Shown: positions 1 to 64,000 of the stretch, piece by piece | Layout of the letters: every line of letters starts with the position of its first letter | Position numbering within the stretch: the first letter of the stretch is position 1 | From: an uncultured Methanoregulaceae archaeon | GTDB taxonomy: Archaea > Halobacteriota > Methanomicrobia > Methanomicrobiales > Methanospirillaceae | Reading direction: 5' to 3' | NCBI GenBank assembly: GCA_963717525.1 | Contig: OY970343.1 | Span: forward strand, 1,504,001-1,568,000 | DNA: 64,000 nucleotides | Program-made: the position numbers and the translations under genes | The notes under the pieces: model-generated | The model's input: the letters and a program-made list of their open reading frames with translations, nothing else | The model's database searches: none | What the model was told of the DNA's origin: nothing

Positions 1-200
1 CCTCAAAAAGCCCGGAAAGAAAAGTGAGTACGGGGTCCTGAGGCGGCGGAAGGGAGAATGAGGGCATATATTCCGGGTAGGATGCATAACGGGAAAAACA
101 TACGTAAATGCACTCGAAAAACCTGCGGCAGGAACGGGCTGGTGCACTGATGGATACGTTAATTATTCGCAACGTCGTTTATATATGTGGAGTTGTTGGC

Positions 201-548
201 ATCACCGATAATACCAAGAAAAAAAGCGACAGTACCGAAATCGGGGCGGCAGACGGTGTGAATCCCGACGGTACTCCGTTCGTCCGGGTCAGGCTGCCAA
301 AAAAATGGAATAATGAGATGTTTGGTTCCGCCGATCTGATGATGGGAGCAAACCACATACGGGTGCGATGTTTTGACGGGGTCACCCGGATGGGACGGAT
401 CAAAGGGAAGATAAAAAAGCGCGTCTGGATCCGGGAAGGAGATACCCTGATTATAGTCCCGTGGAGTTTCCAGGACGACAAGTGCGATATTATCTACCGG
501 TATCTCCCTCCCCAGGTTGACTGGCTGCGGAAGAACCGGTACCTGTAA
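201..548 (+). CDS. eif1a: Translation initiation factor aIF-1A (start codon uncertain)
   Basis: RVRLP...MMGANHIRVRCFDGVTRMGRIKGKIKKRVWIREGD...IIYRY...WL is the aIF-1A signature. The start could be ATG 150, ATC 201 (8 nt after GGAG) or GTG 258. Confidence 0.93.
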   Translation: MTDNTKKKSDSTEIGAADGVNPDGTPFVRVRLPKKWNNEMFGSADLMMGANHIRVRCFDGVTRMGRIKGKIKKRVWIREGDTLIIVPWSFQDDKCDIIYRYLPPQVDWLRKNRYL

Positions 549-633
549 TCTTTTTTCGCGATGTTTTTTTTGCCCACCGGAAATCCTGCCGATGCGGGCC
601 CCGATAATCTTATGAAAACTATTCCTCCGGTTT

Positions 634-1701
634 TCAGCCCGCCCACACACGCTCCCAGAGCATCACGACAATCTCGAACGCGATCAGGAGGATCACCACC
701 CATTCGAGGAAATTCGAGTGCTGGATCCTGACCTCATCGGAAAGCATCGAATAGTTCTCGCGTATCACATTGATCTTCCGGCTCACGCTCTCGCTCCATT
801 GGCCGCTCCTGAGAATCTTTAATGCGGCCGCATAGACCCGGGCGTAGTAAACGTCCTCGGTCACCTTGATCAGGTTATCGACTTTTTCAATAGTCTCCGA
901 GATCTCAGCGGACGTCTTCATCTGGTGGCTCATAATGGCATGGTACTTGCGGCTCCGGGCAAACCAGAACAGCCGGTCCGCGTACTCGATATCATCGTAC
1001 ATCCTCGCCATCTCGCGGGTGAGCTCCCGGTCATAATACCGGAGTTCGAGCACCTGCACGTTTGCAAACTCGATGAGATCGATGAGATCCGTCGGGCTCT
1101 CAGGACCGCACAACAGGGCGGAATCCCAGGAGATCACCGCAAGATCCTCATCCGAGTAACTGAGGGAATTTTTTATAATATCCTCCCGTACCTGGGACGA
1201 GACACGGGTCCGGTCAGCAAGGAGCAGGGGTACCGGGTCAATTGTATCGTCCCGCCGGTCGGTCACATAGATCGTATAGTCTTCGTAGAAGTCCGTGTCT
1301 ATGGCAAAATTCCTGATATGTGGCCTGATGATCTCCCCAAGCGTCGTAAGATACTGGATGAAGAATTCCGAAAGCCCTTCCTGACCGGCGAACCGGAACG
1401 CAACGTCCTCGAGCGCGTGGCGATCTGCCTGCTGGTCCTCGTAGATGAAACAGAGGCTGATAACCCCGATGTCATAGACCCGGGCCACCGCGGAAAATTC
1501 AAACGAACGGCCCTCCCGTTCCACCAGGATCGGCAGCATGCGAATCAGGAGAGGAGACGACTCGATCATGATGGACTTGGGCTTGACCCGGACAAAACTG
1601 GTACGGGCCGTAAAATAATTCTGGGCCAGAGACTTTTCCAGCCAGTCGATATCGAGCTCCCGGCCGATATCATAGATGCGATAAAACCGGAGTGAAATCA
1701 T
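634..1701 (-). CDS. RMD1/DUF155-like protein with a C-terminal TM helix
   Basis: Long ORF with GAGGT RBS before ATG 1701; LELRYYD motif, coiled coil, and a C-terminal LEWVVILLIAFEIV helix. Confidence 0.65.
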   Translation of the reverse strand: MISLRFYRIYDIGRELDIDWLEKSLAQNYFTARTSFVRVKPKSIMIESSPLLIRMLPILVEREGRSFEFSAVARVYDIGVISLCFIYEDQQADRHALEDVAFRFAGQEGLSEFFIQYLTTLGEIIRPHIRNFAIDTDFYEDYTIYVTDRRDDTIDPVPLLLADRTRVSSQVREDIIKNSLSYSDEDLAVISWDSALLCGPESPTDLIDLIEFANVQVLELRYYDRELTREMARMYDDIEYADRLFWFARSRKYHAIMSHQMKTSAEISETIEKVDNLIKVTEDVYYARVYAAALKILRSGQWSESVSRKINVIRENYSMLSDEVRIQHSNFLEWVVILLIAFEIVVMLWERVWAG

Positions 1702-1895
1702 ACCTCGCGCTCCTGAGGGGGAAAAACCCGTGGTATGGGAGTACCATTGTGCCCGAAGCACGATAAAACCTTATACGGTCGCAGTGAACAGGTCCGGAAC
1801 CACTGCAGGGTGGATCGATGGTGACAGCCCCCCGTTTTCATCCGCCGCGGTGCTTTATTATCCCGGCAGCGCAAACCAACGATGGAGAGATTGGA

Positions 1896-2108
1896 ATGAT
1901 TGCTGATTTTCTGTCCATCGGCATGGTAACGGTCATCGGGCTCATGGCAGGTACTGCAATCGGCCTGTTTATCGGATACCTCGTAAAGACGCAGAGAACC
2001 TGCTGGGCAGACATGACCGGGCGTGAAAAAACGATCAATATCGCTCTTATCGTTATCTGTTCTGCGATCTGTATTGCCGGGCTCGCATGGCGTTTTCTCC
2101 TGAACTAA
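1896..2108 (+). CDS. Small two-TM membrane protein
   Basis: GGAG RBS before ATG 1896; two hydrophobic helices separated by W..MT.REK. Confidence 0.65.
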   Translation: MIADFLSIGMVTVIGLMAGTAIGLFIGYLVKTQRTCWADMTGREKTINIALIVICSAICIAGLAWRFLLN

Positions 2109-2263
2109 ATGTCCCATCTACCACGACTGATCTATACTTCAGCCGCTTCCGGGGCAGTGCGCTTTATAGAAGCGGCACATCTTCGCGGTGACAGATTGAT
2201 GATGCCGGACATGCAACAGGAAACGGTACATGCGGTAACAGAAACAGCGGGAGAGGCAGGCAC

Positions 2264-2896
2264 GTGGATACCGGACCGTTTATCAATGGCATCATCATCG
2301 GCGTTGCATTAGCGGCACCGGTGGGACCGATAGCATTCGTGTGCATCCAGCGCTCGCTTGCTTATGGACGCCTTCACGGTATCACCTCCGGGCTCGGTAT
2401 TGCCACTGCCGATGCCTTTTATGCGGCGGTGACGGCATTCGGCCTTGCGCTCATCTCCGACTTCCTGCTCGCCCGCCAGTGGTTTTTCCGTTTGTTCGGC
2501 GGGCTTGCCCTGATCGCTGTGGGAATCCGGATTGTCCTCGCCGCCCCACCAGAGATAACCCCCACTCCCGAGAATGAGTCCTATATCTCCGATTATTCCA
2601 CGATGCTTGCCATCACACTTGCAAACCCGCTCACCATCGTCTTCTTTACCATCATTATCCCGGGCTTCGGGGTGGTGATCAGCGGAAATACCGGGATCAC
2701 CCCCGCGATCTTTGTCATTGGCGTCTTCCTTGGAGAGATGGGCTGGTGGATCTTCCTCTGCGGGACGCTGGGTTCCATGCGGGACTACCTGACCCGGGAG
2801 CGCCTCCACCTGATCAACCGGCTCGCCGGTCTTGTGATCACCGCATTCGGGGCGGTGCTGATCGCCTCCCTGTTCCTGACAAGCGATATTACCTGA
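2264..2896 (+). CDS. LysE/RhtB family translocator
   Basis: GVALAAPVGP, G...GLG.ATAD, TLANP motifs; multiple TM helices. Confidence 0.9.
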   Translation: MDTGPFINGIIIGVALAAPVGPIAFVCIQRSLAYGRLHGITSGLGIATADAFYAAVTAFGLALISDFLLARQWFFRLFGGLALIAVGIRIVLAAPPEITPTPENESYISDYSTMLAITLANPLTIVFFTIIIPGFGVVISGNTGITPAIFVIGVFLGEMGWWIFLCGTLGSMRDYLTRERLHLINRLAGLVITAFGAVLIASLFLTSDIT

Positions 2897-3023
2897 AGCC
2901 GGGCAGGTTGCATCCAGCCGCATCATGGCATCCTGCCAGCTCCTCTCATGATCCCTGTATGTTGCCTCACTATGGGGCCGACGGCCACGGATTGTTCTGT
3001 GTGCGGAGATGATTCACTGAGGG

Positions 3024-3046
3024 AATAGTTCACTTATTTAACTATT
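3024..3046. promoter_or_regulatory. Inverted repeat AATAGTT-N9-AACTATT, candidate MarR operator
   Basis: Perfect 7-bp arms overlapping the AT-rich promoter zone, 35 nt upstream of the MarR start. Confidence 0.6.
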
Positions 3047-3080
3047 AAGCCACAAAACTAGTTCCGGGAGTTGACCTCAT

Positions 3081-3524
3081 ATGGCTGAAGATATACGGGA
3101 TCGTGCTGCCGATGCACTTCTTGCGCTCATCCCGCTCTACTACAAGAACGTCATCCGGCACCGGCCATCAATCAACGGTATACAGGTCGCACAGCTCCAT
3201 ACTCTCGGTGTGCTCATGAAATCCAGATCAATGCCCATGTCCGAGATCGGGAACAGGCTCTATATCTCGCGTCCCTACATGACCAGGCTTGCCAACCTGA
3301 TGATTGCCGACGGTCTGGTGGAGCGTCGGCCGGATCCCGCTGATCGCCGGGTGATCAACCTTGCGATAACGGAGAAAGGAAAAAAATATCTCCGGCAGTC
3401 GATTACCTGGTACAGGAAGGACCTCAAGGAGAACCTGTCAGGTCTCAACGATAGCGACATCGGGAAGCTGTGTACGGCACTGGAAGATGCATACCAGATC
3501 CTTTCAAAACTCCAGGTAGGGTGA
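3081..3524 (+). CDS. MarR family transcriptional regulator
   Basis: MSEIG..LYISRPYMTRL...GLVERRPDPADRR...LAITEKG winged-helix motif. Confidence 0.92.
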   Translation: MAEDIRDRAADALLALIPLYYKNVIRHRPSINGIQVAQLHTLGVLMKSRSMPMSEIGNRLYISRPYMTRLANLMIADGLVERRPDPADRRVINLAITEKGKKYLRQSITWYRKDLKENLSGLNDSDIGKLCTALEDAYQILSKLQVG

Positions 3525-3649
3525 AGAGCGTGCATCTGTTCGGACACGAAAAAATCCACGCACCCGATACCTATGACGCTCATGAGGCCAGTACCGGATC
3601 ATCAGGAATAATATCCGTTTCTCTCCCTGTGGGACAGGACGCAGTGAAT

Positions 3650-4837
3650 ATGACGGATGGATCCGCGATCATCCGGATCGAGCACATCTCCAAGGTCTTT
3701 GCCAGCAAGACAAAGACCGTGACCGCTGTCGACGATGTCTCGTTTGAAGTGAAACGGGGGGAGATCTTCGGGCTTCTTGGGGCAAATGGTGCCGGGAAGA
3801 GCACGCTTATCAGGATCCTCACAACGCTGCTCTCCCCAACATCAGGTCAGGCATTCGTCAATAATTACGACATCACCAAAGACCCGGAGAAGATCCGGGA
3901 GATTATCGGGGTATGTGCACAGAACTACACCAGCGATTCCGAACTGACCGCATACGACAACCTTGAATTCTACGGAAAACTCGAAAATGTCCCGGACAGT
4001 ATCCTCCCGGACCGGATCTGGGAACTCCTGAAAATGGCCGGCCTCGCCGACCGCGCCTACATGCCGGTGGGCACGTTCTCGGGAGGGATGAAACGCAAGC
4101 TCGAGATCGTCCGGGCATTCATCCACCGTCCGCTCATCCTGTTCCTTGACGAACCCACCATCGGTCTCGACCCTGAGGCCCGCAGGGAGGTCTGGCAGCA
4201 GATCGCGCTGCTCAACAAGGAGCACACGACGATCATTCTCACCACCCATTACATGGACGAGGCGGAAAAGCTCTGCGGCAGGATCGCGTTTGTGGAACGT
4301 GGCAGGCTGATCGCTCTTGATACCCTGGAAAACCTTCGGAAACTGATTCCGGCGGGTGATCTTATTGAAATTGGCGTCGACCACATGGACCCCCAGGCAG
4401 AGGAGGCTGTCAGTACACTTCCCCTTATCAACGCGGTATCGGTAGTCGAGCATAAGGTAATGATCTCGGCAACAAACGGCAGCCAGGCGATTCTTTCTAT
4501 CCTTGCCGTATTCGAAAAATACCAGGTTCCCATCATCTCCATCTCCATTCGATCCCCCTCACTTGAGGACATCTTCATCTACCTGACCGGCAAGGGACTG
4601 GACAACGGCAATGGGGACGGAACTGACGCCCCCGGCCCGGCAGGAGGCGGTAGGCATGATGAGGGGGCCCCTTGCCATCTTCAAACGGGACTTCAAAAAG
4701 TTCCTGAGCAACCCGTTCATCATCATGATGACGCTCTTTATGCCCATCATGTACCTGGTTGTCTTCGGGAGCGCGATGGGGGGGACCATCAGCCACATCC
4801 CGGTCGGCGTCGTCCAGGAAGTCCCGCCATACAATGA
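3650..4837 (+). CDS. ABC transporter ATP-binding protein (DrrA-like); 3' end overlaps the permease
   Basis: Walker A GANGAGKST, signature FSGGM, LFLDEPT, TTHYMDEAE, and PSLEDIF C-terminal domain. Alternative start GTG 3521. Confidence 0.92.
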   Translation: MTDGSAIIRIEHISKVFASKTKTVTAVDDVSFEVKRGEIFGLLGANGAGKSTLIRILTTLLSPTSGQAFVNNYDITKDPEKIREIIGVCAQNYTSDSELTAYDNLEFYGKLENVPDSILPDRIWELLKMAGLADRAYMPVGTFSGGMKRKLEIVRAFIHRPLILFLDEPTIGLDPEARREVWQQIALLNKEHTTIILTTHYMDEAEKLCGRIAFVERGRLIALDTLENLRKLIPAGDLIEIGVDHMDPQAEEAVSTLPLINAVSVVEHKVMISATNGSQAILSILAVFEKYQVPIISISIRSPSLEDIFIYLTGKGLDNGNGDGTDAPGPAGGGRHDEGAPCHLQTGLQKVPEQPVHHHDDALYAHHVPGCLRERDGGDHQPHPGRRRPGSPAIQ

Positions 4838-5753
4838 CACCCCACTCTTCACGAGTGCCGCCTACCAGCTCAACCATATCAGCCAGGGCAGCGATAATGA
4901 TGCAGAAAAACAGGTGGATGTGACTGTTTATGCAGATGAAGCCCAGGCCAAACAGGATCTGGAGAACGGCAAAATCTCAGCTGTAGTCGTCTTTCCTTCA
5001 TCCGTCACAAACGATGATGCCGTCCGGCTCTATGTCGACAGTTCGGATTCCATAACCCCCCCGCTGGTTCAGGGAGCGGTAACCCAGGTCCTGCTGGGCC
5101 TTGGGGCAACCAACCCGATCATTGTCGATAAGATCTACGGCGATATCACCTATCTCCAGTTCTTTGGCGTGGGCGTTATTATGATGGCCATCTTCACCTC
5201 CACCATGTTCGGCGGCGGGATCGCGCTTATCAAGGACCGGGAGAACGGCATCCATGAAGGATATCTGGTCACCCCGGTAAAACGATCGAGCATTGTCATG
5301 GGGATCATCTCGAGCGGAACCGTCAGGGCTTTCATTGCCGGATTTACCATATTCTGGATCGATCTGTTGATCACCGGTATGACCCTTCAGAGCATTCAGG
5401 ATTTCTTTCTCGTCCTCCTGGTCATCCTCATCGCCTGTATGGGGGTGACAAGCCTCGTCGTCTCCTTTGCATCCCGTTTCTCGTCGCAGCAGGAGTACTC
5501 ATCGGTCATCGCGTTCTTCAATCTCATGCTTTTTATGACTTCGGGGGCATTTTACCCGGTCATCGGCATGCCGGGCTGGCTGCGCTGGATTACGGTCATT
5601 AATCCGGAGTATTATGGGATCCATGCGTTGAGGAGCATCATCCTGAGGAACCAGGGGCTCAATGTGATCGGGATCGATCTCATTGCCCTGTTGATCTTCT
5701 CGTCTGTCATGATCATCCTCGGCATTGTCACCTTCCGGAGGACCCTTGAATAA
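4656..5753 (+). CDS. ABC-2 type permease
   Basis: Hydrophobic helices; DRENG..EG.LVTP, SGAFYP...MPGWLRWIT.INP motifs. Confidence 0.92.
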   Translation: MMRGPLAIFKRDFKKFLSNPFIIMMTLFMPIMYLVVFGSAMGGTISHIPVGVVQEVPPYNDTPLFTSAAYQLNHISQGSDNDAEKQVDVTVYADEAQAKQDLENGKISAVVVFPSSVTNDDAVRLYVDSSDSITPPLVQGAVTQVLLGLGATNPIIVDKIYGDITYLQFFGVGVIMMAIFTSTMFGGGIALIKDRENGIHEGYLVTPVKRSSIVMGIISSGTVRAFIAGFTIFWIDLLITGMTLQSIQDFFLVLLVILIACMGVTSLVVSFASRFSSQQEYSSVIAFFNLMLFMTSGAFYPVIGMPGWLRWITVINPEYYGIHALRSIILRNQGLNVIGIDLIALLIFSSVMIILGIVTFRRTLE

Positions 5754-5962
5754 GGGGGCTGCTTATGGGAAACAGGCGCCATTGGAATGACGGGGATACC
5801 CAGTCCCGCACGCCGGGAAGACGGGGACTAAACTACGGTCTGAACGAAGGGGAGAATGAGAATACGAGGTTACAGAAGCGCAGCTCAGGAGCGGGATATA
5901 TGATAAGGATTTCAACCGGTACTAAAATTCACACAACTTTTTCGAGGATCTGCATGAATGAA

Positions 5963-7327
5963 ATGAGCCGGACTCTACCATCTTCAACAAGGGATACTGC
6001 CGGGACTGGAGAAAGTTGTTATGGGCACCGCACCAACCTGCCGCGGCTCCTGTGCCTCGTTTCGATAGTTCTTGTCCTTCTTGCGATATCGCCGGCGCTG
6101 GCCGGGACGCAGATCATGGCGGGGAGTCCTGCGCTGGGAGCGCACATCGCGGGCACGAACGAGTTCTCACCCGGGGACGACGTCAACCTGCAGGTCGTCA
6201 TCGAGAACACGGGACTCAACCAGTTCATGATCGTGCAGTCAGGGATCATCAGCCCGACCGATCTCTCGAACACGGCAAAACAGCTGACCGCGACATTAAG
6301 CCCGGGGGATGCGCCGCTGGTGGTCAAGGCGGACCCGCAGATAGTGGGTGATTTACCAGCGAGCGCCAGTGCCACGGCCACGTTCCACGTCACGGTCAAC
6401 CAGTATGCGGCGGCCGGGACCTACCAGTTACCGGTGGTACTGAACTACACCTACCTGTACCAGGCCAACCAGGAAGGCAGCGAGACCCTGAACTACCAGT
6501 ACAAATCTATCAACCAGACGATCAGCATCCCGATCACGATAACCCCCGAGGTGCAAATCGCGGTTCCCGATGTGGAACCCGAGAACCTGAACGCCGGGAT
6601 CGAGGGATATGTCAATATGACTGTCGAAAACGTCGGGTCAGACGACGGCCGGAACGCGGTGATCCGTGTCCAGCAGAACGGCCAGAGCCCGATCACGCCC
6701 ACCGAAGGGAGCGTCTATATCGGAGACTTCCCGGTCGGTGCGGTGGTCAACTGCACGTTCCGGGTCATGGTGGCAAGCACGGCCCAGCAGAAGACCTACC
6801 CGCTCGACGTGCTGGTCTATTACAAGAATTACGAAGGGGACTACGTGAACTCGCCCATCGAGACCGTCGGGGTCCCGGTCGGCCAGAAGGTGGACTTCAG
6901 CGTCACGCCCGCCAGCGCCTCAATTTCGCCGGGCGCCAACGCCGTGATCACGGTCCAGTACCAGAATACCGGCGGCACGACCGCCTATAACGCCGAGGCC
7001 CGGATCAGCGCCGTCGACCCGTTCACGAGCAACGATGATACGGCGTTCCTGGGCACGATGGCACCCGGGGATACCCGGACCGCCTCGTTTGCCGTCTCGG
7101 TCGACCCGGCTGCGACGGTAAAGGAATACGGCCTGGATTCCGAGGTGCTCTACCGCGATGCGCTGGATAACCAGTTCACCTCCGACCCCCTCAAGGTCAA
7201 CGTGGACGTGGTCCCGGCACAGAGCGTCGTAACCCAGATCGGTCTCCCGGGGCTGATCGCCATCATCCTCGCCGTGCTGGCCATTGCAGGCTATGTGATC
7301 TACATCAAACGGTTCAAACCACGGTAA
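5963..7327 (+). CDS. COG1361 S-layer-domain family surface protein
   Basis: Signal peptide (LLCLVSIVLVLLAISPALA), Ig-like repeats (V.N.G, GTYQLPV.LNY, KEYGLDSEV.YRD) and a C-terminal TM anchor with basic tail. Confidence 0.8.
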   Translation: MSRTLPSSTRDTAGTGESCYGHRTNLPRLLCLVSIVLVLLAISPALAGTQIMAGSPALGAHIAGTNEFSPGDDVNLQVVIENTGLNQFMIVQSGIISPTDLSNTAKQLTATLSPGDAPLVVKADPQIVGDLPASASATATFHVTVNQYAAAGTYQLPVVLNYTYLYQANQEGSETLNYQYKSINQTISIPITITPEVQIAVPDVEPENLNAGIEGYVNMTVENVGSDDGRNAVIRVQQNGQSPITPTEGSVYIGDFPVGAVVNCTFRVMVASTAQQKTYPLDVLVYYKNYEGDYVNSPIETVGVPVGQKVDFSVTPASASISPGANAVITVQYQNTGGTTAYNAEARISAVDPFTSNDDTAFLGTMAPGDTRTASFAVSVDPAATVKEYGLDSEVLYRDALDNQFTSDPLKVNVDVVPAQSVVTQIGLPGLIAIILAVLAIAGYVIYIKRFKPR

Positions 7328-7413
7328 ATAACCTTTTTTTACCCCGCCTGCGGCTGGTTTGGATAGCATGATATTTATGGAGAAATAACCCTCTAAAGCA
7401 AGAGCACCCGCGC

Positions 7414-9336
7414 ATGAATCAGACTACACGAACGGTCGCACTCATTCAGATGGAGATCGGGCCGGATCCGGACAGCAACCTCAAAACTGCGCTTGAGCGT
7501 GTTGAACATGCCGCACGGAACGGGGCACAGTTCATCTGCCTGCCCGAATTGTTCCGTACCCGGTACTTCCCGCAGCAGATAGGTGTAAACGCAGAGCCGT
7601 TTGCCGAGACTATTCCCGGTGAATCGACGCAGGCATTTGCCCGGCTCGCCCGTGACTATGCGGCGGTTATCATTGTCCCTGTCTTTGAACGGTCTCCTTC
7701 TGGACAGTTCTTCAATGCAGCAGTCGTGATCGATGCAGATGGCAGTCTCCATGCTTCCTACCATAAGGTACACATCCCCCAAGATCCGAAATTTTTTGAA
7801 AAAGGGTATTTTTATCCCGGAGATCACTATGCCGTGCATACTACCCGGTATGGGAGGATTGCCGTTCTCATCTGCTACGACCAGTGGTTCCCCGAGGCGG
7901 CACGGTGCGTTGCCCTTGACGGGGCGGAGATCATATTCTACCCAACGGCAATCGGGAATCCCTGCACGGATCCACCATCAGAGGGGGACTGGCAGGAAGC
8001 ATGGGAGCTGATCCAGCGCAGCCACGCCATCGCAAACAGCGTGCATATCGCAGCCGTCAACCGGGCAGGCCGGGAAGGAGATATCCAGTTTTTCGGGGGA
8101 TCCTTTGTCTGCGACGCGTTCGGGAAACTGCTCGCCCATGCCGGCGATACCGGGGAGACGATCACTGCCACGATCGATCTTGGGATAAACGACACGATCC
8201 GGGATTCGTGGGGATTTTTCAGGAACCGCCGCCCGGACACCTACGGTACCGTTTGTGCCCGTGTGCCCGGATACGATGCGACGGCACCGATTCCCGGGAA
8301 AGGGGATACACCGAGGAAACTGGGTTTTTTCATGCCTGCCGAGTGGGAGCAGCACGATGCGGTCTGGTTATCGTGGCCACACAACAAAAACACCTTCCCG
8401 AACCTCCCTCCTGTCGAGGATACCTACGTCAGGTTCATTGCCGGGATAGTCCCCTCAGAACGGGTTGAACTGTTCGTTCCCACGCCAGTGATAAACCGGA
8501 TGGTAAAAGCGCGCCTGAAAAGCGCCGGTATCGAACTGTCCCGGATCACGATCCGGACCATCCCCTACTCCGACGTATGGATCCGCGATTATGGTCCGAC
8601 GTTCGTGGTAAACCCGGCCCTGAAAAGATCGGCAATGGTACGCTGGGAGTTCAATGCGTGGGGCGAAAAATACGAGGACCAGATCGCTGACGGACATGTC
8701 CCCGCTGACATGAACCGGTGGCTTGACCTGCCCGTCTTCAGGCCACAAATTATTCTCGAAGGCGGGTCAATCGACACCAACGGCAGGGGTACGGTGCTGA
8801 CCACACGCTCCTGCCTTCTCAACCAGAACCGGAACCCGAATCTCACGAAGGACGAGATCGAGGAGTACCTCAGGGAATACCTCGGGGCAATAAAAATTAT
8901 CTGGCTCAACCAGGGCATCGCGGGCGATGATACCGATGGTCATATCGATGATATCGCGAGGTTTGTTGCGCCATCCACCGTTGTCTGTGCCTGTGAGGAA
9001 AATCCTGCCGATGAAAATTACGCGGCTCTCAGAGAAAATTTTGAGATCCTGAATTGTGCAACCGACCAGGAGGAAAAACCATTCACGGTGATAAAACTCC
9101 CTATGCCGGCTCCCGTTGTCATCGGTGATGAACGGTGCCCGGCAAGTTACACGAACTTCTATATCGGGAACACCGTGGTAATCGTTCCGGTCTTTGATGA
9201 CCCCCATGACGGGGAGGCCATCCGCATCATCCAGGAACTCTTCCCGGAACGGACGGTTGTTGGAATAAACGCCCGTGCGATGGTAGAAGGATCCGGGACG
9301 TTCCATTGCGCAACCCAGCAGCAGCCCCGGCCGTGA
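7414..9336 (+). CDS. aguB-aguA: Fused N-carbamoylputrescine amidase (nitrilase fold) and agmatine deiminase
   Basis: N-half: LPELF, YHKVHIP, ICYDQWFPE (Glu-Lys-Cys triad), NRRPDTY. C-half: MPAEWE.H, WIRDYGP, EGGSI, DTDGHIDD, SYTNF, GTFHCATQQQP. Confidence 0.93.
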   Translation: MNQTTRTVALIQMEIGPDPDSNLKTALERVEHAARNGAQFICLPELFRTRYFPQQIGVNAEPFAETIPGESTQAFARLARDYAAVIIVPVFERSPSGQFFNAAVVIDADGSLHASYHKVHIPQDPKFFEKGYFYPGDHYAVHTTRYGRIAVLICYDQWFPEAARCVALDGAEIIFYPTAIGNPCTDPPSEGDWQEAWELIQRSHAIANSVHIAAVNRAGREGDIQFFGGSFVCDAFGKLLAHAGDTGETITATIDLGINDTIRDSWGFFRNRRPDTYGTVCARVPGYDATAPIPGKGDTPRKLGFFMPAEWEQHDAVWLSWPHNKNTFPNLPPVEDTYVRFIAGIVPSERVELFVPTPVINRMVKARLKSAGIELSRITIRTIPYSDVWIRDYGPTFVVNPALKRSAMVRWEFNAWGEKYEDQIADGHVPADMNRWLDLPVFRPQIILEGGSIDTNGRGTVLTTRSCLLNQNRNPNLTKDEIEEYLREYLGAIKIIWLNQGIAGDDTDGHIDDIARFVAPSTVVCACEENPADENYAALRENFEILNCATDQEEKPFTVIKLPMPAPVVIGDERCPASYTNFYIGNTVVIVPVFDDPHDGEAIRIIQELFPERTVVGINARAMVEGSGTFHCATQQQPRP

Positions 9337-9432
9337 GGTCAGGTGCCGGAACATTATTCACGGTTTTTTTGTTAAGTCCCTGCGTATGGCGGCGAAGTAC
9401 TGTCCTCCTCAGCCACTGGACAGGAAAAAAAG

Positions 9433-9849
9433 TTAGTGCCGTTTTGCCAGAACAACGATGACACCGGCGACTCCGATGCCTGAAACAACGGTCACAAGGG
9501 AGACCGGGGATTTTGCCGTGGTCTCTGCTGCAGAGGGGGAGAGTGCGGGTGTACCTTGTGCCGGGGCTTCTGCACCCGCAGGAGACGCGGGAGAGGAAAC
9601 CGTGGTCGGGAGTGTGGTGATGGTTGTTCTATTCATGGAAGGGGAAGCCGTGCCAGCTGTCTCAGTAGCAACCGCTGCAGGGGTTGCAGTTACCAAAGGT
9701 GTGGAGGGAAACGTCACCATCCCCGTGACCTCCGTTGTAGTTGTAACGGGTACGGTCCGGGCCATTGCGGAGACCGGCGCCATGAAGAAACATGCTGCCA
9801 GAAGCAGGATAAACGGCAGGGCAAGTTTTACCGATAATCTCTTGGTCAT
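9433..9849 (-). CDS. Secreted Thr/Pro/Ala-rich protein with archaeosortase-type C-terminal anchor
   Basis: N-terminal signal peptide, low-complexity TT/SP linker, then KSPVS, a TM helix and KRH. Confidence 0.7.
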   Translation of the reverse strand: MTKRLSVKLALPFILLLAACFFMAPVSAMARTVPVTTTTEVTGMVTFPSTPLVTATPAAVATETAGTASPSMNRTTITTLPTTVSSPASPAGAEAPAQGTPALSPSAAETTAKSPVSLVTVVSGIGVAGVIVVLAKRH

Positions 9850-10001
9850 AGGGGACAGTTGGATTCCGGGAGATATGAGAGTTATGGATCCCGGGAAACC
9901 TGTGATGTCCGTTTAAGATAACAGTGATCCCGGCCGGAAACGCGGAGCAGGAATTATCCGGGATTGCGCGGGCATCCCCGGCCCTGAACGCAGTATAGTC
10001 T

Positions 10002-10481
10002 TCAGGCCGGTTTCTGCTGGCGCAAGGAAGCAATAACTTCCTTGATATCGGGGATGCTGTGAACAGGATAGATCTTCACGAAGGTAACCCGCTGTTCCTC
10101 ATCAATGAGAATATTAGCCCTCTCTGAGAACCCGTTTGCATCCCTGAAGATCCCGTACATCATGGCAACATGACCGTGAGGCCAGAAATCACACAGCAGG
10201 GGGGTTTGCGTGATCCCCAGATTTCCAGCCCATGCCTTCTTGCAGGGAACAGAATCGACGCTGATCCCGACCGCTATGGTGTTAAGGGATGCCAGGACAT
10301 CCCGGTTATCCTCGAGCGATTTCATCTGGCCGGCACAGAAAGGGGTCCAAGCAAGCGGGTGAAACGAGAGAAGAACCCCTTTTCCTGCATGTTCAAACAG
10401 ATCAAAGGTCGCATCGTTCTGATCTTTGAGCGAGAAATTCCGTGCCGGATCGCCGGTCCGAATAAGGGGCTGCCCTTCCAT
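10002..10481 (-). CDS. Peroxiredoxin (AhpE-like)
   Basis: FHPLAWTPFC peroxidatic motif, ISVDS, DFWPHG.VA..YG, SERA. Confidence 0.9.
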   Translation of the reverse strand: MEGQPLIRTGDPARNFSLKDQNDATFDLFEHAGKGVLLSFHPLAWTPFCAGQMKSLEDNRDVLASLNTIAVGISVDSVPCKKAWAGNLGITQTPLLCDFWPHGHVAMMYGIFRDANGFSERANILIDEEQRVTFVKIYPVHSIPDIKEVIASLRQQKPA

Positions 10482-10568
10482 GATATCACCAGTACACTTC
10501 CGGAATGCAACCATCAGATATGAGGGTTCGCATCCCGGAAGCCTGGCCTGTAGCGACCGCTGTGTCCT

Positions 10569-11118
10569 TTATCTGGGCCGTGCGCGTCTGGAGGGCGGGG
10601 AAAGAAGAGACTTGGCCTTCCTTTTTGGGGAGTCCTCCCGCCGTACCTGTGCAAGTTCAGGCTCAAACCACGCCCCGATACACTGCCTGACCACGCCTAG
10701 ACACGCATCACTGTCCAGGAATATCGCACCGATGATGGCTTCCATCGTATCGGCAAGGATCTTCTCTTCCCCGGACTTCCAGAGATCCTTTTCCCCGCGC
10801 CCAAGCCGGATGAACCGTTTGATCTTCATGCGCCTGCCGATCTTTGCAAGGCTGATATTATCCTCAAGTTGTTCCTTTGTCCGGGTTATCGCACCCTTTT
10901 CCTGGAGCCCTTTCTCCATTAAAAACAGGATCAGGCTGGTCTTGAGCACGGCATCCCCGAGAGTACGTATAGGCTTCCTGGGTCAGGCAGATCCGGTTCT
11001 GCTGGATAAGTTCGTTTGCATAGGCAGGATGCGTTAGCGCCCGGATCAGGTGCTGCCGCTCGAAAAAATGATAGCCTATGATACGCTCTATGGCCTGAAC
11101 ATCGTCCTTTTTTTCCAT
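10569..11118 (-). CDS. rnc: RNase III catalytic-domain protein without dsRBD; apparent +1 frameshift near 10968
   Basis: IERIIGYHF...RALTHPAY in one frame. Removing one base gives QEAYRTLGDAVLK, continuing to LADTMEAIIGAIFLD. Confidence 0.82.
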
Positions 11119-11157
11119 AATCTTCACTTAAGCCGTTAGCGGATGACGACATAAAGA

Positions 11158-11189
11158 CCTCGGCCCCTTTGAAGAGGCCGGGTTTTTTT
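11158..11189 (+). terminator. GC hairpin plus T-tract between msrB and rnc
   Basis: CGGCC-cctttgaaga-GGCCG followed by GGTTTTTTT. Confidence 0.4.
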
Positions 11190-11220
11190 GAGTGGGTGGG
11201 GCAGGATCAACCCACTGATC

Positions 11221-11703
11221 CTATTTCCCGGGCGTCTGCTGGAGGACAAGAGCCGCAGAGTTCATGCAGTAGCGTTTCCCCGTGGGTGGGGGCCCGTCAT
11301 CAAAGATATGCCCGAGGTGAGCCCTGCACCGTGAGCAGAGGACTTCGGTACGGACCATCCCCTGAGTTGTGTCTTTCCTCAAGGTGACATTGAGCGGAGA
11401 AACCGGTGCAGAGAAACTTGGCCAGCCGGTACCAGAGTCGAACTTTGCCTCTGAAAAGAAAAGGGCGGTCCCGCAGCAGGCGCAACGATAGATACCGTTG
11501 GCTTTGCAGTCATGGTACTGGCCGGTGAACGGATACTCGGTCTCCTGCTTTCGTGCCACGGCAAACTGCCGGGGGGTCAGCTGTGCCTGCCACTCTGCAT
11601 CGGACTTTTCGATCGATGCGACATATTCCACATCGTTCTTTTCCGGGTCAAAGATCGGAATGGTACTGCTTATGTTCCTTCCTTCTGAAATGCTCTTCTT
11701 CAT
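11221..11703 (-). CDS. msrB: Peptide-methionine (R)-S-oxide reductase
   Basis: TE.PFTG.Y, Cxx[40 protein letters not shown]. Confidence 0.95.
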
Positions 11704-11778
11704 TTTCAGGAATACTGCCTCCTTCACATTCTCATCGGTACCTGGGATAATATAGACTTTCTGCCGGTCGCCATTGCG

Positions 11779-11976
11779 TTACATACCAAAGAAACCCAAG
11801 ATACGGCGTTTTGGATCCTTGTAGAAGATCCTCACTCCGTCTTTGATGTTCCGGACGTCCTCAATGGTGTAGAGGAGGTCCGGATACTCCCGGGAGATGA
11901 GGGAGAGCAGCCGGTGTTCTCTGGTTGACCGTGTATAAACCGCATAGAGCTCTATGCAAATCCGGCCTGTTACCAC
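11779..11976 (-). pseudogene. C-terminal remnant of a DUF2179-type protein
   Basis: LLSLISREYPDLLYTIEDVR resembles the C-terminal domain of that family; the N-terminal membrane part is absent. Confidence 0.45.
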
Positions 11977-12125
11977 AGCCGGGGTAAACCAAGATCCGTT
12001 GAAGTCGCTGTAAAAAACGGGTTAAATGATCCACAAATCAATTAGGAGCTCATTCGGACTGGAAGGAAACACTTTCACCATCCACGGCCGGGGCTTATCA
12101 GGGATCCCTTCAGAAAATTACGAGG

Positions 12126-12488
12126 ATGAGAAAAGGTGTGCACCTCGTAATAGGGATAATAGCGTTTTTTACATACGCATACCTGATCAACGATATCCAT
12201 GCAATTTCCACGGGTTTTTTTGTTCTCGGACTTTTCGCAGTTGTTGCCGGTTCAGCCATGCCGGATGTCCTGGAGGCACCCACCAGCTCAAGACACCGGG
12301 GGATCTTTCACAGCAGGCGGGCACTGAAATGTTCTGTGATCATATTCGGACTTACAGCGGCAATCGGTCTGTTATCATCACTGCCTTCATTGAGCACAGC
12401 CATCAGCTTTGGACTTTCCTGTTTTTTCCTCGGGTATTTCTTCCATCTCCTGGCAGACTCCACGACAAGAAGGGAACTCCCGGAATAA
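12126..12488 (+). CDS. Membrane-bound metal-dependent hydrolase (YdjM/DUF457-like)
   Basis: N-terminal H, GSAMPD, HRGIFHS and GYFFHLLAD motifs. Confidence 0.85.
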   Translation: MRKGVHLVIGIIAFFTYAYLINDIHAISTGFFVLGLFAVVAGSAMPDVLEAPTSSRHRGIFHSRRALKCSVIIFGLTAAIGLLSSLPSLSTAISFGLSCFFLGYFFHLLADSTTRRELPE

Positions 12489-12643
12489 AACGAAGGAATG
12501 GCAGTTCTACCAGATGAGTATGATAGTGCCGGACAGAACAAAACCTGCTAAAATTCTGTTGAGATCGCAGGGTATGAGATAAGGGCCGGTGGCAGCCTCC
12601 CGAAGATCAGGGTAGACCGGCTTTCGTAAAGAGACAGGTGGAT

Positions 12644-13613
12644 CTATCCTTTTTTACCCAGAACCCGGATGATCGCATCGCCGAACTCCCGGGTCCCGGC
12701 CGATCCCCCGATGTCCCGGGTCCGGATACCGGACGAAAGAACCGTGGTGATGGCAGCCTCTAACCGGGCAGAACCTTCATTGTCCCCAAGGTAGGCGAGG
12801 AGCATCGCTGCGCTCCGCAGGGCTGCAACGGGATTTGCACTGTTTTTCCCGGCAATATCCGGGGCGCTGCCGTGGACCGGCTCAAACAAGGCATACCGGT
12901 CCCCGATATTTGCGCTCGGCACAAGACCCAAGCCCCCGACAAGGTAGGAGGAGACATCAGAGAGGATATCGCCAAAGATGTTCGTGGTCACGATCACATC
13001 GTATGCCCCGGGATGCTGGAGGATATCGAGACTGAGGGCGTCGATGAACTTGTCATTGTACAGTTACTCCGGCCTTTTTTGCCTCCTCAATACAGATATC
13101 CCGGAAGAAAACGTCGGATTTGAGCACATTTGCCTTGTGCCCGATGGTGAGTTTTCCCTGCCGCTGACGGGCACACCGGATCGCCGCCCGCGCAATTCGT
13201 TCGGTTCCTTTCCGGGTCACCACCCGGAGCGTGGTCGCACGATCAGGACCAATCTCCTCGATTCCTGAGTACAGCCCTTCGGTATTCTCCCTGACGATCA
13301 TCAGGTCAAAGCCGTCACCCCGGACCGGTCGCAGGTTTGCGAACAGGTCAAGCGCTTTCCTGATCCTCAGGACAATACTCTGGTAATCTTTCATCGGCGG
13401 AGTCGTGACCGCCCCGAAGAGGACGGCATCCGCCGTTTTGAGTTCGGAGATGTCGCCATCTGCACAGGGGCATCCGGTCTGCTCCCAGCGCCCGTACCCG
13501 ACCTCGACCGGGAAATATTCGTACTCGGGATGGAGCAGTTCGAGAGCCTGCTGCGCAACCGGGATCACCTCGTGGCCGATCCCGTCGCCTTCGACAATGG
13601 CGATCCGCGTCAT
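12644..13613 (-). CDS. aksF: (Homo)n-isocitrate dehydrogenase AksF; apparent +1 frameshift near 13064
   Basis: GDGIGHEV, LFANLRP, RENTEGLY, HKANVLK, then after one extra base DKFIDAL...TTNIFGDILSD, FEPVHGSAPDIAGK. The aksF call rather than leuB rests on operon context. Confidence 0.8.
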
Positions 13614-14410
13614 TGTGCCCTCCACCGGCTGACCAGTTCCTGCACCGAACGTGCGATCTTTGCGGGACTTGCGCCCCAGTGGACGATCGCCCCGAATTTC
13701 CCCTTCCAGGTACCTAGTCCTTCCCGTTCAGACCGGCAACACCGGGCGATAAACGGTTCTTCTGCGACCTGCTCGAGGGGACAGATGTTTTCGAGCACAA
13801 AATCCGTCCCGTAGCACTCCGTGCAGAACTGTTTTGCCGTAAGACAGCCGGCTACCCGTTCGCCACCCTGCAGGGGATCGGCATCCAGTGTCCGTGTATA
13901 CCCGGCGGCCCGGCAGGGATAGACATCGGCAGGCACCGTTGTTATATCCCGGATATGGTGATCGAATACCACCGAGAGCTCCCCGAAGAGGCCGATCGCC
14001 TCCATCTCTTTCAAAGCCGCCGACAGGGTCGGCCGGGGCGGGAGAACATCGTAGACATGTACGGTGAGGAATCCCGAAAGATCGGGATCGAGCACAAACG
14101 TCATGTTCTCCTCAAGACCCGTGAAAACAGTACACCGGCACCCACTTTCTATCGCGAGACGCACCAGCCGGGCCCGGTCGTTGAGCTGCACTTTCTCCGG
14201 GTAATGACAGGCTTCCTCTGGTGTCGCCAGTATCCTCGACGAAATGATCTCCCGCATGACGTGATTTTTTGCCGGATCAAGGGAAACTTCGAGAAGTTCG
14301 CACCCCCGGTCTGTCTCCTTCAGGAGATACCGGCTCAGGGTATAGACCCGGTCGCCGCAGGGTCTGGCGGAGGCGACCCCGACAACCTTGCAGTGTTCAG
14401 GAAAGATCAC
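13610..14410 (-). CDS. Cys-rich conserved hypothetical protein inside the aks operon
   Basis: GTG start overlaps the aksE stop and its stop overlaps the aksF start; motifs YPCRAAG, AGCLTAKQFCTECYG, NICP, ARCCRSE, VHWG. Confidence 0.75.
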   Translation of the reverse strand: MIFPEHCKVVGVASARPCGDRVYTLSRYLLKETDRGCELLEVSLDPAKNHVMREIISSRILATPEEACHYPEKVQLNDRARLVRLAIESGCRCTVFTGLEENMTFVLDPDLSGFLTVHVYDVLPPRPTLSAALKEMEAIGLFGELSVVFDHHIRDITTVPADVYPCRAAGYTRTLDADPLQGGERVAGCLTAKQFCTECYGTDFVLENICPLEQVAEEPFIARCCRSEREGLGTWKGKFGAIVHWGASPAKIARSVQELVSRWRAQ

Positions 14411-14877
14411 CGGTGAGCCCTCCAGTACTCGACAAGGCCGCCGGCGTAAAGGATCTCCTGCATACGGGGAGACAATGGGTGGATTGTATGCCGTTTCCCA
14501 CCAGTGTCTACCCAGCCACCCGACAGGTCGAATATAACCGGGCTTCCTTCTTCGCAGGCCAAGTCCGACTCGATGAGGGGGAGCCCGATATTGATCGCAT
14601 TCCGGAAGAAAATCCGTGCAAAAGACGGGGCGATGACAGCGACAACCCCGGCTTCCCGGAGGGCTAGGGCAGCCTGCTCCCTCGAAGAGCCGCACCCGAA
14701 ATTTTTACCGGCGACAATCACGGCCCCTTTGAGCCGGGGGGCAAGCGCGGGGTCGAGATCCTCCAATACGTGGGTTGTCCAGATGCTCCGGTCCTTGGTC
14801 CGCAGGTACCGGCCGGCGATGATGAGATCGGTATCAATATCCGCCGGGAGACACACGGCGGTTCCTCTGCCCTGCAT
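14407..14877 (-). CDS. aksE: Homoaconitase small subunit
   Basis: DIDTDLII, NFGCGSSREQA, SFARIFFRNAINIG. The flexible loop reads YLRT, the homoaconitase-type determinant in methanogens. Confidence 0.85.
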   Translation of the reverse strand: MQGRGTAVCLPADIDTDLIIAGRYLRTKDRSIWTTHVLEDLDPALAPRLKGAVIVAGKNFGCGSSREQAALALREAGVVAVIAPSFARIFFRNAINIGLPLIESDLACEEGSPVIFDLSGGWVDTGGKRHTIHPLSPRMQEILYAGGLVEYWRAHR

Positions 14878-16088
14878 TATCCTGCCTCCGGCGAAGCGAT
14901 CTCCCCTTCAAGGGCGCTTGCTGCAGCTGTAGCGACAGAGCCAAGATAGATCTCCCCGCCGACACCCATACGGTTCCTGAAATTCCGGTTGGCAGTCGAG
15001 AGGCAGACCTCGCCTTCCCCGAGCACACCCATATGGTACCCGAGGCAGGGGCCGCACCCGGGCGTCCCGATGCTGCACCCGCCTCCAACGATATCGGCGA
15101 GCACCCCCGTGCGGATCGCCTTTTCGAGAACCAAGGCAGACGCCGGGACGACGATGGTCCGTACGGCCACCTTCCTGCCCCTGACCATCCGGGCGAACCG
15201 GGCGAGATCAGAATACCTGCCGTTCGTGCAGGTACCAACAAAGACCTGGTCAAGCGGCAGGCCTGCAAGGGTATCCACGGGCTTGACCGTGTCCACCCGG
15301 TGGGGGATAGCAACCAGCGGCACGATGTCGGCAAGATCCAGATCGAGTTCCTGACGGTACGAACACGGTGAGGCCTCCTGAGAGGAGACCTCATGCCCGT
15401 GCTCCTTCAGGTATCTGACGGTCACATCATCTGCATAAAAGAGCCCGGCCTTTGCCCCGGCTTCGACGGAAAGATTCGAGAGGACGAGGCGTTCGTCCAT
15501 GGAGAGGTGGCGCACTCCGTCCCCCACAAACTCGAGTGCCTGGTAGGTCGCCCCGTCCATGCCGAGTTTAGCCACGTAGGCAAGCGCGAGGTCCTTTGCT
15601 TCCGCCGCCCCCGTAAACCTCCCGGCCAGGTGGATACCCAACGATTCGGGGACACGGAACCAGGTCTCCCCGGTCAGCCAGATCGCTGCCATATCGGTTG
15701 CACCCACACCGGTAGCAAACGCCCCGAACGCCCCCAGCGTGACGCTGTGCGAGTCTGCCCCGACTACTATCTCACCGGGCAGGACTACCCCCTCCCCCAT
15801 CAGCTGGTGGCAGATCCCGCAACCGACATCGGAGAACTGCATGAAGGAGCTTCTCGCAAAATCCCTCAGCTCGTGCTGGAGGGTTGCCGTTGTGCCGTTG
15901 TTGGCCGGGGCGATATGATCAAACTGGATATAATACCCGGTCTCTTCTCCCAGCCGGTCTCCTCCCATCTCTTTCCAGGCTTCCAGAGCAAGGACGCCGG
16001 TCCCATCGTGGGCATATGCCCTGTCAACCTTCCGGTCGACGTATTCCCCTGCGGTTGCGCCAAGGATACGTTCGGAGAGCGTGCTCAT
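14877..16088 (-). CDS. aksD: Homoaconitase large subunit
   Basis: HDGT, GICHQ, GADSHS, VGTCTNGR, PGCGPCLG, STANRNF.NRMG aconitase-family motifs. Confidence 0.85.
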   Translation of the reverse strand: MSTLSERILGATAGEYVDRKVDRAYAHDGTGVLALEAWKEMGGDRLGEETGYYIQFDHIAPANNGTTATLQHELRDFARSSFMQFSDVGCGICHQLMGEGVVLPGEIVVGADSHSVTLGAFGAFATGVGATDMAAIWLTGETWFRVPESLGIHLAGRFTGAAEAKDLALAYVAKLGMDGATYQALEFVGDGVRHLSMDERLVLSNLSVEAGAKAGLFYADDVTVRYLKEHGHEVSSQEASPCSYRQELDLDLADIVPLVAIPHRVDTVKPVDTLAGLPLDQVFVGTCTNGRYSDLARFARMVRGRKVAVRTIVVPASALVLEKAIRTGVLADIVGGGCSIGTPGCGPCLGYHMGVLGEGEVCLSTANRNFRNRMGVGGEIYLGSVATAAASALEGEIASPEAG

Positions 16089-17216
16089 GCCGGGGTCTCC
16101 CGTTGCGCCCGCCGGATCAGTTTCCGGAGTATCTCGGGGGTGATGCTGCATTTCTGTTCGGAATGTTCCTTGACAAGGTCGAGGACGCGGCAGATCTGGG
16201 CCCCGGAGAGATCCTCGCCCAGTGACGCGATTACGTGCTCAAGCGCCTTTCTCCCGGTGTGCTTCCCAAGGATGAAGTGACGCTCACTGCCCACCAGGTC
16301 CGGGGGGAAGTACCTGGTACGTGGCAGGGTCTTCGAGGATTGCGGCGATGTGGATGCCACTCTCGTGCGAAAAGGCGAGTTCCCCTGTGACCGGCTTGTT
16401 CTTCGGGAGCGCTATACCTGAATACTTTTCCACCTTCCGGGAGAGGGCGAAGAGGTGCGAGAGGTCATACCGGTCGATGCCGCCCTTGGTTCGCAGGATG
16501 ACCAGTACCTCTTCAAGCGAGGCATTACCCGAACGTTCGCCAATACCGTTAACGGTCGTGTGCAGCTGGAAGGCCCCGGCCTGTGCCGCTGTGATCGTGT
16601 TTGCGACAGCGCAGCCCATATCGTTGTGGCAGTGGGCGCAGAACGGCCGGTCGACAGAAGAGACAAGATCGGTCATGATCGTGCGCATCTCGTCCGGGAT
16701 CAGGCATCCCACCGTATCGGCAAAACTGAGCAGAACAGCCCCGTGGTCGGCTGCCCTCCGGTATACTTCCTTGAGAAACACAAGGTCTGTCCGTGACGCG
16801 TCCTCTGCTGCAAACCGCACGGCAACCCCGTGGTCCCGGGCAAAATCAATCATCACAAGGGCATCCTCGAGCACCTTCTCCCGGGGTTTCTTGAACTTGA
16901 CCCGGACGTGGAGATCTGAGGTCGGGATAAAGATGGAGACCATGTCGACATCGCAGTCGATTGCTGTGGTGATATCCTCTTTTTTTGCCCGGGCAAAACC
17001 GCATATCCGGGCATCAAGCCCAAGGTTTGCGATGGTTTTTACACACTGTTTCTCGTTTTCAGAGACTGCCGGGAACCCGGCCTCGATTACTTCGACGCCG
17101 ACACAATCCAGTGTCCGGGCGATATCCACCTTCTCTTCGCAGGAGAATGACACGCCGGGTGTCTGTTCCCCGTCTCTCAGCGTTACATCACAGATCTCAA
17201 TATTCCACGGTTTCAT
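16085..17216 (-). CDS. aksA: Homocitrate synthase AksA; apparent +1 frameshift near 16313
   Basis: DVTLRDGEQTPG, HCHNDMG, GIGERSGNA, FSHESGIH, then YQ/YFPPDLVG...LGKHTG. No LeuA/CimA C-terminal regulatory domain. Confidence 0.85.
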
Positions 17217-18468
17217 GGTGTGCTCCCTTGGGGCATTCCGCCTCCACGACAATGGTCTTCGGTGCATCCGGGATATGGATCACCTCGTGGAGGCGGCGTT
17301 CATCATTCGCATGACAGAGGACCGGGTCGGCCCAGCGGATGTAAGGGACCGGATCGCTCACCTTCTGACCACCGGTCATCGCGGCGCAGTGATTCTTCAT
17401 CACGATGCACAGGAGCGGGAGTCCCTTCTCATACACATCGATAAGGGCATTCAGGCCCGAGTGGAGCAGTGCGTAGTCGCCGATCAACGCCACGTGTGTG
17501 CTTCGTGCAGCGACCGCGATACTTGACCCCATACCATAGCTGGCAACACCCAGTCCATAGGGGGGTTTCAGCCCGAATACCGAGCAACCCGCGTCGCAGA
17601 TCAGGTGCATGTCCCGTCCTTTGAGGATATCCAGCAGGGGCCGGTACGGGCAGTCTAAACAGAACGTCCGGCCAAATCCCCGGTCTTTTTGTGATTCCGG
17701 CCGCCCCTGCGGTCCCGGTGGCAGGATAGCCCGGTGATCCCGGACAAAGGACCGGCCGTACTCCTTCACCTCATGGAACGGTGCAGCACGGGCCGGTACC
17801 GGGTTCACGGTCACGACCCGGGAGTCCCCCGGCGCCGGACCGGCGCCCAGGGTATCCCCCTTCCACCGGTTCAGGGGCGATGCGTCCGACCATGCAAACA
17901 TCGTCCTAGAGATCTCTGCAGCAGCAGTGACCCTGCCATGCATGGTCCAGCTCCGGTCGGCGAGTCTTCCCATACCCTCATTCCGGAGAGCCGGGATTAC
18001 CGTGACCTCAGCGTCCAGCAGCTGCGGCGTGAGCCGGAGCATAGCAACCCGGGAGAAGGTCTCCGATGCAGTCAGCGCTGCTTCAACCCCGGCAAAACAT
18101 GTGGTCTCGTCAGGTTCGATCACGGGAATCTCCGCCAGTTCCCCGTAATACCGGGAGTCCTGTGCCGTCTGGGAGCCTTTAGATTCGGGATCGTCACCGA
18201 CGACAAGAAGTACTCCACCCCGGATACCCTGCACCGTGGCCTGGACAAGCGGGTCGGCGCAGGCGTTCACGCCAACGTTTTTTATAATGACGGCAGCTCG
18301 TCTGCCGGCGAGAGAATCGCCCAGTGCATATTCGAGGGCGGTCTTTTCGTTTATGACAAACTCTGCCCGGGTTAATGTGCCAAGTTCCGTCACCGGGAAA
18401 CCCGGGACGGTATACTGCCGGTCCGTTCCGGCAGAGATCGCTGCAGCCAGCGCCCCGACTCCCTTCAT
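17197..18468 (-). CDS. ThDP-dependent enzyme, shortened IorA-like (no ferredoxin tail, no beta/gamma partner)
   Basis: VPGFPVTE, NEKTALE, K.VGVN..ADP, GDDP...SQ..QDSR, FCLDCPYR, DAGC, and GDYALLHSG...N ThDP-binding motif. Confidence 0.85.
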   Translation of the reverse strand: MKGVGALAAAISAGTDRQYTVPGFPVTELGTLTRAEFVINEKTALEYALGDSLAGRRAAVIIKNVGVNACADPLVQATVQGIRGGVLLVVGDDPESKGSQTAQDSRYYGELAEIPVIEPDETTCFAGVEAALTASETFSRVAMLRLTPQLLDAEVTVIPALRNEGMGRLADRSWTMHGRVTAAAEISRTMFAWSDASPLNRWKGDTLGAGPAPGDSRVVTVNPVPARAAPFHEVKEYGRSFVRDHRAILPPGPQGRPESQKDRGFGRTFCLDCPYRPLLDILKGRDMHLICDAGCSVFGLKPPYGLGVASYGMGSSIAVAARSTHVALIGDYALLHSGLNALIDVYEKGLPLLCIVMKNHCAAMTGGQKVSDPVPYIRWADPVLCHANDERRLHEVIHIPDAPKTIVVEAECPKGAHHETVEY

Positions 18469-19433
18469 TCATCCCTCCCGGGCACAAGATCGCAGCCTGC
18501 ACAGGTCGTGCACATGGTAAGAGCACCGGCGGTATCCAGTCCGGCACGGGCAAGGGCCTGGCGGTGTATGGCAAAGAGTTTCCTGAGCCTCCCGGCAGAT
18601 GGCCGGGGTCTCCCGGCACATCCCGCCACCGGGTTGAGCGGCCGGAGCACCGGGATCACCCCACGCGACGTGAGCCGGTTGATGCAGGCCTCCATCTCTG
18701 CATCAGTCTCTCCAAGCCCTACGATAACATTGGAAAATACCCGGCCCTTACCGAAGAGTTCCACGGACCGGTCGAGAACCCGCCACAGGCAGTCGTAGTC
18801 AAGACCCGGGCACATCTCTGCAAAGAGCTCCGGGGTGGCCGCCTCGATATTGAATTTAACCTCTGTCACACCGAGGGCATGGAGCTTATCCGGGGTCTGG
18901 TCGGTCGGGTAGATTGACACACCAATGGGCAGGCCAAAGAACTTCAGGTGACCGATGACCTCACAGACATAGGACTCCTCCTCCCCGATGCTCTCCAGGA
19001 CACCGCTCGTGAGCGATATAGCGCCGACCCGGTGCCGGACCGATTCGACGAGATCCATGATCTCCTTTACGGTTTTACGTTTACCGGCAAGCCGGGGGAC
19101 AGAGCAGTAGCGGCAGGAGAAGATGCAGCCCTCCGTAACGGTAATAAAAGCCTGGTCCGGGCAGTGAAGCCCCGGCTGGAGGAGCCGGCCCGAAATCTGC
19201 CGGTCCTCAAAAAAGAGATCGGCAACCCCGCCCCCCCGGTGGGCGATCTCAACAGGGGACGCCGGGTTGATCGCAAGCTTGACCCGGTGGCTGCCCATGG
19301 CAAAAAAGACCGAGCCTTTTCCACCAGCGCCCGGGCCTGCCGTGGATTTTGCAAGGTAATCCTCTGCTGGTTCGCCGCTGAGCCGGGCAGAGCCGGCCTC
19401 GAGCAGCCGGGCCTTCAGTTCTTCCCACTGCAT
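18465..19433 (-). CDS. Radical SAM enzyme, biotin-synthase-related, with C-terminal CxxCxxC
   Basis: GCIFSCRYC SAM cluster motif; STAGPGAG N-terminal motif; HCPDQAF; SNVIVGLGE; MCTTCAGCD. Confidence 0.9.
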   Translation of the reverse strand: MQWEELKARLLEAGSARLSGEPAEDYLAKSTAGPGAGGKGSVFFAMGSHRVKLAINPASPVEIAHRGGGVADLFFEDRQISGRLLQPGLHCPDQAFITVTEGCIFSCRYCSVPRLAGKRKTVKEIMDLVESVRHRVGAISLTSGVLESIGEEESYVCEVIGHLKFFGLPIGVSIYPTDQTPDKLHALGVTEVKFNIEAATPELFAEMCPGLDYDCLWRVLDRSVELFGKGRVFSNVIVGLGETDAEMEACINRLTSRGVIPVLRPLNPVAGCAGRPRPSAGRLRKLFAIHRQALARAGLDTAGALTMCTTCAGCDLVPGRDE

Positions 19434-20311
19434 AGTTCCAGCGCCTCCTCGTACCGGATGAAGAACGGCAGGGCAGCCACCGCCCCGGTGATCCCCCGCC
19501 CGTTCATCACAATGCGGAGATGGGGATCTTTGAGAGTCTGCACACGATCCGGAGTCACTTCCCCGCGTTTTACGTCCTTTGCGTAATCCATGAGCTCGTC
19601 TGACAAGGAAAAACCGGTATAGACAGCCATGCCGGTCTTCTCTGAAAGGGTATATTTTTTGAGCAACTCGCAAAACCGCCTAACAAGTTGTTCCGGTACT
19701 GTCGTGGCAAATTCAGCGACAAGACTCACGCAGTTCTTGGTCCGGTACGCCACCGGGAAGAGCTGGACAATCGTATGCGAGAGATAGACAGATTGTTCAT
19801 CCTCAACCGCCCTTGCGATATTGTGGACAAGTGTCCACGTCGCTCCCTCTTCTGCCGTGTCGGTATCATCCACCCCAATCAGAATCCGCTGCCGCCGGGG
19901 CAGCCAGAGCGTGGCACCTGCCACTTTCCCCCCGCCGGAAGGATCACACTGTTCCCGCAGCACACCCCGTGCGGCAGCACGGCAGGAGGTTGCACCCACG
20001 CCACCGCCACCCATACCGATGTAGGTCACCGCAATCTCATTCCTGCTTACCGAGACCCCGGAGATTCCTGCGGGGAACCGGGATCCTTCGAGCGCAAGAT
20101 CGACGGCACCGGGACGGAGCAGGTACCGGGATGTCGATCCCACGCACCTGACACTCTTCACCAGAGGGCTCTGTGCATAATGATGCTGGGTCCACATTGC
20201 GCCCCCGATACAATCGAAGAATTCGATCAGCTCGACCTGGCTCGCGGTCTCATCCGCCACCGCAACGATCCGGGGATACCGGATCACGTACGGATCAGAG
20301 ATGCTCGCCAT
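19415..20311 (-). CDS. Methanogenesis marker protein 11-like (TiaS-type GxDDTD domain), paralogue B
   Basis: IGVDDTD..EEGATW, IVQLFPV.YRTKNC, NGRGITGAVAA; Gly-rich N-domain (GMGGGGVGA.SCR). Confidence 0.8.
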   Translation of the reverse strand: MASISDPYVIRYPRIVAVADETASQVELIEFFDCIGGAMWTQHHYAQSPLVKSVRCVGSTSRYLLRPGAVDLALEGSRFPAGISGVSVSRNEIAVTYIGMGGGGVGATSCRAAARGVLREQCDPSGGGKVAGATLWLPRRQRILIGVDDTDTAEEGATWTLVHNIARAVEDEQSVYLSHTIVQLFPVAYRTKNCVSLVAEFATTVPEQLVRRFCELLKKYTLSEKTGMAVYTGFSLSDELMDYAKDVKRGEVTPDRVQTLKDPHLRIVMNGRGITGAVAALPFFIRYEEALELCSGKN

Positions 20312-21251
20312 ACAGCCCCGCCGCCTCGATTCCCCGGTCTGCCCACAGCACTGCACCGAGCGCTCCGATCCGCCCTTTCCTCCCATTATGGTCGAGATAC
20401 TCGATGCCGAGCCGCTCTGCCTCTTCCTGTGCATTTTCAACGGTAAGGATCTCCGTCTTGATGGCTTTCATGAACGGGGACTCCTGCCCGGTCCCGATAC
20501 CCCGCGAGAATGCGATGCCGGTATCCTTCGAGAAGGTATGATCTTCCACGAACGTGCAGACGAACTCACGAAGTGCACTGATGCTTTCTGGCCGGGCGGC
20601 AAAGGTGAGGGCGGAACCGACACAGTTTGTCGTTTTGCTGGGGACCGCCGGGTTGAGCTGGACAAGCCGCATGGTGAGGAACTCAACGCCTTCGATATGG
20701 CAGGCCTCCGCACATTTTAAGGCCATCACCCATGTGGCACCCTCCTGCCTTGTATCCGTATCATCGATCCCAAACGAGATCTTCTCGTACCTGGGGGATA
20801 CGATCCGGACGTGGTTGGTCCGTGCACCCCCTACCTTAAGGTCTTCTTCTGCCGGGTATTCCGCCCGGATAACCCCCGGCGCCTGAGGGAGGCATGCAGC
20901 AATACCAACACCAGCGCCAGCGATACCTGCCCATGTGGTGATCACCTCATCACCCTTCACTTCCACCGCTTCCAGTGCCTGGCCGCCGATAGTCCCCGCG
21001 GCTGCCCCGAAATTGACCGGGTGGTGGCCGAGGCGTGCCTGCATGGTCATCGAGATCCCTTCCACGGCACACGCTGCCACTGCACCACCGGCGCGGGACC
21101 GGTTCATGGCATCCCACTCAATCGTTCCCCGGGCGTGACACTGCTCAAGGATCTCGGCACGCCCTGCCCTCTCGTCAACCATCACCAGAAATTTCTTTGA
21201 GAAGAGCGGGCCGAACCGCTGCTTCACGCCATCGGGTGTAAGTATGATCAT
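20295..21251 (-). CDS. Methanogenesis marker protein 11-like (TiaS-type GxDDTD domain), paralogue A
   Basis: FGIDDTD..QEGATW, LVQLNPAVPSKTTNC, GRIGALGA; Gly-rich N-domain (GIAGAGVG.AAC). Confidence 0.8.
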   Translation of the reverse strand: MIILTPDGVKQRFGPLFSKKFLVMVDERAGRAEILEQCHARGTIEWDAMNRSRAGGAVAACAVEGISMTMQARLGHHPVNFGAAAGTIGGQALEAVEVKGDEVITTWAGIAGAGVGIAACLPQAPGVIRAEYPAEEDLKVGGARTNHVRIVSPRYEKISFGIDDTDTRQEGATWVMALKCAEACHIEGVEFLTMRLVQLNPAVPSKTTNCVGSALTFAARPESISALREFVCTFVEDHTFSKDTGIAFSRGIGTGQESPFMKAIKTEILTVENAQEEAERLGIEYLDHNGRKGRIGALGAVLWADRGIEAAGLYGEHL

Positions 21252-21294
21252 GTTATCGCCGAAATTTTCGTTAACAAAGTATTCGGCAATAACA
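21251..21294. promoter_or_regulatory. 44-bp imperfect palindrome between the TATA box and the first start codon of the marker-11/aks operon
   Basis: TGTTATCGCCGAA (21251-21263) and TTCGGCAATAACA (21282-21294) are complementary at 12 of 13 positions; (TA)n box at 21295-21303. Confidence 0.6.
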
Positions 21295-21341
21295 ATATAT
21301 ATAGAATTCCATGACTGAGAAAATTTTTGCAGAAAAAGAGA

Positions 21342-22226
21342 TTAAAGGACCTTTGCCAGTTCAATCTTGAACGGGCCAAGACTGCCGCCAAAATTACCTG
21401 CCGAGATAAACTTCACGCCCGGCACCTTGACAGCGGCCCTGATACCTGCCCCCATCGCAGCGGCAACGCTCTTCTCATCAACGCCATCGATAACGATCTC
21501 GTAGACTGCCTTGACGCCTGCCGGAACCTTGCTGTCGGGAACTTTTTCGCGGAGCGTGGGGCAGTACTTCTCGTTGGTGGAGGCGGTCATGAATTTGTAC
21601 TTCAGGCTGCCGACCTTGGAACCGCTTGCGACAATCCCGCCGGGGAAACTTGTGATAACTCCTTTCACATCGGCAATCGCGTCTGATGCTGCCTGGGCCG
21701 CCACGAGAGCTGCCATCTGGTTCTCGCCCATGATAAAGAAGTTGCCGCCGGCAACACCCTTCACGATGCCGAATTCCTCTTCCCCGACATACTCACCGTT
21801 CATGATCGGGATCGCCCAGCACTTCCTGCCGCCTACCTCTTTCTGGTACTCGTACCCGTCACCGAAGAAATGCAGTTTTACCGGGATCTTCTCCTCGGCA
21901 TCGGTGATGCCGTTGAAAACCGCTGTCGTAGGTGCCGTCAGCACGCACTCGGCGAGGCGTTCCACGACCTGCTCCTTGAGTTTCTTCTTGCTGGCGCAGA
22001 TGAGGATTGCAACGCCCGGCCTGCCGTCAGGTGTCTCGCTGCCGGGAAGAACACACTCGATGCCCGCTTCACAGGGGCAGCCGATCGCAGAGGTTGCAAA
22101 CCCGGTTGCCTCGGTTGCTGACTTGAGTGCCCAGTCTTTTGTCACTGCGGTGATGATCACCCGGCAGACCCAGGTTGGGAATGCCTCCGCATAGGTGTTG
22201 TCAATTGTTACGCCGTTGACTTCCAT
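21342..22226 (-). CDS. ftr: Formylmethanofuran:tetrahydromethanopterin formyltransferase
   Basis: [65 protein letters not shown]. Confidence 0.97.
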
Positions 22227-22494
22227 ACTAACATAACCTCAGGTATACCAACAGTACCATTATTATTACTGAATAAATTTTCTCATTTGATCGCATATTC
22301 TGAGAGCGCACCAGAATATCGTCAAAAAGTATAACACATATGATTGACATGCCCCGGGAGCATATAAACAAAAATTAAAAAAAATTAATAAAATGGCCGG
22401 GTTACATCGATATATTTCAGAACATTTATCTACATACTTTTACCACTCTTTTGATAATCGATTCTGAAATCGATCATAGCTGGTGCGTGAACCC

Positions 22495-22761
22495 ATGGCA
22501 TTTGCAGTGCAGATCAATCCCGTCCATTGCACCGGCTGTAGCAATTGTGTTGTTGCATGTCTTGTGGACGCGCTGGAACTTCACACGGTAGTTCCGGAGT
22601 CAACCGAAAATATCTGCACAGCCCGGGATACTGAACCGAAGGTCACGGGCTTCAAAGATGAGCTCCCTGCCGGGGGCAGTGTATGCGTCCAGATGTGTCC
22701 GCATGATAGTATCAGGCTGACAGGGCCCTGGGAAACCAGAGCAGAGGCAAAGGTGCAATAG
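22495..22761 (+). CDS. fwdG: FwdG/FmdG-like ferredoxin with a degenerate second cluster motif
   Basis: CTGCSNCVVAC first motif; second reads PAGGSVCVQMCP; sits directly before fwdF. Confidence 0.75.
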   Translation: MAFAVQINPVHCTGCSNCVVACLVDALELHTVVPESTENICTARDTEPKVTGFKDELPAGGSVCVQMCPHDSIRLTGPWETRAEAKVQ

Positions 22762-22784
22762 AGGAACAGCGTGAGGGTTATTTC

Positions 22785-23957
22785 ATGGCATTATTTCCAA
22801 AGTTTTCCAAAAAGAGGGATGGTGTCAACGTTGTGATGGAGCAGCGCCTCCTTCAGAACGTGAACAACCTGATTCTGAATTCAGAGACCTGCACGGGATG
22901 CGGTATCTGTGTCGAGTCCTGTCCGGAGGATGCAATAGTCCTCGGACTTGTCGGTGCAGCCCGCCGCGGTGCCATCAACTACGCGACGCCTATCGATGTT
23001 GACGAGACCAAGTGCTCGTACTGCGGTGTCTGCGTGATCATGTGCCCGTTCAATGCATTGACTCTGAAAGTCGACAATCAGGAGCGGCTTCCCATTATTG
23101 AAAAAGAGGGATTCCCGCAGTATGACATGAAGGCAGAGATCAATGACGAAAAGTGCGTAAAGTGCACGATCTGCGAAGAGGTCTGCCCGCGTGACGCAAT
23201 CGACCGGAATGTCCCCGCATATGCAGGGACGTACAAGGGACCGGTTGCCGGGGCAAAGGATCGCCAGGCCGCGATCACGACAAAGACCACCTTCACCGTC
23301 GACAAGGAGAAATGCTCCCTGTGCGGCATCTGCGGTGCGCTCTGTCCTGCCATCAGGGTCAAGCACAAAGAATTTACTGCCGAAGCAGGGAAAGTTGAGG
23401 GTGATGTGATCTGGGACGAGACCAAGTGCGACGCCTGCAAGGTGTGCGTAGAAGCCTGCCCCGAGGAATGCATTACCATCGAACGCGAAGTCATATCCGA
23501 CAAGGTAGATGGCAAGGTCAGCATTGTCCAGGACAACTGCTGCACATGTACCTGGTGCTCGCGCAACTGCCCGACCGAGGCAATTACCGTTGAGAAGATC
23601 TTCGAAGGCGACATCGAATTCCACGCCGAAAAGTGTCCCGGCGGCTGTTCGACCTGCGCCGATATCTGCCCGGCAAATGCAATCTATCTTCCGAGCGAGA
23701 AGCCGGCAGCAGACATGAAAGGCGAGATCGAGCCCAGCATTGCCGTCAACAAGGACTACTGCATTCTCTGTGGTGCCTGCGTGAATGCCTGCCCCGGTGA
23801 AGATATCATCATCCTCCAGCGGACCGGCATCCGGATGAAAGGAACGGAGACGGACCTCTTCAAGAAGATCAAGGAGAAACTCTTTGCGAAGAGAACCTCG
23901 AAGGTGAAGGAAGGCATTGCCGGACAGGTCGGACTAAAAATGATGGAGAAGGCGTGA
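22785..23957 (+). CDS. fwdF: Formylmethanofuran dehydrogenase polyferredoxin subunit F
   Basis: Eight CxxCxxCxxxCP-type motifs; precedes hdrCBA. Confidence 0.9.
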   Translation: MALFPKFSKKRDGVNVVMEQRLLQNVNNLILNSETCTGCGICVESCPEDAIVLGLVGAARRGAINYATPIDVDETKCSYCGVCVIMCPFNALTLKVDNQERLPIIEKEGFPQYDMKAEINDEKCVKCTICEEVCPRDAIDRNVPAYAGTYKGPVAGAKDRQAAITTKTTFTVDKEKCSLCGICGALCPAIRVKHKEFTAEAGKVEGDVIWDETKCDACKVCVEACPEECITIEREVISDKVDGKVSIVQDNCCTCTWCSRNCPTEAITVEKIFEGDIEFHAEKCPGGCSTCADICPANAIYLPSEKPAADMKGEIEPSIAVNKDYCILCGACVNACPGEDIIILQRTGIRMKGTETDLFKKIKEKLFAKRTSKVKEGIAGQVGLKMMEKA

Positions 23958-23969
23958 GGGAGGACGAAC

Positions 23970-24551
23970 ATGGCAAGATCAAAAGGTTACCCGGAAGCGC
24001 TGGAGAAAAAACTCCACGATCAGCGGTTTTACCGTGAGGATTCTACACCCGACTTCACAAAAAAGGTCGAGGCATCTTCACGCACCATTGCCCACATGTG
24101 CTACCAGTGCGGTACCTGCACCGGATCGTGCCCGTCAGCACCCCGGAGCACCTACCGCATCCGCAAGTTCATGCGGAGAGCAGTCCTTGGGCTCGAGAAT
24201 GAGGCTCTCACCGATCCCGATCTCTGGCTCTGCACCACCTGTTACAGCTGCACCGACCGGTGCCCGCGTGACATCGCACCCACCGACGTTATTATGTCCA
24301 TGAGGAACATGGCATTCACCCGCGATATCATACCGGTGAACTTCCTCAAGACCGTGCAGGCGATCTACAGCTCCGGCCACGGTGTGCCCAATAACGATGT
24401 CAACCGTGCAGCCCGGGAGAGGCTCGGACTCACCCGCGACCCGCCGACCACCCACATGTATCCTGAATACATGCCGGCGATCAGGAAGATCATCGACCAC
24501 TACAACCTCAAGGCAAATGCCGACAGGATTGTCAAGGAACGGGAGGGATAA
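23970..24551 (+). CDS. hdrC: Heterodisulfide reductase subunit C
   Basis: CYQCGTCTGSCPS and LWLCTTCYSCTDRCPR. Confidence 0.96.
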   Translation: MARSKGYPEALEKKLHDQRFYREDSTPDFTKKVEASSRTIAHMCYQCGTCTGSCPSAPRSTYRIRKFMRRAVLGLENEALTDPDLWLCTTCYSCTDRCPRDIAPTDVIMSMRNMAFTRDIIPVNFLKTVQAIYSSGHGVPNNDVNRAARERLGLTRDPPTTHMYPEYMPAIRKIIDHYNLKANADRIVKEREG

Positions 24552-24557
24552 GGGAAC

Positions 24558-25481
24558 ATGTCAGAATCCAAAGCAAACCACACGTTCGCGTTATACCTTG
24601 GCTGCATTGCACCGAACCGGTACCCGGGCGTGGAATCTGCAACCATCAAGGGATGCAAGAAACTGGGCGTTGATCTTGTTCCCCTCAAGGGAGCAAGCTG
24701 CTGCCCGGCCCCCGGTGCATTCGGTTCCATCGACCTGAACGTCTTCTATGCAATGGCAGCACGCAACCTTGTGCTCGCCGAGCAGATGAAGACCGATATC
24801 GCCCTTGTCTGCAACGGCTGCTACAAGTCGATCTGGGAAGTCAACCACAAGCTCAAGCACAACCAGGATCTCCGCGATGGCGTCAACGAAGTACTCAAGG
24901 AAGTTGACATGGAGTTCAAGGGCACCATCAATGTCTATCACGTGGCGGAACTCCTCTATAATGAGAAATTCATAGGGGTCGATAAAGTCAAGGACTCCGT
25001 CGTCAACCCCCTGACCGGTGCACGCATTGCCGTCCACTACGGCTGCCACCTGACTAAGCCCCATAAGGACCGTGAGTTCGAAAAGGAGGTCATGTTAAAC
25101 ACCGAGCACCCGACCTGGATGGAAGAACTGGTCGCAGCCCTCGGTGCCACGCCGGTCGAGTACCGCAACAAGATGCAGTGCTGCGGTGCCGGCGGCGGTG
25201 TCCGCGGGTACGACATCGTCCACTCGCTGGATATAACGAACGAGAAGCTGATCAACCTCAAAGAGGAAAAGGTGGATGCGCTGACCGACATCTGCCCGTT
25301 CTGCCAGCTCCAGTTCGACCGCGGCCAGATCGAGATCAAGGAAAAGTTCGGTGTCGAGTACAACTTACCGGTGCTGCACTTTGCCGAGCTGCTCGGGCTG
25401 GCACAGGGAATGAGCCCGCAGGAACTCGGGCTTGACCTGCACGGGATCAGCTGCGAACCGTTCCTGCAGAAGGTGCTGTGA
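24558..25481 (+). CDS. hdrB: Heterodisulfide reductase subunit B
   Basis: Two CCG domains: LGC...SCCPAPG...CNGC and HYGCH...QCCGAGGG...CPFCQLQFD. Confidence 0.96.
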   Translation: MSESKANHTFALYLGCIAPNRYPGVESATIKGCKKLGVDLVPLKGASCCPAPGAFGSIDLNVFYAMAARNLVLAEQMKTDIALVCNGCYKSIWEVNHKLKHNQDLRDGVNEVLKEVDMEFKGTINVYHVAELLYNEKFIGVDKVKDSVVNPLTGARIAVHYGCHLTKPHKDREFEKEVMLNTEHPTWMEELVAALGATPVEYRNKMQCCGAGGGVRGYDIVHSLDITNEKLINLKEEKVDALTDICPFCQLQFDRGQIEIKEKFGVEYNLPVLHFAELLGLAQGMSPQELGLDLHGISCEPFLQKVL

Positions 25482-25491
25482 GGTGGGGAAG

Positions 25492-27642
25492 ATGGTTGAA
25501 AAGAAGAAAACAACTACCAAAAAGACCGAGACCAAGAAGCAGGACACAAAAAAGGAGGCTCCCGTGAAACAGGAAGTCAAAAAACAAGCTCCCGCACCGG
25601 CAGCAAAGGCAGTCGCAGCACCCGGCGCCACCACCAAGCAGGAAGCCCGGATCGGTGTCTTCATCTGCCATTGCGGTACCAACATCGCCGGTTCAATGAA
25701 TATCCCGGCCGTGCAGGAATATGCAAAAACCATCCCGAATGTGGCCTATGTTGACAACTACAAGTATATGTGCTCGATGCCCGGGCAGACGGTGATTAAC
25801 AAGGCAATCAAGGACAACAAGCTGACCGGTGTCGTTGTTGCCGCTTGTTCCCCGCGCCTCCACGAGCCGACATTCAGGACCGCCACCAAAGAGGGTGGCC
25901 TCAACCCGTTCCGGTTCGAGATGGCAAACATCCGTGAGCAGAACTCATGGGTGCATATGCATGACAATGCAGGGTCAACCGACAAAGCAAAGGACGCAAT
26001 CAGGATCGCCGTTGCAAAGGCGTCACTCCTCCAGGACCTCTTCCCGAAAACCGTGCCGGTCGAGAAGGCCGCGATGGTAGTCGGAGCCGGTGTTGCCGGC
26101 ATGCAGGCAGCCCTTGACCTTGCAGCATCAGGAATCAAGACCTATCTCATCGAATCAACGCCAAGTATCGGCGGCAGGATGTCCCAGCTCGACAAGACCT
26201 TCCCGACGCTTGACTGTTCCCAGTGTATCCTCACACCGAAGATGGTGGATGTAGGGCGGAGCAAGGATATCGAGCTCCTGACCTATTCCGAAGTCGATAA
26301 CGTGGAAGGCTATATCGGCAACTTCGATGTCACCATCCGCAAGAAAGCGCGTGGTGTCCTCACTCCCGCAGAAGCGGAAGCCCGTGGGATTGTCGGCGGC
26401 GGCTGTAACGGCTGCGGTGACTGCGAGACAATCTGCCCGGTCATCAAGCCCAATGTGTTCGAAGTCGGGATGAAGCCCCGGAAGGCTATTTATATCAACC
26501 ACCCGCAGGTTGTTCCCCTTATCTACACGATTGACTTTGATTCCTGTATCAAGTGTGGACTGTGCGTGACCGCATGTGGTCCCGAAAAGAAGGCAATCGA
26601 CCTCGAATCAAAGGACGAGTTCATGAAAGTCAAAGTCGGGACGGCAATCCTCGCCACCGGCTACGATATCTTCCCCATCGAGAAAAAAGAAGAATGGGGA
26701 TACAAGCGGTTCGAGAACGTTATCACCAGTCTCGAATTCGAGCGGCTCATCTGCGCATCCGGCCCGACCGGCGGTTACCCTGTCCGCCCGAGTGATGGTG
26801 AGAAACCAAAAAGAGTCGCATTCGTGCTCTGTGCCGGCTCTCGTGACAATACGGGTGTCGGCAAACCCTACTGTTCACGGTTCTGCTGCATGTATTCACT
26901 GAAACATGCCCACCAGCTTGTTGAAAAGATGCCCGGCTGCGTTCCCTATATCTTCTACATGGATATCCGGTCATTCGGCAAGGCGTACGAGGAGTTCTAC
27001 TACCGTATCCAGGATGAAGGCGCGAAGTTCATCCGCGGCCGGGTCGCAAACATCCTCGAGGACCCCAAGACCAAGAACCTCCATGTCTATGCCGACGACA
27101 CCCTGCTCGACCGCCCGGTCGATATGGAAGTCGATCTTGTCGTGCTCGCAGCAGCAATCCAGCCCGCGAGCGACACGGAAAGGACACGGAGACTTTTCGG
27201 TGTTTCCTGTACTGGCGACGGCTGGCTCCAGGAAGCCCACCCGAAACTGAACCCATGCGGAACCACCACGGCCGGTGTCTTCCTTGCCGGTGTCTGCCAG
27301 GGCCCGAAGGATATCCCGGACACGGTAGCATCTGCCGAAGGCGCAGCATCTGCGGCAAGCATCCCGATCCACAAGGGAGAAGTCGAACTCGAGCCGTACT
27401 TCGCTACCTGTATAGAAGAGAAATGTGCAGGCTGCGGCATGTGCGTGAACCTCTGCCCCTACAGTGCCCTTTCTCTCGTAGAGAAGGACGGACGACAGGT
27501 CATGCAGGTCACCGAGGCCAAATGTAAGGGCTGTGGTACCTGCGGCGGTTTCTGTCCCGGTGGCGCAATCTGGATGAACCACTTTGCAACCCCGCAGATC
27601 GTTGCCCAGATCGATGCGTTCCTGCTCGGGGGTGAGCAGTAA
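25492..27642 (+). CDS. hdrA: Heterodisulfide reductase subunit A with Lys-rich N-terminal extension
   Basis: IGVFICHCGTNIAG, ACSPRLHE.TF, NIREQ.SWVH, GAGVAG (FAD), KTFPTLDCSQC, CSRFCCMY, C-terminal ferredoxin domain. Confidence 0.97.
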   Translation: MVEKKKTTTKKTETKKQDTKKEAPVKQEVKKQAPAPAAKAVAAPGATTKQEARIGVFICHCGTNIAGSMNIPAVQEYAKTIPNVAYVDNYKYMCSMPGQTVINKAIKDNKLTGVVVAACSPRLHEPTFRTATKEGGLNPFRFEMANIREQNSWVHMHDNAGSTDKAKDAIRIAVAKASLLQDLFPKTVPVEKAAMVVGAGVAGMQAALDLAASGIKTYLIESTPSIGGRMSQLDKTFPTLDCSQCILTPKMVDVGRSKDIELLTYSEVDNVEGYIGNFDVTIRKKARGVLTPAEAEARGIVGGGCNGCGDCETICPVIKPNVFEVGMKPRKAIYINHPQVVPLIYTIDFDSCIKCGLCVTACGPEKKAIDLESKDEFMKVKVGTAILATGYDIFPIEKKEEWGYKRFENVITSLEFERLICASGPTGGYPVRPSDGEKPKRVAFVLCAGSRDNTGVGKPYCSRFCCMYSLKHAHQLVEKMPGCVPYIFYMDIRSFGKAYEEFYYRIQDEGAKFIRGRVANILEDPKTKNLHVYADDTLLDRPVDMEVDLVVLAAAIQPASDTERTRRLFGVSCTGDGWLQEAHPKLNPCGTTTAGVFLAGVCQGPKDIPDTVASAEGAASAASIPIHKGEVELEPYFATCIEEKCAGCGMCVNLCPYSALSLVEKDGRQVMQVTEAKCKGCGTCGGFCPGGAIWMNHFATPQIVAQIDAFLLGGEQ

Positions 27643-28062
27643 ATGTCTGACGAGTGGAAACCCAAGATCCTCGGCATGGTCTGCAACTGGTGTTCCTATG
27701 CAGGGGCCGACCTCGCCGGCGGCGGTCGTATCCAGTACCCCCCGGACATCAGGATTGTCCGTGTGATGTGCACCGGCCGTCTTGACTCCCTTTTCGTCCT
27801 CAAGGCGTTTGCCGATGGGGCGGATGGAGTCCTCATCTCCGGGTGTCACTTCGGGGACTGCCACTACCTTGAAGGTAACTACAAGGCAGCAAAGAGAATG
27901 TTCATGGTCAAGAGACTCATGAAGAGCATCGGCCTCGACGACCGGCGGTTCCGGATGACGTTTGTCTCTGCATCAGAAGGTGCAAAATGGGCAAAAGTCG
28001 TAACAAACGTCGTTGACACCGTAAAAGAACTCGGGCCGAGCCCGCTTACGGAAAACAAGTGA
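27643..28062 (+). CDS. mvhD: MvhD [2Fe-2S] subunit
   Basis: CNWCSYAGADLAG, RVMCTGR, GADGV..SGCHFGDCHY.EGN, SASEG. Confidence 0.96.
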   Translation: MSDEWKPKILGMVCNWCSYAGADLAGGGRIQYPPDIRIVRVMCTGRLDSLFVLKAFADGADGVLISGCHFGDCHYLEGNYKAAKRMFMVKRLMKSIGLDDRRFRMTFVSASEGAKWAKVVTNVVDTVKELGPSPLTENK

Positions 28063-28280
28063 CGAACGTTCAACAACCTTTGCAAAAACCCTGTCAAATA
28101 CCAATATTTTTTATAAGAAGCGCACCGGAAAACAGGTGCTTTTCTCATTTTTTGTAAGAAATGATGACACTATTTTAGAGAATCGTCACACTGCGTAAAA
28201 CAAAGAAAGGGCGAATATATGTAATATTTGAACATTCCTTCAATCTTCTGTAATATTTTTAAAGTTCTATAAAACAATCC

Positions 28281-28310
28281 TCCGAGATGAAATCGGAACG
28301 CTTATAAAGG
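28281..28310 (+). promoter_or_regulatory. Probable mcr promoter (BRE/TATA) with upstream TCCGA-N7-TCGGA inverted repeat
   Basis: TCCGAgatgaaaTCGGAacgCTTATAAA about 145 nt upstream of mcrB. Confidence 0.55.
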
Positions 28311-28367
28311 GAAATTGGGAATTATTCAATGTCCCAATCTAGGGGACGTGCAATAGCGACTTTCAAT

Positions 28368-28409
28368 CACTACCAGTGTTCTGTTATCCACCACCAGTGT
28401 TCAGTTACC
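28368..28409 (+). repeat. 21-bp tandem repeat in the mcrB leader
   Basis: CACTACCAGTGTTCTGTTATC / CACCACCAGTGTTCAGTTACC, 18 of 21 identical. Confidence 0.75.
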
Positions 28410-28448
28410 GTACCGCATAGCATAAAAATCAGATTTGGAGGAATTCAC

Positions 28449-29760
28449 ATGAAACAGAAAGACTCAATCGACCTCTACGACGATGAGGGTAAGCTCTTAA
28501 AGAGCAATGTCACCATTGACAGGATCAGCCCGCTGGTCAACAAGGGTGCACTCAATGTCATCGATCTGACCAAGAGGACAGTAGCAGTCAACCTCGCCGG
28601 TATCGAGGAAGCACTCAAGACCGGTAAGATGGGCGGCAAGTCCAACCAGATCCTCGGCCGCGGCATGAGCTGCAGCTGTGTCAAGGACTGCGACGCACTT
28701 TCAGCCAAGATCAAGGAAATGGTCCAGGTCACCGACGGTGACAACACCAAGATCACCAAGGTCGGCGGCGGAAAGATGATCCTCGTCGAGGTCCCGACTG
28801 CCCGTATGGATGCAGCAGCAACCTATGATGCAGCATCAACAGCGGTTGCAGCAGCCACAACCTACGCACTGGTTGACCAGTACAAGGTCAGCATGTTCGA
28901 CGGTTCCTACGTCAAGAGTGCAGTCTGGGGTACCTACCCGCAGACGATGAGCATGGATGGCGGCAACATCGTCACTATCATGTCCATCCCGCAGAACAAC
29001 GAAGGCCTCGGCTACGCACTCAGGAACATTCCCGCAAACCATGCAGCAATGATGACCCACCGGAATGCCATGCAGGGTGCAGCACTCTGTGCCACCTTTG
29101 AGCAGGCCGGCGAATTCGAGATGGGCGCAGCAATCGGCCCGTTCGAGCGCGCCCAGCTCCTGCTCTACGCATACCAGGGACTCAATGCAAACAACATTGT
29201 CTACGACCTCGTCAAGGCAAACGGCAAGTCCGGTACCATCGGGTCCTGTCGTGCAGAGCCTCGTAGAGCGTGCCATTGAGGACAAAGTCATCAAGGCAGG
29301 CAAGAAAGGCAAGAGCGGCTACATCTTCTACGACACCAAGGACCCGATGCTCTGGAATGCCTACGCATCCGCAGGCACCCTCGCGGCAACCATGGTCAAC
29401 TGTGGTGCAGGACGGTTCGCACAGGCAGTTTCCGCAACCCTGCTCTACTTCAACGATCTGCTCGAGCACGAGACCGGCCTCCCAGGCTCCGACTTCGGTC
29501 GCACGATGGGTGTTGCAGTCGGGTTCTCGTTCTTCAGCCACTCGATTTACGGTGGCGGCGGCCCCGGCGGATTCAACGGTAACCACGTCGTTACCCGGCA
29601 TGCAGCCGGTGTCGGTATGCCCTGTATCGTAGCAGCATGCTGCCTCGATGCAGGTACCCAGATGTTCGGCCCCGAACAGACCTCGAAGATCTACGAAGAC
29701 ACGTTCGGCCAGCTCGACGCATTCAAGAAGCCGATCCAGGCAGTTGCAAAGGGTATTTAA
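28449..29760 (+). CDS. mcrB: Methyl-coenzyme M reductase beta subunit; apparent +1 frameshift near 29245
   Basis: [42 protein letters not shown], then [39 protein letters not shown]. Confidence 0.97.
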
Positions 29761-29778
29761 ACCCCCTAAAGGATTCAA

Positions 29779-30249
29779 ATGACCGAAGCCACGTTCCCCC
29801 AGTGCAGGATTGTCACTGCACGGCTGCTTAACCCCGAGACGACAGAGCGCCTGCTGAACAAAGTTGTCAGCGTCGCAGGAGTACGGCGGATGGTTCTTAA
29901 CGGACCCCGCCTTCCCGCAACAATTACCTACGGACCCGCCAAAGGACTCGCCAATCCCCATGTGATGAGGAAGGCGATCCACGTCGGCGACCAGGAAGTG
30001 GACCTGCAGGTTCATGTAGGCACTGTCGTGCTCGAACTCGAGAGCCGTGATGTGATCCCCGTACTGAAGGCCGCGATCGAACCGGTTTTTACCGACTTTT
30101 CTTTCTATATCCAGGAAGGCAGGTATATGAAGACCGAGCCATCGCTTGTTGATTATTGCAAGTATGGCCCGAACGCGGACAAATCGATGCTCGGACTGGC
30201 TGATCCAAGCAGCAAGTCCAGACCCGTAATCATCCAGGGAAATAAATAA
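29779..30249 (+). CDS. mcrD: Mcr operon protein D
   Basis: PQCRI...RLLNPETTERLL, GPRLP.TITYGPAKG, PSLVDY.KYG. Confidence 0.95.
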   Translation: MTEATFPQCRIVTARLLNPETTERLLNKVVSVAGVRRMVLNGPRLPATITYGPAKGLANPHVMRKAIHVGDQEVDLQVHVGTVVLELESRDVIPVLKAAIEPVFTDFSFYIQEGRYMKTEPSLVDYCKYGPNADKSMLGLADPSSKSRPVIIQGNK

Positions 30250-30872
30250 TGCCGATAGGACGAGTAACCCAGGTTGTTGACTGCCGCGAGGCGATGGGCA
30301 TGGGTAAAGGAGGCGGGATTGCCCAGAGGGGCACCATCTCCGAATGCCGGTACCCGGACGTGATCGTGGTCGGAATGTCACCAGGACGCCGCCACGTCAC
30401 AAAGCCGGTGTGCGACATCACCTCGGGGCTGCGACAACAGGGCGTCGAATACAGCATCAGTACTCTTGTATTGAACGCCGGCAGCGGCGTCCCCCCGGAC
30501 GCCCCCAATATTGCCGGCGGCGTCATCGGCGCCTATTTCGGGCTTACTGACAAGGAGGTTGCGCAGATTGAGAGACACAAGGTCGCCATACTTCACCATG
30601 GGAATGTCCGATCCCATGTGGTGCACAAGGTCCGGTTTATTCTCCAGGCCTGTGACGTGAAGGCAGTTGTCGTCTCCCAGTCCCCGATTGATTATGAGGA
30701 TCTCGCAAAGGAGGGAGTGAAGACTGCGTTCGTGATGCCCCCGGCCGACAAGATCCGTACGAAAGGTACGGTGATGGCGATCGTGAACGGCGTGACCCGT
30801 GGTCAGACCCCCACGCGCGAGAAGATGGCGGAAGTCATTTCATCAGTGATGAGAATCGTGAAAAAAAAGTAA
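30249..30872 (+). CDS. mcrC: Mcr operon protein C
   Basis: VDCREAMGMGKGGGIAQRGT, MSPGRRHVTKPVCDIT. Confidence 0.96.
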   Translation: MPIGRVTQVVDCREAMGMGKGGGIAQRGTISECRYPDVIVVGMSPGRRHVTKPVCDITSGLRQQGVEYSISTLVLNAGSGVPPDAPNIAGGVIGAYFGLTDKEVAQIERHKVAILHHGNVRSHVVHKVRFILQACDVKAVVVSQSPIDYEDLAKEGVKTAFVMPPADKIRTKGTVMAIVNGVTRGQTPTREKMAEVISSVMRIVKKK

Positions 30873-30890
30873 CATTGGAGTGATAAAACA

Positions 30891-31658
30891 ATGGCATACA
30901 AACCCCAGTTCGGTCCCGGCCAGACGCATATCGCCGAGAACAGGCGCAAGCAGATGGACCCGGACCACAAGCTGGAAAAGCTTCGCGATGTAACGGACAA
31001 GGACATCGTCCTCGTCATGGGACACCGTGCACCCGGCTCCGCATACAAGAGTGCACACCCGCCGCTCGCCGAGCAGCAGGAACCAGCCTGCCCGATCCGC
31101 AAGCTCGTGACCCCGACCGACGGCGCAAAGGCCGGCGACCGCGTCCGCTACATCCAGTTTACCGACTCGATGTACAATGCCCCCTGCCAGCCCTACCAGA
31201 GAAGCTACCTCGAGGCATACCGCTTCCGCGGCATTGACCCGGGTACGCTGTCAGGCCGTCAGATCATCGAATGCCGTGAGAGAGATCTCGAAAAGTATGC
31301 AAAGGAACTCGTCAACACCGAGCTCTTCGATGCAGCACTCACCGGCATCCGCGGCTGTACCGTGCATGGACACTCCCTCCGTCTCGACGAGAACGGGATG
31401 ATGTTCGATATGCTCCAGCGCTTTGTCATCGACAAGAAGTCGGGCATGATCAAGTACGTCAAGGACCAGGTCGGCGTTCCCCTCGACTCCGAAGTCAAGG
31501 TAGGAAAAGCAGCTGACGAGAAGTGGCTCAAGGCGCACACCACCATGTTCCACTCCGTAGCAGGGACCGGATTCCGCGATGACGCAGAATACGTAGAATA
31601 TATCCAGCGCATTCACACGCTGAGGACCAAATACGGCTTCATGCCCAAGGAGGCGTAA
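30891..31658 (+). CDS. mcrG: Methyl-coenzyme M reductase gamma subunit
   Basis: [60 protein letters not shown]. Confidence 0.97.
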
Positions 31659-31660
31659 TC

Positions 31661-33347
31661 ATGGCAAAGGCAAAAATCGAAAGGACCCAGAAGCTCTTCC
31701 TGAAGGCAATGAAGGAGAAGTTCGGTGCAGACCCGGAGGCAATGTCCACCGTATTCGAGCGCAAGGGTCTCGAGCAGTCCGCACGTAAAGTCGAGTTCAT
31801 GAAGGCCGGCAAGAAGGCCGAGATGGAACGCGGCATCTCCATGTACGACCCCAAGCGCTGCCACTGCGGCGGTATCCCGCTCGGCCAGCGCCAGCTGACA
31901 CCCTATGAAGTCAGCACCACGGGCGTATTCGTCGAAGGCGACGACCTGCACTTCGTGAACAACGCTGCGATGCAGCAGATGTGGGACGACATCCGCAGGA
32001 CGATCATCGTCGGCCTCGACCTCGCCCACGGCACTCTCCAGAAGCGTCTCGGCAAGGAAGTTACTCCTGAAACCATCAACGAGTACCTCCACGTGCTGAA
32101 CCACGCAATGCCCGGCGCAGCCGTCGTTCAGGAACACATGGTTGAGACCCACCCGGGACTCGTGGACGACTGTTACGTCAAGGTCTTCACGGGCGACGAC
32201 GAGATGGCAGACGACCTCGAACCCCAGTTCGTCCTGGACCTCGACAAGCTCTTCCCGGCCAAGATGGCCGCACAGACTGAAGGCCGCAGTCGGCAAGTCG
32301 ATGTGGCAGGCAGTGCACATCCCCACAACCGTCAGCAGGACCTGCGATGGCGGAACCACCTCCCGGTGGTCTGCAATGCAGATCGGTATGTCCTTCATCG
32401 GCGCATACAAGATGTGCGCAGGCGAAGCAGCAGTCGCTGACCTCGCATTCGCCGCAAAGCACGCCGGTGTCATCCAGATGGCAGACATCCTGCCCGCCCG
32501 CCGTGCACGTGGCCCGAACGAGCCAGGTGGCATCAAGTTCGGACACTTCTGCGACATGATCCAGGCAGACCGCAAGTACCCCAACGACCCCGTCAGGGCA
32601 TCCCTTGAAGTCGTCGCTGCCGGTGCAATGCTCTTCGACCAGATCTGGCTCGGCAGCTACATGTCCGGTGGTGTCGGGTTCACCCAGTATGCAACCGCTG
32701 CATACACCGACAACATCCTTGACGACTACACCAGCTACGGTGTGGACTACGTCAAGAAGAAACACGGTGCCCTCGGCAAGGTAAAGGCGACCCAGGACGT
32801 CGTCAACGACATTGCAACCGAGGTCAACCTCTACGGTATGGAACAGTATGAGGAGTACCCGACTGCACTCGAGAGCCACTTCGGTGGTTCACAGCGTGCG
32901 TCCGTCCTTGCCGCAGCATCAGGTCTCTCCGTTTCACTGGCAACCGCCAACTCCAACGCCGGCCTGAACGGCTGGTACCTGTCCATGCTCATGCACAAGG
33001 AAGGCTGGTCACGTCTCGGCTTCTTCGGCTACGACCTGCAGGACCAGTGCGGTTCCGCAAACTCCATGTCGATCCGCCCCGACGAGGGACTGGTTGGCGA
33101 GCTCCGCGGACCGAACTACCCGAACTATGCAATGAACGTCGGACACCAGGGAGAATATGCAGCCATTGCCGGCGCCGCCCACATTGCACGCGGCGATGCA
33201 TGGACCCTGTCCCCGCTCATGAAGATCACGTTCGCAGACCCGTCGCTCAAGTTCGACTTCTCAGAAGTCCGCCGCGAGTTTGCCAAGGGTGCAATCCGCG
33301 AGTTCATGCCCGCTGGCGAGCGCTCACTGATCATCCCCTCAAGGTAA
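31661..33347 (+). CDS. mcrA: Methyl-coenzyme M reductase alpha subunit; apparent +1 frameshift at 32276
   Basis: [18 protein letters not shown], then [52 protein letters not shown]. Confidence 0.98.
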
Positions 33348-33368
33348 GCACAATCGTCCCCAACCAAA

Positions 33369-33383
33369 TTTTTTTTCTTTTTT
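33369..33383 (+). terminator. Oligo-T terminator of the mcr operon
   Basis: TTTTTTTTCTTTTTT about 20 nt after the mcrA stop. Confidence 0.65.
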
Positions 33384-33493
33384 GCGCGTGTTCCCTGCCC
33401 CGAAGATATCTCCCGTACCGGGAGGCCTGTCCGACGAGGCATGAGCGAAGCCGGGGTCTTCGCTGTCAGGACGGAATACTTTATATGATTTAT

Positions 33494-33510
33494 GCGCATA
33501 TGAGTAATTA
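33494..33510. promoter_or_regulatory. Candidate operator, copy 1 (GCGCATATGAGTAATTA)
   Basis: 15 of 17 identical to 34602-34618; CATATG palindromic core; lies between a TTTATA box and ATG 33537. Confidence 0.6.
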
Positions 33511-33536
33511 TAACACAACAACTACGTCGTGAGTCA

Positions 33537-33776
33537 ATGCCAGAACCAACAAAAACCCCAGCCACTACCAATGAATCAGCATCCCCCGCCCGACGCGGGT
33601 GTATTGATGAACATACCTGCGCCTGCGGCGAGAAACACGAAGAGCACGAAGCCGGGGTCAGCCACCGGGAATCCTGCACGTCTCCCTTAAAATTTGGAAA
33701 TACCTGCTGCTGCCAGTCCGAGGATGATGCCAGAAACGCACGCCCTCCCTGCGGGCATGGGCCGCGCTGTCATTAA
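33537..33776 (+). CDS. Small Cys/His-rich peptide (metallothionein-like or radical SAM substrate)
   Basis: 79 aa with GCIDEHTCACGEKHEEH, GNTCCCQ and PPCGHGPRCH; has its own promoter-like region. Confidence 0.65.
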   Translation: MPEPTKTPATTNESASPARRGCIDEHTCACGEKHEEHEAGVSHRESCTSPLKFGNTCCCQSEDDARNARPPCGHGPRCH

Positions 33777-33804
33777 AACACCCTTTTTGCACCAGGTTAT
33801 CCCC

Positions 33805-34095
33805 ATGGAACGGCGAGAGCAATTGACCGGTTCTTTTCTGATCCCGGATCTGCTTGAACAGTATATGGACGAGCGGGGCTGTTCGGAGCGCTGGATTACC
33901 GTCCAGGAACTCCGGTCCTGTTTACCGCCGGGCAGCCCGTCAGGTCAGGCAATCTCCGGGTTTTTCGGCAGGAGCCACACCGGGGCCTTCCTGACCTGCC
34001 GGTACAAGGTAACACGGGTAAAAAAATTCCGGGACACATCCCCACCCTACCGGATCATCAAGCGGTATCTGGTGCAGGAACAGCCTGTTCACTAA
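33805..34095 (+). CDS. Small hypothetical protein, possibly winged-helix
   Basis: ORF fills the intergenic gap; WITVQELRS...QAISGFF...YKVTRV...RYLV pattern. Confidence 0.55.
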   Translation: MERREQLTGSFLIPDLLEQYMDERGCSERWITVQELRSCLPPGSPSGQAISGFFGRSHTGAFLTCRYKVTRVKKFRDTSPPYRIIKRYLVQEQPVH

Positions 34096-34189
34096 AACCA
34101 CCCACGTCAGGGGCAGGGGAAAGGTTCCCGGCTGTCCCGGTAAGTCTGTTATACTATTCCGGATACACTCTATCTGTGAGCATGCGATA

Positions 34190-34546
34190 ATGCCCGATGA
34201 GATTCCCACCCGGAATGAATGCCCCCGCAGGGGGAGGCCGCGTCTCAGGCGTATCATTACCAGCACGTCGGAATCGCGCTGTTACCAGCCCTGCTGCTGC
34301 CCGGAGCAGGACGGCACCGGGATCTCACTGCAGCCCGAGGAGATCGAGCTGATCCGGCTTATCGATCTTGAGGGGCTTGAACAGGAAGAAGCGGCGGAAA
34401 AACTGGGGGTCTCCCGGAAGACCGCATGGCGGGACCTGCACGAGGCCAGGCGCAAGATCGCCGACGCGCTGGTGAACGGTAAGGGTATCGAGATGGCAGG
34501 CTGCCAGAAAGCGGCAGAAGGCCGGTGCCCGAAGTGCCCCCGGTAA
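34190..34546 (+). CDS. DUF134 (UPF0251) HTH DNA-binding protein
   Basis: RGRPR..R.I, L.PEEIELIRLIDLEGLEQEEAAEKLGVSRKTAWRDLHEARRKIADALVNGK.I. Confidence 0.93.
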   Translation: MPDEIPTRNECPRRGRPRLRRIITSTSESRCYQPCCCPEQDGTGISLQPEEIELIRLIDLEGLEQEEAAEKLGVSRKTAWRDLHEARRKIADALVNGKGIEMAGCQKAAEGRCPKCPR

Positions 34547-34601
34547 TGCAGTCCCCCTTTTTTGAACGTTTCTGACCGTTCCGCCATCTTTTTATGGTTT
34601 C

Positions 34602-34618
34602 GCTCATATGGGTAATTA
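34602..34618. promoter_or_regulatory. Candidate operator, copy 2 (GCTCATATGGGTAATTA)
   Basis: Matches copy 1; lies between a TTTTTAT box and the DUF169 RBS. Confidence 0.6.
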
Positions 34619-34650
34619 CCCTTCAGAAACGAGGAGTACGAGGAACTGAT

Positions 34651-35367
34651 ATGAGTACCGATCAGACCAAAATAGCCGTGGACTATACCGAGGCCGCAGA
34701 AAAACTCAAAAAAATACTGAACCTGAAAGGATCGCCGGTCGCCATCAGGTTTGCGCCCACCAAAGTTGATATCCCGGCCGGGATGGTGGAACTCGACAAG
34801 ACCATCCGGCACTGTTCGATGGTGAACCTGGCCCGGACCGAGGGGAAGATCTTCTACGCTCCTGCCGATAAGCACGAATGCAACGGCGGTGCATGGTCGC
34901 TGGGGTTACGGGGGATTACGCCGACCTTAAAAAACGGCGAGTTCTATTTCAAACTGGGAAAATTCGACAGCGCCGCTGCCTGCAAGCGTACCATCGAGAG
35001 GATCCCGCACCTTGACACAGGAGAGACGTATGCGACACTCTATGCACCGCTCGAGAAGACGCCCTTTTCCCCGCAGGTCATCGTGATCGTGACAACGCCC
35101 CGCAACATGCTCAAGCTCGCCCAGAGCAGCCTCTTCCGGCTCGGCGGGAGGATCCATGCCGAGTTCTCGGGCATCCAGTCGGTCTGCGCGGACGCGACGG
35201 CGCAGACCTACCTCTCCGGCCAGGCGAACTTCTCGCTGGGCTGCGATGGTTCACGCAGGTTCTCCGGCATCGGGGACGACGAGATGGTGATGGGATTCCC
35301 GGCGGAGATGCTCCCGGAGATCATCGCTGCGTTATCCATCGTCATCGGTGCTGCGGGTTCAAAATAA
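34651..35367 (+). CDS. DUF169 family protein
   Basis: L.LKGSPVAI, RHCSMV..AR, HECNGGAWSLG, YAPLE, QSVCAD, SLGCDGSR, EMVMGFP. Confidence 0.85.
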   Translation: MSTDQTKIAVDYTEAAEKLKKILNLKGSPVAIRFAPTKVDIPAGMVELDKTIRHCSMVNLARTEGKIFYAPADKHECNGGAWSLGLRGITPTLKNGEFYFKLGKFDSAAACKRTIERIPHLDTGETYATLYAPLEKTPFSPQVIVIVTTPRNMLKLAQSSLFRLGGRIHAEFSGIQSVCADATAQTYLSGQANFSLGCDGSRRFSGIGDDEMVMGFPAEMLPEIIAALSIVIGAAGSK

Positions 35368-35538
35368 TCCTTAACCCCGGATACCTCCGGGCAGAAGAGC
35401 GCCGACGTGCCGGCGCCTCTATGGCAACCGGGGGATACACACGGGGCAGGGCCCTCACCCTTTTTACCAGGTACTCCCGCCGATCATGTGCGGGGGGCGT
35501 ATGAAAACCCTTATACTCTGACGAAGGGAAAAATCCTC

Positions 35539-36699
35539 ATGAAAAACCCGTTCCACGTCATGATCATCCCGACGCTGGGCTGCCCCTCGAAGTGCAAGTA
35601 CTGCTGGAGTTCCGAGGAGGGGTCGCCGGTCATGACCGTGGATACGCTCAAGGAGATCGTGGCATGGCTGGGCGATATCCCGAACGACCGGGTGACGTTC
35701 ACGTTCCACGGCGGGGAGCCGCTGCTTGCGGGGGCGGACTTTTACCGGCAGGCGCTGCCGCTCCTGACTGACGGGCTCGCCCGGATGCACCCGGAGTTTG
35801 CGATGCAGACGAACCTCTGGCGGATGACCCCGGAGATCGCGGACGTCCTTGCGGCCTACCACGTCCCCATCGGGTCGAGCATCGACGGGCCCGAGGCGAT
35901 CACCGATTCACAGCGGGGGGACGGGTATTACCAGAAGTGTATGCGGGGCTACGAGATCGCAAAGGCCCACGGCCTCGACGTGCGGTTCATCTGCACGTTC
36001 ACGAACAGGTCGGTGAAGAAAAAAGAGGAGATCTTCCGGTTCTTCCTTGAGAAGGACTTTACCCTGAAGCTGCACCCGGCGCTGCCATCGCTCCGGTCCG
36101 AGAACCCGAAGGAGTGGGCACTGGAACCGGCGGAGTACGGTGATCTCCTCATCTATCTCCTCGACGAGGCGCTCGGCCACATCGGTGAGATCGAGGTGAT
36201 GAACATCAACGATCTCTGCCGGTGCGTGTTCACCCGCCGGGGGAGCGTCTGCACGTACGTGGACTGCATGGGGAGTACCTTTGCGATCGGCCCTGACGGG
36301 TGCATCTATCCCTGCTACCGGTTTGTCGGGATGCCGGAGTACGTGATGGGGAATGTCAGGGACCACCCGACGATAGAAAACCTGATGGCGTCGCCGGCGG
36401 GAAAACTGATGCTCGCCTTCAAGGACTACGTGGATACGGCCTGCGGGAAATGTAAGCATATTAAGTACTGCCGTGGCGGGTGTCCCTACAACGCGATGGC
36501 GCCGACACCGGGGAAGATCGAGGGTGTCGACCCGCACTGCGTGGCCTATACCCGGATCTTCGACGAGATCGGCGACCGGCTCAACAAGGAGATGTTCGAC
36601 GCACCGCCGATGGAGATGGGCGGGTTCGGGATGCCTCGGCCGCAGAAGCCGGTAAAGCCCGGCGTCATGGCGCTGATGCGGAAGAACGCGATGCGGTAA
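35539..36699 (+). CDS. SPASM-domain radical SAM enzyme (methanogen putative peptide-modifying family, TIGR04083-like)
   Basis: FHVMIIPTLGCPSKCKYCW, FHGGEPLLAG, MQTNL, SIDGP, and SPASM C...G.IYPC...CGKC.....CRGGC...C. Confidence 0.92.
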   Translation: MKNPFHVMIIPTLGCPSKCKYCWSSEEGSPVMTVDTLKEIVAWLGDIPNDRVTFTFHGGEPLLAGADFYRQALPLLTDGLARMHPEFAMQTNLWRMTPEIADVLAAYHVPIGSSIDGPEAITDSQRGDGYYQKCMRGYEIAKAHGLDVRFICTFTNRSVKKKEEIFRFFLEKDFTLKLHPALPSLRSENPKEWALEPAEYGDLLIYLLDEALGHIGEIEVMNINDLCRCVFTRRGSVCTYVDCMGSTFAIGPDGCIYPCYRFVGMPEYVMGNVRDHPTIENLMASPAGKLMLAFKDYVDTACGKCKHIKYCRGGCPYNAMAPTPGKIEGVDPHCVAYTRIFDEIGDRLNKEMFDAPPMEMGGFGMPRPQKPVKPGVMALMRKNAMR

Positions 36700-36710
36700 A
36701 CACGAAAACT

Positions 36711-36778
36711 CCGGTAAAACCGGCGCTTTTTACCGGCGCTTTTGGGGGCTCGCGCCCCCGCCGCGTGGGCACCCCCAT
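36711..36778. repeat. REP-like hairpins plus a dispersed 22-23 bp repeat (second copy at 37879-37900)
   Basis: CCGGTAAAA-N8-TTTTACCGG; GGGGGC-tcgc-GCCCCC; CCCCGCCGCGTGGGCA(C/T)CCC(C)AT occurs twice. Confidence 0.6.
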
Positions 36779-36874
36779 GGAGCGAGAGCGGGAGCGAAAA
36801 AAATGCACCAATAAATAACAGGTTTCATGTATCCTCACACCTGATCCTGATCTGTAACCAAAGAACCTGAAACG

Positions 36875-37507
36875 ATGATCTCAATGAACACAATCCTGGT
36901 GGTGGACGATAGTCGTGATGTCGTAGATATATTTGTAAAGATGCTTGAAAAAGGAGGGTACGGTACCTTTGCTGCACACGGCGGTGAAGAATGCCTGGAG
37001 ATCTTAAAAGAGGTTGCTCCGGATCTTATCCTCCTCGATATTATGATGGAGCCGATGGATGGCTGGGAGACGCTGGAAAAGATCAAAAATAATGTGGCTA
37101 CCGTACCTATTCCGGTACTCATCCTTACCTCAAAACAACTGACTCCAGCCGAAATGGAGAAGTACGGTGACGATATTGAAGATTATGTCCTCAAGCCTGT
37201 TACCGACTTTGAGATGTATACTGCGATCGAGCATGTGTTCCACCGCAGGCAGACTATCCGGTCCGAGGTGGACCGGGCCATGAAGCGTGGGGTTGATTCC
37301 GGCGTTGTTAATGAATATGCCCTTCTCTTAAGAAGCGTCGATATTAACAAGCAATTCCTGAATATTTTCGAGACCAGGTATAATCTCAACAACTCGAACA
37401 TCCATTCCAGTGACAACATCTGCCAGGCGCTGAAAAAACTGGATGCTACGATCAGGGTTCAGAAGACCCGCCTCCAGGAGATCGAAGGAAAGATCAGGAT
37501 ACCATAA
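36875..37507 (+). CDS. Response regulator (receiver domain plus helical C-terminus)
   Basis: ILVVDD, PDLILLDIMMEPMDGWETL, ILTSK, DYVLKP. Confidence 0.92.
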   Translation: MISMNTILVVDDSRDVVDIFVKMLEKGGYGTFAAHGGEECLEILKEVAPDLILLDIMMEPMDGWETLEKIKNNVATVPIPVLILTSKQLTPAEMEKYGDDIEDYVLKPVTDFEMYTAIEHVFHRRQTIRSEVDRAMKRGVDSGVVNEYALLLRSVDINKQFLNIFETRYNLNNSNIHSSDNICQALKKLDATIRVQKTRLQEIEGKIRIP

Positions 37508-37612
37508 CAGGGTTCTTCTCCTTTCGCACGCTCGTGCTTTTTGCATTTTACCAGGAGATAATCACCCGGAATCACTTCTCCCGGGATAAAAACGAAAAAA
37601 AATGAGGGGGAG

Positions 37613-37723
37613 TTACGCGCTCTTCGCGCTAGTGTTCTTGTCATTTGCAGCGGCCTTCGCGTTTGCCGATGCCTTCTTCGCGGCTGCGACTGCTTTGGTT
37701 ATCTTCACTGACGTAGTAATCAC
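37613..37723 (-). CDS. 36-aa Lys/Ala-rich peptide, absent from the ORF track
   Basis: AAGGAA-GTG start, MITTSVKITKAVAAAKKASANAKAAANDKNTSAKSA*, followed by a T8 tract. Confidence 0.55.
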   Translation of the reverse strand: MITTSVKITKAVAAAKKASANAKAAANDKNTSAKSA

Positions 37724-37985
37724 TTCCTTTTCGTTGATTGTGGTTTATGCCACGTAGTAGTACTCTCTTTATGCCGGGATATACGCCTTCTTATGATTCG
37801 GGGATTCTAACGGTTTTACGCGGAGATTTTCGCAACCGGAGCGCGGATAGCGCAGCGGCAGGATCTGAAAAAAAGATACCCCGCCGCGTGGGCATCCCAT
37901 TGAAGCGATAGTTCTTCAGACGACAATACGCATACCAGACTACTATATAATAACAAAATGTTCAAATGAATCAATAGTTGATGAC

Positions 37986-38372
37986 ATGAAGTGGAACACG
38001 TGGAAAGGCTGGGCGATAGCCGGAGTACTTCTCGGTCGTCTGCTTCTCCTTGTCTTAGCCCTCTTTTCACTCCAGACCAATCCTCCCTGCCAGTGCGATC
38101 CTGCCTATCTGTGCTGTGGTGCTGATAAATTTGGAGCGGCAATCGGAATTCTCTGGATCGTTTATTTTATTGCGATGCTGGGATTTCTCATCCTGAATTT
38201 TGTACCGACAGTGATAATGCTGGGAATAAACGGGATCGTGCCGTCCCTGAAAATTGATCAAAATGTCCTTGGCATTTCCGTCCTGTTCTGGGACAGTATT
38301 CTATTTGCCATTTTATTTCATCTCCGGGAACAGCATGTCAGGGCAAAAAGAAGGCAGAATAAGGCTTCGTAA
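37986..38372 (+). CDS. Hypothetical membrane protein
   Basis: About three hydrophobic helices, a CQCDPAYLCCG loop and a basic C-terminus; preceded by a TATATAA box. Confidence 0.65.
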   Translation: MKWNTWKGWAIAGVLLGRLLLLVLALFSLQTNPPCQCDPAYLCCGADKFGAAIGILWIVYFIAMLGFLILNFVPTVIMLGINGIVPSLKIDQNVLGISVLFWDSILFAILFHLREQHVRAKRRQNKAS

Positions 38373-38400
38373 CCCCTGCGGGCAGACCTCCCCCCGCCTT

Positions 38401-38787
38401 TCACTTCTTTTCCGGCATCAGAAGGCCGAACAGGTTCCCCTCGGTATCGAGGATCATCGCGGTCAGTCCCACACCCGGGATCACAGTGATGGGCAGTGTA
38501 ATCTTCCCACCCAGCTTCTCCACCTTCAGGACCACGGCATCGATATCTTCCACCTGCACGAAATCCAGGATCGGCTCCTGCAGGTGCCGCTTGTACATCC
38601 CGCCGGTGTTCAGCGTGCCAGCCGCAGCCGGCCCGGTGGTGATCGCGTGGTACTGCATCGCTGCCATCCCCCCGGGATCGGGCGTGGGGACGACCGGCTC
38701 GATCGTCCAGCCGAGGAGCGCGGAGTAGAAGCGCCGTGCCCGGTCCACATCATCGGCAGGGATCATGAAGTGCGAAAGGTTTGGCAT
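38401..38787 (-). CDS. VOC/glyoxalase family protein
   Basis: HF.IPADDVDRARRFY..LLGW, VEDIDA....VEKLGG, IPGVG.....DTEGN.FGL. Confidence 0.92.
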   Translation of the reverse strand: MPNLSHFMIPADDVDRARRFYSALLGWTIEPVVPTPDPGGMAAMQYHAITTGPAAAGTLNTGGMYKRHLQEPILDFVQVEDIDAVVLKVEKLGGKITLPITVIPGVGLTAMILDTEGNLFGLLMPEKK

Positions 38788-38882
38788 GAGAAGAGGTAGA
38801 GCCGTTGCGGTATTTAGCGGTAAGGATACGGACCGGCAATAACGGAACCGGGGTGGGGGTGACGGGTGGTGTGGAGGGAGGA

Positions 38883-39184
38883 GGGGGAGGGGGGGGTCCC
38901 CCATACCCCCCCTGCCTTCTTTTTTTTAAGTGGGGGGTACCCTCCCCCCCATGTGCCGGCCCAACAGGGGGGTACCCCCCTCCCCCCTCATGACCCGGCC
39001 AGACGATCCGCCAAAATCCCGGAAAACCCCACAGACCCCTCCATTCACGGCAGCAATTCCACGCGAACCACAGGATCAGGCCATGCAGAAAAAGGCGCCG
39101 GATGCGGACAAGGGGGGGAGGGGGGTCCCCCATACCCCCCCTCCCTTCTTTTTTTCAAGTGGGGGGTACCCTCCCCCCCATGTG
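38883..39184. repeat. Two direct copies of a ~72-bp G/C-tract element plus one partial copy
   Basis: GGGGGAGGGGGG(GG)TCCCCCATACCCCCCCT.CCTTCTTTTTTT.AAGTGGGGGGTACCCTCCCCCCCATGTG at about 38883-38955 and 39114-39184; partial copy at about 38967-38992. Confidence 0.9.
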
Positions 39185-39417
39185 GCTGAGAGGGTGGGGG
39201 GCCCTCCTCCACTAATGTATGCGGATTCTCAAAAGGCACGTTGCATTACATGAAGAAGAACGCCGAGGGAGATCAACCGTTTACGTTCAATAAGCATGTC
39301 AAGGAGCGATTGGATCAATGGGACAAGTGTGTAAAAACAGAGAGCAGATAATGGAAAGAAAATTCTATGCTATAAAAATCAAATAAAATTTTACCAATTA
39401 TCTTTTTGATTTTGGAT

Positions 39418-40459
39418 TCATCTTAATTTAACAAACTTCATAATTAAATCATTTGGAGAGTTCAAAGCGAGATTAATGTCATAGTTCATTGAAAAATCTG
39501 AAAAAAAGAAAAGCATTTCACGAATATTATATGAAAATAAGTTTGTTAATAAATATTTTTCAATTTGTGAGGAAAAAGTGTTTAAAATCTTATCCGGTTT
39601 GATCCTTTGCTCAAATACTTCACTTTTCAAAGAAGATAGCCATTTTATTTTTCTTCTCAAAATTTTTTTTGCTTGTTCTATGGCAAAAATATCGACTAAT
39701 AGCATCCACAAAACGAATTGACCGATTATAAAAACTATAGATATTGGATCGTTCATCGAATTCATTAAATTTTGATTTATTTGATTTGCAAATAGAAAAA
39801 CGATTAGGCAGAATGGAAGAATATAAACCTGAATTTTTAACCCACTTTTTAGAATTTTATCGACTAAATAGTCAAAAAAATTTTTCAATCTAGAAGGATT
39901 ATTTTGATATTTTATGCAAAATTTGATAATATGAAAATCTGGGAAAATTAATTCACCCAAAATTAACACTGAAGCTAAAAAAAGGATCACTGTTAACAAA
40001 ATACTAGTTCGATTTACAAGAATGGTTGGATCCAATTGATAGAAATAATAGCTCAAAACTAAAAAATAAACAAATATTATAATTAAAAGAGATACCAAAA
40101 AAGGCTTAATTAAAGAGAATTTGCTTTTTAAATCCAATAAATACAATATTTTTGTTTTTTCTGGATCTTTTGCGGACTTCACTGTTTGACTAGATTTTTG
40201 AGAGGATTGACTTGATTCAAAATCATAATATTTTGTCGAAATTTCGTTCATTGACCAAGTGATAATAACAATTAGACTAATGGGAATCCAAGCAGGGAAT
40301 TGTTTCCCTAAATCGGAATTGTATCCAGAGAAAATCGAAGACTACAATGGTAATTAACAAGCCTGTTTTATCTGCTGTTATTGAAGAAAGTTCGGAAAAT
40401 AAAATTTCGATATCAGTTTCGATGATCTGTTGAAAATCGGAAAGCGGCAAATTTTCCAT
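39418..40459 (-). CDS. AT-rich multi-pass membrane protein; apparent +1 frameshift near 40338
   Basis: ORFs 40277-40459 and 39418-40251 join by removing one base (LLITIVV/SIFSGYNSDLGKQFPAWIPISLIVIITWSMNE); sequence visibly much more AT-rich than its flanks. Confidence 0.7.
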
Positions 40460-40839
40460 TAATAGTTTATCCTTTTTCTGAAACGATATGTGTTTTCCTT
40501 CATTAAATAAGAAAGAGAGTCAGCCATAATTTTCATATATTTGATATAAAAACCGCAACCCGCGCGCGAGCCAAGCGAGCCCATGAGCCAGAACAGTGAT
40601 ATCAGAAAAGATGCCGCATGTGATGGGTGGCATTTTGGCAGATACCTATAACCTACCGTAACAATGCGAGCACCCAAATTCGAACCAAAAATAAACTAAT
40701 TTTATTAAAATTTTCAAAATATTTCGCGCTCCCCCTCCCATCCAACACCCCGGTCACCTCCATCCGGCCCCATCCCGGCCCCCGATTCCCCGGATAACTA
40801 CCAAATTTTTCGAATCTACCACAGAGCATTTAACCCGCC

Positions 40840-40857
40840 TTATCCTTGTAAGGATAA
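40840..40857. promoter_or_regulatory. Perfect palindrome TTATCCTT-GT-AAGGATAA
   Basis: Lies between a TTTAAC box (about 40829) and ATG 40863. Confidence 0.55.
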
Positions 40858-41308
40858 TCAAAATGGCCCTGGATTTCTGCACACGTCTCACGAGGAAGGT
40901 CGCGAAGGCCGGGTACCAAAAGAAGGTCGCCCGCCGCATCGCGAGGTTCTGCTACCTCTCCATGACGCTCGTGTGCGGGCTCTTCGGGCTCTTTGAGAAA
41001 GTGAAAGCACCGATCTATCTGACTACCTGTTCCGGGATGCATGCTGCGGGTGCCCGGGCCGGTAACGTATCGCCCGCCTTTTCTGTAATACGCCGTTGAC
41101 CGCCGGTCCGGTCGTTGCTGGATAAGTACCAGTGAGAGGTTGTGCGGAGCTGATCGCAGAGCGCTTCGCAGAACGGGGTGATGGCTTTGGCAGGGGCCGG
41201 GGCTATCGTTCCCTTTACCGGGCCGGCGTTTTTGACATTTTCGGACGAGCGGACGCACTCGTCCCTGCACCGCTGTAAGAATACCAATAATCAAAGGGAG
41301 TGATTCAC

Positions 41309-41842
41309 ATGACAGATACCAGTATCAAGGGACAGGACGTGAACGCGCCGGGTGGGATCGCATCCGGTGCCCTGTACAGCAACCGGATTAACCCCTGCGG
41401 AGCCGTGATCGCCACGGGCGTTCCGTCCGCAGGTGAGACAACCGTTATCCCCCGGGCCGGGGAAGGAGGTGAGATCACTGTCGGTCCGCTGGTCTATACC
41501 CGGTGCAACGCGATCATCTTCGATGCAATCCGCATCCTCGAATGCCTCGGGTACCTGCCGGTGCTCGTGCGCAAATCAAAAATCCCCCTCGACATCGTCG
41601 GCATCCGGGGGGACGGGGCGCTCATCATCGAGGTCGTCCGTTCCCGCCGGCCGCTACCGGATGCCCGCACGGTCTGCATGTTCTGCAGGACAGAGATCGA
41701 TTACCTCCGCGACATGAACCCCCCGTCGCAGTTCCGGAAGATGATCTGGGTGTATTCCCCCCGGTGCCGGTGGAGGTTCTACGATGTCTTCCCCGGCGGT
41801 ATCTGGCTCGCACATGACCTGATGGAGCGGGACCGGAAATAA
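41309..41842 (+). CDS. Hjc-like PD-(D/E)XK fold protein with atypical active site
   Basis: AIRILECLGY.PV...KIPLDIVGIRGDGALIIEVVRS; GGAGTGA RBS; T-tract after the stop. Confidence 0.65.
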   Translation: MTDTSIKGQDVNAPGGIASGALYSNRINPCGAVIATGVPSAGETTVIPRAGEGGEITVGPLVYTRCNAIIFDAIRILECLGYLPVLVRKSKIPLDIVGIRGDGALIIEVVRSRRPLPDARTVCMFCRTEIDYLRDMNPPSQFRKMIWVYSPRCRWRFYDVFPGGIWLAHDLMERDRK

Positions 41843-42006
41843 TCTTTTTTTTGCGGAGAACGTCAGATTTTTTTAATAATGTACGGCAATCACTGGTCAG
41901 ATTTTCACATATCCGAAGGTTTTTACAGGCTCGTACAGCGATACAGGGATAGTTTAAGAAGGAAAAAAACTAACCGGAATCAGCCAAAGATTAACGAGGT
42001 AACTGA

Positions 42007-42144
42007 ATGCCAACGAGTAAGAAACAACTGACGAAGCTGAACCAGGTGAAGAAGGCCAAGGCAGAAGAGCTCTCGAAGCAGGCGGCTGCGGGGAGCAAAG
42101 ACGCGAAGAAGAAGCTCAAGAAACTCGAGAAAAAGATCAAGTGA
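42007..42144 (+). CDS. 45-aa highly basic peptide, absent from the ORF track
   Basis: TTTAAG box, GAGGT RBS, MPTSKKQLTKLNQVKKAKAEELSKQAAAGSKDAKKKLKKLEKKIK*, then T-rich terminator. Confidence 0.8.
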   Translation: MPTSKKQLTKLNQVKKAKAEELSKQAAAGSKDAKKKLKKLEKKIK

Positions 42145-42491
42145 GCCTTCCTGGATTTCCCCCTCTTTTTATTTTCCTTTTTTAGGTCTCAGAGAAACGA
42201 TGAGCGCTCTGCACGTCGCACCATGCCCGCACATCACCGCAAAACAGGCGGACAAAATTTCTTTTAAGGCGAGGATTCTTTTTTCAGAGAAGAACGATCT
42301 GGTGAATACCTCCAATCCCAGACAGGATAGCCCCCAATCGCTCTTTTTGCACGCCAATAATCCCGGACTGGCGAACCGGGTCAGAACCTGCCCCGGACCG
42401 GCACCCCCCGCGAACCCGTAATAATCCCTCCTGCCTACAGGTAGGTGTCAACGGGCGCCCCGAGACAAAGAGAAAAAAGGAGGAATAAACA

Positions 42492-42995
42492 ATGGCAGAC
42501 TTCAGCCAGAACACCAACGTGAAGAGTGCGGGCCGCAAACTGACGGCCCCCATCGAGGACATCACCTCGTTCAACGCACTCATCCAGTCCGTCATCCTGA
42601 ACAATCCGTTCGGGTGTGTATCGTATATGAGCTCGGGCGCCAGCCACCCGCCCGTAGAAAAGATCCGTGAGTCCTACACGGCACGAATCGTGTACCAGGA
42701 CAACGACGCGAAAGTTGTCGGGAGGACCACCGAGACCTACGGCACGATCACCGGGTTCAACACCGGCATTGCCGCCGTCCTCGCAAACACCGCGAACACC
42801 ACGGCCCACGGCGGCATCCCGGCCTATATGGCGGAGGCCGACAGCTACTCCGCGACCCTCAAATGCCACGACCCCAACGGCGAGCTGTACTACATCAACT
42901 TCTCCCGGCAGCAGGTCACCCTCTCGTCCTATGAGGACGACGGCATCAGGAACTGGATCGAGACCTGGGCAGACGGCGTACCGGCACTTGGATAA
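42492..42995 (+). CDS. Hypothetical protein (MADFSQNTNVKSA...)
   Basis: Strong AGGAGG RBS, GC3-rich codon usage, clean 167-aa ORF. Confidence 0.85.
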   Translation: MADFSQNTNVKSAGRKLTAPIEDITSFNALIQSVILNNPFGCVSYMSSGASHPPVEKIRESYTARIVYQDNDAKVVGRTTETYGTITGFNTGIAAVLANTANTTAHGGIPAYMAEADSYSATLKCHDPNGELYYINFSRQQVTLSSYEDDGIRNWIETWADGVPALG

Positions 42996-43030
42996 GCCAA
43001 TCCCCGCGGGGAACCGATCAGGGGGAGATC

Positions 43031-43147
43031 ATGGACAATGAACTCATCATCATCGGGGCTTTCCTCGGCACAGGACTGCTCGCTTATGTGATCGTCCCCG
43101 GCTTGCTCGTCATGTGGGACCGGGTCCTCGACCATATGGAAGAATAA
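43031..43147 (+). CDS. 38-aa single-TM peptide, absent from the ORF track
   Basis: GGGGGAG RBS; MDNELIIIGAFLGTGLLAYVIVPGLLVMWDRVLDHMEE*. Confidence 0.65.
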   Translation: MDNELIIIGAFLGTGLLAYVIVPGLLVMWDRVLDHMEE

Positions 43148-43595
43148 GAAGACAACCGGCATCCGTGAGCGTGAAAACGATAATGGGAGGGGGCTCACTC
43201 CCCCTCCCGCCGGGTGCCGGCACAGTTTTGTCGGGTATCAGAAAAAGCAGCTAACGCGAACGATCATCCTCAGAACACCACACCCTGAGCGGTTCCCGTG
43301 AACGGATTTTCCGGAATACTGATCGGGTTCTCCCGGACCCTCCGACGGCCAGAACAAGACTGCTTGCCCCGAACACAACCTGTCTTTCATTAACGAAAGT
43401 CCAGATGCCTAAAAAAACCATTATCGGCCCTGTTTTTATAATTCGGGCTTTAAATACCCCGATTTCCAAACACAGTTTCGAAACCTTTTAATCAAGATCT
43501 CACTAATTTTACACTAACCACAAAGAGTTTAACTCGATGTGTGTGGCATTGCATTTTGAATACTCTCGTGCATTCGCACGCAGGGAGGAGGCTAA

Positions 43596-44498
43596 ATGGA
43601 ACAAATAGTATTTGGCATTGGAATTACTGCATTGGCAGGAGCTCTTGCCACCGTAGCCGGTTCCGCGGAAGATACTGAATCCAACATCGGGTCGCAGGGA
43701 GACCCCAACTCACAGGTTCAGCTCGCTCCGCAGATGGGTTTCGTGCACCGCATCTTCAATAAGGCGGTTGCCGGAGAACCCCCGGCATATGGTCTGTGGT
43801 GTGCTCTGGGCGCAGGACTTGCATGGGCCTTTTTGGCTATGCAGATCAACGCGGTTCTCGCGATTGTCCTGGGCTCCCTTCTTGCAGTCTTCGTTCAGGG
43901 CATCTATGCGACAACCGCATACCTGGGCAGGACGGCAAGTCTTTCCAAGTTCGGCCAACCGGTATACGTGGACATCTTAAAGTCCATGACAACGGTTGCC
44001 ATGGCTCACGCCTTTGTAGCAATTTTCTGTACTGTCACCATCTGTTACCTGATCAACGTCGCGCTGGGACACCCGTTCCCGCTGCCGCTGCTCGGGTTCA
44101 TCTGGGGAATTACCCTCGGTGCAGCAGGATCGGCAACAGGAAACCCGTACTACGGCAAGGAACGCCAGTACCAGAACCAGAAGTTCGGTGCCGGTGTCCC
44201 GATCTCAGCATCCGGGAACATCGTCCGGTATGCTGAAGCCGGAGAACGCAACTCGCTCGACAACGGGTACTTCACCTCAAAGTTCGGTGGTCCCGCAGCA
44301 GGTCTCTGTTTCGGACTGATCGTATTCCTCGAACTCTGGCGTACTATCGTCTTTGACCAGCTCAGCCCCGGATGGGGAGCGATCATCGTCGGTATCCTGA
44401 TCATCCTGATCTTCACCATCGTCGACCGGTACATCGAAGTCTGGGCACGCAAGAACTACGGACCCTACACGGCACCGGTAAAGGAGGCAGCACCATGA
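43596..44498 (+). CDS. mtrE: Methyl-H4MPT:CoM methyltransferase subunit E
   Basis: AEDTESNIGSQGDPNSQVQLAPQMG..HRIFNKAVAGEP, RNSLDNGYF. Confidence 0.97.
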   Translation: MEQIVFGIGITALAGALATVAGSAEDTESNIGSQGDPNSQVQLAPQMGFVHRIFNKAVAGEPPAYGLWCALGAGLAWAFLAMQINAVLAIVLGSLLAVFVQGIYATTAYLGRTASLSKFGQPVYVDILKSMTTVAMAHAFVAIFCTVTICYLINVALGHPFPLPLLGFIWGITLGAAGSATGNPYYGKERQYQNQKFGAGVPISASGNIVRYAEAGERNSLDNGYFTSKFGGPAAGLCFGLIVFLELWRTIVFDQLSPGWGAIIVGILIILIFTIVDRYIEVWARKNYGPYTAPVKEAAP

Positions 44499-45328
44499 CC
44501 GCAGTCGCAGCAAAGCCGGCCGCAGGCTCGGCAATGAATCCCACCGCAATGGTGGTCGGTGTGGTCCTGCTTCTCATCCTTCTCGGGATCGCCTACATGG
44601 TCTCTCCAAGTCTCGGCCTCATGGCCCTGATCGGTGTGGTCATCGGCGGTGTCCTGATTGGATTCGGTGTCCACTTCGTGCCGGTCGGCGGCGCACCCGC
44701 AGCCATGGGCCAGGCACCCGGTATCGCAACCGGTGTCGCCATGCTCGCAGCAGGTGCAGGACTTGCCGGACTCTTCGGCGGCGCCTGGGCAGCAGACCAG
44801 GGCTTTGTCATCGCCATTATCACCGGCGGAGTCGGCGGCGGAATGATGATGGCCATCACCTGTATGATGGTCAACTTCGTCTATGTCTTTGGCATGGGTA
44901 TCCCCGCAGCCTCAGGCAAGGTAGCAAAGGACCCGATCACCGGGGACACCCAGCCTGAATTCAAATCGCAGGGTACCGAAGGCCACGGTCTTCCGTTCGT
45001 CTCGTTTGTCGGCGGTGTCACCGGCGGTATTCTCGGAGGCGCTGGCGGAACGCTCATCTATCTCGAGCTTCTCAGCCTCTACCAGGCAACGCTCCCGACC
45101 GTCCTGAACGCATCCGCAACCCAGGTTCTCCCGATTGCAGTAGCTACCGCAGGTATCTTTGCTATCGGCATGTTCCTCGTGAACGCGGTGCTGACTGCCT
45201 ACAACATCACAGGAACAATCGAAGGCCCGCACGACCCCAAGTTCAAGCGCTGGCCACGGGCCATCGTTGCATCCGCGGTCGCATCGGCGCTCTGCGGTCT
45301 TGTGGCGATCCTGATCGTCACGATCTGA
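44495..45328 (+). CDS. mtrD: Mtr subunit D
   Basis: GVHFVPVGGAPAAM, DPITGD.Q, GTEGHGLP, YNI.GTIEG.HDPKFK. Confidence 0.97.
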   Translation: MTAVAAKPAAGSAMNPTAMVVGVVLLLILLGIAYMVSPSLGLMALIGVVIGGVLIGFGVHFVPVGGAPAAMGQAPGIATGVAMLAAGAGLAGLFGGAWAADQGFVIAIITGGVGGGMMMAITCMMVNFVYVFGMGIPAASGKVAKDPITGDTQPEFKSQGTEGHGLPFVSFVGGVTGGILGGAGGTLIYLELLSLYQATLPTVLNASATQVLPIAVATAGIFAIGMFLVNAVLTAYNITGTIEGPHDPKFKRWPRAIVASAVASALCGLVAILIVTI

Positions 45329-45337
45329 GGTGTTGAA

Positions 45338-46189
45338 ATGACCGTAAAAGTTGAAGTAATCGAAGGAGGCATCCCGCACACGAAGATCCTGATCGCAGGA
45401 CTCATCTGCACGATCGTGTGCCTGTACCTCTCCTATCTTAATGTGGCCACCGGCACCGAGATGTTCTCGTTCTTCGGAGGCCTCGCCGTAATTGCAGCCC
45501 TCATCTGGGGGAGCCACACCATCAAGGTGCTGTGCAGTTACGGTATCGGTACCGGTGTACCTTCAGCAGGTATGATCGCATTCGGCTCCGGTGTCATTGC
45601 GATGCTTCTTGCTACCAAGTTCGGCATTGCAGCACCCATCGTTGCGCTCGTCCTTGCAGCCATTATCGGGCTCGTCCTGGGGTATCTCTCAAACGATGTC
45701 CTCAACATGAAGATCCCGGTAATGATCCAGTCACTCACTGAACTCGCCGTTGTCGGGGCACTTACCCTGATGGGCTTTGCCGTCCTTATGACGGGCAGCT
45801 TCACGTTCACCGGCCTTACCACCGGGACTGTCACGCTGTTTGGCGCACTTGCCATGCCCAGCTACCAGATCTCGTTCATTGGTGGCGGGCTCACGGCCGT
45901 AGCATTCCTGCTCGGGGCAATCGCAATCCAGCACCCGTTCAACGCGTGCCTGGGACCCGGCTGGAAACAGGACCGGATGCTCATGCTCACCGCAGAGTGC
46001 GGATTCCTGAGCATGATCGTAGCAGCCATCATGTCGTTTGCCCTCATCAGCGCAGGATCGGCCATCCTCTCACTCATCATCGCCCTGATAGGCTGGGTAT
46101 ACACCTACTGTGAGTACATCAAGCTCTCGAAGCGTGATGCATTCGCGTGGCTCGACGCAAAACCGATTCCTGAAGTGGAGGGACACTAA
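45338..46189 (+). CDS. mtrC: Mtr subunit C
   Basis: SYGIGTGVPS, MKIPVM, QHPFNACLGP. Confidence 0.96.
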   Translation: MTVKVEVIEGGIPHTKILIAGLICTIVCLYLSYLNVATGTEMFSFFGGLAVIAALIWGSHTIKVLCSYGIGTGVPSAGMIAFGSGVIAMLLATKFGIAAPIVALVLAAIIGLVLGYLSNDVLNMKIPVMIQSLTELAVVGALTLMGFAVLMTGSFTFTGLTTGTVTLFGALAMPSYQISFIGGGLTAVAFLLGAIAIQHPFNACLGPGWKQDRMLMLTAECGFLSMIVAAIMSFALISAGSAILSLIIALIGWVYTYCEYIKLSKRDAFAWLDAKPIPEVEGH

Positions 46190-46190
46190 C

Positions 46191-46484
46191 ATGGCATACG
46201 TTCTGGTGCTCCCGGAGTACGGGCTCGTAGCCGATCCCCTTATCGGTATCGTCACGACTGCCGGCGAATCGCTATCCCCGGTTATTGACAGGGTTACACT
46301 CCTCGAGGCCTCGGCAGACGATCTGGTCAATATGCTTTCCGGCGAAGGAAACTATGTTGCATCGTTCCCGGGCCGCGAAAAGACCCTTACAATCGGTGGC
46401 AGCATCAATGCCTTCTGGTATGGACTTGCCATCGGACTACTCGTTGCAGGAGTCATTGCATTCCAGCTGATCAAGGTGGGCTGA
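46191..46484 (+). CDS. mtrB: Mtr subunit B
   Basis: [29 protein letters not shown] plus TM helix. Confidence 0.94.
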
Positions 46485-46485
46485 T

Positions 46486-47208
46486 ATGGCAGACAAAAAA
46501 TCACCAGCAAGTGGATGGCCGCTCGTCAAGGGTGACTTCCATTCAGGAGATGCAAACAGCTGTGTTGCTGTCGTCACCTTCGGATCTCACCTCGACGAAG
46601 AAGGTATCTGTGGTGCAGGCGCTGCGATGTGCGGGTCCTGTAAGACCGAGAACCTCGGTCTCGAAAAGGTCATCGCCAATTACATCGCAAACCCCAACAT
46701 CCGGTTCATGCTCTGCTGCGGTACCGAGGTCAAAGGACACCTCGCCGGTCAGACCATGATCGCTCTCCATAAAGGCGGTGTCAAAGACGGCAGGGTCGTC
46801 GGCGCTGAAGGTGCTATTCCCTTCATTGAAAATCTCAATGATGCGGCGATCAAGCGTTTCCAGGAGCAGATCGAAGTCGTCAACATCATGGAGAGTGAGG
46901 ACCTCAACGCCATCAAGGCCAAGATGAATGAACTCAAGGCCAGAGACCCCGGCGCTTTCGCGGCTGATGCTATCGTCGTCGAAGTCAAGGAAGCTGCCGG
47001 CGGCACTGAGGAAGCAGGTGGCGAAGTTGCCCCAATCTCCGGCGAGATCGCGATCATCACTGCCCGTATGAAGGTCATCGAGAAGATGGTGACAGATATC
47101 GGATACCGCGACAAGTTTGCCGCTGGTGTCTACGCAGGGAAGATCGAGGGGCTGATGATCGGCCTGATCGTCTCCTTCGCCCTGATCGGATTCATGTGGA
47201 TGGGGTGA
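46486..47208 (+). CDS. mtrA: Mtr subunit A (corrinoid protein)
   Basis: [17 protein letters not shown]...NPNIRF, EVKGH (Co-ligand His), [21 protein letters not shown] anchor. Confidence 0.97.
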
Positions 47209-47214
47209 AGTGAG

Positions 47215-47421
47215 ATGGCAGAAGAAGAAGCAAAAGTTGCTGCAGGACCAGTCAGGTTGGTTGCAATCGACAATATGGTTGAGAACATCCGCTACAAATC
47301 ACAGATCCTTGCACGAACCAACAAGGTTGAGTCGGCCAGTTCAACAAACGGCCTCATCGCCTTTGTCGCGGGACTGCTCATAGCTGTGATCCTGATAGTG
47401 GTGCCGGCATTACTGATCTGA
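47215..47421 (+). CDS. mtrF: Mtr subunit F
   Basis: IDNMVENIRYKSQILAR..KVES plus TM helix. Confidence 0.92.
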   Translation: MAEEEAKVAAGPVRLVAIDNMVENIRYKSQILARTNKVESASSTNGLIAFVAGLLIAVILIVVPALLI

Positions 47422-47432
47422 GGTGAAGACAA

Positions 47433-48171
47433 ATGGCAGACAAAAAATCACCAGCAAGTGGATGGCCGCTCGTCAAGGGTGACTTCCATTCAGGAGATGC
47501 AAACAGTCTGTGTTGCTGTCGTCACCTTTGGATCTCACCTCGACGAAGAAGGTATCTGTGGTGCAGGCGCAGCGATGTGCGGGTCCTGTAAGACCGAGAA
47601 TCTCGGTCTCGAGAAGGTCATCGCCAATTACATCGCGAACCCCAACATCCGGTTCATGCTCTGCTGCGGTACCGAGGTCAAAGGACACCTCGCCGGTCAG
47701 ACCATGATCGCTCTCCATAAAGGCGGTGTCAAAGACGGCAGGGTCGTCGGCGCTGAAGGTGCTATCCCCTTCATTGAAAACCTCAATGATGCGGCGATCA
47801 AGCGTTTCCAGGAGCAGATCGAAGTCGTCAACATCATGGAGAGTGAGGACCTCAACACCATCAAGGCCAAGATGAATGAACTCAAGGCCAGAGACCCCGG
47901 CGCTTTCGCGGCTGATGCTATCGTCGTCGAAGTCAAGGAAGCTGCCGGCGGAGTTGAAGTCGCGACAGCAGGGGTGAACCCCCAGTTCCTCGAGATCGAG
48001 AAGAGACTCGACAAGATCGAGAAGAAAATCGAGTTCGTGGATGCTGAAGTGGCACAGCGTGTTGGGAGAAAAATCGGGAGAGATATCGGCATACTGTACG
48101 GCCTCGTTGCAGGATTAATCGTATTTGTCATGCTGCTGTTTATGCTCCAGAAATTGATGGCATTGGTGTAA
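47433..48171 (+). CDS. mtrA2-mtrG: MtrA-MtrG fusion; apparent +1 frameshift at 47507
   Basis: The first ~515 nt are near-identical to mtrA; the C-terminus [11 protein letters not shown]...[17 protein letters not shown] is MtrG. Confidence 0.95.
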
Positions 48172-48186
48172 TGGAGGTGTAAAACA

Positions 48187-49225
48187 ATGTTCAAATTCGA
48201 AAAAGAACAGAAGGTCTGGGACTTCAACGGCACTAAGATTGGTGGACAACCCGGGGAGTACCCGACCGTTCTTGCAGCCTCAATCTTCTACAACAAACAT
48301 GAGGCTGTACTGGACGACAAGACAGGAAAGATTAACAAGCCGATGGCTGAAGCACTCTGGAACCGCTGTCAGACACTCTCTGACGCGACCGGTATTCCGC
48401 ACATGATCCAGATCCTTGCTGAATATCCGGAGGCGTTCGAAAGCTGACATCAGCTGGTTCGACAGTATCGACAACAAGACTGCATTCCTGATGGATTCAT
48501 CTGTGCCAAAGGCACTTGCCCATGCATGCAAGTACGTGACTGATGTCGGGCTCGCACACCGTGCGATCTACAACTCAATCAACGGTTCTATTGCACAGGA
48601 GAACATTGATGCGTTGAAGAACAGTGATGTGGATGCTGCGATTGTCCTCGCATTTAACCCGGCAGACCCGTCAGTCGCGGGCCGTGAGAAAGTGCTTGTC
48701 GAAGGAGGCGTCGCAGGCCAGAAGATGGGCATGATCCCCATCGCAGAAGAGTGCGGAATCACCCGCCCGATCCTTGATACGGCAGCAACCCCGCTCGGTC
48801 TTGGTTCCGGTAGTGCATACCGTGAGATTCTCGCCTGTAAGGCAATCCACGGTTTCCCGACCGGTGGTGCATACCACAACATGACCGTTGCCTGGACATG
48901 GCTCCGCCGCTGGAAGGGCACCCACAAGACCCCGTCATTACTGGCAGAGGGCTACAAGGGCAACGATGTGCTGCTCGAGCAGATGTCCAAACACTACCTT
49001 GGCGGTATCGAGGGTATCAAGCAGGCCGCATGGTCAGCACCCGATATCGGCTGCAACATGATTGCAAGCACCCTCGGTGCCGACCTGATTATGTACGGTC
49101 CGATCGAGAATGTCGAAGCAATGATCACAGCACAGGCATACACGGACATCACGGTCCTCGAGGCAATGCGTCCCTTGGGTATCGATGTCAAAGCAGAAAG
49201 CCACCCCATCTTTAAACTCATCTAA
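48187..49225 (+). CDS. mtrH: Mtr subunit H; apparent +1 frameshift at 48446
   Basis: MFKFEKEQ, GGQPGEYPTVL, then AFES/YISWF, AIYNSIN, AYHN, GADLIMYGPIEN. Confidence 0.96.
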
Positions 49226-49329
49226 TTTTTTTTTTGAGCGCCCCTAGGGGTAAATTGTAAAAAAGGATTTTTCCCGTTTTTTCAGGTTTTAGTATTCCCG
49301 GATTGTTTTGTGCCCCGCCCGGTACCGCG

Positions 49330-49938
49330 TTACCTGCCAGACACGTGCCGGAGGCTCTCTTCGGCATCCGCATCACGCCCCAGCCGGCGTAGCGCCTCGG
49401 CACGGTGCTGCCAGACAAAGGAGTTGATCGGGTTGAGGCTGATCGCCAGGTCGAAGGTGGCAAGCGCATCCGTGCTGTGCCCGAGTCCCAGCAGGGCGAT
49501 CCCTTTTGCGGTCATGGCCCGGATATTATTGGAGCTCCTTTCGAGGACACGGTCAAAACAGGCGATCGCATCCTCGTACCTCCCCAGCGCATTTAATGCA
49601 TAGCCTTTGTTTGCAAGGGCGGGTATGTACTCCGGGTCATGAGCGAGGGCCTGCTCGAAACAGGTGATCGATTCCGCGTACCTGCCGATCTTGCGCAGGG
49701 CATACCCTTTCTCGTACCAGGTCGTCAGGAGATGAGGGTTTATCGCGAGCGCACGGTCGTAGCAGGCAAGGGCGTCCTCGTGCCTGCCGAGGGCATAGAA
49801 GACCTCGCCTTTCTGTTCGAGCGCTGTGGTGTTCTGTGCGTCAGCCGCAAGGATCCTGTCGTATTCAGCAAGAGCGTCGTCGTATCGTCCGACCCAGGCA
49901 AGGTGGTGCGCCACCTCAAGCATTGCTGCATTGTCCAT
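49330..49938 (-). CDS. Tetratricopeptide repeat protein
   Basis: Repeated KG..L..LGRYEDA..CFD.AL units. Confidence 0.9.
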   Translation of the reverse strand: MDNAAMLEVAHHLAWVGRYDDALAEYDRILAADAQNTTALEQKGEVFYALGRHEDALACYDRALAINPHLLTTWYEKGYALRKIGRYAESITCFEQALAHDPEYIPALANKGYALNALGRYEDAIACFDRVLERSSNNIRAMTAKGIALLGLGHSTDALATFDLAISLNPINSFVWQHRAEALRRLGRDADAEESLRHVSGR

Positions 49939-50011
49939 AGTGCATCATAGACAGAGTCCGCCCCATCCCTAATAAAATGGCCTCCCGGGAAAAATGATGG
50001 CCAAAAAGCAG

Positions 50012-50720
50012 TTACCGGCGGCCTGACCGGTATATGGCCAGCCCGGCGCAGGCCAGCACCGCGATGACGGGTACCAGGGGCTGGAGGGGAACAGGTGACG
50101 GGGTCGTTTCCGCAGAAGGCGGGGCCGCGGAATACTGGGGCACAGGCACTGTCGGTTGCTCAGGGGGAGCAACCGGGAATGTCGGGGTCGGGATCTCGAG
50201 CTGACAGCGTCGGCGTCGGGGATACCGTGGTCCCGGAGTCATCCAGGTGCAATGTGTATGAGGAGATGCTGCCCGTGCGGGTGCCGGCGTCCTGCAGGTA
50301 CACTGAGAGCGTCTTGTACGTGTCGCTGCTGCCCAGATGCGAGTAATCAACCGGTTTCTGGGTCACGTACACGGTATAGGTCCCGGGATTGATCAGCTGT
50401 GCAAGCCGTGACGTATCCCATTGCATCGACCACTGCCCGCTGCTGTCAAGATCGACGACAGTGAACTGTCCCTGGTCTGCCCGCTGGGAGATATCGGTCA
50501 GGGTCACGCCATCGGTGGGAAGACCGGGGCCGGTCATGAAAAGGTACACCTGTGTGCCCTGGCTGGAGGAGCCATGCAGGTCGATGACATCCCCAAGGTA
50601 GCCGGTATAGTATGCGTCGGCGGCACAGGCGCCACCTACCAAAAGGCAGGTCGCCATACAGATCGCCAGAACAACGGTGGTTCCGAAACGAGGGAAAAAG
50701 GACGGGTGCACCGGGGTCAT
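50012..50720 (-). CDS. Secreted surface protein with Pro/Thr linker and C-terminal anchor; apparent +1 frameshift near 50204
   Basis: Signal peptide and GD.IDLHG...VYLFMTGPGLP.DGV...PGTYTVYV domain; joins to the LEIPTPT...SPVPL.PL TM-basic tail. Confidence 0.75.
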
Positions 50721-50848
50721 TACTGGATATAAACCGCCGGGGGGTATATTTTTTGTGGGTCGGGGAAAAAGTCATCCCTGTACAAATATACGACGAAGAT
50801 GCCAGAAAAAAAAGAGAGCGGTGAGGGGAGCGGAATGTGCCTGAACTA

Positions 50849-51304
50849 TCAGTACAGGCGGTAGATGAAAAACCCGTCCTGGTAATGTTCGGCCTGGTCG
50901 TAGTCTGCGAGCAGGTTCTTGCGGTTCCCAAAGGAGAGCATCCGTTTCCTCAGGGGCTCCATCCCGCACGTATGGAGGACCAGTTTTTTGATCTCTTCGT
51001 TTGCCTGCCGGATCTCCTTTGTCTTGACCTTTCCCAGAAGGTCGGGAGGAGAGGCATCGATGTCAAAATAGGCAAAGAGCGACTCGAGGCAGATCAGCCA
51101 GAGTTTCTCCTGCACCGCGTTCTCTGCTGCCTGTGTTGCCTCCGCATCGGCAAGCACGAGATATGCTGCATCATTGCCGTGGAAAAAAGCCTTGAACCCG
51201 TACAGGTGGCCGTTTGAGATACGGAGCCCGGCTTTATCCACACCGAGGAACCGGGCGAGCACCTCACGTTTCTGCTGCATCACCGGATCCTGGCTCTTGT
51301 GCAT
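50849..51304 (-). CDS. Hypothetical protein
   Basis: Clean ORF in the intergenic gap, TTATA box upstream; ends LADYDQAEHYQDGFFIYRLY. Confidence 0.65.
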   Translation of the reverse strand: MHKSQDPVMQQKREVLARFLGVDKAGLRISNGHLYGFKAFFHGNDAAYLVLADAEATQAAENAVQEKLWLICLESLFAYFDIDASPPDLLGKVKTKEIRQANEEIKKLVLHTCGMEPLRKRMLSFGNRKNLLADYDQAEHYQDGFFIYRLY

Positions 51305-51461
51305 CTGACACCCCTGTACCACGAGATCGTGTATGTAGTGTGTGCACATTCAGCATGGATGTATAAGGTATTAAGCTACGCCGTTTACGCCCGCATCATA
51401 CCGGGGGTACCAGACACTAAAAAGGAGAGGAGGAGTTTTAGGGCGTCTTTTCACGATATTA

Positions 51462-52046
51462 TCAGACATCGAGGGCATCGAATCCCTGTTTTAACACCTT
51501 CCCAAACTGGACTCTGATCTTCGGGTCCTGGTTACAGACAGGACATTTATAATCTTCTGGAAGATCTTCGAACTTTGTCCCAGGCTTTATGCCATTGTGG
51601 GGTTCACCGCGTTTCTCGTCATACACGTACCCGCAGATCACACAGATGTACCGGGTGGGTACCCACTCGTCAAAACCCCATTTGCCGATCTTGCCCTTCC
51701 CCTCTAACCCGCAGACCGGGCAGACGTAGCTTTCGGGGAGGTCCTCAAAGGCTGTTCCCGCCGGGATACCGTGGTGCGGTTCCCCGCGGAGCGGCGAGTA
51801 TATGTAGCCGCAGAGCCGGCACTTGTACCGCTTCAGTTTGTAGGCCGGAATCTTTTTTGCCGGGGATTTTTTTACGGGCTTTTTCCCGGCAGCCTTTCCT
51901 TTTTTTGCCACGGTACTTTTCTTTACAACTGCAGCCTTTTTTGCTGGCACTGCCTTTTTCGAAAGTACCCGGGATTTTACCGGGCTTTTCGCCCGCTGTG
52001 CTGCTCTGGTTCCGGAAGATCCGGAAACTTTCTTTGTTCCTGGCAT
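51462..52046 (-). CDS. Tandem two-domain rubredoxin with Lys-rich N-terminal tail
   Basis: [10 protein letters not shown]...[18 protein letters not shown] and [11 protein letters not shown]...[20 protein letters not shown]. Confidence 0.92.
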
Positions 52047-52252
52047 GGGTGTTCTCCGGACCGGGCGGTCCGGGCCTCCTCTTAGTCTGGCCCGGTACAC
52101 ATCCGTTCTAACGGATGATAGCCACTACAGGCTATTATATATTATGAATAATGCAAACGGATCGACAGGAATTATCAATGTGTCCCATACTCTGCACATA
52201 CCAGTCATCCCGGATCCACCTCCCGGACTAAGCCCCTAAAAGGAAAACATCC

Positions 52253-53413
52253 ATGGCACAAACGACCTCCTACCGTCGATCTCTCGGCCTCCTTGAGCTG
52301 GTAAGCCTGGGGGTCGGGGGGACAATCGGCTCCGGCATCTTTGTCGTCCCGGGCATAGCCGCGCGGCTCACCGGTGTCTGGTCGCTTGGCGCATGGCTGA
52401 TCGTCGCTGTCTCCGCATCCTGCGTTCTTTTCTCTCTTGCCTCGGTATCTGCCCGGTTCACGGACTCGGGGGGTTTCTACTCCCTCTTCGAATCTGTCTT
52501 TGGCCGGAAGATGGCAGCACCGTTGATCGTCATCTACCTCGTTTCCTCAGTCTTTGGGATCTCGACTATTGCCGCCGGGATCGGCCAGTATATCGGCTAC
52601 TTCGGGCTTTCGCAGGTACTTGTCATAGAGATCGGGATCATCGCCGGGTTCTGCTGCATCAACATCATCGGGATCTCCCTTGCAGGAAAGACCGAAACCA
52701 TCCTCACCCTTATCAAGATCGTCCCGTTGATCCTGATCGCGCTCCTTCTTCTCCCGTTTGTCAGGATGGAAAACCTTGCTCCTGCGGCCCCGCTCACCGC
52801 CGCCGGCCTGCTTGCGACGGTGATTATTGTGTACTGGCCGTTTACCGGTTTTGAGATCAGTGCCATTCCTGTCGAGGAGACCATGGATCCCCGGCTCATT
52901 AAAAAATCCCTGATCTGCGTGATGGCGATCGTCGTCTCGGTCTATCTCCTCCTCAACATCGCACTGATCGGGAGTGTCGGTTCTGCCGTACTCGCCGCGT
53001 CACCTGCCCCGGTTGCAACCGCTGCCGCGCTTGTTATAGCGGATGCAGGACCTTTCGTGGTCTGTATCGGTATTGTTGCCATGCTCTCGGCGATCAATGC
53101 GTATATTGTCGGCACGTCAAGGATCCTCCAGAACCTCTCGGCCCGGTTTCGCATCCCCCGGCTCCGCGAACTGGGTGGCCGGGGCACACCGATCTATGCG
53201 CTGATTGCCGGGTGCGGCATTGCCGCAGCACTCCTGCTCTTCTCCAACCACTTTGATGAGCTCGCAAGCATCTCCGTGATCACGACCCTGATCCCCTACC
53301 TGTTCTTCTGCATCGCCTCATGGATCCTTGTTAAGGAGACGCGGATGCGGGTGGTATCAGCGGCAGGAGCCCTTTCCACGTTCGCCATCCTGATCCTCTA
53401 TTTTTTGTTGTGA
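52253..53413 (+). CDS. APC family amino acid permease
   Basis: GGTIGSGIF..PG, SGG.Y, FTGFE...P.EE..DP; multiple TM helices. Confidence 0.92.
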   Translation: MAQTTSYRRSLGLLELVSLGVGGTIGSGIFVVPGIAARLTGVWSLGAWLIVAVSASCVLFSLASVSARFTDSGGFYSLFESVFGRKMAAPLIVIYLVSSVFGISTIAAGIGQYIGYFGLSQVLVIEIGIIAGFCCINIIGISLAGKTETILTLIKIVPLILIALLLLPFVRMENLAPAAPLTAAGLLATVIIVYWPFTGFEISAIPVEETMDPRLIKKSLICVMAIVVSVYLLLNIALIGSVGSAVLAASPAPVATAAALVIADAGPFVVCIGIVAMLSAINAYIVGTSRILQNLSARFRIPRLRELGGRGTPIYALIAGCGIAAALLLFSNHFDELASISVITTLIPYLFFCIASWILVKETRMRVVSAAGALSTFAILILYFLL

Positions 53414-53482
53414 GCCCACGGGCACGTTTGACAAAGCCCGCGAATTTATCCATCAACACCGCACATGATCTGAAGGAGAGCT

Positions 53483-54088
53483 ATGGCAGACCTCGTTTCA
53501 GGTGTAATCTATGCGTTTGCGGCGCTCTTTGTGATTCTCGATCCGATCTTATCGGTCCCGATCTTTGCAGGCATGACAAAAGGGCAGTCACCACGGGAGA
53601 TTCACAAGCAGGCATTCATCGCGGTCGCCGTCGCCGGCGTGCTGATGTATATCTTCCTCATCTTCAACACGACGATCTTTAGTATCCTTGGCCTGACGTT
53701 ATCCACCTTCCAGATCGCTGGAGGGATCCTGTTGTTCCTTCTGGGGATGCAGATGGCGCTTGGTCTGGATATCTGCAGATCCAGGGAACAGGCACCCTCG
53801 GCAGCCGGTGTTGTTATTGGTACTCCGATTCTCTGCGGCCCCGGCGCGATAACAACCGTGATGCTCCTGTCAAATGATTATGGCATCCTCATCCCGTTTA
53901 TTGCCATCACCCTCTCGCTTGCGGCGACCTGGGTAATCCTGTATTTCTCTGCAGGTATCCAGAACCTTCTCGGGACTGTCGTCACGGATATTATGGGGAG
54001 AGTGCTGGGTATGCTCGTTGCTGCCATTGCGATAAAGATCATCTTCTCCGGGATTATGGGAACACTGGGCCTCACCCTTCCTCTCTGA
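53483..54088 (+). CDS. marC: MarC family protein
   Basis: LFVILDP, FQIAGGILLF, TPILCGPGAITTV, R.LGMLVAAIA. Confidence 0.92.
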   Translation: MADLVSGVIYAFAALFVILDPILSVPIFAGMTKGQSPREIHKQAFIAVAVAGVLMYIFLIFNTTIFSILGLTLSTFQIAGGILLFLLGMQMALGLDICRSREQAPSAAGVVIGTPILCGPGAITTVMLLSNDYGILIPFIAITLSLAATWVILYFSAGIQNLLGTVVTDIMGRVLGMLVAAIAIKIIFSGIMGTLGLTLPL

Positions 54089-54233
54089 ACCGGAGAACTT
54101 TTTTTGGATCTGGATCCCTTTTCAAAAGGTACGTTGACCACGGTGACCTTGTAATAAATGATCCTTCGGCAGGATCGACCCGGGGATGTTTGAACAGGGA
54201 TAAAAAAAAGCCGGATGGATCAGGGAATCCGGT

Positions 54234-55121
54234 TCAGCGTTTGAGCGACCAGACCTCGACCATGTGGTTGGGGTGGTACCGCACCTTGGCCTCGCGGAGG
54301 CCGGCGACACCGAGATCGCTCTCCCGGTTGATGTACTCCACTTCTTTTGCCAGCACCGCGGCGGTCTCCTTGTTGATCGCCTTGTAGATCCCTTCACAGT
54401 CCGGCAGCCCTTTCTCGAAATGGACAAGAGCCGTATCTGCATTGAGGCGCTCAAAAAGAGAGATGGCTGCGACCTGGGAATTGACCCGGATCAGAAGGCC
54501 ACGTAGCGATAGTTCGGTGAAATGCTCGATGGCAAAAAAGACCGCTTCTTTCTCGTGGGCAAGCACGAAATCGTTCTCGCACCCCTTCCACTCGCACCAC
54601 TTCACCAGGAACTCCATCACTTCCCCCCGGTTATCGGCCGTGATCGGCTCGACCGTGTGGGAGCAGTTCTTCCGGAATTTGTTGATCTGGCTGCGGATCT
54701 TGAGGTAGTTCTTTCCCGGGAGTTCCGCAAGGTCGGAGGCACGGTACACGTATTCAAAGTGGTTCCGGTCCGGGACAAGCGTGAGGGTGGAATCGAGCTC
54801 GCGTATCCACTGCGCTGTTGCCGGGTCGATGAGGACGATCGGGGTATCATCGCCTATCTCCAGCGCAAAGCGGACCAGGTCTTTCATGAGCATAGGGTCC
54901 CGGGGACCGATGGGGGGCCGGAACCGGGTCACCCCCGCAAGGGTACTGGCGAGAATGACATTCCCGTTGACGTACGCGTAACGGTACTGGGCGATCTGGT
55001 TCCAGCAGACCATATTCGTGAACGTGTTGTCGCTGTGGGACTGGGGATACAACGTATAATGGCGCTCGAAGAACGCCCGGTCGGCAAGCGTCACCGGCCG
55101 GAAATCTTCCTGCCGTAACAT
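54234..55121 (-). CDS. DUF2156 (aminoacyl-phosphatidylglycerol synthase C-domain-like) protein
   Basis: FTNMVCW, EYVY...DLAELPG, VHFEKG.....GIY..IN, YINRESDLG..GLREAK..YHP. Confidence 0.88.
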   Translation of the reverse strand: MLRQEDFRPVTLADRAFFERHYTLYPQSHSDNTFTNMVCWNQIAQYRYAYVNGNVILASTLAGVTRFRPPIGPRDPMLMKDLVRFALEIGDDTPIVLIDPATAQWIRELDSTLTLVPDRNHFEYVYRASDLAELPGKNYLKIRSQINKFRKNCSHTVEPITADNRGEVMEFLVKWCEWKGCENDFVLAHEKEAVFFAIEHFTELSLRGLLIRVNSQVAAISLFERLNADTALVHFEKGLPDCEGIYKAINKETAAVLAKEVEYINRESDLGVAGLREAKVRYHPNHMVEVWSLKR

Positions 55122-55546
55122 CAGGATTCATCCCCGTAGATCAGGGGGACATGCCCCTCCATCCGGGTAAACCCGAGCGGGCGGTAGAACTCCTCGGACC
55201 CGGGCCCGGCAATCAGGGCGATCCAGGAGATCCCTTCCTCACGGCAGCGGGAGACCAGCCGGGAGATGATTGCGGTCCCCAGGTCCCTGCCCCGGTACCC
55301 GGGGAGCACCACGAGATCCTGTATATAGGCATCCGATACCCCGTCCGAGAGCACCCGGCCCATCCCGACGGCACGGCCGCTCCTTTTTTCTGCTGCAACC
55401 ACGAACGCGAAACTCCCGCTGATAAGCGCGGGGATCTCGGCGGGATCGTATTCATCCTTCCACCAGCCGCCAGCCCGGTACAGCGCAATAATCTCTTCCG
55501 CATCCCATGAACGGACGAGCGCGATGCGGATATCCTCCGTGGTCAT
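55121..55546 (-). CDS. GNAT N-acetyltransferase
   Basis: VGMGRVLSDGVSDAYIQDLVVLPGYRGRDLG, FYRPLGF. Confidence 0.9.
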   Translation of the reverse strand: MTTEDIRIALVRSWDAEEIIALYRAGGWWKDEYDPAEIPALISGSFAFVVAAEKRSGRAVGMGRVLSDGVSDAYIQDLVVLPGYRGRDLGTAIISRLVSRCREEGISWIALIAGPGSEEFYRPLGFTRMEGHVPLIYGDES

Positions 55547-55637
55547 CGTTCGCAAACCTCCCGGATAAAATGACGGTAAAAGAGAAGATAAAACGTATGC
55601 TGCCGGCACCCGGGTTTCGCTGTCATCAGAAGACCAG

Positions 55638-56186
55638 TTATGCCGTCTTCCCGCAAGCAGCCTGTAACTGCCCGACCGCGGTATCGACAATAGCCCCGAG
55701 CTCGTTTACCTCCCAGTGTTCCGAGTTAAGGATGAGATGGTAGATGGAGAGGTCGTTGATATCAATATCATAGTACTGCCGGTACCGCACCGCTTCGCAG
55801 TGCTCGCGTTCGAGCGTGATCGCCTTTGCTGTCCCGATATCGGCGATCTGGTCGCGAAACACGATCCGTTCGAGCCGGCAGCCAATGGGAGCAAAGAGCC
55901 AGATCCTGAGATCCGCTTTTTCCACCATCCAGCCCGATAGCCGGCCCTCGACTATGATATTGTCTTTTTTCTCCGCGATCTCTTTTTGTCGGGCATCGAT
56001 CATCTTATCGTAGGCCGGGTCTTTCTCGGCAAGCCGGCCGAATTCGGCAAGCTCCATGTGGTGCTCTTTTGCACACTGCCGGAAGACCTCGCCCGCCGAG
56101 ATCATGGTAAACCCGTGGCGTTCGGAAAGATATCGTGAGAGCGAGGTGGTCCCGCTGCCGGGAAGCCCGCTCACGGTGATCCGCAT
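55638..56186 (-). CDS. cmk: Cytidylate kinase (archaeal)
   Basis: MRITVSGLPGSGTT, SAGEVFR, EGRLSGW, RY..YY.IDI.DLSIY. Confidence 0.95.
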   Translation of the reverse strand: MRITVSGLPGSGTTSLSRYLSERHGFTMISAGEVFRQCAKEHHMELAEFGRLAEKDPAYDKMIDARQKEIAEKKDNIIVEGRLSGWMVEKADLRIWLFAPIGCRLERIVFRDQIADIGTAKAITLEREHCEAVRYRQYYDIDINDLSIYHLILNSEHWEVNELGAIVDTAVGQLQAACGKTA

Positions 56187-56797
56187 CAGATCCCCCCGAT
56201 ATTGAGGGCCTTTCTTATTACCTGGCTGATCGTGATCGAACAGATCATGTACCAGACCATCCAGGCAGGGATGACCCAGATAAGGGGGGCCGTCAGGTTC
56301 AGGGTGCCGAAATACGGGAAGGTGATCGTGTTGTTGATCTCGCTTAAGCGGTAGAGGAGCCAGAAGAAGATGGGGACCGTGAGGACGAGGATATAGCCCA
56401 TGGGCTTGAACTGCTGCTGGGAGAGTTCAAGCTGCTCCTTCATCATGCGATCTTTTTTCACGTCCAGTTTCTTGATCCGTTTTTCATCCTGGGAGAGCAT
56501 GGCTTCCCGGTACTCTTTCTGGAAATCCTTCATCCGGTCCTGGACATCCGTCATCCGCTCGTAATCTATCGTGTACTTCTGGATGATGGAGGAGTACAGC
56601 CCGGTCAGGGCGGAGAGGATCACGATCAGGATGAAGAAGGGGATCCCGAACTCGTTGACGAGCGGGGCAAAAACCCCGTCGATCCCTCTCCCGACATCCG
56701 TGCGCAGCCAGGGGACCGTGTAGGTCCACATCATGACAAACATGAAGAGCAACGCGACGTATAACCCGTACTTTTCCCAGAATTTTCCAAAATCCAT
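56186..56797 (-). CDS. DUF106 EMC3/TMCO1 (Oxa1 superfamily) membrane insertase
   Basis: TM, coiled coil, QFKPM...VPIF.W, W..WY.ICS...SQVIRKALN; conserved position after adk. Confidence 0.92.
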   Translation of the reverse strand: MDFGKFWEKYGLYVALLFMFVMMWTYTVPWLRTDVGRGIDGVFAPLVNEFGIPFFILIVILSALTGLYSSIIQKYTIDYERMTDVQDRMKDFQKEYREAMLSQDEKRIKKLDVKKDRMMKEQLELSQQQFKPMGYILVLTVPIFFWLLYRLSEINNTITFPYFGTLNLTAPLIWVIPAWMVWYMICSITISQVIRKALNIGGI

Positions 56798-56816
56798 GAA
56801 GCCACCTTACAAGGGA

Positions 56817-57389
56817 TTACCTGAGGACGTCTGCCATATCCGTCGCGGCAAGATCCAGCAGGTGATCGGCGTTGGTGATGATCCGTATAGTACATCCGGT
56901 CATCATAGCATAGGCCGCGGCGATAGACCGGTTGAACTGCTGGTGCTCGGCAATCGCCCGCGTACCTTCTTTGTCCCGGGTTCTTGTTTCGTCGGTCATG
57001 CGCCGCATGAGGATCTGGTCATTATCCGTTTCAACAAGGATTATCACGTCAGGCATGATCTCGCGGAGCACCCATTCGGGGAGCCCGGCGAGGTATCCCT
57101 TGGGGGTTTTCACCGAGGCGTGCGTGTCGATCAGAACATTACCCGGGATCCGGGCAATCGCCTGCGCCGCACGCTGCTGGAGCCGTTTCTGGTCGGCCCG
57201 GTCAAGCGACCGCATCTGATCGCGGTCCTGCACAAGTCCCTCGGTTTTGGCTACTTCGAACATGAAAGAACCAAAATTGATGGGCTGGTATTCCACACCT
57301 TCGCTTTTGAGCTTGGCCAACGCCTCGTTGACAACCGTGGTCTTACCGACCCCCGGCACACCCGTGATAATGACCTTTTTTCCTGCCAT
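56817..57389 (-). CDS. adkA: Adenylate kinase (archaeal)
   Basis: ITGVPGVGKTT, DRDQMR.L, DTH...KTPKGYLAGLP.WV. Confidence 0.95.
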   Translation of the reverse strand: MAGKKVIITGVPGVGKTTVVNEALAKLKSEGVEYQPINFGSFMFEVAKTEGLVQDRDQMRSLDRADQKRLQQRAAQAIARIPGNVLIDTHASVKTPKGYLAGLPEWVLREIMPDVIILVETDNDQILMRRMTDETRTRDKEGTRAIAEHQQFNRSIAAAYAMMTGCTIRIITNADHLLDLAATDMADVLR

Positions 57390-57407
57390 TCCTGTTCCCT
57401 TCATCAA

Positions 57408-58841
57408 TCATTCTTTGCCAAAGAACGTCCGCATGAACGGGTACATCTCCATGATCTGCTGGCTGGCGATCTCCTCGTACAGCCGGTACGTGATACTCAC
57501 GGTCAGTAACAACCCCGTACCGCTTACCGCACCGATGACACCAAAGAGGTTCGCGACAACACTGAGGATACCGATGAACACCCCGCCGATGATCGTGACA
57601 CGGGGGATGTACCGGTCGAGATACTTCTCCAGTACCTGCGGATTTCTCCGGTACCCGGGGATAGACATGCCGGACATCTGGATCTGCCGTGCGACATCCT
57701 TGGAATCGAGACCTGCGGTCTTGATCCAGAAGAGCGCGAAGATTGCGCCGCCGACCACCATGAAGGTGGTATCGATGCCCATCCGGAGGAGGACTTCCCA
57801 GGGCGCGTGCCCGAGACCGTACGCCCACCACATCCAGTCGGTGGGACCGTTGATAGGCGCAAGATAGTACATCAGGCCGGACTGGGGCGTTTGGCCGCTG
57901 AATTTCCCGAGAATGGTGATGCCGACGTTCGAGAGGAACATCCCCACCATCTGGATATTGGCCTGGAGCACCCTCACAAGGATCATCGGAAGGACGCTGG
58001 CATAGATCAGTTTAACCGGGAACCGGGCCCGGGCACCCCTCACCTGTGCATGGGCAAGGGGGATCTCGATGCGGGTGGATTCCACGTACACGATGATCAG
58101 GAAGATGATGATGGTTGTCGCGAAGGCCAGAAGATTCGTACCGAAATACTGGACGAAATTCGCACCGTCAAGCACAACCGCGAACAGGCGCGGGAAGAAC
58201 CCGACCGGGTAGGGGTCGCTGACTGCAGTCCAGTTGATGAACCCGTTGACAAGCGCCTGGGAGATACCGGCGATGATGAAGAGTCCGACACCGGAACCGA
58301 TACCCCACTTGGTGACCACTTCATCCATCAAAAAGACAAGGACGCCACCGATACAGATCTGGATAAAGATCAACAGCGAGACTGCAAAGAGATTGCCGCC
58401 GAAGAACTGTGCCGCGATGGTGGGATCGGGCTGCATGAACCCCCCGATAAGGTTGGGGGCGGCCTCGATCACGATCATGACGAGAATGAGGATCTTTTGG
58501 AGACCCATGTACATGACCTGTCCGCGGGCTTCGCTGGTGTCGATATGCAGGATATCGGCACCTTTCAGGAGCTGGAGGACGATGGACGCGGTAACAATCG
58601 GCCCGATGCCGAGGTGTACGATAGAACCGCTTGCACCGGCGAGCAGGGCACGCCAGGCCATGAAAACATCCTGCGAACTGGATGCAAGCCCGAACAGCGG
58701 GATATTCGTGAGCGCAAAATACAGGATTAAGATTCCCAGTGTCCACATCAGTTTGTTCTTGAAGTGGACATGCCCCTCCGGGCTCTTGACTGCGGGCATC
58801 GCAGCAAGAAGGGGTTCCATTCGATCCAGCAGGTCTCCCAT
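57408..58841 (-). CDS. secY: Preprotein translocase SecY
   Basis: LGIGPIVTASIVLQLL, KWGIGSGVGLFIIAG, IPGYRRNP, GTGLLLTVSI. Confidence 0.98.
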   Translation of the reverse strand: MGDLLDRMEPLLAAMPAVKSPEGHVHFKNKLMWTLGILILYFALTNIPLFGLASSSQDVFMAWRALLAGASGSIVHLGIGPIVTASIVLQLLKGADILHIDTSEARGQVMYMGLQKILILVMIVIEAAPNLIGGFMQPDPTIAAQFFGGNLFAVSLLIFIQICIGGVLVFLMDEVVTKWGIGSGVGLFIIAGISQALVNGFINWTAVSDPYPVGFFPRLFAVVLDGANFVQYFGTNLLAFATTIIIFLIIVYVESTRIEIPLAHAQVRGARARFPVKLIYASVLPMILVRVLQANIQMVGMFLSNVGITILGKFSGQTPQSGLMYYLAPINGPTDWMWWAYGLGHAPWEVLLRMGIDTTFMVVGGAIFALFWIKTAGLDSKDVARQIQMSGMSIPGYRRNPQVLEKYLDRYIPRVTIIGGVFIGILSVVANLFGVIGAVSGTGLLLTVSITYRLYEEIASQQIMEMYPFMRTFFGKE

Positions 58842-58865
58842 TATTTCACCAAAAAATCAGGTGTG

Positions 58866-59294
58866 TCAGACGACCTGCGCCTTTCCACCAGTCTTCTCGA
58901 TCTTTGCCTTTGCCTGAGCGGAGAATGCCGCTGCGGAGATGTTGAGTTTCCGGTTGACCTGGCCGCTGCCCAGCACCTTCTCGATACCGAGTTCGGCGGC
59001 GTTTATGACAACTGCATCTCCTTCCTGTCTGGCGATTCCCTGTGCAAGGAGGGAGGGCACGATCTGGTCGATAGTCCCCACATCCATTGAGGAAACGGTG
59101 ACAGCAGGGTTATGGAAGAACCCGTTCTTGCCAAAGACAGGTCCTCCCATTTCCATGTACCACTTGACAAAGTGGTGGGCATTGATGCCTGCGCGACCCC
59201 TTCCGCCGCGGTTGCCTGCACCCCGGCGGTTCTTGTGGGTTCCGCCGCCGCACGTCCGCGATCCGCGGTATTTTGAACGTTTGTTGGTTGGCAT
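58866..59294 (-). CDS. rpl15: 50S ribosomal protein uL15
   Basis: RGSRTCGGG.HKNRRGAGNRGGRG, KVLGSG, FSAQAKAKIE..GG. Confidence 0.97.
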   Translation of the reverse strand: MPTNKRSKYRGSRTCGGGTHKNRRGAGNRGGRGRAGINAHHFVKWYMEMGGPVFGKNGFFHNPAVTVSSMDVGTIDQIVPSLLAQGIARQEGDAVVINAAELGIEKVLGSGQVNRKLNISAAAFSAQAKAKIEKTGGKAQVV

Positions 59295-59298
59295 CTTT

Positions 59299-59760
59299 TC
59301 ACCTCATCTTATAGAGGAGAGTATTGATCTCCGGACCATAATAGCCAAGCGCTCCACCCTGTACAAATGTACGCTTGGTGGTCTTGTATCCTTTGCGCGG
59401 CGGGTGGAGCCGGAGGACCGGCTTGAGCCCCGGGATGTCCCGCAGCTTCGATTCTCCCTTCGCCAGTGCCTGTGCAAACTCGATGATGCTCGCATAGGTC
59501 GAATTGGACTTGATGTACTCGTCCGTCAGGGGATCATCACCGATGACACGTCCACGGGTCGAAAGCAGGGTTTCAAGGGTTGCTGCATCCACTTCGCCAT
59601 AGGCCACATAATCCTTTACCTTACGGATCATCCCGAGATTCTCGGGAGTGTCTGCCACGAGCACGCAGTGGTTGACGTGGTGCAGACGAAGCATCTTTAA
59701 GGTGTCTTTGATGTCCTTGCGTGTATTGACCACGCCGCGGACCTGCACGACTGCGTACAT
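59299..59760 (-). CDS. rpl30: 50S ribosomal protein uL30
   Basis: [36 protein letters not shown]. Confidence 0.97.
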
Positions 59761-60378
59761 TTATTCCGACCCCCCGGTACGGATCATGTTGGTCTCTTTT
59801 AACGCGTTGAATGTCGCCTTTGCGAAGTTAATAGTTGTGCGTGTCTGTCCGCGCGCAAAGGTCCAGACATCCTTGATCCCGGCAAGTTCGAGCACTTTCT
59901 TGCTGATATCACCGGTGACAAGGCCAATACCCTGCGGTGCGGGCTTGAGGGTGACCCGGACGCTGCCTGCAGTCCCTACAACTTGCATCGGGATGGAGTG
60001 CATAACGTTGCACCCGCATTCCCAGCTGCCGCACCCGCGGCGCACCTTGACAAGGTTCATCTTTGCCTTGGTGATCGCTTTCTTGATTGCGTCACCGACC
60101 TGGACGTCTTTTCCCTGGCCAAAGCCGATGTACCCGTTCCGGTTGCCGACAATCACAACAGCACGGAACTGGACACGGCGGCCCGAGTCGGTCATCCTCT
60201 GCATCATGGCGATGTCGAGGACCTCATCTTCGAGGTCCGGGAGGAACATATCCACGATCTCGGGTTCCTTGATCGGTCTGCCGCTCTCAAGGACCTGATC
60301 AATGTTCTTGATCTCACCTGATGCGACCAGCTTGCCAAGACCGGTGACCGGGCGCCATTCTGCCTTTTCGTATGCCAT
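59761..60378 (-). CDS. rps5: 30S ribosomal protein uS5
   Basis: [45 protein letters not shown]. Confidence 0.97.
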
Positions 60379-60903
60379 TTACACCAGCTCCTTCTTTATG
60401 GCGGCTGCCACCTGCTCGACATTCTTGACGATATCGCCGGCCTTCTTGTTGTAGGCCGCGATATGTTCACCCTTGAGCCGTTCCTCGGAAGGAATGATCT
60501 CCTCGCCGTACGGGATCTCGAGGCCTGCATCGACTGCCCCTTTGAGCGCGGCAAAGACACGTGCTCCGGGGGTTGCCCGGTTGAGCCCGATATCGAGGAT
60601 CGCGCGGTTCTGTCCGGCTTTTTTTGCCTTTGCGGCAAAGAGCATTCCGGTGAGGTATGCTGCAGGTGTGTTTGCAGTTGCCCCGGTGTATCCGTATTTT
60701 TCGAGTTCGGCAGAGTTGGCCGACACAATGGTCTTGTCCCCGTCCATCTCGGCGTTGACCAGCTGGACGATAATGTGCCGGTTGGTCCTGCGTACGACCA
60801 TGCGCGGCGCATCAGCGACAACGAGCTTGGTTCTCTGGTAATAATCGGTCCTGCCTTCTCTGCGTCTGCGGAAAGCGACAAAATATCGTGGTCCGGTCGC
60901 CAT
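60379..60903 (-). CDS. rpl18: 50S ribosomal protein uL18
   Basis: [45 protein letters not shown]. Confidence 0.97.
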
Positions 60904-60904
60904 G

Positions 60905-61358
60905 TTACTTCATCCTCCCGGCAATGATCTCCATCTGTGCTTTCATGTGCGCGACACTCCGGAACTGCCCGCCGGCTGCCTTGCGGTAGAGAACCCGGTA
61001 CAGGTGCCGGTCAATGGTAGCCTGCCTCACGGAGCGCAACGAGCGCCTTCCGGATTGCACGGATTTTCTGGATCCATGCCCGTTTACTAGGGGTCCGTGC
61101 GCCAAGGGCGCCTTTCCGTTTCCCGACACCTTTGCGGTGACCGTATGCCCGCTGCGCGGTGCGCACACGAGCCCGGCCACGGCTTACGCCTTTCTTCTGG
61201 TGGGCCTTGATCGCACCGTCGGTAATAAGACCGCGCAGGTCCTCACGGGAGATAGCGTTCTCGATGTCAGAGATACGCTCGGGATCGAACCAGACGCGGT
61301 TGACACCGCATTTTAAGATCGCTGCGGCGATGCGCTTCTGGCTGGCGACATCACTCAT
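60905..61358 (-). CDS. rpl19e: 50S ribosomal protein eL19; apparent +1 frameshift near 61019
   Basis: [59 protein letters not shown]. Confidence 0.96.
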
Positions 61359-62103
61359 TCTTCTTCACCCCGGTTGAGGGTTTTTTCTTTGGTGTGGCTT
61401 TCTCTGCCTTGGATTTCTCCGCAGCGGCAGCCGGCTTCTTTTCAGCCTTTGCCGAAGCAGATTTCCTGGTAGGGGCCTTTGCCGCTTCCTTTGCCTTTGG
61501 CTTTGCGGCCTTTTCTTCCTTCTTTTCGGTTTCCTTTGTCGCTGGCTTGGACCTGGAGGCGGCGGCTTTCACCGGCTTTTTCCCCTCAGCGCCTTTCTTT
61601 TTAGCACCTTCTGCCTTTGAAGCGCTCTTCTTTGCCGGTGCCTTTTTTGCGGCCTCCTTTGTGTCCTTCTTCGCCTTTGCCGCTTTCTTTACCGGCTCGG
61701 CAGGAGTCTCTTCTGCGACGCGTTCCTTGATCACACGGGCGTTAAGGATCTTGAAGCCTGACGCTGCAGCATTCTCCTGGAGGGCCTTGCGCTTGCGTGC
61801 CCCGACGCCGGCTGATATCCGGATCGCCTGGGTCTTCACGTCAAGGTTTTCGAGATCTTTTTCCGTGAATACCAGCACTTCAAAGAACCCGCTGGGGTGC
61901 ATGCCGCGCACCGCAACCGGGCTGCCAAAGCCGGGCTTGGGGAGGTTTCCCTTTGCCTTCTTCTGCTCCCGCTGTTTGTTGTGCTGTCCGCGGGGCTTTC
62001 TCCATGAATCGGAGAGCTGTTTCTTCTTGCCAAACCCGTCGCGCTTGAAGACGGCACCCTTCTCTGTGCGCACACGGATCAGTCGCTTGGTTTCAGTTGT
62101 CAT
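61351..62103 (-). CDS. rpl32e: 50S ribosomal protein eL32 with long Lys/Ala-rich C-terminal extension
   Basis: F.R....K..L..SWRKPRG, GFGSP..VRGMHPSGF.EVLV, followed by about 120 aa of KKA/PA low complexity. Confidence 0.95.
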   Translation of the reverse strand: MTTETKRLIRVRTEKGAVFKRDGFGKKKQLSDSWRKPRGQHNKQREQKKAKGNLPKPGFGSPVAVRGMHPSGFFEVLVFTEKDLENLDVKTQAIRISAGVGARKRKALQENAAASGFKILNARVIKERVAEETPAEPVKKAAKAKKDTKEAAKKAPAKKSASKAEGAKKKGAEGKKPVKAAASRSKPATKETEKKEEKAAKPKAKEAAKAPTRKSASAKAEKKPAAAAEKSKAEKATPKKKPSTGVKKNE

Positions 62104-62111
62104 TGTTCAGT

Positions 62112-62636
62112 TCAGCCCCTCTGTACCATGTATATGCCGTCCTGGAAAACCCTCGGGTCCCGGTAACGGATATGGGTTGCGTGCTCGATATTTGCCGCGG
62201 TATTTCCTACCAGTTCGCGGTCGATGCCGGTCAATACGACCTCGTCGTTTGCCACCTTGGCGGTAACACCATCGGCGATGTCGGCGTACCGGGCCTTCTT
62301 CTCGCCCAGGAAATTGGCAATCTCAAGCCGCTTTCCCTGAAGCTTGAGCTGGATCGGGAAGTGGCTGTAGACGACCTTCATGCGGTATTCGAATCCTTCC
62401 GTGACGCCTCTGCACATGTTCTTTGCGTGCGCTTCAAACGTCCCGACCATCGCATTGATCTCCTTGCGGTCGGATTCAGTGGCAATGGTAATCTCCTTGC
62501 CGTCACAGGTCACGCTGACCTGCGGGAACCGGACGCTCCTGACCAGCTGGCCCTTGGGACCGGTCACTGAGAGCTGCGTTCCCTCAAGCTTGATCTTGAC
62601 GCCTTCGGGAATCCTGACTTTTCTTATGCTTGCCAT
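62112..62636 (-). CDS. rpl6: 50S ribosomal protein uL6
   Basis: IPEGV, VTGPKG, GVTEGFEY.MKVVYSHFPI, NFLGEK, RDPRVFQDGIY. Confidence 0.97.
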   Translation of the reverse strand: MASIRKVRIPEGVKIKLEGTQLSVTGPKGQLVRSVRFPQVSVTCDGKEITIATESDRKEINAMVGTFEAHAKNMCRGVTEGFEYRMKVVYSHFPIQLKLQGKRLEIANFLGEKKARYADIADGVTAKVANDEVVLTGIDRELVGNTAANIEHATHIRYRDPRVFQDGIYMVQRG

Positions 62637-62646
62637 GATTCCACCT

Positions 62647-63039
62647 CTAGTAGACGTACCCGAGCAGTTCGCCGCCGATGCCTTCCTTGCGTGCCTGCAC
62701 ATGCGACATAACGCCGTGCGAGGTGGAAAGGATCATAAGCCCGAAGTTCTTGCCGGGCAGGTACTGCTTCTCCCAATATTCCATCTCATCCAGCTGGACC
62801 GAGAAACGCGGTGAGATTGCCCCGCATTTGTTGATCTTGCCGGTGAGATGCACCTTGAGCTGGCCGCCGCGGCCATCCTCAATAAACTCGAAACCGCCGA
62901 TATAACCGGCGTCCTGCATGATGCGCAGCATTGCGCCGAGGAGTTTGCTTGCGGGTTCGATGATAACCTCAGCCTTGCCGGTGTCACCTGCGTTCTTTAA
63001 CGCACTCATCCCGTCTGCAATGGTATTTAATCGTGTCAT
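62647..63039 (-). CDS. rps8: 30S ribosomal protein uS8
   Basis: [38 protein letters not shown]...GIGG.L. Confidence 0.97.
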
Positions 63040-63053
63040 GGTGCAGTCACTCC

Positions 63054-63209
63054 TCAGTTCATTTTCTTAAAGCCCATTTTATGTGCCCACTCACGAAAGC
63101 ACTGCCGGCAGAACATGATGTGGTACCGGCGGACAAGCCCCTGCTTGCGCCCGCACATCTTGCACTCGTTTGCACCGCGACCGTAGATCTTCTTCCTTTC
63201 GCCACCCAT
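63054..63209 (-). CDS. rps14: 30S ribosomal protein uS14 (Zn type), absent from the ORF track
   Basis: [51 protein letters not shown]. Confidence 0.97.
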
Positions 63210-63715
63210 CAGCGCACCTCCACCGAGTATTCTTTCTTGAGGAACGCAATTGCATCCTCCTTTTTCACGCGCTGCTTTTCGGGAAGCTTCTTCTGCTGCA
63301 TTCTCCGGCGGGTGATCCTGATGCCGTTCCTCTCGAGCACAACGTTAACATCCATCCCGAAAATCCCGATCTGAGGATCGTAGGACATCCCGGGGAAGTC
63401 CGTGTGCTCTTCAATGCCAAACGAGAAGTTCCCGCTCTTGTCGAACTGGCTTTCAAAAACCGTCTTGTTCACGATGGCAAGAGCAGTCCTGATAAAGTCC
63501 TGTGCCGGTTTTCCCCGGAGCGTAACCTTGCACCCGATCGGGGCGCCTTTCCTGATGGAGAACGCCGGTTGCGTCATCTTAGCGACGCTGCGGATCGGGG
63601 TCTGTTTGGTGATCGTCTTCATGATATTCTCGGCCTTGACGAGTTTTTCGCCACTCTCGCCAACGCCCATGTGTACGACGACCTTATCGATGTGGACATC
63701 ACGCATTGCCGTCAC
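63209..63715 (-). CDS. rpl5: 50S ribosomal protein uL5
   Basis: [45 protein letters not shown]. Confidence 0.97.
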
Positions 63716-64000
63716 TGGTCAAGCCCCCAGCTGGTTTTTGAGACGGTCTCTTTTCCGATCATGTAGACATAGGGGGAAACCGTGTCAAACCGTTCCTTGG
63801 ACGCCTCGTCCTCAAGGATGACCTTGTTCGGGACACTGCCCGGCGTCTTGATGATCTCGATGATCCGTGCCACCTTACCGGAGTGCCGGCCACCGATGAT
63901 CGTTGCCATGTTGCCGGCGGCGAACGGGTAGTGCTCAAGGACCTTGAACCGGTCCTCGGGCTTGAGGGAGATGACGATGGAGTCGTTTGACTTGTAGGAG
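63712..64000 (-). CDS. rps4e: 30S ribosomal protein eS4, 3' part (truncated by the window edge)
   Basis: IIGG.HSG.VARI..I, F.T...YVY.IG; canonical position upstream of rpl5. Confidence 0.9.

Follow-up and report, generated by a model that had tools for sequence, protein, structure and literature searches.

A nine-gene archaeal operon that probably joins chain elongation to most late steps of coenzyme B biosynthesis

Introduction

Could a single operon carry both the genes that build the carbon chain of coenzyme B (CoB), a cofactor essential for methane production, and the genes for the last steps of its synthesis? The question is raised by nine adjoining genes in a 64,000-nucleotide stretch of DNA from an uncultured Methanoregulaceae archaeon (the window). 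Elongation of 2-oxoglutarate to 2-oxosuberate by AksA, AksD/E and AksF is established for orthologs, and an initial annotation of the window proposed that the five genes accompanying this set supply all of the later chemistry. We find that the operon probably (at a probability of roughly 0.7) encodes chain elongation and most late steps of CoB biosynthesis, in an arrangement that is neither one gene for one step nor complete. Judged by their conservation, replacement and loss in other archaea, three or four of its five uncharacterised genes are good candidates for the last steps; an assignment of the operon genes to these steps was not found in the literature searched.

Results

Gene calling and profile searches bore out the proposed order of nine minus-strand genes, which overlap at all eight junctions (by 17, 19, 4, 20, 4, 1, 4 and 4 bases, from m11A to aksF).

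21252..21341, minus strand: 90-base gap between ftr and m11A, containing a run of T and, ~45 bases ahead of the m11A start, an AT-rich TATA-like stretch
20295..21251, minus strand: marker-11 A (m11A), TiaS kinase domain preceded by a novel N-terminal domain
19415..20311, minus strand: marker-11 B (m11B), true ortholog of methanogenesis marker 11
18465..19433, minus strand: radical SAM protein (PF04055)
17197..18468, minus strand: IorA-like ThDP enzyme (TPP_enzyme_C)
16085..17216, minus strand: aksA, homocitrate-synthase type, without regulatory domain
14877..16088, minus strand: aksD (hacA), homoaconitase large subunit (hacA_fam 443 bits, above cut-off)
14407..14877, minus strand: aksE (hacB), homoaconitase small subunit with YLRT loop (best PDB match 2PKP)
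13610..14410, minus strand: DUF7714 protein (PF24830), XcbA homolog
12644..13613, minus strand: aksF, homoisocitrate dehydrogenase type (Iso_dh in two pieces)

The neighbours include those described initially: ftr ends 90 bases upstream of the operon, fwdF, hdrCBA, mvhD and mcrBDCGA lie at 22785-33347, and mtrEDC at 43596-46189. Judged by eye, the gap probably holds a putative ftr terminator and the operon promoter. One extra base each in aksA (near 16314) and aksF (near 13062) breaks both frames in the given sequence, in which mcrA and mcrB are split likewise. The base at 16314 is absent from the contigs of 4/4 public runs, three of which may be the source of the window DNA, and that at 13062 from the contigs of all three public runs covering the site; the aksA and aksF frameshifts are assembly errors rather than pseudogenes. 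The operon is neither confined to this genome nor a chance arrangement: the same order occurs in 20/20 Methanomicrobiales loci from six families, with the full set intact in 14 of them; in other families the same genes are regrouped in other orders and orientations.

The four aks genes have the features of Aks rather than Leu or Cim enzymes, as had been claimed. The aksA product is 374-379 aa long in 21 relatives, versus about 490-520 aa for LeuA/CimA, lacks a C-terminal regulatory domain and falls outside the LeuA/CimA clade. The trees also separate aksD from LeuC, and aksF (316-334 aa in the 21 relatives) from LeuB, of the same genome, which carries its own leuCDB, leuA and cimA. The AksE loop reads YLRT, as in the homoaconitase small subunit 2PKP, while the isopropylmalate isomerase 3VBA has YLVY; YLRT is found in 20/21 Methanomicrobiales small subunits, the remaining one being unparsed. 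By these features the operon carries a second set, distinct from Leu/Cim. The NCBIfam equivalog cut-offs are missed for HacA_Meth (397 vs 550) and HacB/HacB2_Meth (126 and 158 vs 230), and an intact relative misses those for AksF/AksF2_Meth (300 vs 500, 324 vs 540). These models are imperfect, since a protein that groups with LeuC in the tree also clears the HacA_Meth cut-off. In trees with open forks, the window genes and the Methanocaldococcus AksA/D/E/F orthologs do not group together with support.

The ThDP enzyme scores 144 bits on IOR_alpha (cut-off 650.9) and has the invariant residues E41, G330-D331...N359 and C270/C273/C295/C412 in an alignment; the four cysteines resemble the proximal cluster of 2-oxoacid oxidoreductases. 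It lacks a C-terminal ferredoxin domain, no IorB partner was found in the operon or the loci seen, and a full-length IorA-like paralog lies elsewhere (C1:1598009). Its gene adjoins m11 or the aks-DUF7714 cluster in 38/38 genomes of families f7, f10, f14 and f23 (≤5 kb from m11 in 30/38, ≤8 kb from DUF7714 in 14/38), and we consider it a candidate 2-oxosuberate decarboxylase. Thermoproteota loci have another ThDP enzyme at the same place: 13 of 16 m11 loci read aksD-aksE-ThDP-m11-FAD oxidoreductase, with a ThDP enzyme of acetolactate-synthase fold, unrelated to the IorA-derived one. The same chemistry would be supplied there by a different ThDP family at the same position. Twelve of the Thermoproteota loci have a parsed YLR[ST] loop and one (L262) holds a full mtxX-aksA-D-E-F set; two phyla therefore have m11 linked to aks genes of the YLR[ST] type.

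The radical SAM protein matches PF04055 at 57 bits (cut-off 29.5), with CxxxCxxC at 103/107/110 and, invariant in the alignment, a C-terminal CxxCxxC at 308/311/314. Its nearest models (variant_rSAM, LipS2 and MSMEG_0568) are all below cut-off, with 64 of 270 bits for LipS2, as is BioB (20 of 225); its nearest solved relatives are LipA, BioB, ThiH and HydE. It is present in 79/80 mcrA-bearing genomes of the phylum draw, but no ortholog was found in 81 Methanobacteriota genomes, where 9/81 have matches, all weak. In 4/7 f15 loci, in which m11B is missing, it directly follows L-ASST (two calls by Pfam, two by size and place). The protein is a candidate for sulfur mobilisation or delivery. With an aldehyde as the intermediate, the chemistry would not require radical sulfur insertion.

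The initial annotation paired DUF7714, as an Fe-S protein, with the radical SAM enzyme; its homology to XcbA and five cysteines make an XcbA-like thioaldehyde reductase the better reading. XcbA is a [2Fe-2S] protein of bacterial coenzyme M (CoM) synthesis that converts a thioaldehyde to the thiol, CoM (PMC9457059). On the XcbA family model NF052538 (cut-off 150 bits), DUF7714 scores 46 bits (E 3e-12), its ortholog at locus L063 78 bits, and two inspected plasmid XcbA proteins 464 and 439. These two came from five matching records among 72,556 plasmid records and lie in CoM gene clusters; C166, C189, C210, C224 and C225 of DUF7714 are invariant with two bacterial XcbA proteins (5/5 cysteines). 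Outside the Methanomicrobiales, DUF7714 is flanked by aksE/aksF in 17/18 loci. We propose it as a candidate Fe-S thioaldehyde or disulfide reductase, possibly common to CoB and CoM chemistry. MMP16/L-ASST was suggested for the CoB thiol by Chadwick et al. (PMC12068725), and a COG1900 gene is present elsewhere in this genome.

The two marker-11 copies share 29-34% identity over local alignments. On TIGR03280 (cut-off 255.8 bits), m11B scores 333.8, while m11A scores 184.9; m11A has a PF22641 match and DDTD at 163, and trees as a separate clade. It is an old, accessory clade, usually paired with mtxX elsewhere. In the predicted structure of m11B (model pLDDT 92), residues 140-298 match TiaS (3AMT) with a Z of 19.6 and an rmsd of 2.2 Å over 153 aligned residues, and both copies keep the DDTD and A-T-W segment of the TiaS kinase domain. 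The structure searches gave no match for the 138-residue N-terminal domain. The full-length TiaS model NF040849 gave 47 of 600 bits for m11A and no match for m11B, and the genome's own TiaS lies at C1:1840150. TiaS phosphorylates a carbonyl oxygen, and the phosphate is then displaced by an amine. We regard m11B as a candidate ATP-dependent 7-mercaptoheptanoate:threonine ligase and/or kinase. Six of the 20 Methanomicrobiales operons lack m11A, with no A-type match elsewhere in those six genomes, and A-type matches were likewise not found in families f7, f10 and f23. By comparison, mtxX tracks m11 almost genome by genome (74 shared; 75 m11-positive, 76 mtxX-positive). MtxX (marker 4), encoded outside the operon in this genome, is a further CoB candidate.

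The ThDP, radical SAM and m11B genes travel with aks, as the initial annotation would predict of all five. Among the 80 mcrA-bearing genomes, 14 (families f12, f15 and f20) have no m11 over cut-off and 18 have no DUF7714; in three examined genomes from those lacking m11/DUF7714, the YLR[TS] small subunit is also absent. DUF7714 occurs in 0/81 genomes of the Methanobacteriota, which also use CoB. In Methanobacteriales, m11 adjoins an aconitase with a Leu-type loop in 36/37 cases; this linkage is no support for Aks, because the adjoining aconitase, which trees with LeuCD, is Leu-type. Four f8 genomes without an mcrA match have m11, radical SAM and mtxX, and CoM genes follow the m11/radical SAM pair in a Geoglobus locus (L101) and in L073/L074.

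A natural deletion separates the genes further. In three small genomes (G321, G323 and G324) the order is ftr-m11A-DUF7714-aldehyde dehydrogenase, in the middle of a contig; their sisters G320 and G322 carry the whole nine-gene set with the same genes on either side. Genome-wide searches of the three found neither m11B nor the radical SAM gene. When the operon DNA served as query, m11A was the sole match in these genomes, whereas the other four of the seven genus genomes gave many operon segments. The lineage has thus lost m11B, the radical SAM gene, the ThDP gene and all aks genes in what counts as one loss event, seen in genomes 74-91% complete, while m11A and DUF7714 are kept and hdrCBA and ftr remain next door. 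Small genomes lose many genes. Named relatives put the lineage in Methanomicrobiaceae near Methanomicrobium, and a review lists a coenzyme B growth requirement, along with biotin, for M. mobile (PMC10658910); the lineage may be this CoB-requiring Methanomicrobium mobile group.

Discussion

Fold, motifs, gene order and co-loss support a pathway in which AksA, AksD/E and AksF would convert 2-oxoglutarate to 2-oxosuberate, as inferred from their orthologs, and the IorA-derived ThDP enzyme would likely decarboxylate this to a C7 semialdehyde. Sulfur would be added at the aldehyde carbon, and the thioaldehyde reduced to 7-mercaptoheptanoate. The radical SAM protein is somewhat more likely than not to belong to the pathway, where it would help to supply or handle this sulfur; the chance that DUF7714 is the thioaldehyde reductase is about even; COG1900 enzymes (L-ASST/MMP16) may also act in the thiol step. 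We propose a second use for DUF7714, because it is retained where the pathway is lost. It is quite likely that m11B belongs to the pathway, where its TiaS kinase domain could activate the carboxylate by phosphorylation for coupling to the amine of threonine, and/or phosphorylate the threonine hydroxyl. An accessory or partner module of m11A and MtxX might serve salvage or the other ATP step. On our best reading, the ThDP enzyme, the radical SAM protein and m11B would be the core late steps of a CoB operon. More speculatively, and with the odds somewhat against it, three repurposed enzyme types would perform all the last steps (the ThDP decarboxylase, the radical SAM protein with the XcbA-like reductase, and marker 11, a free-standing TiaS kinase domain, as small-molecule amide ligase/threonine kinase, perhaps with MtxX), the deleted lineage being the CoB auxotroph M. 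mobile, a natural knockout which would keep DUF7714 and m11A for CoM synthesis or CoB salvage.

On the initial proposal, the nine genes would make up a complete pathway in which every additional gene provides a single step: decarboxylase, radical SAM enzyme for sulfur insertion together with its Fe-S partner, ligase and kinase. In its favour, there are as many additional genes as missing chemistries, the operon is often intact and the kinase motifs survive in both marker-11 copies. Retention of m11A and DUF7714 in the deleted lineage could even reflect salvage of dephosphorylated or oxidised CoB. The part that stands is that the ThDP enzyme, radical SAM protein and m11B travel and vanish with the aks genes; five genes for five steps does not, given that m11A is so often missing and that m11A and DUF7714 persist where the pathway is deleted. 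Moreover, the operon has no sulfur donor, and mtxX tracks m11 from outside it. We consider a strict one-gene-one-step scheme unlikely. The operon is probably not a complete or universal CoB pathway, because neither DUF7714 nor the radical SAM ortholog was found in the Methanobacteriota genomes, m11A is dispensable and MtxX is encoded outside.

It is similarly improbable that only the aks genes, perhaps with the ThDP enzyme, serve CoB, and that m11 and the radical SAM gene are a co-regulated general module for methanogen sulfur or MCR maturation. Such a module would account for m11 adjoining tfuA-ycaO (L076, L087) or mcrB (L078, L108), for the radical SAM gene behind L-ASST where m11B is missing, and for the pair beside CoM genes and in f8 genomes. 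Yet the deletion that removed the aks genes took both with it and left hdrCBA and ftr in place, and both phyla join m11 to YLR[ST]-type aks genes; an MCR-maturing factor should also not be dispensable in a methanogen, if the three genomes keep mcr. A chain feeding pimeloyl units for biotin, or lipoate, through oxidative decarboxylation of 2-oxosuberate by a ThDP/Fe-S enzyme and LipA/BioB-like sulfur insertion is very improbable: lipoyl and biotin synthases are the nearest solved relatives of the radical SAM protein (E 5e-9 to 3e-7), the ThDP enzyme keeps its four cysteines, and M. mobile also requires biotin, but LipS2 and BioB scores are far below cut-off, no IorB partner was seen in the loci examined, bioD is over cut-off in 0/5 genomes with no match whatever in this genome, the single biotin/lipoyl domain in this genome is on a carboxylase-sized frame, and the genes track mcrA-bearing families. 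Least credible of all is an amino-acid operon whose aks-like genes would serve leucine, isoleucine (by citramalate) or lysine (by aminoadipate) synthesis. The missed Aks cut-offs and the Leu-type neighbours of m11 in Methanobacteriales would fit it, but the YLRT loop, the separate leuCDB, leuA and cimA, the trees, and the presence of dapA while lysW was not found argue against it. CoB synthesis remains our preferred reading.

Each enzyme resembles a known system in part. The operon ThDP enzyme shares with IorA (indolepyruvate:ferredoxin oxidoreductase alpha) the ThDP-binding Glu, the GD...N motif and four conserved cysteines, but has 423 aa rather than about 590, without the C-terminal ferredoxin domain or an adjacent beta subunit. 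Like LipA, LipS2, BioB and the MSMEG_0568 family, the radical SAM protein of the operon combines the core domain with an additional cysteine triad, but it scores far below all their cut-offs, has its auxiliary triad at the C-terminus and has no biotin or lipoate partner genes that we found. DUF7714 is homologous over its full length (22-25% identity, five cysteines, WG motif) to XcbA of Xanthobacter autotrophicus Py2 (PMC9457059), but is archaeal and linked to aksE/aksF, while XcbA is linked to phosphosulfolactate synthase. The COG1900 aldehyde sulfurtransferases MMP16 (ComF) and L-ASST perform an aldehyde-to-thiol step for CoM and homocysteine (PMC12068725), but lie outside the operon and share no sequence relationship with the five extra genes in it. 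The kinase domain of TiaS, the tRNA(Ile2) agmatinylcytidine synthetase, with its DDTD, corresponds to the C-terminal half of marker 11, which lacks the tRNA-binding OB and zinc-ribbon domains. Finally, the Aks system of Methanocaldococcus jannaschii (2PKP) has the same short synthase, two-subunit aconitase with YLRT, dehydrogenase and second set beside Leu/Cim; the genes here belong to a Halobacteriota clade, below the NCBIfam equivalog cut-offs and not resolved as sister, and differ in that all four lie in one operon with five extra genes.

Structure and integrity of the operon

The features of the window that bear on the operon and its surroundings are as follows.

7414-9336, gene for a 640-aa fusion protein, one part N-carbamoylputrescine amidase-like and the other agmatine deiminase-like
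10569-11152, fragmented RNase III-like gene, probably one more assembly frameshift
12644-21251, minus strand, operon of nine genes
28329-29760, mcrB
31661-33347, mcrA
35407-36699, gene for a TIGR04083 peptide-modifying radical SAM enzyme, shortly past the mcr operon

Close protein matches of the window bear names that point to a Methanoregula-like methanogen. Nine minus-strand genes run from 21251 to 12644 with every junction overlapping (eight overlaps of 1-20 bases), just as the initial annotation described. Family scans assign them, in order, to two proteins with the TiaS kinase domain (marker-11 copies A and B, m11A and m11B), a radical SAM enzyme, an IorA-like ThDP enzyme, an HMGL-fold synthase (aksA), the large and small subunits of an aconitase (aksD and aksE), DUF7714, and an isocitrate/isopropylmalate dehydrogenase (aksF). 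The annotated adjacency to ftr, hdr and mcr also holds, as the same window carries ftr, fwdF, hdrCBA, mvhD, mcrBDCGA and mtrEDC. Methyl-coenzyme M reductase (MCR) needs coenzyme B (CoB), and we consider, with a probability of about 0.72, that this is a real and conserved CoB operon in which the genes for the ThDP enzyme, the radical SAM enzyme and marker-11B act like core genes of the late steps. All of the chemistry that we assign to the operon's proteins is what we infer for them.

In the given sequence, one extra base interrupts each of aksA and aksF. A pseudogene status for either gene is ruled out by contigs from public runs: the extra base at 16314 is missing from 4/4 runs and that at 13062 from all three covering runs. 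The window's own DNA may come from three of these runs. Both genes are intact in the organism. The reading frames of mcrB and mcrA are likewise broken in two, and cimA and the cysteate synthase gene, both outside the window, are broken too; single-base errors are numerous in this assembly, so its pseudogene calls should not be relied on.

Identity of the chain-elongation genes

A passage of PMC3087415 has the route to CoB pass through 2-oxosuberate and its semialdehyde. We read the operon's elongation genes as Aks-type (2-oxoglutarate to 2-oxosuberate) rather than Leu/Cim, in agreement with the initial annotation, because the genome has a separate leuCDB set (C1:69146-71975) plus leuA and cimA, because the small subunit has a YLRT loop, and because the synthase, both aconitase subunits and the dehydrogenase all fall outside the LeuA/CimA, LeuC, LeuD and LeuB clades (in quick trees for the synthase and dehydrogenase). 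This reading also draws on lysine being covered by dapA, with no lysW match in a search of the genome, and on bioD, which was not found in such a search. The best match of the small subunit is 2PKP, a subunit of homoaconitase; at this loop 3VBA, an isopropylmalate isomerase, reads YLVY. Moreover, YLR[TS] is found in 20/21 Methanomicrobiales and 17/17 other Halobacteriota cluster copies. The trees had no resolved clade of the window enzymes with the Methanocaldococcus enzymes, and the window aks genes score below the NCBIfam equivalog cut-offs.

In Methanobacteriales, marker 11 comes after an aconitase-dehydrogenase-cysteine desulfurase-ribH run (e.g. L116:1939-7885, leuC-leuD-leuB-like), which at first appearance resembles aksDEF. 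That identity is ruled out by the Leu-type loop in 36/37 copies of the marker-11-linked aconitase and by its position with LeuCD in the tree; since the aconitase is Leu-type, this linkage gives no support for a link to Aks. The NCBIfam model HacA_Meth passes the LeuC-clade protein of L116 (588 over 550), which is a possible source of mis-annotation.

Gene order in other archaea

The clustering is not peculiar to this genome: the same order is found in 20/20 Methanomicrobiales loci from six families, with copy A missing from 6 of them. Outside this order, DUF7714 lies beside aksE and/or aksF in 17/18 loci, the remaining locus being a 3.5-kb contig. At one locus (L040, genome G024), DUF7714 and aksF are joined in a single reading frame of roughly 590-600 aa, possibly a fusion or a read-through. 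All 38 ThDP gene copies in families f7, f10, f14 and f23, which appear to be Methanosarcinales- and Methanocellales-like, are ≤5 kb from marker 11 (30 copies) or ≤8 kb from DUF7714 (14 copies); this search, at E 1e-105, set the bar too high to recover the short form in Methanomicrobiales, where the gene is present and blanks are not absences. Two f14 loci (L060 and L063) have eight of the nine genes, rearranged and spread over both strands.

In Thermoproteota (Methanomethylicia and relatives), the order aksD-aksE-ThDP enzyme-marker 11-FAD oxidoreductase is found in 13/16 marker-11 loci, often preceded by aksA-mtxX, and the ThDP enzyme has the acetolactate-synthase fold. These loci count as one or two events because they are kin and some repeat others already sampled. 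They still add another phylum, in which a different ThDP family occupies this position. The gene next after marker 11 always encodes a GMC-like FAD oxidoreductase (L109:7963-9132 and 12 other Thermoproteota loci), which may stand in for DUF7714 or the radical SAM enzyme in the thiol step.

Phylogenetic profile

A single draw of 151 genomes from the phylum gave mcrA in 80, marker 11 over the cut-off in 74, DUF7714 in 65, the radical SAM enzyme in 99 and mtxX (marker 4) in 76. Among the 80 mcrA-bearing genomes, 66 have marker 11, 62 DUF7714 and 79 the radical SAM enzyme. The 14 mcrA-bearing genomes without marker 11 all belong to families f12, f15 and f20, and a search of three of these gave no YLR[TS] small subunit. 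At four f15 loci (L235:5109-7678, L237, L239 and L243), the radical SAM gene overlaps the end of the gene for L-ASST (HcyBio-CBS), a COG1900 sulfurtransferase; the MCR-bearing f15 genomes with this overlap gave no marker-11B, mtxX or DUF7714, and the YLRT small subunit was absent in two tested.

Four f8 genomes without an mcrA match have marker 11, the radical SAM enzyme and mtxX. In Geoglobus-type loci of the Archaeoglobi (L073:12028-15175, L074, and L101 of Geoglobus sp. UBA235), cysteate synthase, comDE and a sulfonate-binding protein come directly after the marker 11-radical SAM pair, and no mcrA match was found in two Archaeoglobi genomes (G085 and G090). The Archaeoglobi with these loci may make coenzyme M (CoM) without MCR, and perhaps a CoB-like thiol too.

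DUF7714 was found in 0/81 Methanobacteriota genomes and radical SAM relatives, distant ones only, in 9/81; in the Methanocaldococcus jannaschii control, marker 11 and mtxX were found and DUF7714 was not. The gene set is therefore not universal.

A natural deletion in family f4

In family f4 (39 genomes), three small genomes of genus g14 (G321, G323 and G324, which are 91%, 89% and 74% complete) have copy A and lack copy B; six further f4 genomes had no copy-B match over the cut-off, which in G315, the one checked, reflects a contig break. In the g14 trio the loci are mid-contig and read hdr...ftr-m11A-DUF7714-aldehyde dehydrogenase, and the sisters G320 and G322 have all nine genes within the same flanks. 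The radical SAM gene was found in 0/3 of the trio and in both sisters. A DNA search of the trio with the operon gave m11A as the sole match, but this search is of limited sensitivity, because it also missed the diverged DUF7714. Two separate stretches are lost (m11B to aksE, and aksF), and DUF7714 between them is spared with all five cysteines, a retention that would make sense if the protein also served CoM synthesis or CoB salvage. We count one event of loss, because the three genomes are 97-99% identical in Ftr.

Named relatives of the trio are Methanomicrobium sp. (82%), a Methanomicrobiaceae archaeon (80%) and Methanoplanus limicola (79%). The reduced lineage may be Methanomicrobium mobile, to judge by the family and by the genome of that species, which is 1.7 Mb in size. 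Passages of a review (PMC10658910) list CoB among the growth needs of M. mobile, with CoM not in that list, cite a paper whose title has CoB substituting for the M. mobile ‘mobile factor’, and state that the nature of this factor is still unknown. Aks-type genes are enriched in environmental versus host-associated Methanocorpusculum in a passage of PMC10035134, a pattern that is possibly a second loss.

Marker 11 and MtxX

The C-terminal half of marker 11 is the TiaS kinase domain (fold match Z 19.6, rmsd 2.2 Å) with DDTD. The m11B sequence had 0 matches in the PDB, and the N-terminal domain of marker 11 had no structural match in a comparison that did not have it folded alone. TiaS phosphorylates a carbonyl oxygen, which is then displaced by an amine, and also phosphorylates its own threonine. 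These are the two ATP chemistries that CoB needs; the order of the late CoB steps reportedly comes from White's work.

Copy B is the true TIGR03280 ortholog and copy A forms an old, separate clade that adjoins mtxX in 10/10 f14 genomes. MtxX has a phosphotransacylase-like domain, and 74 genomes, among them the same six of f8, have its gene together with marker 11; in the window's genome it lies outside the operon (C1:1087787-1088551). MtxX is a sixth candidate for the CoB pathway. A passage of PMC4153887 places mtxX in Ferroglobus among non-methanogens. Outside the window, the genome also encodes a further marker-11-like paralog, the third, about 390 aa long (G000, C1:723789-724958), with an extra N-terminal region that by eye resembles a helix-turn-helix. 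It is found across Methanomicrobiales, also in f20 where copy B is missing, and may serve in regulation as a sensor of CoB or of a precursor.

Extent of the pathway and significance

The initial suggestion that these nine genes encode the complete CoB pathway is unlikely, as the set is not universal, copy A is dispensed with at 6/20 loci and the candidate MtxX is encoded elsewhere. According to passages of Chadwick et al. 2025 (PMC12068725), the pathway has yet to be worked out, and MMP16 and/or L-ASST may be required for it. In the largely open-access literature covered, including passages of PMC9012536, PMC9723716, PMC11237513, PMC12713407, PMC9797515, PMC12900384 and PMC7694415, these genes are nowhere assigned to CoB. 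With three to five testable genes named, an old open question becomes directly testable. If the reading is true, it gives functions to methanogenesis markers 11 and 4, shows a tRNA-modifying kinase fold reused in cofactor synthesis, and makes CoB auxotrophs predictable from genomes. The reading is relevant to targets for methane mitigation and to attempts to rebuild MCR in other hosts.

Candidate roles of the ThDP enzyme, radical SAM enzyme and DUF7714

In the ThDP enzyme, Glu41, the GD...N motif and four cysteines are invariant, and there is no ferredoxin tail and no beta subunit; a PDB sequence search gave 0 matches. On the simplest reading, it would convert 2-oxosuberate to the semialdehyde by decarboxylation, with an oxidative variant of this reaction as the alternative.

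The radical SAM enzyme, the reaction of which is the least certain of the five proteins, has the canonical triad and an invariant C-terminal CxxCxxC, with LipA, BioB, ThiH and HydE as its nearest solved relatives. Its gene is directly after that of L-ASST in 4/7 f15 loci, which points to sulfur handling.

Fold searches with a DUF7714 model (best Z 7.2, no Foldseek match at E ≤0.001) show neither a known nor a new fold. Atlas searches in this analysis all scored <0.8. Against 72,556 plasmids, a DUF7714 ortholog matched 5 records; the two matching proteins inspected are of the XcbA family and lie within CoM clusters of Xanthobacter and Mycolicibacterium. A passage of PMC9457059 describes XcbA as carrying a [2Fe-2S] cluster and forming CoM by reduction of sulfoethanethioaldehyde. 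Five cysteines are invariant in both DUF7714 and XcbA, and by analogy DUF7714 fits as a candidate C7 thioaldehyde reductase.

Follow-up and report, generated by a model that had tools for sequence, protein, structure and literature searches.

Which protein acts on 2-oxosuberate in the synthesis of coenzyme B? Coenzyme B is required by methyl-coenzyme M reductase, for biological methane formation and for anaerobic methane oxidation. In the established pathway, AksA, AksDE and AksF extend 2-oxoglutarate three times to form 2-oxosuberate. Labelling work by White reportedly traced the thiol carbon of 7-mercaptoheptanoate to C2 of 2-oxosuberate, and the step is said to have been likened to sulfopyruvate decarboxylation. 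Within a 64,000-nucleotide window, the whole stretch of DNA analysed here, a gene for a ThDP enzyme lies directly beside aksA and raises this question anew. The literature section that we consulted assigns enzymes up to 2-oxosuberate only, as three Aks activities (PMC3087415, section 14.5), and the available part of another source describes the coenzyme B pathway as still unknown (PMC12068725). An unassigned ThDP protein in Methanococci, mentioned in the accessible portions of two papers (PMC3787637, PMC5311999), is possibly the counterpart of the gene there, and the portions seen of two others contain nothing on it (PMC4153887, PMC11176372). The literature searched, mostly non-subscription texts without their supplements, held no earlier assignment of the gene, and a prior proposal is possible, for example in supplementary marker-gene tables.

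We propose, with a probability of about 0.6, that the gene encodes a 2-oxosuberate decarboxylase that performs a plain decarboxylation to 7-oxoheptanoate for coenzyme B. That its substrate is the end product of the Aks pathway we consider highly probable.

The ThDP gene in a nine-gene run

The gene is the fourth of a run of nine genes in the order mmp11, mmp11, radical SAM, ThDP, aksA, aksD, aksE, DUF7714 and aksF:

20295..21251, reverse strand: second Mmp11 paralogue (185 bits, under the cut-off)
19415..20362, reverse strand: methanogenesis marker protein 11 (TIGR03280, 334 bits against a cut-off of 256), with TiaS-like catalytic domains
18465..19439, reverse strand: radical SAM protein (variant_rSAM, LipS2 and MSMEG_0568 models matched below cut-off)
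17197..18468, reverse strand: candidate 2-oxosuberate decarboxylase, an IorA-derived ThDP enzyme of 423 aa with a shortened middle domain and the ferredoxin domain absent
16085..17213, reverse strand: aksA, short homocitrate-synthase type, with one extra base near 16314
14877..16082, reverse strand: aksD, homoaconitase large subunit
14407..14877, reverse strand: aksE, homoaconitase small subunit
13610..14410, reverse strand: DUF7714 protein with five invariant cysteines and a full-length, below-cut-off match to the XcbA family
12644..13613, reverse strand: aksF, homoisocitrate dehydrogenase, with an extra base at 13062

The ThDP gene starts with ATG and shares four bases with the end of the upstream radical SAM gene. 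At its own end it runs 17 bases into the start of aksA, an overlap that the sequence-only reading had already noticed. That reading called the gene stand-alone, which says too little, as the gene is part of a conserved nine-gene run. Compared with the relative L001, it has 102 synonymous and 53 non-synonymous codon differences, and contigs from four out of four public runs (two of which may be the source of the same DNA) contain no indel within it, so we regard the gene as real and under purifying selection. The extra bases in aksA and aksF are missing from the contigs of all four runs. The aksA frameshift is therefore an assembly error and the operon is intact, which rules out operon decay. 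We also ruled out that the aks genes serve lysine synthesis, since lysA is present in all five genomes tested. A separate leu-type set, including a leuC-type paralogue, lies elsewhere in the genome. Scans for sigma-70 promoters and terminators gave counts near shuffled levels, and scans of this kind are unsuited to archaea.

Relationship of the ThDP protein to IorA

Database names present homologues of this protein as a subunit of indolepyruvate ferredoxin oxidoreductase. The following elements were located in it:

18331..18351, reverse strand: NEKTALE motif (residues 40-46), which holds E41
17650..17661, reverse strand: FCLDCP (residues 269-274), in which C270 and C273 (C-x-x-C) are ligands 1 and 2 of a proximal [4Fe-4S] site
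17584..17595, reverse strand: DAGC (residues 292-295), in which C295 is cluster ligand 3
17392..17481, reverse strand: diphosphate- and Mg-binding motif, from GD (330-331) to N359, with GDYALLHSG at residues 330-338
17233..17235, reverse strand: C412, cluster ligand 4

We take E41 to be the ThDP-activating glutamate, by established ThDP chemistry. N359 and C412 are unchanged in 26 of 26 aligned homologues. The sequence-only reading had described the 423-aa protein with all of these motifs except C412, which it missed. It was also right that the C-terminal ferredoxin domain is missing: the protein ends 11 residues past C412 and contains no CxxCxxC motif, of which the canonical IorA of the same genome has two. 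Its only Pfam match is to the C-terminal ThDP domain.

With IorA (TIGR03336) the protein shares a single chain of PYR, middle and PP domains, the NEK, K63, QDSR, GD...N and TGxQ motifs, and the four proximal-cluster cysteines. Unlike IorA, it has neither a C-terminal 2x[4Fe-4S] domain nor an iorB neighbour, and it differs further in its shortened middle domain, its aks/mmp11 context, its changed pocket columns and its separate branch in the tree. It scores 144.3 bits on the NCBIfam model TIGR03336, against a cut-off of 650.9, whereas the genome's other copy, a canonical IorA of 590 aa with iorB beside it, scores 834.6 bits. The two genes are about 75 kb apart, and their proteins are about 30% identical in two blocks. 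Columns that are fixed in IorA as Y21, Y296 and M313 (14/14) and as H367 (13/14) are replaced by V, S, L and G in the ThDP group. A basic residue occupies position 179 in 12 of 12 Methanomicrobiales sequences and in 96% of 23 other members, compared with 36% of IorA; that R179 anchors the distal carboxylate is a guess.

These differences bear on whether the protein is a second IorA that borrows a distant IorB to oxidise 2-oxoacids with aromatic or branched side chains, as its homologues' label 'indolepyruvate ferredoxin oxidoreductase alpha' implies. IorA is indeed the closest named family and the genome has an IorB. Still, we regard this explanation as very improbable in view of the score far below the cut-off, the separate branch, the replaced pocket residues and a distribution that tracks the aks genes. 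Furthermore, the iorB of this genome has its own iorA, and four of the five ThDP gene carriers tested (G228, G027, G030 and G196) had no IorB match better than E 1e-4; the fifth, G005, has one.

An AlphaFold model of the protein (pLDDT 89) shows a single chain folded as PYR-middle-PP. For residues 1-249 the best alignment is to domains I-II of oxidoreductases (Z 23.1, rmsd 2.9, 244 residues), and structure matches in oxidoreductase domain folds include 6n2n, 5b47, 5b48 and 5c4i. The top matches of the whole chain are single-chain ThDP decarboxylases and lyases, namely pyruvate decarboxylase, oxalyl-CoA decarboxylase, 2-hydroxyacyl-CoA lyase and MenD (Foldseek E 5e-15, TM 0.58; VIA Z 24-27 over about 330 residues). 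Identity to these is 10-17%, and the middle part of the ThDP protein instead aligns with oxidoreductase domain II. Profile matches to the single-chain family (PDC, AHAS, OXC, HACL) were short and weak, and a search of solved structures gave nothing below E 0.07 with the single sequence as query and only weak matches with a profile. As judged from the model, the likeness to single-chain enzymes reflects fold and domain order, not reaction or mechanism. The two-subunit 2-oxoacid:ferredoxin oxidoreductases and oxalate oxidoreductase share the domain folds and a single proximal cluster site. They differ in possessing domain III, their CoA-binding part, which both the ThDP protein and its loci lack.

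In a tree of 47 rows (LG+G4), a branch with 100/97 support parts the query's group from canonical IorA and from several other ferredoxin-less IorA-like proteins. The group contains Methanomicrobiales, proteins of about 500 aa from other methanogen families, Halorutilales, Bacillota and one further row; its internal branching order has no resolution and the Methanomicrobiales branch is long. A ferredoxin-less protein of 496 aa from genome G230 was considered as a member and rejected, as the tree places it outside. The ferredoxin domain is commonly missing from IorA-like proteins and, judging from these sequences, its loss is by itself not a distinguishing trait of the ThDP lineage. Sequence and genome comparisons show that the protein belongs to a separate lineage descended from IorA, one that no longer has the ferredoxin domain or requires IorB, and its gene is not the IorA of this genome.

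A functional analogue may be ComDE, the sulfopyruvate decarboxylase of coenzyme M synthesis, which likewise uses ThDP to remove C1 from an anionic 2-oxoacid, giving an aldehyde that is later made into a coenzyme thiol. The ThDP protein matches neither TIGR03845 nor TIGR03846 at E 0.001, whereas the genome's own fused ComDE passes both cut-offs, and ComDE has, to our knowledge, no middle domain and no cluster site. We consider the ThDP protein a real, conserved and misnamed lineage that probably works like ComDE on a longer substrate.

Conservation of the neighbourhood and joint loss with aks genes

The nearest relatives of the ThDP protein are Methanoregula records, and the sources of some homologues are labelled Methanosarcina, Methanolapillus, Ca. 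Methanoperedens or ANME-2. A metagenome scan listed 80 loci with 39-94% identity to the query, and a plasmid search returned distant IorA-like matches only. Core gene order was kept in 43 of 43 loci of a first set, which includes the window's own locus and some repeated records. A second, more diverse set comprised 16 Methanomicrobiales loci and 27 from seven other families. Here, aksA or mmp11 was found within 2 kb of the ThDP gene in 42 of the 43 loci (16/16 Methanomicrobiales and 26/27 from the other families), and aksA itself in 16/16 Methanomicrobiales loci. Canonical iorA showed the opposite pattern, with iorB within 300 bases in 13/14 cases and aksA or mmp11 within 2 kb in 0/14. No iorB was present at any of the 43 loci, which extends the earlier remark that none is adjacent in the window.

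Outside Methanomicrobiales, mmp11 (18/27 loci) is a commoner neighbour within 2 kb than aksA (12/27). This could mean that the protein serves another step or substrate in an Aks-linked module, such as a C6 or C7 2-oxo-diacid, a carboligation, or the synthesis of a different sulfur cofactor together with Mmp11 and the radical SAM protein. The pairing of mmp11 with a radical SAM gene also occurs where mcrA is missing from the genome, so it is not confined to coenzyme B, and the sequence of the ThDP protein gives no chain length. We nevertheless think such a role unlikely. Two nearly complete genomes, G189 (99%) and G294 (97%), keep mmp11, mmp11, the radical SAM gene and DUF7714 in a row while the ThDP gene and aksD are missing together; no short AksA is present in G294, and in G189 the short synthase adjoins nifH-nifD. 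Conversely, the Halorutilales carriers described below have no mmp11, and biotin calls for a C7 chain, which by established chemistry only the C8 2-oxoacid yields.

The ThDP gene occurred in 137 and aksD in 136 of 151 Methanomicrobiales genomes. Both were present in 134 and neither in 12, and the five genomes with only one of them are all MAGs of 170-260 contigs. In genus g19, 7 of 21 genomes are without both. We further screened 80 genomes of the window's phylum, hand-picked to cover its families, for a short AksA (at least 299 bits, frame of at most 430 aa, nif-linked copy dropped; 29 weaker matches left out). Among the AksA matches listed, all 24 carriers of the ThDP gene also had a short AksA, 52 genomes had neither, and the four with AksA alone are fragmented MAGs of 190-350 contigs. 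The ThDP gene was found in 22 of 41 genomes with mcrA and was missing in 19, of which 16 also lack a short AksA. These 19 genomes, together with the four that have a short AksA and no ThDP gene, mean that it is neither universal nor the sole route to coenzyme B. Our genome panels were confined to this phylum, and searches with two homologues as queries turned up no methanogens outside it. Because adjacent genes are lost jointly and related genomes are not independent, the co-loss counts overstate the association and are suggestive rather than statistical proof.

The link to the Aks pathway that the sequence-only reading drew from one locus is thereby strengthened by the conserved neighbourhood, joint presence and loss with aksA and aksD, the separate tree branch and the re-use of the ThDP gene beside aks genes in a biotin operon. 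We consider it supported as an interpretation of genomic context.

A biotin gene run in a Halorutilales-type genome

Genome G030, whose protein shares 99% identity with a member of a cluster labelled Halorutilales, contains the same-strand run bioB-bioW-bioU-bioF-bioD-aksA-aksD-aksE-aksF-ThDP. BioB, BioW, BioF and BioD score over their cut-offs and BioU below, and aksE was assigned by eye from motifs. In a second genome, G196, the aks-ThDP part was seen before the end of the contig cuts the run off. No other carriers were found among 201 Halobacteria; both genomes have lysA and lack mcrA, mmp11, DUF7714 and IorB. Biotin synthesis requires pimelate, which is a C7 chain, and free pimelate is the substrate of BioW, so the loss of C1 from 2-oxosuberate is the simplest reading of the G030 run. 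The run thus points independently to a C7 chain being made by shortening a C8 2-oxoacid. Following the gene order, the same module would feed biotin in this haloarchaeon through an aldehyde that is converted to pimelate and taken up by BioW. No aldehyde dehydrogenase gene was recognised in the run. The link to biotin comes from one genome, G030, and free pimelate could also arise from an oxidative reaction. In the literature, the word 'biotin' is absent from the main text of PMC10134839.

Could the protein then supply pimeloyl units for biotin in the methanogen itself, or act as a backup of sulfopyruvate decarboxylase for coenzyme M? One homologue does lie in a biotin operon, and sulfopyruvate decarboxylation is the same type of reaction, according to the partial source text available. 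We consider either role very doubtful, as the window's genome (87% complete) has no bioF, bioU, bioW or bioB, bioD was over its cut-off in 0 of 39 methanogen carriers, and a fused ComDE is already encoded beside cysteate synthase. The biotin findings also speak against the pimeloyl thioester, which the sequence-only reading had offered as an oxidative product, being made for biotin in the methanogens.

Plain decarboxylation or redox chemistry

In the decarboxylation that we favour, the ThDP ylide would add to C2 of 2-oxosuberate and C1 would leave as CO2. The enamine would then be protonated and 7-oxoheptanoate released, an aldehyde that would become the 7-mercaptoheptanoyl arm of coenzyme B. 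Alternatively, the [4Fe-4S] cluster might oxidise the ThDP enamine, or the enamine might attack an electrophilic sulfur, which, with neither CoA nor IorB involved, would turn the same substrate into a pimeloyl thioester, a thioacid or free pimelate, to be reduced later to the thiol.

The four cluster cysteines (C270, C273, C295 and C412) are unchanged in all 26 mainstream homologues aligned, which suggests a working cluster and keeps a redox reaction in play. For two-subunit oxidoreductases, one proximal cluster together with an external ferredoxin suffices, and CoA is not required by oxalate oxidoreductase. The free pimelate that BioW requires in the Halorutilales run would also fit such chemistry, as would the adjacent radical SAM protein, which matches the LipS2 model weakly.

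However, at least three separate branches, including two methanogen genera, have lost the cysteines wholly or in part. None of the four remains in the Halorutilales protein or in four proteins of Bacillota type, three of which are labelled Mechercharimyces, Marininema or Paenibacillus. Genus g171 has lost two of the four in 3/3 genomes, and genus g174 at least one in 2/7. ThDP motifs persist in the cysteine-losing proteins, except for changes after the GD motif in those of Halorutilales and Bacillota. The g171 and g174 methanogens retain AksD-like genes and a short AksA, and IorB is present in their genomes; their cysteine-poor copies are not beside aks or mmp11. Some of the copies that have lost two cysteines belong to gut methanogens.

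A CoA-binding partner of the IorB type is absent from all 43 loci, and for coenzyme B the redox route would oxidise a carbon that must afterwards be re-reduced. The repeated loss of cluster cysteines and the carriers without IorB favour a non-redox reaction, and the proximal [4Fe-4S] site kept in most methanogens is probably a structural relic. We therefore judge redox chemistry on the same substrate to be improbable, if less so than the other alternatives. Of the two chemistries that the sequence-only reading had left side by side, the non-oxidative one gains from these losses and the oxidative route to a pimeloyl thioester recedes.

Possible roles of DUF7714 and Mmp11

If the ThDP protein releases 7-oxoheptanoate, its neighbours might convert the aldehyde to the thiol. 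All four DUF7714 proteins examined match the XcbA family, which acts in bacterial coenzyme M synthesis, over their full length (E 1e-12 to 9e-27); their scores of 48-94 bits stay below the cut-off of 150, and DUF7714 matched no solved structure. A DUF7714 model (pLDDT 86) gave a best VIA Z of 7.3, to common alpha/beta folds, with no Foldseek match at E 0.001 and ESM Atlas scores all below 0.8. DUF7714 occurs in 28 of the 80 panel genomes, 22 of them ThDP gene carriers, and is absent from the M. jannaschii control. Mmp11 resembles TiaS, which activates a carbonyl with ATP. Complex prediction for the ThDP protein with Mmp11 (alignments A1 and A2) scored 0.00, which counts neither way. XcbA is described, in the part of the source available, as a [2Fe-2S] protein that reduces a thioaldehyde to a thiol in coenzyme M synthesis (PMC9457059), and MMP16 or L-ASST has been suggested for the aldehyde-to-thiol step in the portion seen of another paper (PMC12068725).

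The XcbA-like DUF7714 and the TiaS-like Mmp11 suggest a speculative route from aldehyde to thiol, in which the nine-gene run would encode most of the back half of coenzyme B synthesis. The ThDP protein would provide 7-oxoheptanoate, Mmp11 with ATP and the help of the radical SAM protein would swap the carbonyl oxygen for sulfur, and DUF7714 would reduce the thioaldehyde to 7-mercaptoheptanoate; the second Mmp11 may join or phosphorylate threonine. We offer this scheme tentatively and think it rather unlikely to be right as a whole.

Implications

Our analysis names a specific, testable candidate for the step after 2-oxosuberate. Methanosarcina, where deletions are routine, has an orthologue, and a cysteine-free homologue should be easier to assay. 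The lineage also provides a case of a ferredoxin oxidoreductase subunit shedding its redox parts, and its recognition corrects a widespread database name, indolepyruvate oxidoreductase, and may offer an anti-methane target. If the reading of the whole nine-gene run is true, a methanogenesis marker and a DUF would gain functions, an oxidoreductase subunit would have turned decarboxylase, and a haloarchaeon would make biotin by a route of 2-oxoacid elongation.

Assembly Errors and Neighbouring Genes in the Window

Two genes of the aks run, aksF (window 13062) and aksA (window 16314), are each broken by a single extra base. As these extra bases are missing from the contigs of four public runs, both are assembly errors. 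Within window 21342-28062, the ftr gene lies just upstream of the run on the same strand, and the divergent genes of this region, judged by eye, appear to encode a polyferredoxin and heterodisulfide reductase subunits. A further assembly error is probable elsewhere in the same genome, where cysteate synthase is spread over two frames and followed by a fused comDE (L261:869-3252). No match to MMP16 above the cut-off was found in this genome.

The DUF7714 protein encoded within the run (window 13610-14410) has an HWG motif and five invariant cysteines. It resembles XcbA, a bacterial coenzyme M synthesis enzyme; comparison with solved structures gave no clear fold match.

Pairs of mmp11 and radical SAM genes, which also occur in the window, were found at four other loci (L196:6623-8594, L197:6591-8612, L198:4359-6400 and L199:7566-9573), representing three genomes without mcrA and one with it. 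The radical SAM partner was MSMEG_0568-like in all three cases scanned. Away from the window run, the window's own genome has one more Mmp11 paralogue, its third, which is longer (389 aa; L058:8790-9959).

Homologues and Possible Related Modules Elsewhere

In four Bacillota-type homologues of the ThDP protein (P0170, P0178, P0182 and P0185), none of the four cluster cysteines remains, and RRTG replaces MTGG. The ESM Atlas cluster at rank 8 (386 aa, with a score of 0.93 to the query) is bacterial for the most part, with Ignavibacteriota the commonest.

In the non-methanogenic haloarchaeon G030, a single same-strand run holds both biotin and aks genes (L169:8803-18728), a possible pimelate route via 2-oxoacid elongation. 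The ThDP gene of this genome has a convergent TnpB gene as its neighbour (L169:7349-8647); this arrangement is absent from haloarchaeon G196.

A full iorA-iorB pair follows immediately after a short synthase paralogue in genomes of family f36 (L225:4902-10307 and L226:6473-12578), and a PaaK-like CoA ligase is encoded close by. This set may form another module for elongation and decarboxylation.

Absence among Methanogens

Within the phylum-wide panel of 80 genomes, 16 mcrA-bearing genomes had neither the short, homocitrate-synthase-type AksA nor the ThDP gene, so that neither gene accounts for the source of their coenzyme B. In genus g19, the ThDP gene and aksD were both absent from a third of the genomes (7/21), and the two genomes inspected retained mmp11, the radical SAM gene and DUF7714 (L189:2832-5659 and L190:1685-5325). 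This pattern suggests that these g19 methanogens take up a chain precursor.
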